The notes beneath the pieces are model-generated. The model worked only from the letters and a program-made list of their open reading frames with translations. It was not told the DNA's origin and made no database searches. A stretch of 64,000 nucleotides of DNA from Octopus sinensis. Taxonomy: Eukaryota. Below, piece by piece: positions 1-64,000 of the stretch. The stretch is taken from assembly GCF_006345805.1 (NCBI RefSeq), contig NC_043004.1:31868001-31932000 (forward strand), given 5' to 3'. Each line of letters begins with the position of its first letter. Position 1 is the stretch's first letter. The translations under genes were made by a program, and so were the position numbers.

Positions 1-107
1 ACATTTACACGCTCGCGGACATATATGCATATGCTTCAATTTAGAAATAAAAAAAAAGTTCTCGATACTGAAGAATAAATTTTTTTATTATTATATGCTG
101 AGATTAC

Positions 108-144
108 ACTCCATAACTACTCCGAGTTTCGCTATCCTCTGCTG
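108..144 (-). other. Candidate start-codon exon of a divergent (head-to-head) gene
   Basis: On the minus strand, a long pyrimidine tract plus ttgCAG (CAGCAGCAG tandem acceptor near 145) precedes a 37-nt exon ending ATG GAG T|gtaatc. An upstream donor gggag|GTAATA at 219 defines a 75-nt intron (145-219). Confidence 0.4.
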
Positions 145-329
145 CTGCAAGAAAAGAAGAGAAAAAGAGAGAGAGAGAGAGTGCGTGTGTGTGCGCGCGC
201 GCGATTTCATAAATATTACCTCCCTTGGTCAAAGTTTTCTTATGTAGCGAAGAAAAAAATAAACAGATTCTTCCAGGAACAAAAATTGGAAATGCAGTAA
301 ACAATATACATATCAATTCGCACTTTTCG

Positions 330-537
330 TTTCACTTCCTTCTAGAAATCTGAGTAGTGCATATAACAGGTTGTCGACGTAAAGAAATGACCTTATCTCC
401 CCTTGCGTTGGACGATTCCAAAGCTGACTGAATCGTCGAAGTGTTGGCTGTTGCGCACCAACATTTAACAGCAGAGAGGAGAGGCCTAAACCAGTCATTA
501 CTATTTAATGTATATATATATATAAACGATGTTTTTG
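330..537 (+). other. Probable 5' non-coding exon 1 of the Tudor gene (start approximate)
   Basis: Consensus donor TG|GTAAGT at 538 in a non-repetitive, relatively CpG-rich segment. The frame leading into the next exon has a stop at 506-508, so this exon is inferred to be UTR. Confidence 0.5.
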
Positions 538-1581
538 GTAAGTATTTCGATTTTCTTAATAAATAAGTAAAGTCTATTTAGACAGAAGCTCTAATCTTTA
601 TCGAGTCTATCAACTCAGTAAGTCAATTAACTCGAGCTATTTAATTCATACATCAGTGACAAATACAAGCTTCTATTTTCCAGCATGGTTATTTTCTATA
701 ATATCACTTCATTTTTTTTCGTTTGGTGTATTAAAAAGGTATTCTACGTTCAATTTCACAATAATCTTTTAAAAAAATGATAATGTATAATTTTGTTATT
801 CGATTTTCATAATTTGCTGTTTCATTTAGTTTTTTCCTTTTGTATTTATTCACATATCTTCTCTCGCTCGCACACACATACACACACGCGTTTGACACCT
901 ACATTTATTTGGTAATAAATATATTATGTAAATATATCTCTGTAGTGACAATACATATACACGTGTAACGCATTTTTACTAAAATGTAGTGCGTATATTC
1001 CTTTTTCGCTCTATTCATTAATAAATATATGTGGATGTGTGTATAACACTGCTTCCTAGATCTGTTATTAGTCTTTTGTTGAAATAGTATTATAAGGCAT
1101 TTCTAAGTGATAGTCATATCTGATCTTTATACTGAAACAGTTTTTATTTTTACCAACGCAGTCCTTGGTTTCCGTATTATCTTCCACCACCCTTAAATAA
1201 TAAAACTTATTGAAAGTAACGTAATATTTTGTTAAATAACAATAATAATGTTACTAAGAAACGTTTTTAAAGACAGGCATTAATCAACTGTGTAACACTA
1301 ATAATGTTATGAGATAAGTAGAATTTTTTCTTTTAATGTTTCCGTTAGGTAAAGCAGTCATTTGGTATTTTGGGGATAATTCCACGTGACACCGGTATCT
1401 TTGAAGGCGCCTCGTGACATCAGTTGAAGACCCCAGAAGCTGGATTGCGATCCCTAAGACAGTTATCTCCCTTAGTACAAGCTTCCATCCCTCCTCTTGC
1501 GCGTTAACAGGTGCTAAACATCTATATAGAAAGCAGTTTTTACATAAGTTTGTATTATATATATATACATACATATATATA

Positions 1582-1611
<30 letters not shown>

Positions 1612-1612
<1 letters not shown>

Positions 1613-1747
1613 ATAACAATTAAGGAACGGCCATAATAGGCCATTCACCCACTAGAAATAACAGCCAAAGCTTCTACTTGCGGTAGAAGCTTTGGCTGTA
1701 TTTCTAGTGGGTGAATGGCCTATTATGGCCGTTCCTTAATTGTTATT
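1612..1747. repeat. Near-perfect 136-bp palindrome/hairpin
   Basis: Arm 1612-1677 (aataacaattaagg...gcttctac) is the reverse complement of 1683-1747, with one bulged A and a 5-nt loop (ttgcg). Confidence 0.95.
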
Positions 1748-1924
1748 GTTGAACTTAAAAATGGTCTATGACTATTTAATTTTTTGGCATAGTTTCGGTT
1801 GTAGTAGCACAGATTTCCGTCATATAGGCATAGTTTCGGTTGTAGTGAAACTTCGCCAATTTTTCCCACTGGGCCGCTGGTGGCAATAAAATTCTACAAA
1901 ATTTTCCTTGCCACCCTATATTGA

Positions 1925-1954
<30 letters not shown>

Positions 1955-1955
<1 letters not shown>

Positions 1956-2108
1956 GGTGCAGGAGTGGCTGTGTGGTAAGTAGCTTGTTTACCAACCACA
2001 TGGCTCCGGGTTCAGTCCCACTGCGTGGCACCTTGGGCAAGTGTCTTCTACTATGGCCTCGGGCCGACCAAAGCCCGTGAGTGGATTTGGTAGACGGAAA
2101 CTGTCGTA

Positions 2109-2163
<55 letters not shown>

Positions 2164-2334
2164 CTGTGTTTGTCCCCCTAGCATTGCTTGACAACCGATG
2201 CTTGTGTGTTTATGTCCCCGTTACTTAGCGGTTCAGCAAAACAGACCGATAGAATAAGTCCCGGGGTCGAGTTGCTCGATTAAAGGCGGTGCTCCAGCAT
2301 GGCCGCAGTCAAATGACTGAATCAAGTAAAAGAG
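1955..2334 (+). mobile_element. tRNA-derived SINE, family A, full length
   Basis: A-box-like tggctgtgtggta, B-box-like gggttcagtccc, internal (TA)n, and 3' end ggcggtgctccagcatggccgcagtcaaatgactgaa..aagtaaaag. Many near-identical copies in the window; resembles described octopus tRNA-SINEs (exact family not verified). Confidence 0.85.
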
Positions 2335-3474
2335 TATATATATATATATGAGAGAGAGAAAGCTGTCTACATTGTTTTATATATATATGTTTGTATAATT
2401 TATAGAATCCTCTATAAGGAAGCGGAGTGTATATTTCAATTGATAACATACAAATGATTCGTTCAATGCGTCAGTACTTTCTCGAAAGGGACCCTTTGAA
2501 AAAAAATTCTCAACCGTTGATGCATTTGAACAATTGTAACGGGTGTATTCGCGTGTGTGTGTAAACATCCAAAACGCTTTTAATACGTAACTTAGATTCC
2601 ACATAAAGGGTCACTGTTTCAGTGTAACATAATATACTCCAGTAACTATAGTATTGGCTATGCTGTAGTATTGCCCTGAAATTAAAGTCAGTGAATTACA
2701 TTTGGAATATATTCACATTTTCCCCACCTGCACTTCTGAATTCTTTTCTCTTTCCCATGCTGTATAGGATTTCGAAAGACAACTATACCAAAAACTTATT
2801 TTACTTGTAAGGATCTCATCATCAGTTTTAACCTCACCTGTTCATGCTTGCATAGGAAAGCCCAAATTTTGTCGTGGTATGTTTTCTACGATCGAGCATC
2901 CTTCGGTCCCCCAACCCTCACCTGCTCCTAGTAAATAAAATGTTTGGGCTGGATATATTTTCACAAGAAACTGAAAACCAATGACATGTATGATGGAGAT
3001 ACTTGCTTACAACTATCACTTGATGTAAAGACATGGATACACACACACACACACACTCTCTCTTTCTCTCACACACAAACAAACAAATCCACTCTTTGTT
3101 CGGCCCAAGACTATAGTAGAAGACACTTGTCCCAGGTGTCACGCTGTGGGACCGATCCTGAAACCATGTGGTTGAGAAGCATACTTCTTAATTCATTTAT
3201 TCATTATGACTTGCATCTACTTTTTCTTTTCCGAATGTAATTTTAGGTACATATTACTTTTTTTTTCCTGAGATCCTATGTTGTTTTCCCCACATTATGA
3301 TCTCAAGTGTGTTGCACCAACTGCTTTGACAGTTCTGCCGTCCCCAAATGGTAATTCAAATTGGTAGAAACAACAGCTAAATCTCCCTCAACCCTCACTT
3401 TTAAGCATTCTTTATAAACTCTCATAAATCTCCCTCAACCCTCACTTTTAAGCATTCTTTATGAACTCTCATAA

Positions 3475-3880
3475 CTTTTGAATTTTCAGAAAACTTTTGC
3501 GAATTTGTGTTCTACATACGGGAATTCATACAATCATGAAAATGCTTTTAATTTTTTAAACCCCTTCCCTCCATACCCCTAAAAGTGCAACCTTTTGGAA
3601 TTTTTTAAATCGGTTTAAAATGCAGACAGTCTGAATTTTTTGTTTAAATCCCAGCAATGGACCACTCCTAGGCTCATCATATTTCCATTAAATGTGTTTA
3701 TGGGGAGAAAAATATTGAAAAGCATACATGTCAGAGTGACAAAGAAATGAGCAAGGTATCGGGTGGTTGTTAGATATGCTAAAAATAACAGTTAAATCGC
3801 ACAAAAAAATGCTTCATAATCATATAAATTCCCATGTATAGAACACTAATTTGCAAAAATTTTCTCAAAATTCCAAAAAA
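3475..3880. mobile_element. MITE-like element with about 70-bp imperfect terminal inverted repeats
   Basis: ttttgaattttcagaaaacttttgcgaatttgtgttctacatacgggaattc is mirrored by aattcccatgtatagaacactaatttgcaaaaattttctcaaaattccaaaa. A homologous copy lies at about 20430-20800. Confidence 0.55.
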
Positions 3881-4833
3881 TATAGAGGTGCTATATGGGG
3901 GTACTTAAACCAGAATTCTACCTGAACACATTGTATTAATATATTCCAACCTGAAAAAAAAATCCTGTTGATAGTGGAAGGGCAATAGGGAATACATTAG
4001 ATAATGTAGTCCTAGATACACTATACCTGAAAGAAAAGTCATTGCTTGAGCACCGTTGATCATACGCCTGTAGGGAATAAATAGTAATAAATAGAAGTTT
4101 TTAACCATATTTGGTTTTCCTTTTTTTCTCTTGCATTTTCATTTGTTATAAAGCAAGATTGAGTTCATATGTTTAAAATTTTGGAATTGTATCTTTTCTT
4201 AGTTTTCATTGTGTTATTGTGCATAATGTTAGCAATTGATAAATCTGGAGACACTAATCAGAAGAGATTTGGATCACTGATTTGGAATTAATTTTCTATC
4301 ATGAGATTTTTTGACAATATGTGTGTAGATTACATGTATGCACACACACACACACATCAGAAATCATGAAGACATTTCAATATTTTATAACTGCTTTATT
4401 TTTTGCTCTAAATTTACAAGACCATTACGTCATATTCATTATATATAGGAAATAAATGTATTCTGGGTGTGAAAAAAATCACATCTTATAAAATATAAAA
4501 CAATCAAAGATCTATTAAAATTTCAGATCTCTTTGTGACTTTCAACTCAACCTAATATTCACCCCTTCATCCATTCTTCATCTCTGGCCATCTCTCAGAT
4601 TTCTCATACATACTTGTGACTTCAACTCACCTATACCCCCTGTTCTTTTTGTTCCCGCTCACATCTACTTGCTTTGTATCTTGTTGATCCATTCTGACAC
4701 CTCACTAGTCAGCTCCAGTTTTGTCACTTCCATCATTAATGAAACTTTTTCTGTTTTGGGCCCCTTCTCTCATACTTTTAACCTTTCACTGCTTAGCTTT
4801 AAATCATCCTTTGCCCAATATCATTGAATTAAT

Positions 4834-5217
4834 GTAGGAGTGGCTGTGTGGTAAGTAGCTTGCTTACCAACCACATGGTTCCGGGTTCAGTCCCACTGCG
4901 TGGCATGTTGGGCAAGTGTCTTCTACTATAGCCTCGGGCCAACCAAAGCCTTGTGAGTGGATTTGGTAGACGGAAACTGAAAGAAGCCCGTCATATATAT
5001 ATATATGTGTGTGTTCCCCTAGCGTTGCTTGACAACCGATGCTGGTGTGTTTACGTCCCCGTCACTTAGCGGTTCAGCAAAAGAGACCGATAGAATAAGT
5101 ACTGGGCTTACAAAGAATAAGTCCTGGGGTCGATTTGCTCGACTAAAGGCGGTGCTCCAGCTTGGCCGCAGTCAAAATGACTGAAACAAGTAAAAGAAAA
5201 TAAAAATAAAAGAAAAA
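4834..5217 (+). mobile_element. tRNA-derived SINE, family A, full length with A-rich tail
   Basis: Colinear with the copy at 1955-2334. Confidence 0.85.
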
Positions 5218-5219
5218 TA

Positions 5220-5445
5220 GTGCATATGTAATTGATCTATATAAAATACTTTCAGTGGGGAAAACATGTACTTTTGAAAACTTTCACTTTCATGAGGTCC
5301 TAAAGGTGAAGTTTCTCTCTGATAGCTGATTTTTTTTCTTTAAATAAGAGAAACTTCACCTTTAGGACCTCATGAAAGTGAAAATTTTCAAAAGTAGGTG
5401 TTTTCCCCACTGAAAGTATTTTATATAGGTCAATTACATATGCAC
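5220..5445. mobile_element. Fold-back MITE (about 100-bp TIRs, TA flanks)
   Basis: gtgcatatgtaattgatctat...gaagtttctct is the reverse complement of agagaaacttc...caattacatatgcac, with a spacer of about 29 nt and TA on both sides (Tc1/mariner-type target). Confidence 0.8.
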
Positions 5446-6049
5446 TATAAATATACATGAATCTCTTATTATAAAAGGCAGATTTTATCTGCCTCCCTTT
5501 GGGAGTTATACAAATCTACAATATAGGATTTCTTCAATTACAATTTACCTGGCATTTTTAAGAGTACAATGCATCGCGTCATGCCAGGTCCAGTTTTTCA
5601 ATTTAAACTCCAATTAAGCAAAATTTACAGAAAACTCACATTCTGGTGTGTGTGTCAAATGCTTTTCTTAGTCTGGTTTACACCACACGCAAACGCACAC
5701 ACACAGTGGGCAACGAATAAAATGAAAGTAAATAGCGGACAGAGTGATTTGAGGAAGACTAAAGTGAAAGTATTCCGTCTATGACGATGATAGATACATG
5801 AGTAAAATGTATGGGAAGCTAAGAGCTAAGAGTGAGTGAAAATGTTCTTGGAAGAGAGTAATTAGTAATAAAGTAAACATACACTCATACATACATACAT
5901 ACATACATACATACATACATACACACACATACACACACACATACATACACACACACATACATACACACACACATACATACATATGCATACATACATACAT
6001 ACATATACATACATACACACACACACACATACACACACACAGTATTGAA

Positions 6050-6580
6050 GCTTGAGAACAATCAGATACATTTGCAACACATCTGTTGAAAATATTATTG
6101 TTCACACACATACATATACATATATACATACAGACAGACAGATAGACACACACACACACACACACACATGATCCAGCATGGCCACAACCTCAAGGCTGAA
6201 ACATATAAAAGAATAACAGAATATAAATGTGTGCAAAGTACAAGAAATATTAATGCAGTATATGGGGACTGGACAATAAGCGTAAGGCAGTGTCAATGGT
6301 GGTTCCAGAAATCCCGAGCCATAAACTACAGCTTAGAAGACGAGCCTCATCCTGAAAGATCTGTAGAACTCGACAAGGACATCCTGAAAACCCTGGTGGA
6401 ACAAAATATCATCGTAACTGTTGAGGAACTAGCAGAGAAGCTTGGATTTGGTCATTCAACCATTCATTGACACCTGTGTGCTATCGGAAAAGTCAGCAAA
6501 TTGGGTCAATGGGTTCCTCACGAACTTTCCGAGTCTAATTGCATGCAGAGAGTGAATGTATGCTTTTCTTTGCTGTCATA
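6050..6580 (+). pseudogene. mariner transposase N-terminal remnant
   Basis: Translates as TRNINAVYG..WFQK..LEDEP..ELAEKLG..HSTIH*HL..GKVSKLGQWVPHEL, i.e. the HTH domains plus the WVPHEL linker diagnostic of mariner. It carries a stop, a microsatellite interruption and no catalytic domain. Confidence 0.85.
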
Positions 6581-6605
6581 TCTCACCACTACTGCGCTAT
6601 GTATA

Positions 6606-7243
6606 TCTATATATATAAAACTGTAGTTGTGTGAGTGTCTGTCCCCTTCGATTTAGATTCCTAACTACTCCCACATTTTGCGGTACAGTTTAACCAAATT
6701 CGGGTAGCTTATAGTCGTGATTCATATCGAGCCCGTCTGAATATTAGCGCGCGTCTACGATGAGTCTATGATTTTAAAAATAATTTAACATCATTTTTTA
6801 TTCCATTTTAATGCATAATTTTTCGTGTGTCGATGGCGGCGGAGTTGGCGTCCACGCTCACACCTGCACCTGTGGGGAAGGGAGTGTAAGGAAATCAACG
6901 TCGTAATGCGTTGTCAAGGAGACCAGTGTTCTTTTAGAACAACGACTTCATGGCTTGAAGACACCAAAACAGAAATGGCTAAGAAAGCGTCTACATGAGT
7001 CTACGATTGAAAAAAAAAATTTACCATCGTTTTTTTTCCATTTTAATGCATTTTTTCGCTATTATATAAGGGAAGTAACTCTCTAAAAATGTCTACGATG
7101 AGTCAACGATTTAAAAAAAAATTTACCATCATATTTTTTCCATTTTTAATGCATTTTTTGCTATTTTTTGGCTATAACTCTCTAAAAATGCTTATATAGT
7201 TATTTCCCTTACAAACCCGAGCAACGCCGGGCGATACTGCTAG
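6606..7243 (+). mobile_element. Non-autonomous Helitron, copy 1
   Basis: 5' A|TCtatatatataaaa, 3' CTAG|T, and a subterminal hairpin cccgagcaacgccggg at 7216-7231. A second copy lies at 38483-38993. Confidence 0.88.
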
Positions 7244-9027
7244 TTCAATGATATTGGGCAAATGATAATTTTCTAAAGCACTTACTCATATAAGTTGACG
7301 TGCAGGTTTATTGCGGCCTGTGATTATTCTATATATACATATATATATATAGTAATGGTGTCATGGATTGTACACATGGGGATTATTTTGCTTTGAGTAT
7401 TTGATTTATAAAAAAAATAAATATAAGGCTTTTATGTAGAAGGATAATGAATTATAATCTTATGATAGGGGCTCATTCATGCTTTAATTAGGGAAATTGT
7501 TTCAAATTTCTCTTGTGTAACGATGATGATGATATAAAGCATTGGTAGCTTTCGTTCAAATTATGCCACATACGTATTTCTTTTATACATAGTAGTGTTG
7601 TGTATTGTGGGAAAAAAAAAGTTCACAGCAACAGTTTCTTGTTACAAACTCTTGGTATACCTCCATAAGTATTTGAAGCTTTATATCCTAAAGACAAACC
7701 AGGACAAGGTCGTGTGATGAAGGCCATATGTTTGCAGAAGTAAAACCCAACTTCAATAATGACTGCATGCTTTCTCGTATCTGATTGACACACTGCTTGC
7801 TGTTCACTGTTTTACTTTGGGGTCCTTAATAGTTTCATTTTTTTTGTCCTGGAAATCACTTAAATTAAATACTTTTATTTTCATGGGGCCCTGAAACGAA
7901 GAAGCTCTGAAATATTTCGTTTTCAGCAGTGGTGGCCAAATATATTAGATGATGTTGAGAAACCAGACGGTTATAAAGAAACAGGCATATCTTCACAAGT
8001 GTCCTCCCCCACCGACTTTGTTTCCTCATTAACTTTCAGAAAAATGGATATTATTAAATGAAATTTTCTACATTTTAATTCCAATGTAACTGTAATCTAT
8101 TATTATATTTGAATTGAAATATAAACCCAAAAGAAAATTGGTAGACACCCACTCTATTGATTACACATCACAACATTTTTCTAAATTTCTAGTTTCATTT
8201 TGTAGATATATGTATGTGACATGTGTCACTATGTATGTATGTGTGCCCACCAATTTTTTTTTCTTTATCACAAATTCTGAAATATATTTATAGAAAATTT
8301 CATTAAAAAATACCCATTTTTCTGAAAGTTATGCAGAAACAAAGCTGACTCCTGAACTTTTCAAACTTACTCTCCCTACAAATAGAAAACGTTTTTCCTC
8401 AACAAATTTCTATTGTATTGGAATCTATACCATCAGAAGCGTATTTGTAGAAAATTTAATTTAAAAATATCTATTTTTCTCAAAGTTATGAGGAAACAAA
8501 ATCAGGCTTCACACTTGTGTAGAAATGGCAAAACTTATTAACCATACATCAAAATCTGCCCTTATATTAAACAGTATATTTTACACATAAATTATAGCGG
8601 TTCACTTAGCGGTTCGGCAAAAGAGACCGATAGAATAAGTACTGGGCTTACAAAGAATAAGTCCCGGGGTCGATTTGCTCAACTAAAGGCGGTGCTCCAG
8701 CATGGCCGCAGTCAAATGACTGAAACAAGTAAAAGAGTATATAAGCGGACGTTAAACGATGATGATGATATATATATGTATGTGTATGTACAATATGAAT
8801 CCCATCTGCCTGACCACTTTTATTTCATGTTCTTTAGGGAAAATTTCATTATGGCTCAAGGGATAAAATTCTTTTTTCTTTTATGCAATGCAAGCCATTT
8901 ACTCAACATTTCAGAGTATATACTACATACAGAACATGCAGTGATCATGCTTTTTCCTTTTTTTTTTTTTTTTTTTTTGCCCACCCCTTTTTTTCCCCTC
9001 ATAACATCAATGGATTTGTATATATGT

Positions 9028-9062
<35 letters not shown>

Positions 9063-9066
<4 letters not shown>

Positions 9067-9431
9067 AAAATAAACATATTGTACCGAATGCAAGTCTCGA
9101 AGCAAGTCAGTTAAAAACAGAATTTAGCTGCAGATCACCAATGATTTCATAATCGACGCAGTGGTTGCGTCCTTTACTCGTCGGTGCCAGCATGATTCAA
9201 GATTTATAATGAATGAACAAAATCAACATACCAGGTGAACAACCATCGTATCCAACGTAGCATATAGAATGACTTGCATTCGGTACAATATGTTTATTTT
9301 GGTAGTTATGACTTGCATTCGGTACAATATGTTTATTTTGGTAGTTATGACTTGCATTCGGTACAATATGTTTATTTTGGTAGTTATGACTTGCATTCGG
9401 TACAATATGTTTATTTTGGTAGTTATGACTT
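9063..9431. mobile_element. MITE-like element whose right inverted repeat is tandemly amplified (39 bp x4)
   Basis: 9063-9096 is the exact reverse complement of the 34-bp core of four identical 39-bp units at 9269-9424, followed by a partial unit to 9431. Confidence 0.75.
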
Positions 9432-10956
9432 TAAAAGTCCCTCCTAGCGTGCGGCATTTATGTGTAATAATGCCCTCTATATAATATAAATAAATATATT
9501 CAAGTGGAAAAAATTTACAGATTTTTTTTCTCTTATGAGGTTTTTCACGCTAACTACTTGATAATTTCTTATGAAGATTTTATCCTATTTTAAAATTATA
9601 TATATATATATATATATTTGTGCCACCAGTTCTGAAGGGGTTATCTGTCAAGATAAAAGCTGTCATTTATTGCTCCTTTAGGTTTCTTTCTCTCTGGCAT
9701 ACAGTTATCACACCTCGATGTTGGCATCCACGCTACTTGATTTAGTTACTAGTGTAACGGGATCCAGACAGAACTGCCTAGGACAAACCTCCATTTGGTT
9801 ATATTTTTTAGTTATTTTTTTATTTTTCTACTTGTTTCAGTCATTAGACTGTGGCCATGCTTGAAGAATTTTTAGTCACAAAAAAAAAACCCCAGCATTT
9901 TAAAGTTTGAATTTAAAGTCTTGTTTTCTTCTCTCTGCACTTTGAAATTAATGACAGTGGGCAAACTTTTTGAACTTTCTCTGGCTGCTGAAGGTCTAAC
10001 AGAATTATGGCACTGAAGGCTGGTGGTTCAAATGTATTTCTTATTGTTTACATCTTTCTACACATTTCTTGAAGTAAATGCTTTCCCTCTTGTTAGAATT
10101 CTGACAATATGAACATTGAGTAGTAAAATCTTGGGTTCTGTTATTCTATTCTACTTATTTATTTTGGATTGAATATATTTTTGTTTACTTAAAAATTCGA
10201 ATTTTGAAAAATAAAAGTTTTTTTTACAATTGCAATTTCCATTTTGAAATAATAAAAAATAATAAATTTCAAGTGATGTGGTTGTTATTTCTAGCATGTG
10301 GAAAGACCTTCTAGACTTAACTTCATTCGCTGGTTGAAAATCACCTAAAAAAAATTCTGGGGTCGATACATTTGATTAAAAATTCTTCAAGGCAGAGCCC
10401 CAGCATGGCTGCAGTCTGATAACTGCAACAAGTAAAAAGGAATAAAGTTCTGGGGTTGATACTTTCAACTAACAATTCTTTAAGGTGGTACCCCAGCATG
10501 GACATAGTCTAATGACTGAAACAAGTAAAGGGTGTGAGGAACAAAAAATAACTGAAAAATATAACCAAGGGTTTTTTTTCCTTCTGTTTTCGCATGTTGA
10601 CTATGGGGATTTTGTCCTACACTCTATTATAACACCAGTGTAAATACAATTTCTGATAAACTAGAAATGGTGTTATTGAGTCAGTTCTTTTCTTATTTTG
10701 CTATTCTCAGTGAGGTCAAATAAACATGAACAGACATGAATCATGTGTCTAATAAGTTTGATAAGTTAATGTAGCTGTATGGTAAGAATTTTGCTCCCCA
10801 CTCGCATTTCTAGGTTCAGTCCCATTGTGGCACATTGGGAAAATGTCTTAACCAACCTTGGACAACCAAAACCTTGTTAGTGGATTTTTGGAGATGGAAA
10901 CTGAAAGCCCGTTGTGTGTGTATGTATATATATAATATAAATATATATATGCATAT

Positions 10957-11310
10957 CATCATCATCATTTAGCGTCCGCTTTCCATGCTAGCGTGGGTTG
11001 GACAGTTCAACTGGCGTCTGGGAAGCCAGAAGGCTGCACCAGGCCCAGTCTGATCTGGCAATGTTTCTACGGCTGGATACCCTTCCTAACGCCAACCACT
11101 CCGTGAGTGTAGTAGGTGCTTTTTACGTGCCATCGGTACGGGGGCCAAGCGAGGCTGGCACGGCCATGATCGGATGGTGCTTTTTACGTGCCACCAGCAC
11201 GGAGGCCCGTCGGGGTGGGGCTGGCAACAGCCACGTTTGGATGGTTCGCTTATGTGCCACCGGCACTGGTATCACAGCTACAATTTCCATTGATGTTGAT
11301 CGATTTTGAT
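10957..11310 (-). mobile_element. RTE LINE 3' tail fragment
   Basis: Reverse complement of the 3' UTR and (GAT)n tail of the RTE at 59600-61625. Confidence 0.8.
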
Positions 11311-12081
11311 TCTGATTCTCACACATATATATGTATATGCTTGTATGGGTACAGGATGTTAAAATGTAATAAAGAAATAACAGGATGTTAAAATGTATAC
11401 ATGGAATATGAACTTTTTTTGCTAACAATGAAAGAAACAAATATAGAACAAGACATGTAACATAAAGAACGATCCTGCATCAGTTGTTGGCTGTTTTATC
11501 TACTCCACATTTCAAGCAATTATGATAGGATGCGCCTTCAATAAAACGATTGCTCCCACAAAGCAAAGTAAAATTTGGGATTTGTGGAGGGTCAAAGTTG
11601 GTAACAAAAACAGGACAGTGCAAACAAACAGTAAGGGCTGCTAAGCCTTAACGAGGTGAGGTGGTGAATGCTGGAGGAACAAGCTTCGACAGGAGAGGAG
11701 ACAGACAAGAATGCATCTGATCTGTGTAGCACATCAAAAGCAAAGGAAGAAGTTCAAGTTAGGAAAAGAAATATAGCCGATGGCTACTTGTGAGCAATGA
11801 GAATGAAGGAGGTAGAGTGAGAAAGAGAGAGGTAGAGGTAGAGAACGGTGAAGGAGACAGGAAAAGAATTGGAGAAAGAATATATATATAAACAGTTATA
11901 GGGGCAGAAGACGAATATATACTATGCCAATTTTTCACTGTAAATACATGTGTTAAAAGATATTCTATGTGATCAGATGATCTACAGTATATTTTTTAGC
12001 ATATTGGCATAGAGATTTTTTTAGTTTTTCCCCTCGATAAAGTTTTCTTGAAAAATGTTCTCATATTAGGAGTATATATGT

Positions 12082-12114
<33 letters not shown>

Positions 12115-12170
12115 TATATACATGGATATATAGATAGATATATGTATATACATACGTGTGTGTGGATATA

Positions 12171-12201
<31 letters not shown>

Positions 12202-12204
12202 GTG

Positions 12205-12325
12205 TGAGTTCGAAGGTCGTGCTTCACCACTTCATCCCAGGTCTTCCTGGGTCTACCTCTTCCACAGGTTCCCTCAAGCGCTAGGGTGTGGCACGTTTTC
12301 GCACAGCTATCCTCATCCATTCTCG
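12205..12325 (-). mobile_element. RTE ORF C-terminal fragment embedded in microsatellite
   Basis: Minus-strand translation [22 protein letters not shown] matches the RTE at 60852-61133. Confidence 0.85.
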
Positions 12326-12740
12326 CTACGTATGTATGTATATATGTATGTATGTATATATGTATGTATGTATATATATGCATGTATATGTGTATATGTA
12401 TGTATGTATATATATGCATGTATATGTGTATATATATGTATGTGTGTGTATATATGTATGTATATATATATATATAATAATTATTTGAGGAAATATTATT
12501 CCAACTTACAGGGAAAATTCAATTTAGAAATACTAAATCAAATTTCACAAAATATAATAAATATATATAAAAATTAGAAAAAACCACCCTTTATCAATTC
12601 AAAATGAACAACTAAACTACACCATCCAGAAAATTACATATAATAGAAATATTAAAATTAAAATAACAATAAACCGATGACTAAGTAAATTGCAAAATAA
12701 TGGTAAAAACATATATATTTAGTAGAATAATGACACGTTT

Positions 12741-12795
<55 letters not shown>

Positions 12796-12808
12796 GTTTG
12801 TGTATATA

Positions 12809-12845
<37 letters not shown>

Positions 12846-12984
12846 ATATATATGTGTGTGTGTGTGTATATATATGTGTGTGTGTGTATATATATGTATG
12901 TGTGTGTATATATGTTTGTATGTGTGTATATGTGTGTGTGTGTACATATATATGTATGTGTGTGTATATGTGTATTTATATGAT

Positions 12985-13160
12985 AGATCGTTAGCTCCTA
13001 CACGCATTTTTTTCTCTCCTTGTTTTTTTCTGTCTGTCTTTCTGTTGAATAGCGTAGGCTCAAAACATAAATGACATTTTCTATTCCTGAGCGCTATACT
13101 AATACATTTGTTTGTTTGTACTCCACCTGCCTTCATCTTTTGTTTATTTTCGTAAACTTT
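12985..13160 (+). repeat. Dispersed repeat resembling a Penelope-like terminal repeat, with an inverted sister copy at about 14780-14930
   Basis: Shared gagcgtaggctc(g)aaac..ttctattcctgagcgctatactaatacatttgtttgttt in opposite orientations. The Penelope assignment is inference. Confidence 0.45.
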
Positions 13161-13203
13161 CCCTTTATATATGTATGGATATGTACGTATATATGTGTAT
13201 ATG

Positions 13204-13726
13204 TGGATCTTTACCCTTTGACCGGCAGATTTTGAAAATAATTTCTTTGTAACTAAACACTTTTAAACTTCGTATACTGGTAGAATGTGTTTATAAAACA
13301 TCTTTTTCTCTTCGCTTTCTTGAGAAAATTTTGTAGTATGTAAGCTATTTGTTGTTTAATTTCTGGCATTTCGACAGTTTCAACCAATCAATGACGTCTA
13401 TTGAGGTGAATTCAATTTCTGCTGTAGTGTGTCAACAACAATTATTTGCGGTGTCATATGAAAATGTCCCTGTTATTTATGACATATTTCATATCAGTTA
13501 CGTTTGTATGAATAAAAGATTATCGTTATTAAACTTTTTATTAATAAACACATGCCAAAATGCATGAAATTAAATAACAAATAGCTTACAAACTACAGAA
13601 TTTTCTCAAGAAAGCGAAGAGAAAAAGATGTTTTATAAACACATTCTACCAGTATACGAAGTTTAAAAGTGTTTAGTTACAAAGAAATTATTTTTTAAAA
13701 TCTGCCAATCAAAGCGAAAAGATCCA
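13204..13726. mobile_element. MITE with about 150-bp TIRs
   Basis: tggatcttt..ggcagattttgaaaataatttctttgtaactaaacac..gctatttgtt is mirrored at 13575-13726; about 210 bp of unique interior. Confidence 0.8.
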
Positions 13727-13749
13727 TATGTGTGTATATGTATATGCAT

Positions 13750-14700
13750 ATATATCATCGTTTAACGTCCGTTTTCCATGCTATGTATATGTATATATAT
13801 ATATATATGTATATCATCATCATCGTTTAACGTCCATTTTCAGTGCTAGCACGGGTTGGACGGTTCGACCGGGGTCTGTGGGGCCAGGAGGCTGCACCAG
13901 GCTCCAGTCTGATCTGGCAGTGTTTCTACAGCTGGATGCCCTTCCTAATGCCAACCACTCCATGAGTGTAATGAGTGCTTTCTATGTGCCAGGGGAGGCT
14001 GGCAGTGGCCATGATCGGTTGGTGCTTTTTACTTGCCACCAGTGCAGAAGCCTGTCAAGGCAGCACTGGCATCGGCCACGTTCGGATGGTGCTTTTTACA
14101 TGCCACCGGTACTGGTATTACAACTACAATTTCCATTTGATATTTAATTTGATGTTGATGTACTTGACTCAATAGGTCTCCTCAAGCACAACAGGTCACC
14201 CTATGATCCAAGGTAAGCACAGCAGATCGTTCTGCAATCCAAGGTGCTTTGGATAGGCTGGGGCTATGCGAAACTGGTGCAGGAAACAGCCATGAACTCA
14301 CATTATTTGTCGGGTCTTTGCAGTCACAGCATATCTCCATATATCTCGGTTTTTCGTCATTGCTACAGTGAGGCCCAATGTTCGAAGGTCATCCTTGACC
14401 ACCTCATTCCATGTCTTGCTGGGTCTACGTCTTCCCCGGATACCTTCAACTGTTTGGGATAGGCATTTCTTCACATGTCTCTCCTCATCCAAGACATGAC
14501 CATACCAGCGCAAGCGTCTCTCTTGCACACCACATCCGATGCTTCTTATGTCCAGCATTTCTCTCAGGGAGCTTTCCCTCTGTCGTGTGTGCACACTGAC
14601 ATTACACATCCAGCGGATCATGCTAGCTTCATTTCTTTCAAGCCTATGCATGTCCTCTGCAGTAACAGCCCATGTTTCACAAACGTGAAGCATGTCAGTT
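13750..14700 (-). mobile_element. 5'-truncated RTE LINE (ORF end plus 3' UTR)
   Basis: ORF 14298-14693 ETWAVTAEDMHRLERNEASMIRWMCNV..RRLRWYGHV; tail homologous to 61400-61625. Confidence 0.9.
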
Positions 14701-14720
14701 TCACGGTATACGTATATGTA

Positions 14721-14783
<63 letters not shown>

Positions 14784-14929
14784 GAAAGTTTACGAAAATA
14801 ATCAAAAAGCGAAGGCAGGTGGAGTTAGAAACAAACAAATGTATTAGTATAGCGCTCAGGAATAGAAATAGAAAAAGTCTTTTACGCTTCGAGCCTACGC
14901 TTTTCGATAGAAATATACACAGAAAAAAA

Positions 14930-14936
14930 GATGTAT

Positions 14937-14977
<41 letters not shown>

Positions 14978-15093
14978 TGTATGTATATATATGTAGTATA
15001 TATATATGTATGTATATATGTATGTATATATATGTATTAATATATTGTATGTATATATATGTATGTATATATATGTATGTTATTATATGTATG

Positions 15094-15126
<33 letters not shown>

Positions 15127-15154
15127 TATATATGTATGTATATATTATGTAGAT

Positions 15155-15188
<34 letters not shown>

Positions 15189-15740
15189 TGTATATATGTA
15201 TGTATATATATATATGTATATATATATATGTGTATGTATATGTATGTGTATGTATATATATGTGTATGTATATGTATGTGTATGTATATATGTATGTATG
15301 TATATGTATATATGTATGTATATGTATGTATATGTATATATGTATGTATATGTATATATGTATGTATGTATATATGTATGTATATGTATATATGTATGTA
15401 TATGTATGTATGTATATGTATTTATATATATGTATGTGTATATATGTATGTGTATGTATGTATATATGTGTGTGTATGTATATATGTGTGTATGTATATA
15501 TGTATGTATATGTATGTATGTATATGTATATATATATATGTGTATATGTATATATATGTATATGTATATATATATATATGTATATATGTATATATGTATA
15601 TATGATATATGTATATATGTATATGTATATATGTATATGTATATGTATATATATGTATATATGTATATATATATGTATATATGTGTATGTATATGTATAT
15701 GTGTGTATATATGTGTATGTATATGTTTATATATATATAT
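14930..15740. repeat. About 800-bp compound (TA/TG) microsatellite
   Basis: Directly visible. Similar arrays lie at about 5880-6165, 12070-12470, 12735-12980 and 18230-18570. Confidence 0.95.
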
Positions 15741-18230
15741 CTCATCAACACTGTACATGGAGGAAATAGTACTCCAACCAACCAGGGCAGGTCACATACT
15801 GGATCTCTGCTTCACAAATAATATGGATCTCATCCATTATGTGAAAGTGACACCGACGCTACTCTCGGATCACAACATGGTAGAGCTGACCATGTATGGG
15901 CCAAAGGAAAGCATGGACATGCAGCCTGCAAGAAACTCTCAGAATCCTTCCAGCTTGAACTTCCATAAGGCAAACTGGAAACAAATTGAGAAAGAGATCC
16001 TCAAACAAAACTGGCCTAAATGTCTCTCCTCACCAGACATCGACATGAAACTTCAACAATTCATGTCTGTAATGCAAGCCATATGCTACAAATGTGTCCC
16101 AGTGGGAAAGGCCACTGTACAAAGAACAAAAATCCCCAGAAGAGAGAAATTCTTAGGAGACGGCGTACAAAAGTTTCAAATCGCCTAACAAACAAATTGA
16201 AAGCAGTGAAAAGTCCTGCCTGAAAAAAACCTGTTGGAAATTGAAAAATGTCTGCAACTCTCCCATGAAAAAGAAAGAGCAGACAAGAAGCCTGGGCTAT
16301 AGACAACATAAAATCTAACCCCAGAGCTTTCTACAAGTTTGCCAAAGAAACAGCTCCGGTGCACTGTAGGATATGGCCACTCCTTGAAAAAGATGGTACA
16401 CTCACAGGAAATCCAATGAGGATAAGTGAAATACTAAATGAGCAATTCAAAAGTATTTTCAATCCACCCCTAGGGCATTTTCAAGTCAGCAATCCAACTG
16501 ACTTCTTTACCACTGCAGATTAAAATCAGAGGCAATGATGATTGATTACATCAATATAAAGGAAGACAATGTAATAAGGGCTATAGATGAAATGAACCCA
16601 AACTCAGCTACTGGCCCCAATGGATTCCCAGCAATCCTTCTTAAAGTATGTAAGCGAGTCCTAGCAAGACCACTGCAGTTCCTCTTTCAGAGCTTCCTTG
16701 CAACTGGCAAACTTCCAAGAAAACTGAAGGAGGGTAAAATATGCCCTATTCATAAAGGAGGTTGCAGAGCGGAGGCCAAGAACTACAAACCTATCTCTCT
16801 GACCTCACACATCAGCAAGGTCATGGAATGAATAGTCAGAAGGAAACTAATCACCTTCCTTGAAGAAAATGACTTGCTGCCTGACACCCAACATGGTTTC
16901 CGACCAGGAAGAAGCTGCCTAACTCAGCTCCTACAGCACTATGACTGGGTGCTGAAACAACTGCTCAACCACTCCAGTGTGGAAGTGATATATCTCGACT
17001 TTGCAAAGGCCTGTGATAAAGTCGATCATGGAATGATATGTCATAAACTGCGTGATCTTGGCATAGTTGGAAAATTGGGAGAATGGCTTCATGACTTTCT
17101 GAAGGATAGAAGTCAGGTGGTAGTAGCCAATGGGGCCACCTCCAATAACACGCAAATAGTGAGTGATGTTCCACAAGGTACTGTTTTGGGACCACTGCTG
17201 TTCATAATGGCCCCCTCAGACATGCCTTCAGTCACGCAGAGAGCCACGATCACAAGTTATGCAGATGATACAAAAGTTTCGCTGGTAATACAGAACCCTG
17301 AAGACACTATGCACCTGCAATGTGAGCTGGACGAAATATACAAGTGGGCTGAAAAGAATAGCATGCAGTTCAATGCTGAAAAGTTTCAAGCTTTATGCTA
17401 TCAGCATGCAAAACTAAATGCAATATCCAATAAATACACTAGACCTGGAGATATTGCAATCCCAGAGGCACAATCAGTGCGAGACCTGGGTATTTACATG
17501 AGTAATGATGCAACCTTTCATGTGCATGTTGCTAAATTGGCAATGAAATGTAGGCGGCTGACCGGATGGATTCTTAGAGCTTTTAGAACAGGAAACCATG
17601 ATGGTCCTCTGGAGGACACTTGTCCTAAGCCACTTTGACTATTGCTCTCAGCTATGGTCACCAACCAGTGTCAAATTAATCTCAGAACTTGAGGCAATCC
17701 AACGAAGCTACATGAAGAAGATAGCCTCTATGCAGCATATAAGCTATTGGGAAAGACTGAAGAGATTAAGACTCTATTCCTTAGAGCGTAGGCGAGAAAG
17801 ATATGCCATAATATACATCTGGAAGGACTTGTCCCAAACTTTGGCATCGAGAGTTACACAAATACTAGAACTGGACGCCACTGCATAGTGCCAAGGACTC
17901 CAAATTTGCCATCAAGATGTCGGACAAGATACTGCAATAGCCTGGGCTTCAGAGGTCCACAACTCTTCAATATCCTCCCGAAGGACCTGAGAGACCTGCA
18001 TGGGGTGGATGCAGATGTCTTCAAAATAAAGTCAGACCTCTTCCTGTCAGGTGTCCCAGATGAACCAACTTCACAGCAGGAGGTGCAGATGAGGGCAGCT
18101 GCATCAAACTCTCTCATGCACCAAATGTCAATTGCTAAAAAGCATTCGTGAAGTAAAATCATGGAGCAACACCGAATGGCGGTTCCCCAGATTGGCCACA
18201 GCTCGTGAGCTGAAACTAGATGAAATGGAA
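15741..18230 (+). mobile_element. Degraded 5'-truncated CR1/L2/jockey-type LINE (APE C-terminus plus RT)
   Basis: [12 protein letters not shown] (APE end), QHGFRPGRSC, YLDFAKACDKVDH, VPQGTVLGPLLF and YADD (RT). Several stops and frameshifts split it into ORFs 16535-16831, 16874-17638, 17598-17888 and 17888-18151. Confidence 0.9.
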
Positions 18231-18399
18231 AAACATACACATATATATACATATATATATATATACATACATATACATATATATATATACATACATATAC
18301 ATATATATATATACACATATATATACATATATAAAACATATATACATATATGTGTGTGTGTATATATATATATATATATACATACATATATGTATATAC

Positions 18400-18442
<43 letters not shown>

Positions 18443-18512
18443 TATGTATACACACATATATGTATATACATATGTATACACAATTATATATATATATATA
18501 CATATACACACA

Positions 18513-18575
<63 letters not shown>

Positions 18576-19539
18576 TCATTTACACCTTCTACCCACCTAC
18601 TATTGGACAGCATACAGTGGTGGATCCTCTTTTTGTCTTACAGGGTACCATGGCAACTTCAGTGATTCAGGTGAACGAATACAGTAGTTGAGACATAGTG
18701 CTATTATTGTTATTCTCCTGGATTTTTTTTTGTGATTCCATCCCTGTTTACCATAATAAATATGGTAGTTGAGAGAAGGGCCTGTTATTGTTTTTCTTCT
18801 GAATGTTTTTTTGTGATTCTGTCCATTAGTTTTCCTGCAATTGTTACTTGTGAGCTGTATATATGCAACTGTTTATTTTTTCGCTCAGGAGTCCAGTTGG
18901 AGGGTAGAATTAGACACAGGGTCTCAAGTTTGAGATGGTTAATCCTGTCTTGTTGAAGACATGACAACCTATCCGGTTAGCACCATGGTAAAATACAGTT
19001 TTATCCCCAAAATTGATTATAATATTAGAGGCAATGCAATATCTAAAGGATTCTTTTGTCTTACTAAGGACATGACAACCTCACTGCTTGAAATGCACTC
19101 CGTACGCTCTGCAAAGTGGTTGTAGTTAGGAAGTGTACGAAGCAAAAGAAACCATGTTGAACTTGGAAGTAATAGTGAAGTTGAACTTTAATATAACTAA
19201 AATAAATTCTAATTTAGTTGAAATATAAAAGTGAAGCAAAAAATTGGTTTTTCTTTGTTCAAAATACACATAAACACAGTGCCCTATATACTTACAGATT
19301 TTAATTTATTTTTTTAATACATTACATATTTGGCTACTCATGCATAGAATAAGCGTTGTTTTATTTTGTTTCACTGTACTGATTGTTTTGAAACAAACGC
19401 ACTCTTAACAATTGCTATTTTAAGAACATTGAACTTTTAAAGTAGATCATGATACTTGAATTGAATAAACAAACTTTTGTGTTGGGTTTGTTATTGTGCA
19501 GGTGTGCCTGTGTTTGTTTTCTGAATTCAGAAGTTTAGA

Positions 19540-20017
19540 GATGTAACACAGTGTGTGGAGCTTTAGACAAGTGCTTTCTACTACAGTCCTGGGCCAACTA
19601 GAGCTTTGTGAACAGGTTTAGCTGGCAGAAACTGAAAGAAGCCCATTGCTTATATGGCAAGAGGTTTGCTTCCCAACCACATGGTTCAAGGTTCAGTCTC
19701 ACTTCATGGTAACTTAGGCAAGTCTTCTACTATATCCTTGGGCTGACCAAAGCCTTGTGAGTGTATTCGGTAGACAGAAACTGAAAGAAGTCCATCATAT
19801 ATATATATATATACATATGTGGATGTGTGTCTTTGTGTTTGCCCCCCACCACCTCTTGACAACTAGTGTTGGTGTGTTTATATTCCCCGTAACTTAGCTG
19901 TTCTGCAAAAGAGACCTAGAGAATAAATACTAGGCTTAGGGGTTGATTTGTTTGACTAAAACCTTTCAAGGCAATGCCCCATCATGGCCACAGTCAAATG
20001 ATTGAAGCAAGTAAAAG
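19540..20017 (+). mobile_element. Two adjacent degenerate family-A SINE copies
   Basis: Repeated gtgtcttctacta..gaaactgaaagaagccc head and catggccacagtcaaatga tail. Confidence 0.65.
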
Positions 20018-21161
20018 TTAAAAAGTATATCTATTTACTGTACATATATGTGTGTGTTTGTGCATGCATGTCTTAGTGTTTCGTTGCTTTGATATCACAT
20101 GGTAGTTGTAAACAAGTGTCATCATGCAAGCGGTGTTTTCTTTTCCAAATATTCTGTGAAAACATGTCTGCTCATGAGGTAATATTACCTTACTAGAAAA
20201 CAGGTGAGGGCTGGTGACAAGAAGGGCACCCACCTCTAGAAAACCAATCTCACCAAATTCTGTCTGACTCAAGTAAGCCTGGAAAGGTGGATGTTATAAC
20301 AATGATGATAGTTGAGAAGCTGAAAAGATGCAACAACTTATAGTATATTTTATAATATCCCCTGAACAATATTCTGGTAAGAGATGGGCTTCTGTCTTCT
20401 CTATTGGGCAGAATTCTGTTTTTCATATGGCATATGAAATTTTCAGAAAAGTTTTGCAAATTTGTATTTGACACATGGGAATTCACAAGACTATAAAAAA
20501 ATTTAAAAGAAATCTTTTTAAAAATTCAGTTTAAAATACTCACAGTCCAAATTTTTGGCTTAAATCCCAACAGTAGACCATTAAATAAGTTTATCGGGAG
20601 AAGATATTGAAAAACATCAATACATCAAACTGACAAACAAACAATGAGGGTATGAGGTGGCCATGAGATGTGCTAAAAATAACAGCTAAATAGCCTTTAA
20701 ATCACACAGCAAAATTTTTTTGCTTTCAGTTTTTGCATAATCATATGAATTCCTCTGTGTGGGATACAAATTCACAAAATTTTCTTAAAATTCAAAAAAA
20801 TAAATCTTCTGAGTGGTTGGTTATATTGCTGTGCATAAAGCAGAATTTTACCCTCTGTTGCTTATCTTTTCTACAGACCAGTGATTTTCATTTGGGGTCC
20901 ATATGACCCATTGAAGGTCCATGCAAGCAAAATAATAAATTGGATCTGCAGCATTATTTTAAGGGTCCATGAAGAAATTTTGCTAGAAACAGCTAGGTTT
21001 CTTTCACTAATGATTTACACAGTTCAACCTATACAAGTAAATGTATGATTGAGACACACTTCTATGGACAATCAATTGCAGCAATAGCTTTTTACTGATA
21101 TTGAACCATTATTACATATATCTTTTACTTATATTTCAGGCATAACTACCTCAGCTTCAAT

Positions 21162-21223
21162 ATGATGCCAGTAATATCTCCGGGGGAAGGCTATTCAAAA
21201 TCTCAAGTTTCTGTGAAAACTCG
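21162..21223 (+). CDS. Multi-Tudor protein, first coding exon (exon 21140-21223; MMPVISPGEGYSKSQVSVKT)
   Basis: Acceptor atatttcAG at 21139 and donor CG|GTAACT at 21224. Its phase 2 end joins exon 22922 in frame (CG+A = Arg). Confidence 0.7.
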
Positions 21224-22921
21224 GTAACTCTCTGCTATTATGATTTGTTCTTTTCTTTAAAAATGTTGATGATAGTATTTCCCTGCAGCTGTTGCATTTG
21301 GTTGAAAGTTTCTGAAGTGATTCTTCTGTCTGTCCCTTCAAGGAAACCGCACTTACCAAAACAAAAAAAAAATGTTTTTTGTGTATTTGTTTTATAAGAT
21401 TTGTGATGAGAAATTGTGTGTTGAAGCAGATATTGTTACATTTGGGAATGTTTTTTCTGTTTTGTTTTTATTCTTTTCCAATTAACTTCACTCCGCTTTA
21501 TTATTATTCAAGAAAATAAAGCTGAAGTGAAGACCACCAAGTATATAAGTGTGTGTGGCTAATTAGTAAAAAATACCCCTTAAAAACAAGCACATGACCA
21601 TTACCAAATTAAATAAAATACTTTTTCAGTTATATATAGAAAAGTTTCTGGAGAGAATAGGAGTTGAGTATCACCAACTGAACATCGTAATATTTTGGAA
21701 AAAGTATATTGCATATATTTAGTATTTGTCAAGGATTTCAACAAATTTTGCTGAAATATCTGGTATTAATCATCATTCAATGTCCATGTTCCATAGTTTG
21801 ACAAGATCTGAGAGGTCTAAAGACTGCATACCCCAGTGTCAGCTTTGGAATGGTTTCTACAGCTGGATACCCTTCTTGATGCCAACCACTTTGCAGCATA
21901 TACTAGGTGCTTTTTTCCATGGCACCAGCATGGTCACCATGCAGCTTGCAAAACCGGTCTCCTTCAAATAAGTAGGACTACATTAGATAAAGAAGCAGCT
22001 TTAAATTAGGGTAAGAAGGGTTCAAGTCTGAGAGAAAGGGCCTAAGCAGAACGGGTTTCTTGCAATAGAAGAGCTACATGGTTACTCACACTATAGAGTT
22101 GGGGTGGTTGGGGTGCAGCTGAAAAGAGATTAAAAGTAATGAGGTGTCGCAGTGGATCCTTGAGATATAAGGACAAGGTGAGCAGAAGTGAGTGTGGACA
22201 GGAGAACAGGGAATATTGGTGGGTTGAGGTTGGGAGGTTGTGTAGGAGAGTGAGAGGTGGAAATTGAGTGAGAATGTGAATATTATGAGGAACAAGTGTT
22301 CTGGGATAAGTAGAAAAGGTAGGGAAGAGTCAGAAACTAATGCAGTTATTTGCATTACTTTTGATTTACCTTTGTATATGGCATTGTCTGTTGAAAGATG
22401 TTGCCATTAAATAAAATCTGGGCAGTATCTCTCTCATTTCTTTGTAGGTGAACAATAAATAGTAATCAGTGGTGCTTTATCCTAAATATACATTTAGTAA
22501 TACATAGTGAAGTACCACAAATAACATTCTAGAAGAAACTCTAGTAAATATGTTTGCTGTAATGTAGAAAATAAATACGGAACATAAATTAAAAGACAGA
22601 TTTTATTCTATAAGAAAGTACCAAATGGAATAGATTTCCTACTTGCACTATTAGATAACAGCTGGTTCCAATGGAGAAGCATTTACAAGTGACACCATAT
22701 TCTGTATTGAATGCAGGTCTGTCTATACCCATAGTAGATTAAAAGAGCTAATGTGTGTGTGTAGTTAAGAAAGTCACTTTGCAACTGCATGGTTTCCAGT
22801 ACAGTTCCACTGTGCAACAACTTGGGCTAGTGTTTTCTACAATAGATCTTGGGATAATCATGTGTATACACTGAAATGTACACACAAGTATGTATATTAT
22901 TTTTCAACATTATATTTTCAG

Positions 22922-23190
22922 ATCTGGATCCTTCACATATGGATTTAAGAGCCCAGAGTTTCCAGTTGGTACCTCTCTCAATGTCATGATTACTCATGTT
23001 ACCAGTCCACAATATTTCCACTGCCAAGGTACGAGATATGCACCAGCATTTGGCCAACTTGCAGACAAGATTCATATGCATTATTCCCAATTGCAACCTG
23101 AAGAGGAAATCTTGATGTTAGTATCACCAGGCCAACCGTGCATAGCTCAATATAGCATGGATAAATCGTGGTACAGAGCCAAAGTTAACC
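22922..23190 (+). CDS. Multi-Tudor protein exon (N-terminal half of eTudor 1)
   Basis: VMITHVTSPQYFHCQ..PCIAQYSMDKSWYRAKVN; tttcAG acceptor and C|GTAAGT donor (phase 1). Confidence 0.92.
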
Positions 23191-23262
23191 GTAAGTTACT
23201 TTCAGTAAATTTGCAATTTTATTTTCATCACACTACCACTATTCCTCAATTATCATCATCAT

Positions 23263-23405
23263 AGGCACTGGTATGGCTGTGTGATAAGAAGCTTGTTTCC
23301 CAACCATATGGTCCCAGGTTCCGTCCCACTGTGTGACACCTTGGGCAAGTGTCCTTTACTATAACCTCGGGTTGACCAAAGCCTTGTGAGTGGATTTGGT
23401 AGAGT
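23263..23405 (+). mobile_element. Family-A SINE head fragment
   Basis: Homologous to 1955-2100. Confidence 0.7.
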
Positions 23406-23797
23406 AAAAAATAGAAGGTAAATGGTCATCATTGTCATTAGCGATAACGGCTGTGAAATGTTAGTTCTCTCCTTGCAGTACACCTGTTTCCATTATCATT
23501 ACAACTATCCCTTAATCCTTATGATTGTCGGTGATAAAAGTTGTGAAATGTTAGTTGACTTTTCAAAATACATCTAGTTTGTCCACATATATCAACACTG
23601 ATGTCGAATTTTAGTGTTTAATGTTATTTGTAACACATGCGCAAATATAGCCATGTGCTTAAAGAGTTCACTTCACAACTACACAGTTCTGGGTTTAACC
23701 CTATTGTGCAATATAATAGGCATGTGTTTTCCATCATAACCCTGGATTGATGAGATTTGGTGAATGACAACTGTGGAAACTTATCTTGTGTGTGTGG

Positions 23798-23832
<35 letters not shown>

Positions 23833-23944
23833 TATGTATATATGTATAAACTGGGTTATCAGATGTTATGCATCACAGGTCACAGTACACATTGCAATGT
23901 TGTACTATTTAAATGACACCATTCTGCTGATCAGGTGGGCAGGC

Positions 23945-23976
<32 letters not shown>

Positions 23977-25093
23977 CACATACATACATGCAGAGAGAGA
24001 GAGATGTATAATATTTGTATGTGTGGATGCAGACATGGTTGTGTAGTTAAGAAGTTCACTTCTGAATCATTTGGTTTCAGGTTCAGTTTCACGCTGCATC
24101 ACCTTGGGCAAGTGTCTTTCTATAGTCTTAGACCAACCAAAACCTGATGCGTAGATTTGGAGAACAAAATCTGAAAGAAACTCATTGTGTGTCTATTAGC
24201 TTGCATTTGTGCTTCTCTGAAAATTTACTTAGCTACAGGCAGGAACATTACTGCCATTTCTCCTATCATCAGCCGGTTATCTGCTGGTTTTTCACCTTCA
24301 ATGATACATGAGAAAAGTTATTCTTTACTTGAAAAAGGAAAATCAAATAATAGTTAACGACAGAAAGGGTATCTAGCTGTAAAACGTCTCAATAATATAC
24401 TCACCTAACTCATTCTGGCATATAAAAACGAATGAGAAACAAAATAAGTTTGTATATGTATAATTGTGTCTATAAAACAGTGTGATGATTTATGTTCCTT
24501 TACATTGAAGGAATACTAGGCATTCATTAAATAGAGGACTGAAGTAAGTATTGGGTTTGATCTAATTGACTAAAACCCTCATTTTGTGCACCAACATGTG
24601 TGCCAACAGTCCAATGACTAATGTCAGTAAAATAAGAATCTAATTTGTTATAAACATAGTAAACTTTCTGTAATGATAACATTGGTGATCTAATAACAAT
24701 CTAATTAGTGTGAACTCTCTTCCTTTCTCTTTCTATCGCTTTCTCCTTCTCACTTATAGGTTTTTATTATTTTTGGTCACATAATCCCAAAGCATTTTTG
24801 TGTTTGACTCTTAACTCAACCCTCTTCTGGTTCAATCATACTTTATGTGATTCTTAGAGAATTGTTCACTTTCTGTATTTCCTTATAACCAAACTCTTCT
24901 TTTCGTGGGATAGTGCTGACATATATTAGTTTTAACACTTTAACTTTCGGATTACACTGTCAAAGGTAATGTTTATTCATTCGTATTGTTTTGAATTAAT
25001 CAGGCATTATTTTGTAGCTTTGAGATTTTTATGTGATTGAATATATTTAGAATGATATTGTAGGATAGGTATGAGGGGCCAAATGGGACTGGT

Positions 25094-25332
25094 TTAACCC
25101 TTTAGCATTCAAATCGGCCATATCTGGCCAAAATATTCTGCCTGTTTTATGTTCAAACTGGCTAGATCTGGCCCCTGCCATCTACCTTATAATGTCATTC
25201 TAAAAATAAAGTCACATCTTTGAAATTTCAAAGCTACAAGATAATACCTGGTTAATTGAAAACAGTATGAATAAATAAGCATTATATTTGACAGTAATCT
25301 GAATGCTAAAGTGTCAAATACGAAAGGGTTAA
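25094..25332. mobile_element. piggyBac-type MITE (TTAA flanks)
   Basis: TTAA|CCCTTTAGCATTC...GGG|TTAA. Sister copies at about 34210-34420 and 45797-46049, plus an inverted partial copy at about 24930-25080. Confidence 0.7.
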
Positions 25333-25449
25333 TGTTTATTAGGGTTTTGACATTTTGAAATACATTCCTCACTTCTTCAAATTCTGTACTCAAGTTATTT
25401 CTTGATACTAATATTATCATTGCTTTTTTTTTCTTTTGTTTTATTTCAG

Positions 25450-28400
25450 GAGAACTGACCAACAATATTGTAGAAGTATTCTTCATAGATTATGGCAACA
25501 TTGAACTTGTTCCCAAGCATCTTATTAAAGTGACAAAACCAGAATTTATGGAGATGCCTGCTCAAGGAATTCCATGTTGTCTGCATGGAGTCACAAATGT
25601 TCGGAGTTATTGGTCACCAGAACACATTGCTCAGTTTGAAGACTTAGTTCTTGAACAGTTTTTCACTGCCACTTTCAAGTCTGTCAGTTCATCAGGCATC
25701 CATGCAGTTGAACTGAGTAAAGATGAAGATGTCTGTATCAACCTCATATTTGGTCAGCTCACTAACAGTCTTTGTTTAGCTGGTAATGATGAAGATGATG
25801 ATGACGATGATCAACTACAATGTGACCCGTCTCTTCGATCGGTCAGTGTTGGTCGTGATAGGTCCAATTTAAAGGTCACTGTTGCATCAGAATCAAGAAA
25901 TTCAACAAGCAAAAGAATCTCACCAAAAGGACGGTCTCCTGTAAAGAATGGTCGAAGTCAAAGGAATTTGCTCCCTAATGTCAATGGTTCTACAAGTGAT
26001 TCATATGCAAATGTGGGTTACCAAAACTACAAATTAAATGTTGGTGACAGCTTAGATATTTGTATGATATTTTTGATAAGTCCACATGAATTTTGGTGTC
26101 AGCCTGTCTGTATGGGCAATGCTTTGAAAAGCTTGATGAAGGAACTGAATGAAAACCAGTGTGACAATGCATATGGCACCTTTAAGACTATGCCGCCATC
26201 TCAAACACCATGTCTAGCTAAATTTACTGATGATGGCATGTGGTATCGAGCTGAAATAGTAGATGTGAAACAAGACCAAGCAGCCGTTTTCTATGTTGAT
26301 TACGGAAATGCTGAAATTTTACCATTTTCTCAACTGAGAATGTTGCCACATCGCTTTATTGATGTACCTACTATAGCTGTGAAATGTTCACTCAACTTAC
26401 CTCCCGGAACTATTTGGTCTGAATCTCAGATAAATGCATTACAGGACTTAGCACTTGATCACCGAGTCACTGCAAAAGTATTGTCATGTTTACAGAAAAC
26501 TTACGTCCTTGAATTGTTTGACCCACTGTCCAAAAAGAATCTAGTTTCCATTGTGGAAAATACAAATACTTTAAAACCCTTGACCATAGCGAATGGTACA
26601 AGTTTACCTGTTGTTATATCTTGGGTCAATAGTCCAGATGCTTTTTGGTTACAACTGGTCAGCAATGAACATCAGCTAGATGAACTAGTACAAAATATGC
26701 AAGATTATTACGACAAATTAAAAGAAAGATATGAAGGCCTTGTAACTGTTGGAACTTTTGTAGTTGCCCAGTTCAGTGAAGACTCTGCATGGTATCGAGC
26801 AGTTGTTGAAGAGATATTTGCTTCTAATGTACGTGTCCGGTTTGTGGACTTTGGCAACGATGAAGTTACACCTATAACTAATCTGAAACCACTTGTTCCT
26901 GTATTCACCAGACATTGTTGTCAAGCTGTGCGTTGTCGCTTGATTGACATTAAACCAATCTCTTTTGGAGAATGGGGACAGGATGCAAAACTATTTTTGG
27001 AAAACATTGAAGAAAATGTCCTGTGTACTTTCAAGAAACAGGTTCAAAGTATATTCCATGTAGAACTGAAACTCAATGGAGTTTCCATAGCTGAGAAATT
27101 CTTACAGTTAGGACTGGCTGCAATAGTAAATGTTAAGCCTCAACAACATCAGGAACCAAATGGACATCGCCAGTCAAAAAATATCATTCAAACTTACAAA
27201 GTTATACAACCACGTTTTGATAAACCAGCTGCTGTAGTAGTCTCTTACTACACTTCCATTTTTGATTTCTGGTGCCAGTTAGTTGGTTTTTCTGAGGAAT
27301 TAGAAATGCTGATGGATTCATTGGTGGCAGATGGCAACTCCTCGACTCTTCCCCATATTAAACCAGGTGATCTGGTTGTTGGCAACCCATGTATTGCCAA
27401 AAACTTGGGGAATAAGACTTGGTACCGAGCACTAGTGCTCGACATACAACACAACAATGTTGATGTTCTCTTTGTCGATTATGGAAATACTGAGAGAGTA
27501 ACCTTTGAGAATATTCGTCAGATGACTTCCAAATATATGCAACTACCTCGGTTAGCTTCCCACTGTAAGTTGTCTGATGTATATTCTCACCTCTCTATTG
27601 TAAATGGTGTTTTTTCAGAACTTGTTCTCGAAAAATCAGTACAGGCCAAGTTCTTAAATTATGACCAGACTACTGAAATTTATGAAGTGGATCTGATTGT
27701 GGACCATAATACATCTATTGTTGTCCACTTAGAACAGTTCATATCTAGCTCTGCTGCTCAGACATCAACTGCTCTTCACTTACCTGATACAATATCACGA
27801 AGTAATTCAAAGCTTTCCGTTATTTCCAATGACGATAAACTACCAACTGGAGACATCAAAGAAATCTCTGTTTCCTATGTATACACACCAGAATGTTTTT
27901 ATGTCCAGTTTTTAGATGATGATGATGTGATAGAAAGCTTAGCTGACGAATTAAATAGTGAATATTCGAAGCAGTATTGGTTGGAGAAGTCTTTGACCTT
28001 AGTTGAAGTGGGAATGTTTTGCTGTGCTAAATATTACCTTGATGATCAATGGTATCGTGCAGTTATAGTTGATTACACTACTGATGATGCTGCTGTTCGT
28101 TTTGTTGATTATGGTAATCAGGAAAGAGTTTCCCTCCAAGGCATCAAACCACTCGCTGAAAAGTTTCAGTCTATTCCATTTTTGGCTTATAAATTTTCTT
28201 TGGCTAATGTAATGCCCATTGAAGAGGAATGGTCAAGAAATGCCTGTGATATATTTGAAGACTTAGTTTTCAGCAAAACACTAACCATCCAAAATATTGG
28301 CCAAGGAATGTGTATTTTGATTGATGATGGTAACAACATTGCTTCTCTCTTTATCAAATCAGGATGTGCTAAGAATCTTATCACTGAATCAGCTATGCTG

Positions 28401-29100
28401 ACACAACCGTCCAGTGCTGTGGAGCCACCAAAATCCTACTTGGATGTCATATTTGAAGATGAAAATGTTTTTGAAGCTAAAGATTCAATGCCAGATGTGT
28501 TGTTTGTTTCAAAACTTTTTGCTAACACTGCTGTGCCTTCTGAAAAAGTTCAGTGCCGCATGACACATATCACAGACAGTAAAAAGCCTGGAATTTTCTA
28601 TATCAGGCTTGCAACCATGGAAGAACAGTACTCAGAACTGTCCAAAAAACTCTGTTGTCAACCAGTCAATTACTGTGGCCCATCACTTAAAATAAATACC
28701 CTCTGTAGTGTGTTTAACCCCAATTCCTCTAATTTATGCCGTGGTGTTATTATTAGTGCAAAACCTAACCTCTTACTTGACATAAAATGTATTGACACTG
28801 GAGAGTATTTGAAAGATGTTCCTGCATCTTCTGTACTTAATATTACTGCTGATACCAACTTGACTACACTTCCTCCCCTTGCTCTGCCATGCACCTTAAA
28901 AAGTTGCCAAATGTGGAATGACCGCCTGCAAAGCAGGTTCCATCTCTCTACAAATGCAAAATCCCTGTTTGTAAGCTTTGAATCTAAATCTAAGCCATAT
29001 CTTGTTGAACTCTACTCTCTAGATGGACAGTTACTTGCTGAAACTGTTTCTAATCAGGTCTCAATGCAAAATATTATCCAAAACCCTAATACAGATAAAC
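25450..29100 (+). CDS. Multi-Tudor protein giant exon (3651 bp; end of eTudor 1, eTudor 2-6)
   Basis: Repeated F(W/Y)xQ...PCxAxF..D..WYRA...F(V/I)DYGN motifs in ORF 25530-29153; phase 1 splice sites at both ends (ttcAG 25449; GTAAGT 29101). Confidence 0.97.
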
Positions 29101-29690
29101 GTAAGTGTTCAATTTCATTTCTAAAACTTTTTGCCTTCAGTATTGTCTTTTGACAGTACAGTTTGATTAACCAGAAATTGTTTAACACCAACATCTCTCC
29201 AAACTTCTTTCTTTCCAGCTGCTTCTTCACGTAGCATCTTTAAAGTTGTCCCTTTAGATCTACTATCTACATTTTGTATGTCATATTCTAGTACACGTTT
29301 TGCTTTTAGGTCTTTGCTATTTGAGTGGCCCAGTAACCTATAGCATTCTTAGTTTTACTCTGCTAATGCCCACAACTTAAAAATTGTAGCTAGAGATTAA
29401 TGAAGTGATGCCATAAGGATTAACTTTCCAAAAGAAAAAAAAATCACAAAGAATGAATGATAGTAGCAACATTTACTGCTTCTGTAAAGTAACTTATTTT
29501 CCTTTTACAGTATTATTTAATGTAATATCTCACAGAAACAACAAACTTTTTTTTTACCTATTTCATTGATATACCCTAATTAAACATTATTAATGTGGCA
29601 CATTGAAAACTGATTGACAACCTGTAATGATAGTTTGCCTCTTAGTTCTGAATTACCATCTATCTGGTTATCACATGACTCTTATTTCAG

Positions 29691-30819
29691 ATTCAGAGTT
29701 ACCATTTGCTAGCAGCCGCATTGCAAATCAAATTTTTTCTTTTACAGATATTCTTCAGCCATTGGATCTTCTTCAGTTTGAATGCCTTGGTGTATATGTA
29801 ACCCACCTAGTTACACCTGAGAACTTTTGGTGTCAGCCTGAAGAGAGTGTTGTTTCTCTGAAACAGCTTGAGAAAGAAATGAACCTGTATTGTAGCAATT
29901 GTGATAAAGGGAGTAAGGCTGTGGATCTCCAGCTGTCCTCTCTGTGTGTTGTCAGGTCTGCTAAAGATGGTAAATTTTACCGGGGCAAAGTACAATCTTT
30001 GAAAAAGTTTAGCTGTGATATTCTACTTGTTGATTTTGGTAATACAGAAACTGTTGAACGCAAAAGCATTTGGCCATTGCATAAAGACTTTACAAAACTC
30101 CCAATGCAAGCATTTGAATGTCATTTGGCCTATGTGGAAGGCAAAAATAATTCATGGTCCCAGAACTCTTTCAGTATCTTTCAGAATTTATGCCTAAATC
30201 AGTTGATGACAGCTGAAATTTGCAGCATTCTGCAGCACCCTGGTGGTACAGGATATGTGATAAACTTAACACTGAAAGGTAAGAATGTTGCTGAACTTCT
30301 TGTAGAACGAGAAATAGCTGAAGTCTATGACAAAGTTGAACTTTCAAACGATGTTATTGTTGACCGTTCTGTTATGGATGTAATTGCATGGCTGCAGAAA
30401 CAACAGTACCGGTGGAACCTGGTCTGTGGAGAATTGCTGAATATTCAAATCTGCAGTGTTGTATCTCAAAAGGAATTCTGGATAAAAATGTTTCCAAAAG
30501 TGCCTATTGTTGATAAGCTAAAAGATCTAATGGAAAAAATTTACCGAAGTTTAGCTCCTACTGAAGCTGCTGTAAGTGAATACCAAATTGGTGTTTTATA
30601 TGCTGTTGTTGCTCCTGATGAGAATGTTTATCGAGCCATCCTAAAAGCTGTCACCAAAGAAGATTTAACAGTTTTTGATATTGACTGTGGTCTTACAAAA
30701 GTAGTACCTAGGGACTGTCTCAAAGAATTGTTTCATTTTCTTGCTGACTTACCACCTTTAGCCATCCATTGTGAAATAGCCGAAGACCCAACTTCTGAAT
30801 CCTTTGTATCAGATTTATG
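29691..30819 (+). CDS. Multi-Tudor protein exon (eTudor 7-8)
   Basis: VTPENFWCQ..KFYRGKV..LVDFGN and QKEFWIK..VYRAIL; ttcAG acceptor at 29690 and TG|GTAAGT donor (phase 2). Confidence 0.95.
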
Positions 30820-31803
30820 GTAAGTGTTTTTTAAACTACATTATATGCCTATAACACTAAATACCAGTTGAATCTTAGTTGATGTTAAAGTTTACAATGG
30901 GAACAGGGTCATGTATTTTGATCAGAGAGTTGACTTGGAACAAAAAAATTTAACAAAAAGAATGTGTAGCATGAAAGACACACTGTTAAAACAAAAATTT
31001 CCCTCGTTTATGTATTTCTGCATCAGCTGTTATGAATGTAACGATGTGATTGGTAATAGGAAGGACATCTAGTCATAGAACTCCAAACCAAGAATGAAAT
31101 GAATAAGCAAAATGTGGTCCTCTGACTTATTTAGGAGAGGATGAACTTTGAATAAGAACTGATTCAGTCTTTGATGCATCGATATTTACAAATATATATT
31201 TTAATTGTCATAGCATATCTCTTTACTTATACCAAGTTTATTTTACAGAAATATGATAGGTGCAGGCTTGGTTTTATGGTTGAGCACTTCACTTCCTAGT
31301 GATTTTGAGTTCAGTCCTGGTGTGTGTTACATTTGGCATGACTTCCGCAATAGCATGTGACCAAATAAAGTATTGTGAGTGGGGTTATTAGACTGGAACT
31401 GAAAGATCATCATGGTGTGTTAGTTTACATCTGTGATTGCTTGTATGAAAGTTATAAATGGCAGTGTCATTATAACCAGTCACTTCATATCCCTTGGAAG
31501 CCATGTGAAATAAAAGATCTCTTACTTGCAAAACAGGTAAGAATTATCCATCAAGGACAGCATTCAACTGTAAAACAATGTCTCGATAGCATATTCATCT
31601 AGCTCTTGCTAGCACGGAAAAATGGACATACAATGAACAACACACACATATACAAACACTTTGGTGTTACTCAATCCTTGTAGAGTTCATTTATTAAAGC
31701 TAATGATTTACAATAACACTACTCTTGAAGAAATGAATACAAATGAGAAACTAGGAATAACAAGTACATTGGAGTAAATTATTAGTTTCGGCTCTCTCTC
31801 TCT

Positions 31804-33322
31804 TTATATTCTATAATTTTCACAGACAATAAATACGATATTAATTGTTATTGTCTGAGATTTTGGTGTAATTTGAGAGGATAATACAAAAGTTATGGAT
31901 GATTTAGTGATTTACTGCAAAATCCATGGCGGCCAAAATGATCAGAACGGTTGCTTTTACTCCGTGTTTTAGTATATTTAACCGGCGAACCCTAATGTTT
32001 TGAATTTATTTACGTGACGGTTCGTTTACTAAACTTTAGTAAGAATATCTGCAGTGTACTTTGTTAATATAATGCCACTTACTCCGTTACCAATTTGTCA
32101 GCAGATTATTAAGCTTCGAAAAAAGGATAATTTAAGTATTGGGTCTATTGCAAAGATTGTTAACAAGTCAAAAAGTGTTGTTCACGGTATTCTTAAGGTC
32201 TACAATGATTGTGGTTCATGTCAAGCAAGAAAGTCTACAGGTAGGCCAAGAAAAACGACCTAGAGAGAAGATCGTGCTATGGCAAATTTAAAACTGCTGC
32301 TACTGTTTCTCGGGAAATGAGCGTTGTACTGAAGAAAACTTTATCTCGAAAAACTGTGTCTCGTCGTTTAGTTGAACATGACCTACAAGCAAGAGCACCT
32401 GCAGTAAAGCCACTGATCAGCTCCAAGAATAAAAAGTGTTGTCTTATCTTTGCAACCGAACATGTGTTGTGGTCTCAAGAAAAATGGCAAACGGTGCATT
32501 TCAGTGATGAATCTAAGTTTGTTATTTGGCTCAGTTCGTCGAAAAGTAGGTGAAAAATTGTCGCCTAAATGCCTTAAGACTAGTGTTAAATTCGGCGGAG
32601 GAAGTGTCATGGTTTGGAGGATGATATCTGGGGATGGTGTGGGCCCTTTGGTGCGATTACATGGAAAGGTAAATTCAGGAGTTTATAAACAACTTGTAAA
32701 AGATCATGCCTTGCCTGTGCTGAGAAATTCAACTAAGCGATCACCCATATTCATGCAGGACAATGCCCCATGTCACAAGGTTAAAGTGGTTATGAACTTC
32801 CTCAAGGCTGAAAAGGTTATTGTTATGGATTGGCCTGCTCAAAGCCCAGATCTCAATCCTATTGAAAATGTGTGGAATATTCTAGGAGAACGTTTGAAAG
32901 CCAGAAATCCTAAAACAACCGAGCAATTATGGAATGCCCTTAAGGAAGAATGGAATAAGATCACCCAGCAAGAAATTGAAAATTTAATTTCCTCATGCAG
33001 TCGAAGATGTCAAAGTGTGATTGAAGCTAAAGGGCTTCACACTAAATATTAAATAATTCCAGTATTCTCTGTCATTTTTGATTATTTTGTTATTTTTTCA
33101 ACCGTTCTGATCATTTTGGCCGCCATGGATTTTGCAGTAAATCACTAAATCATCCATAACTTTTGTATTTTCCTCTCAAATTACACCAAAATCTCAGACA
33201 ATAACAATTAATATCGTATTTATTGTCTGTGAAAATTATAGAATATAAAACAACTTTGATAAAAAATTATACCTACTTTTCTGACGAAAACAATGCCGTT
33301 CTGAACATTTTGGCCACAACTG
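31804..33322 (+). mobile_element. Tc1-family IR/DR transposon (DD34E) with truncated left TIR and disrupted transposase
   Basis: Transposase 32072-33052 has GRPRK, FSDESK, QDNAPCH and SPDLNPIE (34 residues between D and E), a stop at 32261 and frameshifts. Right TIR 33099-33322 ends CAACTG|TA; left TIR 31804-31953. Confidence 0.93.
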
Positions 33323-33417
33323 TATATATATACATAATATTGTGTCCAATGTAAACAAACAAGAAATGTTGAAATGTATAGTAGAACAAGTAGAAAGAAA
33401 AATTTTAATCAACACAT

Positions 33418-33451
<34 letters not shown>

Positions 33452-33459
33452 ATATATAT

Positions 33460-33620
33460 TGCTTTCCATGCTGGCATGAGTTAGACGGTTTGCCTGAAAC
33501 TGATAAGCTGGAGGGTTACATCAGGCCTGATTTGGCATGGTTTCTACAGATGGATGCTCTTCCTAATGCCAAACACTCTGAGAGTGTAATGGGTGCCATT
33601 TACATGACACTGGCAACAGC
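33460..33620 (-). mobile_element. RTE 3' tail fragment
   Basis: ctttccatgctggcatg..ggatgctcttcctaatgccaa matches the other tail copies. Confidence 0.65.
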
Positions 33621-35306
33621 CGTGTGTGTTGTATATATATATGTGTGGTGTCTTGCCTTTGAAACATGCTTGAGTCTACATGCTTGAGTCTACTAGCGAC
33701 AGCTGATGTCGGGGGTTTTTTCCTTGTGTAGCACGTCCTGTAACTGTTTTTTTGTTTTTCCCGTTTCTACGTCTTGTGGTGTCCTGTACTCACGTATAAT
33801 TATTTATATATGCATGTATATATACATGTAGATGTAGGTATGTACATATATGTTTGTATGTATGCATATATTTTTATTTATCACATTATATATATATATA
33901 TACATACATACAGAGAGAGACACAGAGGTGTGACTACATCTGAAAAATTTTGAATTTTCCCCTACAGATATGAATTAATTTCCTAAGTACTATTAGACAG
34001 GGGCTACCTGTTATAGGGCTGAATTCCTGGCCCAATTTCAGTCTCTGGGTTTTTAAAAATCTTGCATCATTTTTCCATTACAACAAATGTAATTTATTTT
34101 TACCCCTCATATGAATCTGAGGGCTTCTCTTGAAATAAAAAAAATAGTAATTAATTGAACTCTGTAAAATAAAAACTGGATGTAAACTACCCTTGTTTAG
34201 TGTATGATATTTAAACCACCCTGTCGAGCCCAGATATCCTGCCTGTTTTATGTTCAAACCGGTTAGATCCAGCTTCTCACATCCACCCTACAATGTCATT
34301 CTAAAAATAATCAATCACATCACTGAAGTCTTGAAGCTATGAGACAATGCATGATTAATTCAAAATAATGTGAATAAGTAAATATTTCATTTGACAGTAA
34401 TTGGAATGTTAAAGGGTTAATAGATGTTTAGTAGTTGAGTGTGTATATATTAATATATACATAAATATAATTGTTTGCCTGGATAATAAGCTTCTTTTTT
34501 TTTTTTAATTGAGAATTTGTGTACAATTTTGAGTCATCCAGTTTTTTACTACTTGTTCCCATTTTCAGACTTTATTGACCTTGGAAGAACAAGTCTTGTC
34601 TATTAATGTTTGAAATTTTGTTTACCTTTTCTGCTTTATGACAAAAAAAATCTTTGCTAGTGACTTAAGTATAATAATATATTTTTCTTTAAAACATCAT
34701 ATCTTGTCAATCTTGTTCTACAGATGATTCCTAAGGATTGTCATTTAGCTGTAAAAAATGTATTTTATTTACTTTATCTCAATTGGTGGATAATAGTATT
34801 GCCGGTTTCTAATGATCCAGGAAGTTTCTTAAACTCAGCATAGAACAAATATCACAAGGGAATTTGTTTGAGAAACATTGTAATATATACATAGTGCATC
34901 AGTTTTTTGAGGACACTTTCAAGAGCATTGACTTTCTAACTTATTCTTTTTATCTTACTTTTCTGAAAATTGCTGTCGGGCATCAGATTGACTCTGCAAA
35001 TGAAAAGGCAGAGTATGCAAGAGAAGACCATCCTGTTCATCAGTGCAAGAAGTACATTTATTACTTGTTGTCATCATTTTCCACCTGGTTTCTTTGTTAG
35101 GATGAGTTGTATTGGTCATCATGGCCCAAGTTCTTATTCTGTGTTATTAGACTTGTGAGTAGGTTAGAGTCTTGTGTTTTTCTTTGACTCCATATTTTGG
35201 CATGGTTTTTGTGGCTAGATACCTCCTAACAACAACCACTCCACATAATGTTCTGTTCATTTTAATGCCATTTTTCCAGGTTAGCATGATTAATTTCTCT
35301 TTTTAG

Positions 35307-35396
35307 GACTGGACAGATGAAGGTCAAAGAGTGTAAGGAAGACAACCTCTATGTGGTGTCCTTAATACCTGCAGAATTATCTTCTAGTCATAACAG
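35307..35396 (+). CDS. Multi-Tudor protein 90-nt exon (TGQMKVKECKEDNLYVVSLIPAELSSSHN)
   Basis: ttttAG acceptor and AG|GTGAGT donor, phase 2-2. It bridges exons 29691-30819 and 39259 in frame and supplies the closing strands of eTudor 8. Confidence 0.85.
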
Positions 35397-38093
35397 GTGA
35401 GTACTTCAATATCTGTGTGTGTAGATGTTTATGTGTGTCTGTTTGACCATATATGTATATATAGATTTGCATACTTGTGTGATATTCTCATTAAACACAA
35501 TCTTGTATTTGAACATACTTCTTAACCCAGGGACACTCAGTCAAAAAGATCATAGCTTAAGAATGCTTCTCCCTTAAAAATGTACAGGGAGTTCATTCTG
35601 TATATAACACATTCCAATGTTGAAATAGTTGAATAAACTATCATGATTAAACTAACTTTCAACTTTTTTCCTGTAGAGAAATTCCAATTTTCATGATGTC
35701 TGATTTTGGCAAAATTTAAAATTTCTTAAAACCTCAATCCAATCATTTTTGTCATTTGAACATGTCTTGATAATTCCTTTCTGAACAAAATTCTAGAATA
35801 GATCTATTTCAACAGGTTTCATGTGAGAAATTTTTTAATACCCTAAACCTTTTCACTTGATAATTCCACCACCATACATTTCTTGCTCTCCCCTTGCACT
35901 ATGTCGGTCTCCCCTAACACATACTGGCAACCACACATCATCTCTCTCTCTCACGCTTATCCTTATCTACATTACTCTTTTGCTGCTCTTCAACCCTGTG
36001 TATCACTGGATGTTCACTCCTTCTTCATCATCTGCTACTGTTGTTTGTTAGTTTCCAGTTCTCCATCTAACAACGTTTAGGCCATTTGTTATTCAATAAA
36101 CTGGGTGAGGCGATGTTTATTATTGTTTATCATTGGTTGGAAACTGATTGAGGGTTGTTGGCATAAGGAAGAGTATCTGGTTATAGAAAACTCTACCTCA
36201 GTATAATCTCACTTGATGTATTCAATTAGGGAAAAGATGATTAAACAGTGATAATGGTAAACCAATTTTTGCCATCAATAGCGTGCTGAAGTGGCTTATT
36301 TATGACAACCCTGCTTTCTCCAATTTATCAACTGAACACTCTTCAAACGATTGCTTCAATAGATAAGCCATTTTACCCATGTAAATTAGATACAAGGCAA
36401 GTTTATGATAGCAGTCATTAATACAGCTCTTGAAGATTATCTAATATTGATTTGACTTAAATGGATCTCAAGTCATTGCCATGTTTTGCTTTTAATTCCT
36501 TCTTGATATCTGCACCTTAAAAGGAGTGGTGTCAGGTTCCAATTGCGCATTATTCTCTACATCATACATAGACAACAAACAGAAAATATCAAAGAATGCC
36601 TCTGCTTTGACAGAAATCATCTACATTAATATGCTAATGTCAAATGTGTGATGCTGTCTTGTAGTTAGTTGAAGGAGATAGTGAAAACAGAGAAAGAAAA
36701 GTGTTAATAAGAGCAAAGAGAAAGAGATTATTATTTTTAAATGGTTGGTTAGTTGAAGGGAGAGAGAACAATAGAATGTGATTAGTGCAGGGGAGAGGCA
36801 ATGGAAGTATGCTTACTGAGGGCATCACAAAAGTAGAAGTCAGTACTGTTAAGTGATATAAAGTAAAAAAAAATAATAAATAACAGCTAATAAAGTAGAA
36901 AACCTGAGAATATAGCATTCATATATAACGGTGACACTAACTTACAATCTCACACAATGTCAAAACAAAGAGACACGAAGACACACATACATGTATACAC
37001 ACACACACACATATCTACAGATGTCTTTCAACTTCATCTACCACATCCACTCACAAGGACTTTGTTGACCTAGGGCTAAAGGGTTATAATAGAAGACATT
37101 TGCCAAAGGTACCAATAATGGAATAGTTAAGAAGTTCATGTATAGCTTTCTTGAGAGTGTACTTTCAGTATTACCTATATGGACTGTTACACTATCTCAA
37201 GAAAATTCAAATGCTCGAGAAAAACATACAATTTCATCTTAAAATTTTAAAATAACTATGGAATCTCCATAGGTATTGCTTCTTTTACATCAATCAAATA
37301 TCAGTTTTCTTTATAGATGCCATAAACGTTATAGTTTCTTGTGTGTGGCAGCAGATTTGTCTGGTACTTCAGAACAATAATCATATGCAAGCACACATTA
37401 CTCAAACCTAGTTCAGTCTAGATCTAGACTTTCACTCTACTCCTCACTACTGAAAGCTTATACTGTACACATCAGCAACATCTTATCCATCATCAATATC
37501 CATGTATGACTAGATTGATGGATGATTTTGTAAAGTAGTTGTTGTTTGTGTAGTGTCATGTATTGTTATTGGTTTCAAATATTAGTACAAGACCAACAAT
37601 TTCTGGGGAGGGATCAGTCGATTACATTGACCCCAGTTCTCAACTGGCACTTATTGCATTGACCCCGAAAAGATGAAAAGTAAAGTTGATCTAAGCAGAA
37701 TTTGAAATCAGCCTGACGAAATGCTGCCAAGCATTTTGCTTTGCATGTTTATCATTCTGCCAGTTTGCTGCTTTAGTGTCGTGTATGTTATTGTAACTTT
37801 ATAGGTATCATTTTTACCTTTACTGTGATTGCCTCTCAACTCATCTCTTTCATATTCTAGCAGATGAACATTAATTTTACTCTTTAAAACTTGACCGAAT
37901 GGAGCTAATTGACATTATTTCTTGGAATGTGACACAGATATTCAAAGACAAAATCTTTGGCAATGTGTTAGTGTTGAATGTACAATACTGCACAGCTGTA
38001 TATGCTGGTACTAACTACCAGAACATAAAGCAGGAGTTGAACTTGTAATATGTCTATCAGGTATACTAAAGTATGGATGATTATTATTGCTCT

Positions 38094-38305
38094 GGAGGTG
38101 AGCTGGCAGAATTGTTAGCATGTAGGACATAATTGCTTAGTGGCATTTTGTTCATGTTTATAGTCTGAGTTCAGATTCTTCTGAGGTTGGCTTTGTTTTT
38201 CATCCTTCAGGGTTGATAAAATAGATACCAGTTAAGCACTGGGTTGATACAAATGACTAGACTCTGCCTTCTAATTTTCAGGCTTTGTGCCTATAGCAGA
38301 AAGGG
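38094..38305 (+). mobile_element. tRNA-derived SINE, family B (degenerate)
   Basis: Homologous to 43453-43677. Minus-strand copies lie at about 37590-37780 and 58180-58310. Confidence 0.7.
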
Positions 38306-38482
38306 TTTTTAGTGTTAGTTTTTAGATTTAGTTTCTGTTATAGCCACCTGGCCCATTATATTGGTGTTCTTTATACTTATAACAATAAATTATATTGAAT
38401 TAAATTATCCTAAGTTTCTGTATCTGTCTTATATAACCACCACTTTGTCAGTTATATTAGAGCTCATCAGGAGCATCATACA

Positions 38483-38993
38483 TCTATATATATAAAACTG
38501 TAGTTGTGTGAGTGTCTGTCTCCTACGATTTAGATTCCTAACTACTCCCACATTTTGCGGTGCAGTTTAACCAGATTCGGGTATCTTATAGTCGTGATTC
38601 ATATCGAGCCCGTCTGGGTATTAGCGCGCGTCTACGATGAGTCTACGATTTAAAAATAATTTAACATAATTTTTTTCCATTTTAACGCATATTTTTTCGT
38701 GTGTCGATGGCGGCGGAGTTGGCATCCATGGTCACACCTGCACTTGTGTTGCTTCTCCCTCTTCTTCCCTCCCTCGTGAAGCTGTGGGGAAGGGAGTGTA
38801 AGGAAATCAACGTCGTAAAGCATTGTCAAGGAGACCAGCGTTCTTTTAGAACAACGACTTCATGGCTTGAAGACACCAAAATTACCATCATTTTTTATTC
38901 CATTTTTAATGCATTTTTTTGCTATAACTCACTAAAAATGCTTATATAGTTATTTCCCTTACAAACCCGAGCAACGCCGGGCGATACTGCTAG
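38483..38993 (+). mobile_element. Non-autonomous Helitron, copy 2
   Basis: A|TC 5' end, hairpin cccgagcaacgccggg and CTAG|T 3' end; colinear with 6606-7243. Confidence 0.88.
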
Positions 38994-39258
38994 TATAATA
39001 TCAAATGGTTATTGGAACATTTACCAAAATATGACAAATTCCCTTAACTTCATTTTTACTGTCTTCTGTAAATATTTTGATGTGAATAGATTTTCAGTAG
39101 ATCATATGTTCCAATTTTCTTGTTCTAAGTAACTGAAAGTTTGCCCTCAGTCTCTCTGGTGATTCAGGAAAATAGACTTGTGTGTGGTGACTTTTTCAGA
39201 TGTTTTTCAATGTAATTGTTTTAATAGTTCAGTAATTTCTGTTTGTTTTACTTTGTAG

Positions 39259-41388
39259 GTATTTAGAACCAACCTATAATTCAGGCTTCACTATGGAAGT
39301 TAAAGTTTGTTTCACAACGAATCCTCAAGATTTCTGGTGCCAGTCATCTGATTCCTATGGTCTTGATAGCTTAATGAATCAGTTGCAGATTTACCAAGAT
39401 GATGATATCATCCCAACTGCAGAGATCTATGTAGGATTACCATGCCTTGCCAAATACAGTGAAGATGGTGCTCTTTATCGAGCTGAGGTTGTCTCAGTCA
39501 ATGTTGCCTCATCATCTGTAGAGGTGATTTTCTGTGATTATGGTAATATTGAGTCAGTAATGATCACTGAGTTGATACCAATTCCAGAATGCTTCATGAT
39601 TCTCCCAAAACAGGCTTTGCACTGTAGTTTAGCTGACGTATCTCCAAAAGGTGACAGTTACTGGGATGAAGATATGTGTACTGGTTTTGAAGAGATTGTT
39701 TCTGAAAAGGTGTTTACCATGTCAGTTCTGGCTGAAATGGCTAACAGTGTTTATATGGTCAACTTAAAAGATGGTAATGACAAACTTCTTCAAGAAATTC
39801 TGATTGAGTGTGACATGGCCTCAGGCCTCACAGCACAAATGTTTAGTGAATGTGGAGAAAGTAATTCAGATCTTCAGTCAGCAAATCATCCAGTAACAGA
39901 CAACAAATCACAAGATACTGATTCTCCAGGCGATGATGAATCACAAGATCTTCCTCTCTTGATGCTGAGCCCTCAGAAACTGAATCAAATGCATATATGT
40001 CCCCAGAAACTGAAGCAGTTACATCTATGTCTCCAGAAATTGAAGCAGTTACATCTATGTCTCCAGAAACTGAAGCGGTTACATCTTTGTCCCCAGAAAC
40101 TGAAGCGGTTACATCTATGTCCCCAGAAACTGAAGCAGTTACATCTATGTCCCCCAAAACTGAAGCAGTTACATCTATGTCCCCAGAAACTGAAGCAGTT
40201 ACATCTATACCTCCAGAAACTGAAGCCGTTACATCTATGTCCCCAGAAACTGAAGCCGTTACATCTATGTCCCCAGAAACTGAAGCCGTTACATCTATGT
40301 CCCCAGAAACGCAAGCAGTTACATCTATGCCTCCAGAAACTGAAGCAGTCACGCCTATATCCCCTGAAGGTGAAGCAGTTACATCTGTGTCCTCTGAAGT
40401 TGAAGCAGTCATGTCTGTGACCCAAGAAACTGAATCAACCCTTCAGCGTACAGCTGTGAAAATGACAGAAAATGAAGATTCTGATTTGGATGTCTACCAA
40501 GATACTTTTGATGACTTTGACATTCCAAACTCTTCAATTAATCCTGACAGATGTAATCTAGAGAATTCAAGCACTGACAACAGTGAAAGCATGAAGAAGA
40601 GTAATGACAACCCAGCATTCCAAGATGACACCACAATAACCAAACAATTCCCTGATGACCAAAATGTGGTCATTACGGCCTCTGAAAACTGTCCAGCTGA
40701 TCAAAATGAAAATGATCTCAATGAAAGAATCAGTTCAAAGTTTACCAAAGAGAACCTTCCAGATGTCAATATGACAGACAACAGTGATTTCAACAGCAAC
40801 GTAATTAGTTCTTCCCAAATTCAAACCACTGCTTTCATTGATGAAGGTAAAACAGCAGAGTCTTCCACAAACCATCATGCTGAAAATGACCTTCCTGCTG
40901 AAATTGAAACAAATCGTTCATTGGATGTATTTGATTGCAATCCTAGTGAATGGGAAGAATTAGATCAAGGTTTAAGTACTAGTCTCGTGTCAAACTGCTT
41001 GATAAAACCCAAAGACACTGTCCCTTGTTCTGATTCTAAAACAGAAAATACTTTGAATCCATTCGAGGATTGCCAGACATTTAATCTGAAGCCATCTTTA
41101 GGTGATATGGCAGGAGACCCTCTATTGTCATTCCTTGATTGGAACATGGAGATCAGCAACCGTATCAAAGTTAGATTATTGAATTTCATTGCACCAGATG
41201 ACTTTTATGTGACCCCTTCAGATGATTCTGATGACTATTTGCAATTGTCCATTGCAATGAAAGACTGTGTAGATACACTAGAGCCTTTCTCTGATATGGA
41301 TGATATAATTGGATTACCATGTCTTGCAGAAATTGAAAATTCATGGCAACGAGGAATTATTAAATCTAATGATAACAATGCAATAAAT
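39259..41388 (+). CDS. Multi-Tudor protein exon (eTudor 9, acidic repeat linker, start of eTudor 10); needs a -1 frame change near 39950
   Basis: The entry frame (ORF 39293-40420) encodes PCLAKYSEDGALYRAEV..CDYGN. The exit frame (ORF 39997-41445) encodes APDDFYV..PCLAEIENSWQRG up to the donor AAT|GTAAGT at 41389. Confidence 0.88.
39997..40434 (+). repeat. 30-bp coding minisatellite, 14 full copies plus a partial (MSPETEAVTS)n
   Basis: Unit atgtccccagaaactgaagcagttacatct, directly visible. Confidence 0.97.
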
Positions 41389-42869
41389 GTAAGTCAATTT
41401 CGCTTTTTTCTTTATTGTTTTGTTTTACTTCTGTATATTTTTTAATTGAATGATTCCTTGATGTCACCAACCTCTGTGGTTAAATCTAATAAATTGACTG
41501 CTTAAGTTTTGGTTAATTTTCAGTATATAGTTAAGATATTAGAAACACTTAGATTAATATTAGTAACTTTATGTATTGGTATATATTATACCTTTGTTGA
41601 TGAATTGGAACCCAATGCTGGCTTTAGATGAAAAGTGACTGAAGACTATTTCACTCGTGAGGACACTCCTAAAAGACCTATTTTGAGGCTCTAGGTTTTA
41701 GCCTGATACAGTAAATGCAGCACTACTGGAATTTCATATTTGATGTTGTAATGAGACTTTGAAGAAGACTTAAACTCTTTAAGATGAGGCATCTGTAGGT
41801 GAGTGAGCTGATATTAAGGCTTAAAGTATGGCTCTTTCAATTGAATGATCTCTCTATCATGAACTACTTTATGCAAAGTACTGGGTGTGGCAAAAAATCC
41901 ACCCAATATTACAGGTTGAAAAATGTTCTAACAGCAAATACATGATGTGCACTGTTCCAAACCATGGTGTGCACTGTTCCAAACCATGGTAGAAACTGGG
42001 GAAAAAAGTCAAACATTTGCTACATGAAGTCATCATTACTGTCTGCCTAATTACACTAATTAATATGCATTGAAACGAGTGGTAGGTTTTTCTACTGCAT
42101 TCTATGTAGCTGTTGACAGCTGAATACTTTCACATTACTCTCTTTCTCACACAGTCTTCCATCACATCACTATATTTGCTCTTCATCATTCTTGAGCTGA
42201 GACAACACTGGATAGAGAAGACTCTTTACTCTTGCTGGGAGTTGGTCATCTTTATGATGGTGTCTCGATAAAATTGCAAACTCTATGAAATGGTTGAAGA
42301 GTGGAACAGTATCTAACTGCTGAATCCATGACAAAAAATGTCATGTGTGCGTGAGACTTGGCCCTATTAAGGAGGACAGCAGATTCAAACAATGACAATA
42401 AAGTCTGTGGAGTCAGAGAAATTAAAATCAGTTTCATTTGTTGCCATTCCTTGTTAATAAATCATCATCTAGCTTTGTACTTTCAAAGACAAGTTGAATG
42501 AGCACTGCCTTATTTGAAGAACAGGTAAGGATTAGTGACAGAAAGGCATCTGGTTGTAAAACAAAGCCCAAAATATGTATTCATCAGACCCATGCTAGCA
42601 TGGTAAAACGGATGTAAAGCTAACAAATATAAGTCCAGATATATTTTAATAAATTTTTAAATGTATTAATTGAAGTCCAAGTAATGTAGTTATTAGAAAT
42701 CTAGTTATGAAGGAGCTAAATCTACTGGTATTGTACTATTCTTCCATTGTAGAATCTTTTACTTTATGTCGGTTGACCTAACTGTAAGAAATAGGTAACA
42801 AATCATCTGGGAGTGTAACTTTGATACTTGTCCAGAAAAACATCACATGTACTTGATATTATTATAAAC

Positions 42870-43068
42870 CAGGGATGGGCAACTTTTCCTCAACTGGGGG
42901 CCGCATTGTACCATTTCCAAGTGGGAGAGGGCCACATGGTAAAACATAGATGCATGAAATATTGCCCATGTTACACTGAATTTTCTGTAGTTATTCTTAA
43001 TTTTATTTGTCTTAGTATGAAATTAGTAACCTAAAAACTCGTTGAGGGCCTCAGGTTGCCCATGCATG
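42870..43068. mobile_element. hAT-type MITE with a perfect 8-bp TSD
   Basis: TIRs CAGGGATGGGCAAC / GTTGCCCATGCATG, flanked by ttataaac at 42862-42869 and 43069-43076. Confidence 0.88.
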
Positions 43069-43452
43069 TTATAAACTCAGGTTGTGTGCATACCCATATA
43101 ATTGCCATGAGGTTGAGGTGGTATTTATACTTTTATGAGTAGTGCTCAGTATTTCTGACTTTTGTCTTAGAGGCCTGGCTTTGGTTTCCTGCATGGAAAC
43201 TCTTTATATTGTGTTTCTGACTACACCAATGCTGATGAAACCCATCTGGCTTGATATTCTGTTTCTTTGATTGTTAGAACTGTTTTTTTTTTTCTTCTTC
43301 AAGTAGTTCTAACTCTAATATTGTTTGATGTTGATGCCTCAGCATAAGGCCAGCTGGAACCTGTAAGTGTGATATATAATTCCTTTTTAATTACACTTTT
43401 AACCACATACACACACAATGTAATATATTGTGTATGACAAGATGCTCATTAG

Positions 43453-43677
43453 GAGGCAAGCTGGCAGAAACGTTAGCAGGCCGGCCAAAACGCTTAGCGG
43501 TATTTCATCTATCTTTACGTTCTGAGTTCAAATTCCGCTGAGGCCGACTTTGCCTTTCATCCTTTCAAGGTCGATAAATTAAGTACCAGTTACGCACTGG
43601 AGTCGATGTAATTAACTTCATCCTTTTGTCCTTGTTTGTCCCCTCTGTGTTTAGCCCTGTGTGGGCAATAAAGAAAT
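43453..43677 (+). mobile_element. tRNA-derived SINE, family B, full length with 14-bp TSD
   Basis: gagttcaaattcc B-box-like motif; TSD aagatgctcattag at 43439-43452 and 43678-43691. Confidence 0.88.
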
Positions 43678-44561
43678 AAGATGCTCATTAGTAATTATTA
43701 TTTGTAACTATCATTAGACAGACATATGCCCCCCCCCCATATATATATATACACATACACAATAGACTTCCTTCAGTGTATCCCTACCAAAATCCATTCA
43801 CCAGGCTTTGGCCAGCCTGGGGCTGCATTGGAAGACATTTGTTCAAGGTACCATGCAGTGGGATTGAATCCAGACTAAAACCACATGACTGGAAAGTGTA
43901 CTTCTTAACCATCCCGTTGTTGGCACCTTTGGCAAGTGTCTTCTACTAAAACCCTAAGTCAACCAAGTCCTTGTCAGTGGATTTGGTGGATGAAGTTGAA
44001 AGAAGTCTGTTGTGTGTTTGAGTCTCCTTGTCTTGACATTTTATGAGATTGTAAGTTAGTCACTGCTTTATAAAGGTGTCCTTCATTTCCAGTCTGTTTG
44101 AAAACATATCTGGCCATAGGGAAATATTATTTTGGAAAACAGGTGATGGTTGGCTACAAAAAGGGTATCTGGGTATCTGTTCATAGAAAATTTACCTCAA
44201 CAAATGCCATTTGACCTGTACAAACAGAAAACTGGACATAAGTGATGTGTGTATGTATATACACATATAGTTTCCATATGCCAAATACAAAATATTGTAT
44301 GTGATAAAAGACACTCAAGGTTCCATATAGGTGTAAGTGTTATTGTAGGTTTTATTATGTCACCATCTCACTATTGAGCAATGAGTTAATTAGATGCTAT
44401 ACCATACTTAATGTAAATAAACCTAGAAATTCTAATATACGTTACTATGGTCAACAGGAACAGTGGGGACAACTCTTAGTATTTAAATTAAAAATAAACT
44501 GCATTGAAGAGTGATTGCATATATCTGTCTTGCCTTGATTTTCTTGAAATCTTTGTTTCAG

Positions 44562-44727
44562 GTGTTTTTTGTAGACATCGGTAAAGAATTATGTATGGAA
44601 AAATCAGTACTGAGAAAATGTCCTCCATCCTTGTACAAACCACCTGCAATGTCTATCCACTGCTTCTTAGTTGATGTTCTACCCTTAAACAGTTCTTGGA
44701 GCACCACAGCATTTGAAATCTTTAAAG
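44562..44727 (+). CDS. Multi-Tudor protein exon (eTudor 10 core)
   Basis: VFFVDIGKE..PPAMSIHCFLVDVLP..WS; tttcAG acceptor (phase 0) and G|GTAGCT donor (phase 1). Confidence 0.9.
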
Positions 44728-44834
44728 GTAGCTATCTTACTATCACACAATTTTATTTTAAAGCAAAAATATTTTCAGAAACATTTTTTTTCTTTTTTCT
44801 TCTTTCATTATTGTACGGTTGGGCAAACTGGGAC

Positions 44835-45112
44835 AAGCAGTGTCTTCAGTAAGGTTTGAACTCGTAACCCGCATACTTTTTTAGCGTATAGGTTCCTCAC
44901 CTGGACAGGACACCAGTCCGTTGCAGGTGAGCTGCAAGATGCAGGAGGAAAGAGTGAGAGAAAGTTGTGGCGAAAGAATTTCGTCATTACCTTCTGCTGG
45001 AGCCGCATGGAACTTAGGTGTTTCGCTCATAAACACACACATCACCCAGTCTGAGAGTCGAACCTGCGATCCCTCGACCGTGAGTCCGCTGCTCTAACCA
45101 CTAGGCCATGTG
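44835..45112 (-). mobile_element. tRNA-derived SINE, family C
   Basis: Minus strand shows tggcctagtggttag (A box), ggttcgactc (B box) and a body motif ctgcaacggactggtgtcctgtccagg. Confidence 0.75.
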
Positions 45113-45169
45113 ATGAATATGGCCTAGTTTTACACAACTGAGGACAGTGGTGTAAAGAGGTGCCAATCT

Positions 45170-45760
45170 CTAACCCTGACCCTAACTGTAGAGGGAACCT
45201 GAGGAAGAGGTAAACCAAGGAAGACATGGGACAAGGTGGTAAAGCATGATCTTCGATCGTTGGGCCTAACAGAGGCAGTGATAAATAGAATAATATAAAG
45301 CAAGTTTGAATTTTAACCATTGTCCCTGAAAAGAGTGTCATATATATATGTATGTGTGTATGCCATGCTTGAGAAAACCTGTTAAGCCATGTGAAACCAT
45401 AGTCATGGCCAATGCTAGTGTCATGTAACAGGGACCTGTGCCGGTAACACACAAAAAGCACCCGTTGAACATTGAGCCTCACAGAGGCAATGATAAGTGA
45501 GCAAGACCTTTGGCAGTATGCTGTGCTTGAAAAGACTCAAGCCAAGTGAAAGCATAGCTATGACTGATGCTGGTGTTATGTAACTGGCATCTGTGGCAGT
45601 GGCACATAAAAGCCACTCTTGGAGTGGTTGGCATTAGAAAGGGCATCCAGCTGTAGAAACCATGTAAAATCAGACTGGAACCTGTTGCAGGTCACCAGCT
45701 TACCACTTTCAGTCAAACCATCTAACCCATGCCAGCATGGAAAGCAGATACTAACTGATG
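45170..45760 (+). mobile_element. Degraded RTE ORF end plus 3' UTR
   Basis: gaggtaaaccaaggaagacatgggacaaggtggtaaagcatgatct ([15 protein letters not shown]-like) followed by tail motifs. Confidence 0.75.
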
Positions 45761-47379
45761 ATGAATAAAGAGAAGCTTTTTTGAAATATACATTGCTTAA
45801 CTCTTTAGCATTTCAAAAGGTTATATCCAGCCCAAATATTGTCCTGATGTTCCAAATGGCCAAATCCAGCTTCTCACACCTACTCTACAATGTCATTCTA
45901 AAAATGATATTGTAGGGTAAAATACATTGTTGGATAAAATAAACAATCACATCATTGAAATCTCTAAGCTATAGGATAATTCATGATAAAGAAAATGTAA
46001 ATAAATAAGCATTACATTTGACTGAGTAATCTGAATGTTAAAGGGTTAATAGTCTTAAAAATATTTACTTAGTTTACACACTACAATGCTTCGAGCAGAT
46101 TACAATATTATTTTGTTATAAGTATTTGAGTGAATTTTAGTTACCAACATCTAAAACAAATGTATGGCTGTGCACTTTCTGTTACTAATCTCTTTTCATA
46201 CAATTTGTTGCTAGTTCAAAATATATTTTATATAATGTGGCAGAGTTGGTTAAGAAGATTGATTCCCAACCACTAATTTTGAGTTCAGTCCCACTCAGTG
46301 GCATTTTGGAAAAGTGTCTTTTAATATAGCCCTGGGCTAACCAGTCTTGGTGAGTGAGTTTGGTAGATGGAAATAGTAAGAAGCAATAGCATGTGTGTTG
46401 TGTCCCCTTGTCTTGACATCATGTGACAGTTGTAAATGAGCCTCACTGTCTTAAAAATAGTGCTGTTTGCTTCCAATCTTCTGTGAAAACGTCCAAGTAT
46501 TGCTTGGAAGCAGGTAAGAGTTGATGATGCAAATGTGGAAAAGTAGATGTTAAAATGATGATTACAGTGTGTGAATATATATATATATAACAATTGCAGC
46601 ATGGAAGGTGTTTATAAGCCATTTAAGAAACACACAAAACCGTTAGATTCACTTCAACATTTAAATTTAATTTGTCAAAATATTTTCGTCGTTTTGAGAC
46701 TGCGACCTGTTCACTAACAAAATTCCGTGCTGCATCTGAGAAAGTAACTGTTAGTTCATGATATATATATGTAATATGTGTGTGTGTATGTATGTATTCA
46801 TGTTTGTATGTATATATGTATGTGTGCATGCCTATACGCATGTATGTATGTACTTACGTATGTATGTGAGTATTTAGGAGAGTGTGTAGACGTGTCTGTG
46901 TGTGTGTACATGTGAACGTATGTTTATGTAATGATATGTGTCAGTTCAAGTTGTATATATGACTGTTACCTTGTTGAAGGTTGTATATATACACACATAT
47001 ATACATTTATATAGACACACACACACGTGTGTGTGTGCGTTTATCCTTCTCACCTCCGGCTAACAGTGAATGGATACGTCTAAGATACAAAGATGCTCAT
47101 ATAACCTTATACATATATACAAGTACACACAATCATATAGACACTTACACATACTCACAAATATACGTATAATCTTAAAGTATACACACATATACGCTCA
47201 TCCATCTCTACATACATACACACACACACATACATATATATATGACACTCTTTTCAGGGACAATGGTTAAAATTCAAACTTGCTTTATATTATTCTATTT
47301 ATCTTTTTTTTTTTACATGCATACATATATATATTTACACACACACACACATATATACATCTACACATACGTACGTACA

Positions 47380-48720
47380 TATCAAACCTGGTTTGATGGG
47401 TCTTTTCAAGCATGGCATATTGCCAAAGGTCTTGGTTACTTGTCATTGCCACCATGATGTCCAGCGCTTGGAAGGGGTCTTTTATGTTCCACTGGCATGG
47501 GTGCTAGTTATGCAATGCCAGCATCAGCCATATTGCCTCCATGAGGTCCAACGCTCAGAAGATGCTTTTTACATGCCACCAGCATGGGTGCCACTCACAT
47601 GACACTGACAATAACCACAGCTATGATTTCACTTGACTTGACAGGTCTTTCAAGCAGGGCATATCGCCAAAGGTCTCAGTCACTAGCCATTGCCTCCGTG
47701 AGGCCCAACGTTTAAAGATCATGCTTCACCACTTCATCCCATGTCTTCCTGGGTCTACCTTTTCCACAGCTTCCTTCCACTGGTAAACATCGACACTTCT
47801 TCACACAACTGTCCACATCCATATGAATCACATGACCATACCTATGCAGTTGCCTCTTATGCCCAGCTTTTCTCAAGACACCTACACCCTGCCATACATG
47901 CACACTGACATTACACATCCAGCGAAGCATACTGGCTTTATTTCTTTCAAGCTTACGCATGTCCACAGCTGTTACAGCCCATGTTTCACTGCTGTGTAAT
48001 ATTGCTGTTTGTACACAGGCATCATACAATCTGCCTTTCACTCTGAGAAAGAGGCCCTAAATTACCAACAGAGCTAGGAGCTCTCTGAACTTTGCCCAAC
48101 TTATTCTTATTCTAGCAGCTATGCTCTTGGATCATCCACCCCTGCTACTGACTTAGATAACGAAGCTATCAACTACTTCTAGCTTTCCCCTCTGGCATTT
48201 AATGGAGTCTATTTCCTGCATATTTCTAATGTTAATTGTACATGTGCACCTATCACACAAAAGCTATTTTCCCTGTTAACCTACTTCTGATATTGCTACA
48301 CCTCTTATGTGTCCATAGCCTACACCTGGTACATCTTATGGAGTTTCTACCTACACCTTTTCTACAGATCAAGTAGGGCTCTCTACCTGCAGGGATTTGT
48401 GATTTGTCTGCTTTCCTACTTGCTATGACTTTGGTTTTTGATAGATTAACTGTAAGGCCCTTTGATTCTAAACCTTGCTCCCACACCTGAAATTTCTTTA
48501 GTTCTGGAACTGCTTCAGCTATGAGAACAAGGTCACCAGCATAGAGGAACTTCCAGAAGTCTGTCTTAAACTCCTCTGTTATTTCCTGGAGGATTATGAT
48601 GAACAAGAGGGGGCTGAAGAATGATCCTTGGTGAACCCCTACTTGTACCCCGAATTCATCACTATACTCATTACCAACCCTCACTTTACTCACCAACACT
48701 TCTTTGATAGTTTTTATCAT
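47380..48720 (-). mobile_element. 5'-truncated, degraded RTE LINE
   Basis: ORFs 48253-48765 (VGVHQGS..SPLLF..LYAGD) and 47712-48041 are homologous to 59600-61300. Confidence 0.9.
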
Positions 48721-48839
48721 TAATATGCTTCCATCCAACAGCATGGCATCTAATGTGACCACCACAACCCTTTTTCTATCTTATTTTTCTTAATCCTCTC
48801 TTACGTATTCCAAATATCTTTCTTATTTCATTGTTAAAG

Positions 48840-49049
48840 AATTTACTGACAGTGAGCAGCTTGAGATGAGAATTGATGTGAAGTCTTCAACGAAATATGG
48901 TGTGTACCTTTACAAGGAAGCTGATGATGACAACTTGAATGACCGTTTGATTGATTTGGGTCACGCCATTGCTGAACCTGGCTCCAAACTGGAAGCAAAC
49001 CGTGAAATTGAGCAGACACTGTTAGACCCACACCGGACATCACATATGG
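48840..49049 (+). CDS. Multi-Tudor protein exon (end of eTudor 10)
   Basis: Acceptor ttgttaaAG at 48839 gives K-E-FTDSEQLEMRIDVK..LNDRLIDLGHA; donor G|GTTAGT (phase 1). Confidence 0.85.
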
Positions 49050-51603
49050 GTTAGTTATTCTTTTCATATTTCTTAATTTTGCCTGCTTTTCCTGTTAATT
49101 CAGACACTGGAAAGTTGATTGCTAGGATACCACCTCAATGGTGCAAGTCTCTTTCTCTGGGGAAGATACTTATACTGTCAACTACTAATGCTGCCATCCT
49201 TCTACTATAGCAGTGGTGGGTACTAATCACACACCAGAATCAGAACTTGGGACATAGATGAGTATAACCATGTTCATCTACTCCTTGTTACATTATGTAA
49301 AGAATTTGGACAACAGAAGAAGAAAAAAAGATTTTATGCGTCATGTATTGAAGACAGTTTTGAGTACATGCAGTAAGGCGGGTTAGACAGATTGACTCAC
49401 CACAGCTATGGAGTCCTATCTACTCCTTTCTGAGATGTTCCAGCAACAATTGGTGATCCATCACTGCTAAAGTGGTCTTTTAGTGTACTTGTTTATCATG
49501 TCAATATATTTTTTGTGTTCCTGCTCAATATTGTTAGAAAGTTGTTAATACTAAGCTTGTTTCATCATGCTTCTAAGAGATTTTGTTTTTGTCCAACTGG
49601 GACTTAGCAATCCTTCAGAATACTCTTTTCTGAGTGGTAGCAGTAGTGCTGTCACTGACAACCCACCTATGTAATAAGTTGTACTGAGTTACATTGGTAA
49701 CAGGTACACCCATCTATACAAACAGAGCACCTTGAAATATACATACAAGTGTATGTGTATGTTTACATGTGTGTGTAGTGTTGACTGGAATCTTTAAATA
49801 ATCCTGTTCTTTTCCATTCACAAGAATCAATACAAGATTTGGTTTTTCTTTTAAATGTTTTTTGCTTTTTCATTTTTGCTTTTCAGGCCATAGTGTATTC
49901 TGGACTTATCAAATGTTTTTTTTTATTTAAATAATTTTTTTTTTAAATAGTAGAGTTTGATTTGGTGAGATTTTACTACATTTTCTATCAAGTAGAATTA
50001 GCAGTGCTTGCTTAAAATATTTGTTCTTGGTTGATATTGCTTGATTAGTTTTACAAGTTTAGGTTTTTGTGAGAATTGTTGCATTCTGACATATATCTGA
50101 ACTTTGAAATAAAACCTGACATTTCCATGATGAACTACTTACCTGCGAACAAGTGGAAGTGATGTTCTTATCTTTTTATTTTCAGCCAGGGACACTGAGG
50201 CAGTCATGATAATGTCATTTTACCTGAAAAGAAGACACAATAACTTGAGGGATATAAATTCATTTTCTGCTATAACTGAGGTTGTAATCCATACTGAAAT
50301 AACTATGATCAATTAGCTCATTTGTTTATTAGAGCAAAAGTTAATACTCCAAAAGCAATTTTAAACTCTCCAAGTGAAACAGGTTCAAGGATTCAGTATT
50401 CAATCATTTGGTTTAACAGGAATTCACTATTACTCATTTTGCTGCCATTCTATTAAAATCACCAACTTTCAGCCTTTAGTCATTTTGTGGTACTGACCAC
50501 CATTCAAATTACATAAATAAGATGGCTAGCTCATTTATATAACAGCGCTACCTTCTGTCAGACTGCAGTCTTAGAAATATAAATTAATCAAATTGAAAAT
50601 GTTGGCTATTACGCACACAGACATCCCCTTTCAGTAGTATTAGATGACATCTGGTTCTAAAAGAAATTTAACCCTTTTTATGCTAATCCACCTGAGACCG
50701 CCCCTTGTTTTAAATGATGTCAAAGACTTCCGTTAAACCCATTAATTTATGTTCTAAACACCAGCTTCATAATGAAACAGCAAATTTTAATAAATTCTTC
50801 ATTATTTTAAAAATACATTGAATCAAAGTGTATTTCAACAGAAATATGGGAATAAAAAATGTTTGTATACCTAACCATGTCACCCAAAATTGAGTCTTTG
50901 GAACCACTTCATAAAGGTTTTGAGTGAGGTTCATGTCAAAATAGGAAAGAATTACAGGTGAGAGGTGTCAGTTGTATCAACTGACCATGTAAAAACAATT
51001 GTTTTAACAAAATCTACCTTACAGATGTTAGACTGGAAAAATGAATGTATAGCATATGTATATATGAGTGTGTGCATGTATATATCTTATGACATATATA
51101 TCTATGTGTGTGTGTGTGTGTGTGTATTAATTTCTTTATCTACAGGTTTTGGACCAAGATACTTTTGAGGTCAACTGGTATTAACATGAGGACTACCAAC
51201 ATTTTGGGTGTTTTCTTTTTTGTTTTTCTCCAAAGATTGCATTAGTTTGGTGTTTATTTTTTTGTTTGTGTGTATTCAGTTTTATTTTTTGTATTTTGTT
51301 TGTTATATGTTGTTGTTTTATGTTTTTGTTTGTTTTTTCTGCATGCATTGCTGCACAAGGAATGAGACCAGCCAAAATGGCATTTTGGTTATAAATAGGA
51401 AGTTTACTATGAATTTAAATGCATGACTTAGCGGAGTTTTCACATTAAGAACACCCCCGTTCCCTACCAACAATTGGCTGTATAGAGCCCCTTGGCAAAA
51501 AATGCTGTCTTTTAAAGGCCTCATGATATTGTGAATTATAATTAGCTTCTATCAGTTTAAACATTAAAAAGTTATGTGTAATTTGCATTGTTATGCTGTA
51601 GTC

Positions 51604-51833
51604 CAGTGGTTCTCAGATGAGGTGCAAATAAAATTTTAAAATCTATCTGCTATAAATTGGTTATGCTTCTACAATGTACAAAATATTTTAACATTTTTTT
51701 TTTTCTTAACGATTCCTGATGATATTTAATTATAAAAATATGATTTTTTAAACATTGAATGGCTCGGAGGGTACATCCAAGTAAAATAGGAATCAAAGGG
51801 ATTCCATAGATAAAAAGTGATTGGGAAACACTG
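51604..51833. mobile_element. hAT/Charlie-like MITE (degenerate)
   Basis: Termini CAGTGGTTCTCA / TGGGAAACACTG; TSD only partially matching. Confidence 0.5.
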
Positions 51834-52958
51834 CCATAATCTATGCATAGCTAGGTGTACAAATTCTTGTGGGTAGACACTATGCCATATAGAATGGGTA
51901 AAATACCAGTGTACATAATTTTATACACTGTGGAGTATAGATCTAAATTGTGTTTATAATTAAACCAGACTAAGCCAGCAAGTGGATAGTATCATTCATG
52001 GCATTTCTTTCAACTCTTTATTTGCTGAATTCAAATCCCCTTTTCTGAGTTCAAATCTATAAAATAAAGTAATAGTCAAATACTGGGCTTAATGTGATTA
52101 ACTTCACTACTTCAAATGGGTGGCTTTGTACCCAAATTAGAATTATTAAACCAGACATATCCTGGGTTTACTTTGTTCTAGCATAATCACAAATATTCCA
52201 GTATTGACCATGCCATCTTTTTTGTGGGGATGGAGAGATTTTAGATAATGTACCCTACATTATTCAGTGTCCTCCTTTTTTTTTAAAAAAAAAGATGGTT
52301 ATATGATTTAAAGGAGATTTCTAGCAGATCAATTGACCTCAGAGAATAATAGTGTTGGTGTAGGTCTACAAAGACTTATGTACAGTAGAAGTGGTAGTAA
52401 GTGTATATATGAAGACTATCACATATATAGTAGAGACAGTAAGTAGATTATTGGCAGTGTTGATTTGATACCAAAAGGACATGTCTTGTCTGGGAATTTT
52501 TAAAACCCTTCCATCAGCAAATATTCATATGGGTACCTTTGATGAGGTAATATTCAGATACATTTGAAAAATATAAAAAAATTAAGTCTGTTTATTAAAA
52601 AATTATACAAACAGTAATTAATTGCATAAAGGCAAATCAATTTCAAATTTTATTTTTTTTTTTAATAATGTAGACTGTCTTAACCCTGCCACCCAAAGAG
52701 ATACTTCTGTCTAAGCCATGTCTTCTTAACATTGATTGGTTAACGCAAAGCCAGAGTCTGTCTTTAAATTCATTCCTTGCATGGGTCTCTCATAAATCAG
52801 CCAATAATAAATTAATCAGCATAAATAGAAACTCATAAATAAGGAAAAACAACAGCTTATAATATAATGATAAACAACAACATATAACAAAAAATCTCTC
52901 CGCTCTATTAAGGGATAATGTTTTTGTCGATTCTGTTACCAATTTAACTTTGTTTCAG

Positions 52959-53009
52959 AATTGTCATTCCATGACATCTCCTGTTGCCGTGACAGCTGTT
53001 TATCTGACG
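52959..53009 (+). CDS. Candidate 51-nt exon (ELSFHDISCCRDSCLSD)
   Basis: tttaactttgtttcAG acceptor and G|GTAATT donor, phase 1-1, open frame. Confidence 0.6.
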
Positions 53010-54003
53010 GTAATTATTTTCAACATAGTCTCTCTCTATCTCTTTCTCTGTTATTCTTTCTTATATACACTCACAAATGTATGTGTTTGTGTATAGCTAT
53101 ACACACACACATGTAATTATGCATAGAACACAACCAACACACATGTATAAAATAAATTGTTTATTGTAATTTGCAATAGTGTACCACATATACCAAAGTT
53201 TGGTTTGGTAGAGCTAAAAGTTAGGTGTAGAAGATGACATAGATTTGTGATGAAATATTGTACCAAATGTTTATATTTATATATATATATATATAGTTTT
53301 CTGTTTGTGCTTGGTATGTATAGGTATTGAGTAGGGCGGTGGGTCCTTTTAAATAGGTTATTTTTTTGTCTTTAGAGACTCATCTCAATCCTGAGGCTGG
53401 GTGGCTGATGTCAACAACTGGTGTGGGAGGGGGCTAAATGATCTCTGTGATGGAGGAAGCAAACTTGTTTTGTTTTGGTTTCTTTTTTCTCTTCTCCTTT
53501 ACCAAGTTGTTCCTGTTTTCACCCCATAGAAACTCACTTTTTTTTTTATAGATGTTGTTGTTGTCTGTAAATGGTGTTTATTACTTTTCTTTCTGTTGTC
53601 TGAAATAACTTTTTTAACCTGTTCCACATTCAGATCCATGTTAAACTTTTGAATAAACTCACTATGTGAGCAGTCTTGGAACCTCATTTCCATTGCTGGT
53701 TCAGTGTTGTCTGTTATGTTAATCACAGCTCAACTTAACTACACTGTTTGCATGTGTGTTTTTCCCTGCTGACATTGGTTGGACAGAACTACAGTACCAT
53801 TCACAACATTTCTTAATCTTGCCTCATTTGTTCTGTAATGTCCAAAATCCTGAGATACAGCTTCCTATGTGTTGGTTTTCTTTTGCAGTGGCTATCTTCT
53901 CATGTCAGCAGGCATCACTTTCACACACACACATAGTGTTTGTGTTAAAATAACAACTTTGTTCTACTTTTTTTCATATTTAGAAAAGTAATTTTTTTCG
54001 AGA

Positions 54004-54053
<50 letters not shown>

Positions 54054-57000
54054 CATTAATTTAATGTTCACTCATGAATTTATGATTCTCTCTCGATGTT
54101 CAACCTCAGAATGAGTGATCTTTGTTTTACTTTCATTGTTTTTATTGTTATTATCAGCAGTAGAATGATTGGTAGATTTAAAATTGCATTATCAATTTGT
54201 TGTTTTTGTGTTTTGAAGTGTATTCAGCTATTGGACTAATCACTATAACCTTTACAATAACCAATCAAAATTTTGATGGGAAAGTATAAGGCTGTTGTTT
54301 TAAGTCTGGCATTTCTTATACTGAAATTACATGATCATGAAATATAGATAAATCTCTGTTTTTAGGTCACATTTTGAAGCATTGAGTTATTTGAGAATAA
54401 ATCAATCATTTTTTTGTTGTTGCTTAAATGAAAATGGAACAAAATTCCTTTCTCACTTAAGATGATGCCTCTAAATTTCATGGCTAAAAATCAGCAAGTC
54501 TCTCTGGTATATTGCTATCATAGCCATCCAGTCTAAAGCAAACACATGATTTGATTCCCATGAGTGAATTTGTCCACTTTACTCTATATAAAGAGTTGTG
54601 CTACTTTTAATGAATCTATATGAATTAAAACCCTTTTGATACCAATCTGCCTAAGATTGCCCCTTACTCTGTAACACAAACTTCATGTTTTAAAGTGAAT
54701 TAGATTTTAAAACCTTACATCAAAATTTCATTTTAATTTATGTTCTAAAAACTAACTAAATTTGTTGTTAGTTTTAAAATAAATTTAAAACAAAAGCAGT
54801 GTATTGTAACAGAAGGGTTAAGCAACTTTGTAAAAAAAATGTTACTTATTCATAAAAATGACATGAAAAACTTCTTTTTGTGTTATGTGTATAAAAATTT
54901 GTTAAACCAAAAAAATTAAAATACTTGAAGGAATTACTTTCTCCCCATTCACTTCCACACATGCACAGAGAGCATTGTTTTAATGTCTTATTTCCAATGT
55001 TGTATCATAACTAGTTGCTTCTGTCTTCTTTGTGCTTAAATATGAAATACATTGGCAAATCATTTTCACTTGACTTAAACATAGGACTTTTTTCTTCTCT
55101 CAGAATATCACATAGTTTGGTTCTTGTTATTAGTGTTGTAATTTTGCATTGATATTGTCCAACCCATGCCAGCATGGAAACAGACATCAAAGGATGATGT
55201 TGTGTGTAAAATTTGATATAGTTTGATGTGATTTTTCTGCATGAAATTCTTTTGTTTCTGTTGAGTTTCTCATGACTGACTGACTGACTTGCTTGCTTGC
55301 TTTAGTTGGTGCTTTTTTTTTTTTTTTTCCTGTATATAAATATCTCTATAGATATATGCAAGTACACGTGTGTGCTGTGTATATGTAAAAAAGTGTGTGT
55401 ATGTACATACGTGTGTGCTTCATCCTTATTAGTAATTTTTTATTACTGGGCACAGACAAATTGACAGATCTGACTTCAGTTTAACAACTTGTCTCAGATA
55501 TAGTTTCAGACTTTCTATTGTTTGTACATGTTGGTATTTGACCTGAACTAGGTTGTGGCCACTTGGGAAGTGATATGTCTATTATTAAAGCAACGGTTTT
55601 AATAAAAATGTAGGCCATGCATCTAATTTACTGCAAAAAATGCTAAGGAATTATAATCATATTGCATATTAACAGTAGTTCAACAAAAAGTAGGTGTTTC
55701 TTCATTGTGTATTATATTTGTATGGGAGTGGAGTGGAGGATGAAGTTATTTTTATAAATCTGGTTGTATTAGAGAAATATAGCAAAAATAATTAATTAGG
55801 GGAAAATGAGAAGGAAAGAGCGAATGTGCTCTGAGTTGAATGAACCTTTTTATATCTGTAAATTTGCTTTTTTGTAATTCTTTCTTCCCTCTATGGAAGA
55901 AATCACCAACCAGACAACATTTATATTGGCATACAATATTAATGTTGTTTGGTTGGTGGGTTGATTTCTCCAGTCACTCTTTATATTGTATAGAAAGAAT
56001 GGCAGGGTTCAAAAAGAAAAAAAATGTAGTTAACATTAACGTAAGAGGTATGGGATGGGTACACATGCTAGGCTTGGTGGCAGGCAAAAAGTTAAACACT
56101 ACATAAACACAGTGAGAAAAAAAGAATCATAGCAATAGAGGATAGGGAGTAAATGACCGTAGGGGAGGAGTTATTCAAATGAGAAATTTGTTTTAAGGTA
56201 GTAAATATTCTCTTTTTTTGAAAATTAATATTCATTTCATCATCTTGTATAAATACCGAGATATTTGATAATTTAAATTAACAATTATTATATGTATGCC
56301 ATATTTCCTGATATTACCCATGATGGCAGAAGTTTATTTCCAAAGTTACTTATGTGACTGGTAACACTAGTATATAAATTTAGTGAATGATTTTGAAGAA
56401 GAAACTTCAGGACACTGGCATAAGCATAGCCAAGTGGCTAGAAAGTTCACCTCACTATCATGTGGTTTTGGTTTCAACTCCACTATGTAGCGCCATAGCA
56501 AGTGTACTTTATTGTAATCTTGGATTGACTAATTACTTTGTGAGTGAAATCTGGTACATGGAAGTCTGTGGAAACTTGCCATTTATTATCAGTCCACTGA
56601 AGATTTGGGAGAATCTCTAAACCATCAGACAGAAAGCAGTGTAGCATTTTGCACTAGTACTATGAGTTGTGCACCCTCCTCTCCCGTTCTTTTTGCACTT
56701 TTGTGAACTCCCTGCTCATGCACCCCATGCAGTCCTCTATCATTCCATTTATATTCACAGCTTTGTACCTTGAGAGTATATTTTGGTACATCACCATCTC
56801 TCTCTCATTCAGACTGGGATAACCATGTTTCTACTGCAAGACTCTTGTTTCTGTCCCTCTATCATAGTTAAACCTCTCATCACCTGGAACAAAACCACCT
56901 CTCAAAATACTTCTTCTCAGTTGAAGGATCTTTGTCTTGCAAGTTATGTGATGTTCCTCACTGGTGGTGGTACCACATAAAAAAGCACCCAGTCCATTCT

Positions 57001-58329
57001 ATAAAGTACTTGGTGTTAGGAAGGACATCCACCTGTAAAACCATGCTAAAGCAGACCTCATCAGTGCTGGTCCCATATGCCAAAGCAGACAGTAGAGCTT
57101 GGTGCAGTCTTTTGGCTTGCAGCTCCTATCAAACCATCCAACTCATGCCAGCATGGAAAACAGATGTTAGATGATGATGATGATGACACAAACAGAGAAT
57201 CCATATATCTTCTTAGTGTTGCTTTGTACTTTAAGCAGAAATTGGGAAATACACCGTAATGGCTCCAGTGTTGCTGTCAAGAGTAGTGACCCTGGCTATT
57301 ATTAGCCTTGAAGGCATATGCTGGAATAATGCCATGCAAATCGTATAATTAACAGAAAATGTGGTGTGTCTGTCCCAGATCAACAGAAGAAGCATTTGTT
57401 GATGTAGCAGAAATGTAATAGTAGTAAACATTTGTAATTCCAACAACATCCAGATGGGGTGTCTTCTGAATTCTGTTCTCGTAATTGCCCTTTGTTTACA
57501 AATAAATACAATAGAAATTCTGTTTCAGTGTGTGTGTGTGGTTATATGGATAAACATAACACTTTATTTTCATCTCTGATCTTCCTGGGAAAATTGTTTA
57601 GAATTAAGATTATCCCTGTCTTTTCATTATCTGACAAAACTCAGATGTTTTCTACTATTAAATAACAACAGAAATTAACATAAAATATTGCAATATCTTC
57701 GTTAGTCTTCAAGTTACTAGCAATTGCATCAAAATTTTAATATTTCCTCTACTTTCAGTTTCATTGATTTTTGTCTTTTGCTTCTAGCTTCTGTTTGTGG
57801 ATCAATATTTAATCATTTCTTAAATTTTTTTATTCCTTCTTGTAAATGTTTTATTGGATTTGCAGATTTTCCTTGCATCAGTTACAAGAATCCTGTCCAT
57901 AATAGCAGAGTGGGGGTTCTTGCATAGGTAGATAAAGGGATCAGTTTAGATAATGTTAACTTTGAAGATTGTGAGAGGTGATACATTGTAGGAACAGCAT
58001 TTCTAAGGAAGGATTGGTAAAGACGAAATTGTGTAGAGCTTTAGAGTTATTGGATTTACTTAAATACACTTTGGTTCATAAATGAATCTACTTCTATGCT
58101 AATACTTTCAGAACTAATGCTTATCTCTTATTTAAAACAAATGTGACAGAAATTAAATCAATTTTAGTTTCAAATTTTGGTCCATTGTCAGCAATTTCAG
58201 GGGTGGGTGTGAGTCAAGTACATTGATCCCAGTGTTAACTGGTTCTTATTCTATTCCTCCACCCCACCAAAAAAAGATAAAGGCAAAGTTGATACTGGCA
58301 AAATGAAATTAATATTAAGAAAAATTATG

Positions 58330-58740
58330 GTGGGAGGCAGATCTACCAGGCTGTTCTGAGCTCAATGTCTCAGATCATTTGTGCTTTCCCTTCTTTCTGT
58401 GTGAACAGTTCAGCCCTATAGCAAGTTCTTGACTTGTCATGGCCAAGCTAAACTGTGGATGAATTAGTTTGTCTCCATATACAGCATTCGTCAGTGATTT
58501 ATTGGTTTGCTGTTGAATTATCCCTGGTGGCAAATTCCCCCCAATAAGTTCTTGACTAAATCATTTCAGTAGGATTTCATTGATTGTACTCTTTAAAACA
58601 GCAGAATGTACTCTACCACTACCCGTGGGTGAATATGGCTTTGTGTAGTATGCACCATGCTTTCACTAAACTGTTTTAGGTTCTCCTATAACCACAAGCA
58701 GATATCTTCTCAGCACCTTTGCCAATGACTCTGTGATACA
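58330..58740 (-). mobile_element. Highly degraded RTE/BovB-like RT C-terminal remnant
   Basis: Minus-strand ttattggggggaatttgccacc.. resembles the LLYGELATG..GRP motif; many stops. Confidence 0.35.
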
Positions 58741-59152
58741 TTCAAGATGTGAAAAATGGTGAGAGAGAGTGCAGGCTGCATCAGCATCCTAGCTAGTTAC
58801 TCATTGTTGAGTAGACTAAAAGTGACATGTAATGAAGTGTCTTGCTCAAGGAGACAATAGGCTGCTTGGTCCAGAAATCAAACTCATTACCTCATGATAA
58901 AGTGAACATCCTAATGACTAGGCCACACATATTCATGAAAATAGCATAAACATTATACAATCTTACTATATTATACTCCTCTACATCTGGGACTTGCTCC
59001 TGTTTTAAGACAAGAAAAATATTTAGATATATAAGTTATGGTTTCAGACACATTTTTCTATATTAATCATGCTAACATTTGGGTATATATATGTACAAAT
59101 CTACCATTTTATTTAACTATCTTGATACAGTCATTTTTCATTATTACTGTAG

Positions 59153-59212
59153 ATTCTGATGACAACCCTCAAGAACACATCTCCATTTCTCCTTGCAATC
59201 ATTCAGTTAAAG
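59153..59212 (+). CDS. 60-nt exon (DSDDNPQEHISISPCNHSVK)
   Basis: ttactgtAG acceptor and AG|GTGAGT donor, phase 1-1. Confidence 0.75.
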
Positions 59213-59599
59213 GTGAGTTATGTTCTCAATGTGTTTGTTTTATCTCTTTGTATACCTCTGAAGTTAAGTTTTATTAGGGCATTATTGTGGTTTTGGCCAT
59301 ACATGATCACTGCCTTAAACTTTTAGTTTCAATCTGATACTTAAGTGCCATATCATACATATCTTCATCTTTTATTAAGACAATATTTCTCAGCAATTAG
59401 CCAACTCTTACCACACAATGTTTAAAGAAGTGCTTATAGTTACTGATGTATACCTTGCCTCAGTGAGTTGGCAGTTATTAATGTTTGTTCATATTTTGAT
59501 AATCAGAAATAGGTATGTATTGGTGTGTGGAGGTGGGGATACAGATAGCTACTGTGTTTTAGCTGTTGGTGGTATGTCTGTTTCAGCCTTTGTTTCAAA

Positions 59600-61625
59600 T
59601 AATCTAGTTCATGGAGTCATACCCAATGACTGGCGTAGCAGCACCATAGTCAACTGCTACAAGGGTAAGGGTGATGCTCTAGATAGAAATAACTACAGGG
59701 GTATTAAACTGTTGGATCAGGTGATGAAGGTCACAGAGAGGGTCATAACCCATCTCATTAGGGAGAGAATTTGCTTAGATGAGATGCAGTTCGGTTTTGT
59801 GCCGGGTAGAAGCGCCACTGATGCTATATTCCTGGTCCGACAACTGCAGGAGAAGTACCTAGCTAAAGATAAACCCCTCTGCATAGCTTTTGTGGACTTG
59901 GAGAAAGCCTTTGACAGGGTTCCCCGATCCCTTATCTGGTGGTCGATGCGGAAACTGGAGATTGACGAATGGCTAATAAGGGCTGTACAGGCTCTATACA
60001 GAGAGGCTGTCAGCAAGGTTAGGATTGGCAACGAATATAGTGAAGAATTCCGGGTAGAAGTAGGTGTACACCAAGGCTCAGCCCTCAGTCCCCTTTTATT
60101 CATCATAGTCCTCCAGGCAATAACAGAAGAATTCAAAACAGGTTGCCCCTGGGAGCTCCTCTATGCTGATGACCTGGCTCTCATAGCAGAATCACTACTA
60201 GAACTAGAAAAGAAATTTCGGGTGTGGAAACAAGGGTTAGAATCAAAGGGCCTTAGAGTAAATGTAGCGAAGACCAAAGTTATAGTAAGCAGAAAGGCAA
60301 ACTCAGCACACACCCCATCGGGCAAGTGGCCCTGCTCGATCTGTAGGAAAGGTGTAGGTAGAAACTCCATAGGATGCACCCAGTGTAAGCTATGGATGCA
60401 TAAGAGGTGCAGCAACATCAAAGGGAAATTAACTGATAAGATAGCTTTCATGTGCGGCAGATGCACAGGGACAATAGACACCACAAATACTCAGAAAACA
60501 GATTCCATCACACTCCAGGGGGAGAAACTAGAAGTAGCTGATAGTTTCCGCTACCTGGGTGACCAAGTTAGTAGTGGAGGTGGATGCTCAGAGAATGTCA
60601 CCACTAGATTACGAATAGCCTGGGCAAAGTTTAGAAAGCTCCTACCCCTACTGGCGACAAAGGGTCTCTCACTCAGAGTGAAAGGTAGATTGTATGATGC
60701 ATGTGTGCGAACTGCCATGCTTCATGGTAGTGAAACATGGGCCGTGACTGCAGAGGACATGCGTAGACTTGAAAGAAATGAAGCTAACATGATCCGCTGG
60801 ATGTGTAATGTCAGTGTGAATGCATGACAGAGTGTAAGCAACCTGAGAGAAATGCTAGACATAAGAAGCATCAGATGCGGTGTGCAAGAGCGACGCTTGC
60901 GATGGTATGGTCATGTACTGCGGATGGATGAGGAGAGATGTGTGAAGAAGTGCCGCTCCCAAACAGTTGAAGGAATCAGGGGGAGAGGTAGACCCAGGAA
61001 AACATGGGATGAGGTAGTCAAACATGACCTCAGAGCGTTGGGCCTCACTGAGGCAATGGCGAAGGACCGAGATCTCTGGAGATGTGCTGTGACTACAAAG
61101 ACCCGGGATGCTTCCGGCTCCAGTTCCGCATAGCCCCTGCCCATTCAAAGTACCTTGGATCCCGGAACGTCTCGCTGTGCTTGAGGAGACCTGTTGAGTC
61201 AAGTGCATGTACACGAACATCGAAACAAATATCAATGGAAATAGTAGTTGTGATACCTATGTCGGTGGCACATAAAAAGCACCATCTGAACATGGCCATT
61301 GCCAGCGCTGCCTCGACTGGCTTGTGCTGGTGGCACATAAAAAGCACCATCCAAACGTGGCCTATGCCAGCGCTGCCTTGGCTGGCTTCCGTGCCGGTGG
61401 CACGTTAAAAGCACCATCCGATCGTGGCCGATGCCAGGCACCTGTGCAGGTGGCACGTAAAAAGCACCCACTACACTCGCGGAGTGGTTGGCGTTAGGAA
61501 GGACATCCAGCTGTAGAAACACTGCCAGATCAGACTGCAGCCTGGTACAGCCCTGGCTTCCCAGACCCCGGTCAAACCGTCCAACCCGTGCTAGCACGGA
61601 AAACGGACGATGATGATGATGATGT
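59600..61625 (+). mobile_element. Young 5'-truncated RTE LINE (RT to 3' tail)
   Basis: QFGFVPGRS, FVDLEKAFDRVPR, GVHQGSALSPLLF, LYADD, FRYLG and RRLRWYGHV. One nonsense codon (TGA 60825, where a sister copy encodes Arg); (GAT)n tail at 61608-61624. Confidence 0.96.
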
Positions 61626-61959
61626 AGTTAAAATTTTAATTTCAGCTTCCCATTTACAGTCACATGACTGGAGATTAGAAGTAGTTGGTGACAGCTGACA
61701 TTGCTGACCAACAAACTAGTGGCAATATATCAAAAGAAATGATATTGTTGCTTTAAAGTTGTAAATATGTGTTGTCTCCACAAAACAATGTTTTGCATAA
61801 AAAAGTTAATTTTGGAAGTTGTTTCTATACTTTGTTTTAAGAGTAAACGTTATGGTTTATCACCATTCGCATTATTTTCATCCCTGTTGTAATTTTTGCA
61901 TGGGTTTCACTGGACTAAATGAAATAATTTCCTGTGAATATGTTTTATTTCTTTTTCAG

Positions 61960-62105
61960 ATTGCATCACTAGGGACACTGTAGGGCTTTCTGACTTGAGT
62001 GAAAAAGAGGAGAATCAGACATCAAACGAAAACGTTGAGGAACAGTTTGATGAGGAGAAAAAATCAGAACATAAGGACAGCCGAGAGTCAAGTGACGAAC
62101 TGTAG
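61960..62105 (+). CDS. Multi-Tudor protein terminal coding exon (acidic tail ..RESSDEL*)
   Basis: ttttattctttttcAG-type acceptor at 61959, phase 1 entry, 47 open codons to TAG at 62103-62105. Confidence 0.8.
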
Positions 62106-62518
62106 AATGACTAAGCAAATGATTGCAAACCACAATCTGATTGCTTGTAGATGAGTGGGTGGGTGGATGCACGCCCCTCACTGTCTATCGAGGCACAAAC
62201 CTATGGCCTTGCCAGAATGCCTTGTTCAAAGTGAATAAACCTGAGGTTTTGTTGAGATTACAGATGAAAGAGCTAATCTTTCAGACTCAGAAGATTGGAA
62301 TCACGTCTTGTCTTTCACTGATTCTTCCAATGATGTCTGCACTTAATATTTTCTTTTCTCAAATATCTTTAATTTATTTTTATTTCTTTATTTACTTAAT
62401 CTGTCCTTGCAATTTTACATGGGGTGTTTTTTTTTTTTTTTGCTAGTTTCTTTTCATATTATAATGTTTAGCGTTTAAAATTTCATGGAGGGGGAGAAAA
62501 TTTTAAATGATTGCATTA

Positions 62519-62524
62519 AATAAA
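62519..62524 (+). terminator. Polyadenylation signal of the Tudor gene
   Basis: AATAAA about 415 nt after the stop, followed by a GT/T-rich downstream element (ttgtttgttgttgtttt). Confidence 0.65.
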
Positions 62525-63379
62525 ACTTTGTTCTTAAATTGTTTGTTGTTGTTTTACTGATCTGTCTTTTATCACATCTGAGTCTGTTGTTCAGTTAATG
62601 GCAGTTTACAGTTTGGTACACTGGCTGACATTTTCTATGTGCATTTGTGAATATATAACATGTCTGTGTTGTGTCCAATGGACATTACACAACACTTCTT
62701 TACTACTATTGCCTTCCTATTCATTAACACAGAGTGATTTCCTTTGGGTAATCTATTGAAACTAGTCCATGCATGCTTAAATAGAACACACACACACACA
62801 CACAATACATTGTGGGTTTTGGAATAGGAAAGGAATCAAGATAACAACTTTGTTATATGGTTCAGTTAGGGAGGGGTGGCAGAGATACTTGATGATTGAA
62901 TAATTCTTAGTGGACTGAATTATGTAGAGAGTGGGAGGAGGACAAATAAGCTTGAACAGTGAGGAGTGGCTGTGTTTTGTCTCTTGTGACTTGGTAACAT
63001 TTTTGGAAAAAGATGGCTGTAGTAATGGGTTTGTCAGTGCCAGGAGAATTTAAGCAGTTGACTGTAATCATTCTTTTATGTGTACCCCTCTCTCTCTCTC
63101 TCTCTCTTCATCCCACTCAAGATTATGGCTCTGAATCCTCCAAATGTTTCACTCCAGACAACACATCTATAATACTTATAGAAAATCACTGACACCTACA
63201 AATTGGATACCTTATGGCCAACACAGCAACTCTTGTAAGACTACATCATATATTTCGTATTGAACTCAGTGAACTCCCCAAACCTAATAATCCTTTCTTT
63301 TGCTGCCCACTTTGCGTTCAACTTGACATTGGTCGTATGAGGTAATTCTCCTCCCCACTCCATCAGGTCCCACTGCCAC

Positions 63380-64000
63380 ACACCTTCATGCCAAGTATGA
63401 AATCAATAAGGCCACTGACCAGGAAAATGTTCCTTTCCTTACTCAGACAATGTATACCAGAGTTAGTCTCTACACACCAATTACTTCAATATTTCTCTCT
63501 GTTTTTCTCTCCACTGATAAATCCTGATCTTTGGAAACCCACAACTATGTTGTCCCATTTCCAAGAAGAGCAATTACTCTGACCCTGCCATTAATCATAC
63601 TTCTGCACTTCTATCACCTCAAAGCTAATGGAGAAATCCATTGACAACTTATCCCAGCACCTTGAATTTCCCTCTTATGGCCACTCACCAGTGGATCCTT
63701 TGCATTAAGAAATTATCTAAAAAAAAGAGTTTTATTTTACTCAACATCTGCAAAGCAGTCAACTGTATGCGGCACACAAATCTATCAAAACTGCTACTCT
63801 TTCAGTTCCATCTGTCATCTCTTGTCTCAGTGGCTTCCTGTCAGATCTTATTGCATGTGCTACTGAAGTTCTCTTCACCCCAAGGTTAAGTTTTCTCCTC
63901 TATGCTCTTTTTCTTATATATTGATGATCTACTTGTTACCATATCCAACATGCACTCATATTCAGATGTTGCCAGCCTTCATTCCTCCCCAACCTTCTGT
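63380..64000 (+). mobile_element. Highly degraded L2/jockey-type RT remnant
   Basis: Remnant motifs PISKKSNYSDPA.., SITSKLMEK and LLNICKAVNCMRHTNLSKL (compare LDISKAFDRVWH). Confidence 0.55.

What the first reader, a model, noticed from the sequence alone, without database searches (positions are those of the whole stretch)
39861..40420. Frame discontinuity in the Tudor gene with a 480-nt dual-open-frame zone
Seen: the entry frame is open to TGA 40418; the exit frame, which encodes eTudor 10 and splices onward, is open only from 39940. Across the overlap the same repeat reads (CPQKLKQLHL)n, basic and Cys-bearing, or (MSPETEAVTS)n, acidic. Unit variants (gca/gcg/gcc, tcc/tct) are silent only in the acidic frame, so that is the evolved frame and the switch probably lies near ttcctctctt (39951-39960). 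Options: (a) 1-bp assembly error; (b) a real null allele giving a 2,120-aa, 9-Tudor protein with a basic tail and likely NMD; (c) a cryptic 116-nt intron AA|GTAATT (39861) to ccctcAG (39976) that restores the frame, whose retention would switch the C-terminus from acidic and full-length to basic and truncated.
Basis: partly seen in the sequence, partly recalled or inferred. Interest (0 to 1): 0.75.

Follow-up and report, generated by a model that had tools for sequence, protein, structure and literature searches.

The report
One-base gap splits octopus Tudor gene
The frame break is real in this sequence, but it is a single missing T in the Octopus sinensis reference copy of a 10-Tudor germline gene. 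It is most likely a sequencing or assembly slip, less likely a private null allele, and it is not a hidden intron or a dual-coding device.

Summary
On the + strand, the frame that carries Tudor domains 1-9 runs to TGA 40418. The frame that carries Tudor 10 opens only at 39940. A 30-nt x 15.4 tandem repeat (39974-40434) is open in both.

The window is Octopus sinensis. Its spliced exons reproduce exactly two RefSeq proteins, XP_029640178.1 (2101 aa, 9 Tudor, basic tail) and XP_029640179.1 (502 aa, 1 Tudor). The public annotation therefore already splits the gene at this point.

O. vulgaris (CAI9726720.1, 2617 aa, 10 Tudor) and O. bimaculoides read straight through: ...DLPSLDAEPSETES.... Their DNA has CTTCCTTCTCTT where the window has CTTCC-TCTCTT. 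One T is missing at 39955/39956, about 20 nt before the repeat.

The proposed 116-nt intron is rejected:
- It is coding in both relatives.
- The homologous exon is uninterrupted in a distant cephalopod.
- Its splice signals are weak, and all five RefSeq isoforms read through it.

Openness in two frames is a trivial property of a stop-free repeat unit.

Without reads, an assembly error (about 0.7) cannot be separated from a real null allele (about 0.24). This window shows no gross excess of indel errors. Interest is low.

The parts
21162..62105 (+). The whole gene: a 10-Tudor 'tudor domain-containing 6-like' gene of Octopus sinensis. RefSeq annotates it as two genes, LOC115215146 and LOC115215147.
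   Evidence: Spliced exons 21162-21223, 22922-23190, 25450-29100, 29748-30819, 35307-35396 and 39259-40420 translate exactly to XP_029640178.1. Exons 40462-41388, 44562-44727, 48840-49049, 59153-59212 and 61960-62105 translate exactly to XP_029640179.1. Pfam TUDOR hits: 9 + 1, against 10 in the O. vulgaris orthologue.
39259..41388 (+). One exon that encodes Tudor 9, the linker, the acidic repeat, a second linker and the N-half of Tudor 10.
   Evidence: The acceptor tttgtag|GT at 39258/39259 and the donor AAT|GTAAGT at 41388/41389 were fixed by protein-guided junction search. The same exon with the same boundaries is one uninterrupted ORF in L003, a distant cephalopod.
39955..39956 (+). Site of the lesion. 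One T of an ancestral TT is absent: CCTTCTCTT has become CCTCTCTT. The frame changes here.
   Evidence: DNA alignments with O. vulgaris L001 and O. bimaculoides L002. Both relatives encode DLPSLDAEPSETE.
39974..40434 (+). A 30-nt tandem repeat of 15.4 copies. Its native reading is (MSPETEAVTS)n. Out of frame it reads (CPQKLKQLHL)n.
   Evidence: TRF; units laid out in register; codon-position test. O. vulgaris has the same 15.4 copies.
40418..40420 (+). TGA that ends the out-of-frame reading. It is the stop codon of the RefSeq model XP_029640178.1.
39937..39939 (+). Last stop (TGA) in the downstream frame. It sets the 5' limit of the zone in which the switch must lie.
39861..39976 (+). It is rejected and is ordinary coding linker (SNSDLQSANHPVTDNKSQDTDSPGDDESQDLP...).
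40462..40464 (+). Internal ATG that RefSeq uses as the start of the artificial downstream gene LOC115215147.
   Evidence: tblastn places P0022 residue 1 at 40462; exact reconstruction.

Best explanation
The window is the Octopus sinensis reference copy of a single-copy gene for a 10-Tudor scaffold protein. In the large exon 39259-41388, one T of a TT dinucleotide is missing at 39955/39956 (CCTTCTCTT in the relatives, CCTCTCTT here). This lies about 20 nt upstream of a 30-nt tandem repeat. From that point the acidic repeat (MSPETEAVTS)n is read one base out of register as (CPQKLKQLHL)n, until a TGA at 40418. The true downstream frame, with Tudor 10 and the C-terminus, stays intact but disconnected.

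The most likely cause is a residual single-base omission in a consensus built from noisy long reads. On that reading the animal makes the normal protein of about 2618 aa. The two RefSeq genes, the basic tail and the 'dual open frame' are then knock-on artefacts.

Shown: the lesion, its position, its derived state, the annotation split, and the absence of an intron. Inferred: that the lesion is in the assembly and not in the animal.
For: - Identity of the window: its spliced exons give XP_029640178.1 and XP_029640179.1 of O. sinensis exactly.
- O. vulgaris CAI9726720.1 (2617 aa, 10 Tudor) reads straight through. It is 99.8% identical upstream and 99.4% identical downstream of the repeat.
- The only difference at the junction is one missing T, and O. 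bimaculoides shares the TT state, so the loss is derived.
- Downstream of the lesion, all five exons, their splice sites and the Tudor 10 frame are undamaged. The repeat's variants behave as coding in frame B.
- The lesion is the only frame break in about 7.85 kb of coding sequence.
- From my own recollection, not from a tool: the O. sinensis reference was assembled from noisy PacBio long reads. The O. vulgaris genome paper read here (PMC10700109) cites it only as Li et al. 2020, and its full text does not contain the word 'HiFi'. Single-base omissions are the typical residual error of such assemblies, and short-read polishing is weakest next to tandem repeats (general knowledge).
Against: No reads could be examined, so the error is inferred, not seen.

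A polarised three-species comparison over 27.3 kb of this locus gave these counts:
- O. sinensis-specific: nine 1-bp indels and 79 substitutions.
- O. vulgaris-specific: eleven 1-bp indels and 147 substitutions.

The O. sinensis assembly is therefore not visibly riddled with indel errors here. My rough bound is about 1e-4 per base, which gives at most about one error expected in this coding sequence.

The missing base sits in a run of only two T, not in a long homopolymer.
Confidence: 0.7

Rival explanations
1. The deletion is a real allele carried by the sequenced O. sinensis animal, heterozygous or homozygous, or segregating in the species. It would give a 2101-aa protein with 9 Tudor domains and a tail of about 155 residues that is basic and contains Cys. 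That protein would lack Tudor 10 and the acidic C-terminus. The mRNA would have a premature stop upstream of four exon junctions and would be a likely NMD target.
For: The lesion is in the deposited sequence and is lineage-specific. Local 1-bp indel counts do not show an error-prone assembly. The break lies in a disordered linker in the last fifth of the protein, where truncation is most tolerable.
Against: Tudor 10 and the C-terminus are conserved across three Octopus species and are undamaged in the window. If real, the change must therefore be very recent. Frameshifts in a conserved germline gene are rare compared with residual consensus errors (established knowledge, my estimate). No independent O. 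sinensis sequence could be found.
Confidence: 0.24
2. A cryptic 116-nt intron, 39861 (GTAATT) to 39976 (AG), is spliced out and restores the frame. Its retention would switch the C-terminus.
For: Removing it does join the two frames without a stop.
Against: - 878 GT/GC..AG pairs do the same.
- The segment is translated in frame in O. vulgaris and O. bimaculoides, which need no intron.
- The homologous exon is uninterrupted in L003.
- The donor AAA|GTAATT lacks G at -1 and at +5.
- The acceptor tract has 6 T, against 10-14 in the nine real introns, and it contains an upstream AG.
- GC is 0.42 (exon-like). The ends of the real introns have GC 0.25-0.38.
- The shortest real intron is 647 nt.
- All five RefSeq isoforms read through it.
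Confidence: 0.02
3. Programmed -1 ribosomal frameshifting within the overlap zone, or another recoding event, rejoins the frames.
For: One slippery-type heptamer, C CCA AAA, lies in the correct register at 40153.
Against: Five such heptamers occur in any register in this exon, so one in register is what chance predicts. It sits in a single variant unit, 200 nt past the lesion. The relatives are simply in frame, so there is nothing conserved to recode.
Confidence: 0.01
4. A genuine gene fission is fixed in O. sinensis: two separately expressed genes, as RefSeq draws them.
For: RefSeq models LOC115215146 and LOC115215147.
Against: The downstream model starts at an internal ATG (40462) inside the same exon, 41 nt after the upstream stop, so no room is left for a separate promoter. 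The split coincides exactly with a 1-nt lesion. O. vulgaris, which separated about 2.5 million years ago (PMC10700109), has one gene.
Confidence: 0.02

Closest known systems
Octopus vulgaris CAI9726720.1 / A0AA36B2F5 (Tudor domain-containing protein, 2617 aa; GCA_951406725.2, OX597821.1)
   Same: It is the orthologue, with the same exons and the same 15.4-copy 30-nt repeat. Protein identity outside the repeat is 99.4-99.8%.
   Different: It has TT where the window has T, so it is one continuous reading frame with 10 Tudor domains.
RefSeq O. sinensis XP_029640178.1 (LOC115215146) and XP_029640179.1 (LOC115215147)
   Same: Both are encoded exactly by this window.
   Different: They are drawn as two genes. 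The evidence here says they are two halves of one gene, cut by a 1-nt lesion.
Multi-Tudor germ-granule scaffolds: Drosophila Tudor and vertebrate TDRD6. By sequence, TDRD1 is the best vertebrate hit to Tudor 9-10.
   Same: It shares the array of extended Tudor domains (10 PF00567 hits). 'TDRD6-like' is RefSeq's name. The TDRD1 hits show 30-35% identity.
   Different: Orthology to a particular TDRD was not tested. The acidic 30-nt repeat linker is specific to Octopus and is absent from L003.
Split or truncated gene models caused by assembly indels or gaps (a well-known annotation artefact)
   Same: A single-base lesion turns one gene into two models. In O. bimaculoides GCA_001194135.2, the same gene is split by a 780-N gap inside the same repeat.
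   Different: Here the cause is a 1-nt omission and not a gap. Whether it is in the animal remains unproven.

Membership tests
Extended-Tudor (TDRD6/Tudor-like) multi-domain protein | Multiple PF00567 Tudor domains in one polypeptide | tested here: met
   There are 10 hits in the O. vulgaris orthologue, and 9 + 1 in the two O. sinensis halves.
Extended-Tudor (TDRD6/Tudor-like) multi-domain protein | Binding of methyl-arginine on PIWI proteins, and germline expression | not testable with these tools
   No expression or binding data were available. A literature search for the locus names found nothing.
Spliceosomal GT-AG intron (39861-39976) | Absent from the coding sequence of orthologues or from the mature mRNA | tested here: not met
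   The segment is translated in frame in O. vulgaris and O. bimaculoides. The exon is uninterrupted in L003. All five RefSeq isoforms retain it.
Spliceosomal GT-AG intron (39861-39976) | Donor and acceptor signals, length and composition like those of the gene's real introns | tested here: not met
   The donor is AAA|GTAATT. The acceptor tract has 6 T and an internal AG. Length is 116 nt and GC is 0.42. The nine real introns are 647-10103 nt, have 10-14 T in the tract and no internal AG, and their ends have GC 0.25-0.38.
Programmed -1 ribosomal frameshift site | A slippery heptamer at the frame change, conserved in relatives that also need the shift | tested here: not met
   The only in-register heptamer is 200 nt downstream and is expected by chance. 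The relatives are in frame.
Assembly or consensus single-base error | A single base, specific to one assembly, that breaks an otherwise intact and conserved reading frame | tested here: met
Assembly or consensus single-base error | Raw reads of the same individual disagree with the consensus | not testable with these tools
   No read data were accessible. Exact-ORF look-ups in Logan assemblies found nothing.
Assembly or consensus single-base error | The assembly shows an excess of lineage-specific 1-bp indels | tested here: inconclusive
   Nine O. sinensis-specific against eleven O. vulgaris-specific 1-bp indels in 27.3 kb. The ratio of indels to substitutions is 0.11 against 0.075.

The most novel reading that the evidence does not exclude
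The 1-nt deletion is a real O. sinensis allele, segregating or recently fixed. It would truncate a conserved 10-Tudor germline scaffold to 9 Tudor domains and append a tail of about 155 residues that is basic and contains Cys, translated out of frame from an acidic repeat. That would be a natural knock-down or neomorph of a piRNA-pathway scaffold.
Probability: 0.24. Interest if true: 0.3.

Novelty: not a real feature. Interest (0 to 1): 0.1.

Why it matters
The main value is for curation. LOC115215146 and LOC115215147 of O. sinensis should be merged into one 10-Tudor gene of about 2618 aa. The (CPQKLKQLHL)n tail in five RefSeq isoforms should not be taken as a protein feature. Anyone who uses the O. 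sinensis annotation would otherwise count a truncated Tudor protein plus an orphan 'uncharacterized protein'. That includes the O. vulgaris brain atlases, which PMC10700109 says were built on it. If the allele proved real, it would be a modestly interesting natural truncation of a germ-granule scaffold. It would not be a new mechanism.

Tried and rejected
- The word-indexed protein search returned only vertebrate TDRD1 with a 703-aa junction query. A clean 104-aa junction query returned nothing at all. That index does not return the octopus proteins. The exhaustive representative search found them.
- Exact look-ups of the two window ORFs (39293-40417 and 39997-41442) in Logan and other assemblies, meant to find independent O. 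sinensis contigs, returned no record. Short-read contigs probably break in the repeat.
- A literature search for the locus and protein accessions gave 0 papers. The O. sinensis gonad transcriptome paper does not mention Tudor.
- Cryptic intron: rejected.
- -1 frameshifting: rejected.
- Dual coding of the repeat: rejected. The basic frame has most unit variants on its codon position 2, and four of six frames are open simply because the unit lacks stops.
- An attempt to show an indel-error excess in the O. sinensis assembly gave no excess. For that reason the real-allele rival keeps 0.24.

Full report
**Observation.** I read 39500-40800 and translated the three + frames over 38800-41800.
- Frame A (codon starts = 2 mod 3) is open from 39236 to TGA 40418-40420. 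It encodes a complete Tudor domain (Pfam PF00567, E = 3e-25) and then a Ser/Asp-rich linker (...ECGESNSDLQSANHPVTDNKSQDTDSPGDDESQDLPLL). After that it reads (CPQKLKQLHL)n.
- Frame B (= 1 mod 3) is closed by TGA 39937-39939 and open from 39940 to 41442. It reads (MSPETEAVTS)n, an acidic linker, and the first two-thirds of another Tudor domain. It runs to a GTAAGT donor at 41389.
- Tandem Repeats Finder reports one array, 39974-40434, with period 30, 15.4 copies, 87% matches and no indels.

**Which frame is native.** I laid the units out in register. Of the 33 departures from the consensus unit, 19 fall on codon position 3 of frame B. Ten fall there for frame A and four for the third frame. Seventeen are silent in frame B, against about 8 expected. 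The variants are partly shared by neighbouring units, so they are not independent. The decisive argument is continuity: the array has no indels, and frame B runs on into Tudor 10. Openness in two frames is not remarkable. A 10-codon unit that lacks a stop in a frame stays open for the whole array, and two minus-strand frames are open across it as well.

**What the window is.**
- An exhaustive HMMER search with 40300-41394 found a 2617-aa protein at E = 7e-241. It is O. vulgaris CAI9726720.1.
- Its 90% cluster holds the O. sinensis RefSeq proteins XP_029640178.1 (LOC115215146, 2101 aa) and XP_029640179.1 (LOC115215147, 502 aa), and O. bimaculoides models.
- I fixed the exon junctions by protein-guided search. 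Splicing the window then reproduces both O. sinensis proteins exactly, residue for residue, including the ...KLKQSCL tail.
- The window is therefore the O. sinensis reference, and the public annotation already splits the gene at this break.
- Pfam counts 10 Tudor domains in the O. vulgaris protein, 9 in the upstream O. sinensis model and 1 in the downstream one.

**The lesion.**
- The O. vulgaris protein reads ...DDESQDLPSLDAEPSETESNAYMSPETEAVTS.... O. bimaculoides reads ...DDDESQDLPSLDAEPSETEAVTT....
- I fetched both loci (L001, L002) and aligned the DNA. Over 39840-40010 the window differs from O. vulgaris by one substitution and one gap. The relatives have CTTCCTTCTCTT, and the window has CTTCC-TCTCTT.
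- One T of a TT is missing at 39955/39956. Because the outgroup has TT, the loss is derived in the O. sinensis sequence.
- This is the only frame break in about 7.85 kb of coding sequence. Outside the repeat the two halves are 99.8% and 99.4% identical to O. vulgaris.

**The intron hypothesis.** Removing 39861-39976 does rejoin the frames, but so do 878 other GT/GC..AG pairs. The table compares the candidate with the nine real introns of the gene.

| Feature | Nine real introns | Candidate 39861-39976 |
|---|---|---|
| Length | 647-10103 nt | 116 nt |
| Donor | GTAAGT or GTGAGT in six of nine | AAA\|GTAATT, no G at -1 or +5 |
| T residues in the acceptor tract | 10-14 | 6 |
| AG in the last 15 nt | none | present, 7 nt upstream |
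| GC | 0.25-0.38 at the ends | 0.42, like the exons |

- The segment is translated in frame in both relatives.
- In a distant cephalopod (L003, a Logan genomic contig from run ERR12921340, 32% protein identity), the homologous exon has the same acceptor and donor positions. It is one uninterrupted 523-codon ORF.
- All five RefSeq O. sinensis isoforms read through the segment. They differ only by whole repeat units.

I reject the intron.

**Recoding.** One heptamer of the X XXY YYZ type (C CCA AAA, 40153) is in register for a -1 shift. Five such heptamers occur in the exon in any register. This one sits in a single variant unit 200 nt past the lesion, and the relatives need no shift. I reject recoding.

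**Error or allele?** Reads were not available. I therefore asked whether the O. sinensis assembly shows an excess of lineage-specific 1-bp indels. Three-way MAFFT alignments of O. sinensis, O. vulgaris and O. bimaculoides covered 27.3 kb of this locus.

| Lineage-specific changes | 1-bp indels | Substitutions |
|---|---|---|
| O. sinensis | 9 (5 deletions, 4 insertions) | 79 |
| O. vulgaris | 11 (3 deletions, 8 insertions) | 147 |

- There is no gross excess. The ratio of indels to substitutions is somewhat higher in O. sinensis (0.11 against 0.075). By my rough estimate that allows an error rate of about 1e-4 per base, or up to about one error in a coding sequence of this length.
- A real frameshift in a conserved germline gene is a priori much rarer, but it is not negligible in a heterozygous marine invertebrate.
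- The undamaged downstream exons and splice sites fit either an error or a very recent mutation.
- I put assembly error at about 0.7 and a real allele at about 0.24.

**Comparison with what is known.** The gene belongs with the multi-Tudor germ-granule scaffolds (Drosophila Tudor, vertebrate TDRD6). RefSeq's name is 'TDRD6-like', and the best vertebrate sequence hits to Tudor 9-10 are TDRD1 at 30-35% identity. The break itself belongs to a familiar class: one gene split into two models by a consensus indel. In O. bimaculoides GCA_001194135.2, a 780-N gap inside the same repeat splits the same gene, whereas the older annotation had 2574-2634-aa full-length models.

**Verdict.** The interesting interpretations (cryptic intron, C-terminal switch, dual coding) are rejected. 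What remains is a curation point, plus a roughly one-in-four chance of a private truncating allele. Interest is low.

Noticed in passing
window 39974-40434 (RefSeq isoforms X2-X5 of LOC115215146: P0021, P0026, P0025, P0027): The four shorter isoforms differ from X1 by exactly 10, 10, 30 and 130 residues, all inside the out-of-frame repeat. That corresponds to 'introns' of 30, 30, 90 and 390 nt, which are whole repeat units. These look like RNA-seq alignment artefacts or copy-number polymorphism of the array, not splicing.
   Followed up: partly
L002 20208-20987 (O. bimaculoides GCA_001194135.2, CM046608.1): A 780-N gap sits inside the homologous repeat, with 5.4 copies before it and 12.8 after. 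It splits the same gene into XP_014774883.2 ('partial', 2008 aa) and XP_052826182.1 (652 aa). The older annotation had full-length models of 2574-2634 aa.
   Followed up: partly
L003 575-2143 (Logan contig from ERR12921340, species not identified): The homologous exon of a distant cephalopod has the same boundaries but no 30-nt acidic repeat. Within this sample, the repeat linker is therefore an Octopus-lineage addition.
   Followed up: partly
window 40591-40599: There is an in-frame 3-nt difference in the linker. O. sinensis has SESMKKSND, O. bimaculoides has SESMKSND, and O. vulgaris has SESLKSND. The extra AAG keeps frame B.
   Followed up: no
window 16832-17635 (+), 32417-33049 (+), 48256-48780 (-), 59379-60824 (+): Transposable-element ORFs lie upstream of the gene and in its introns. 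There is RVT_1 reverse transcriptase at 16.8 kb, at 48.3 kb (minus strand, intron 7) and at 59.4 kb (with a PHD finger, intron 9). There is a DDE_3 transposase at 32.4 kb (intron 4).
   Followed up: partly
window 5800-6200, 12000-13100, 14700-15800, 18200-18600: Long TA/CA-type microsatellite tracts give many spurious ORFs in both strands ([12 protein letters not shown]) of up to 425 codons.
   Followed up: no
window 21700-63250 against L001 and L002/L004: In the polarised three-way alignment, the O. vulgaris lineage carries nearly twice as many private substitutions as O. sinensis (147 against 79) and more long deletions (18 against 10). The cause is not clear. It could be rate difference, polymorphism, or residual ONT errors in the O. 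vulgaris assembly.
   Followed up: no
tools: The word-indexed protein search did not return any of the octopus proteins, even for a query nearly identical to them. The exhaustive representative search found them at once.
   Followed up: yes
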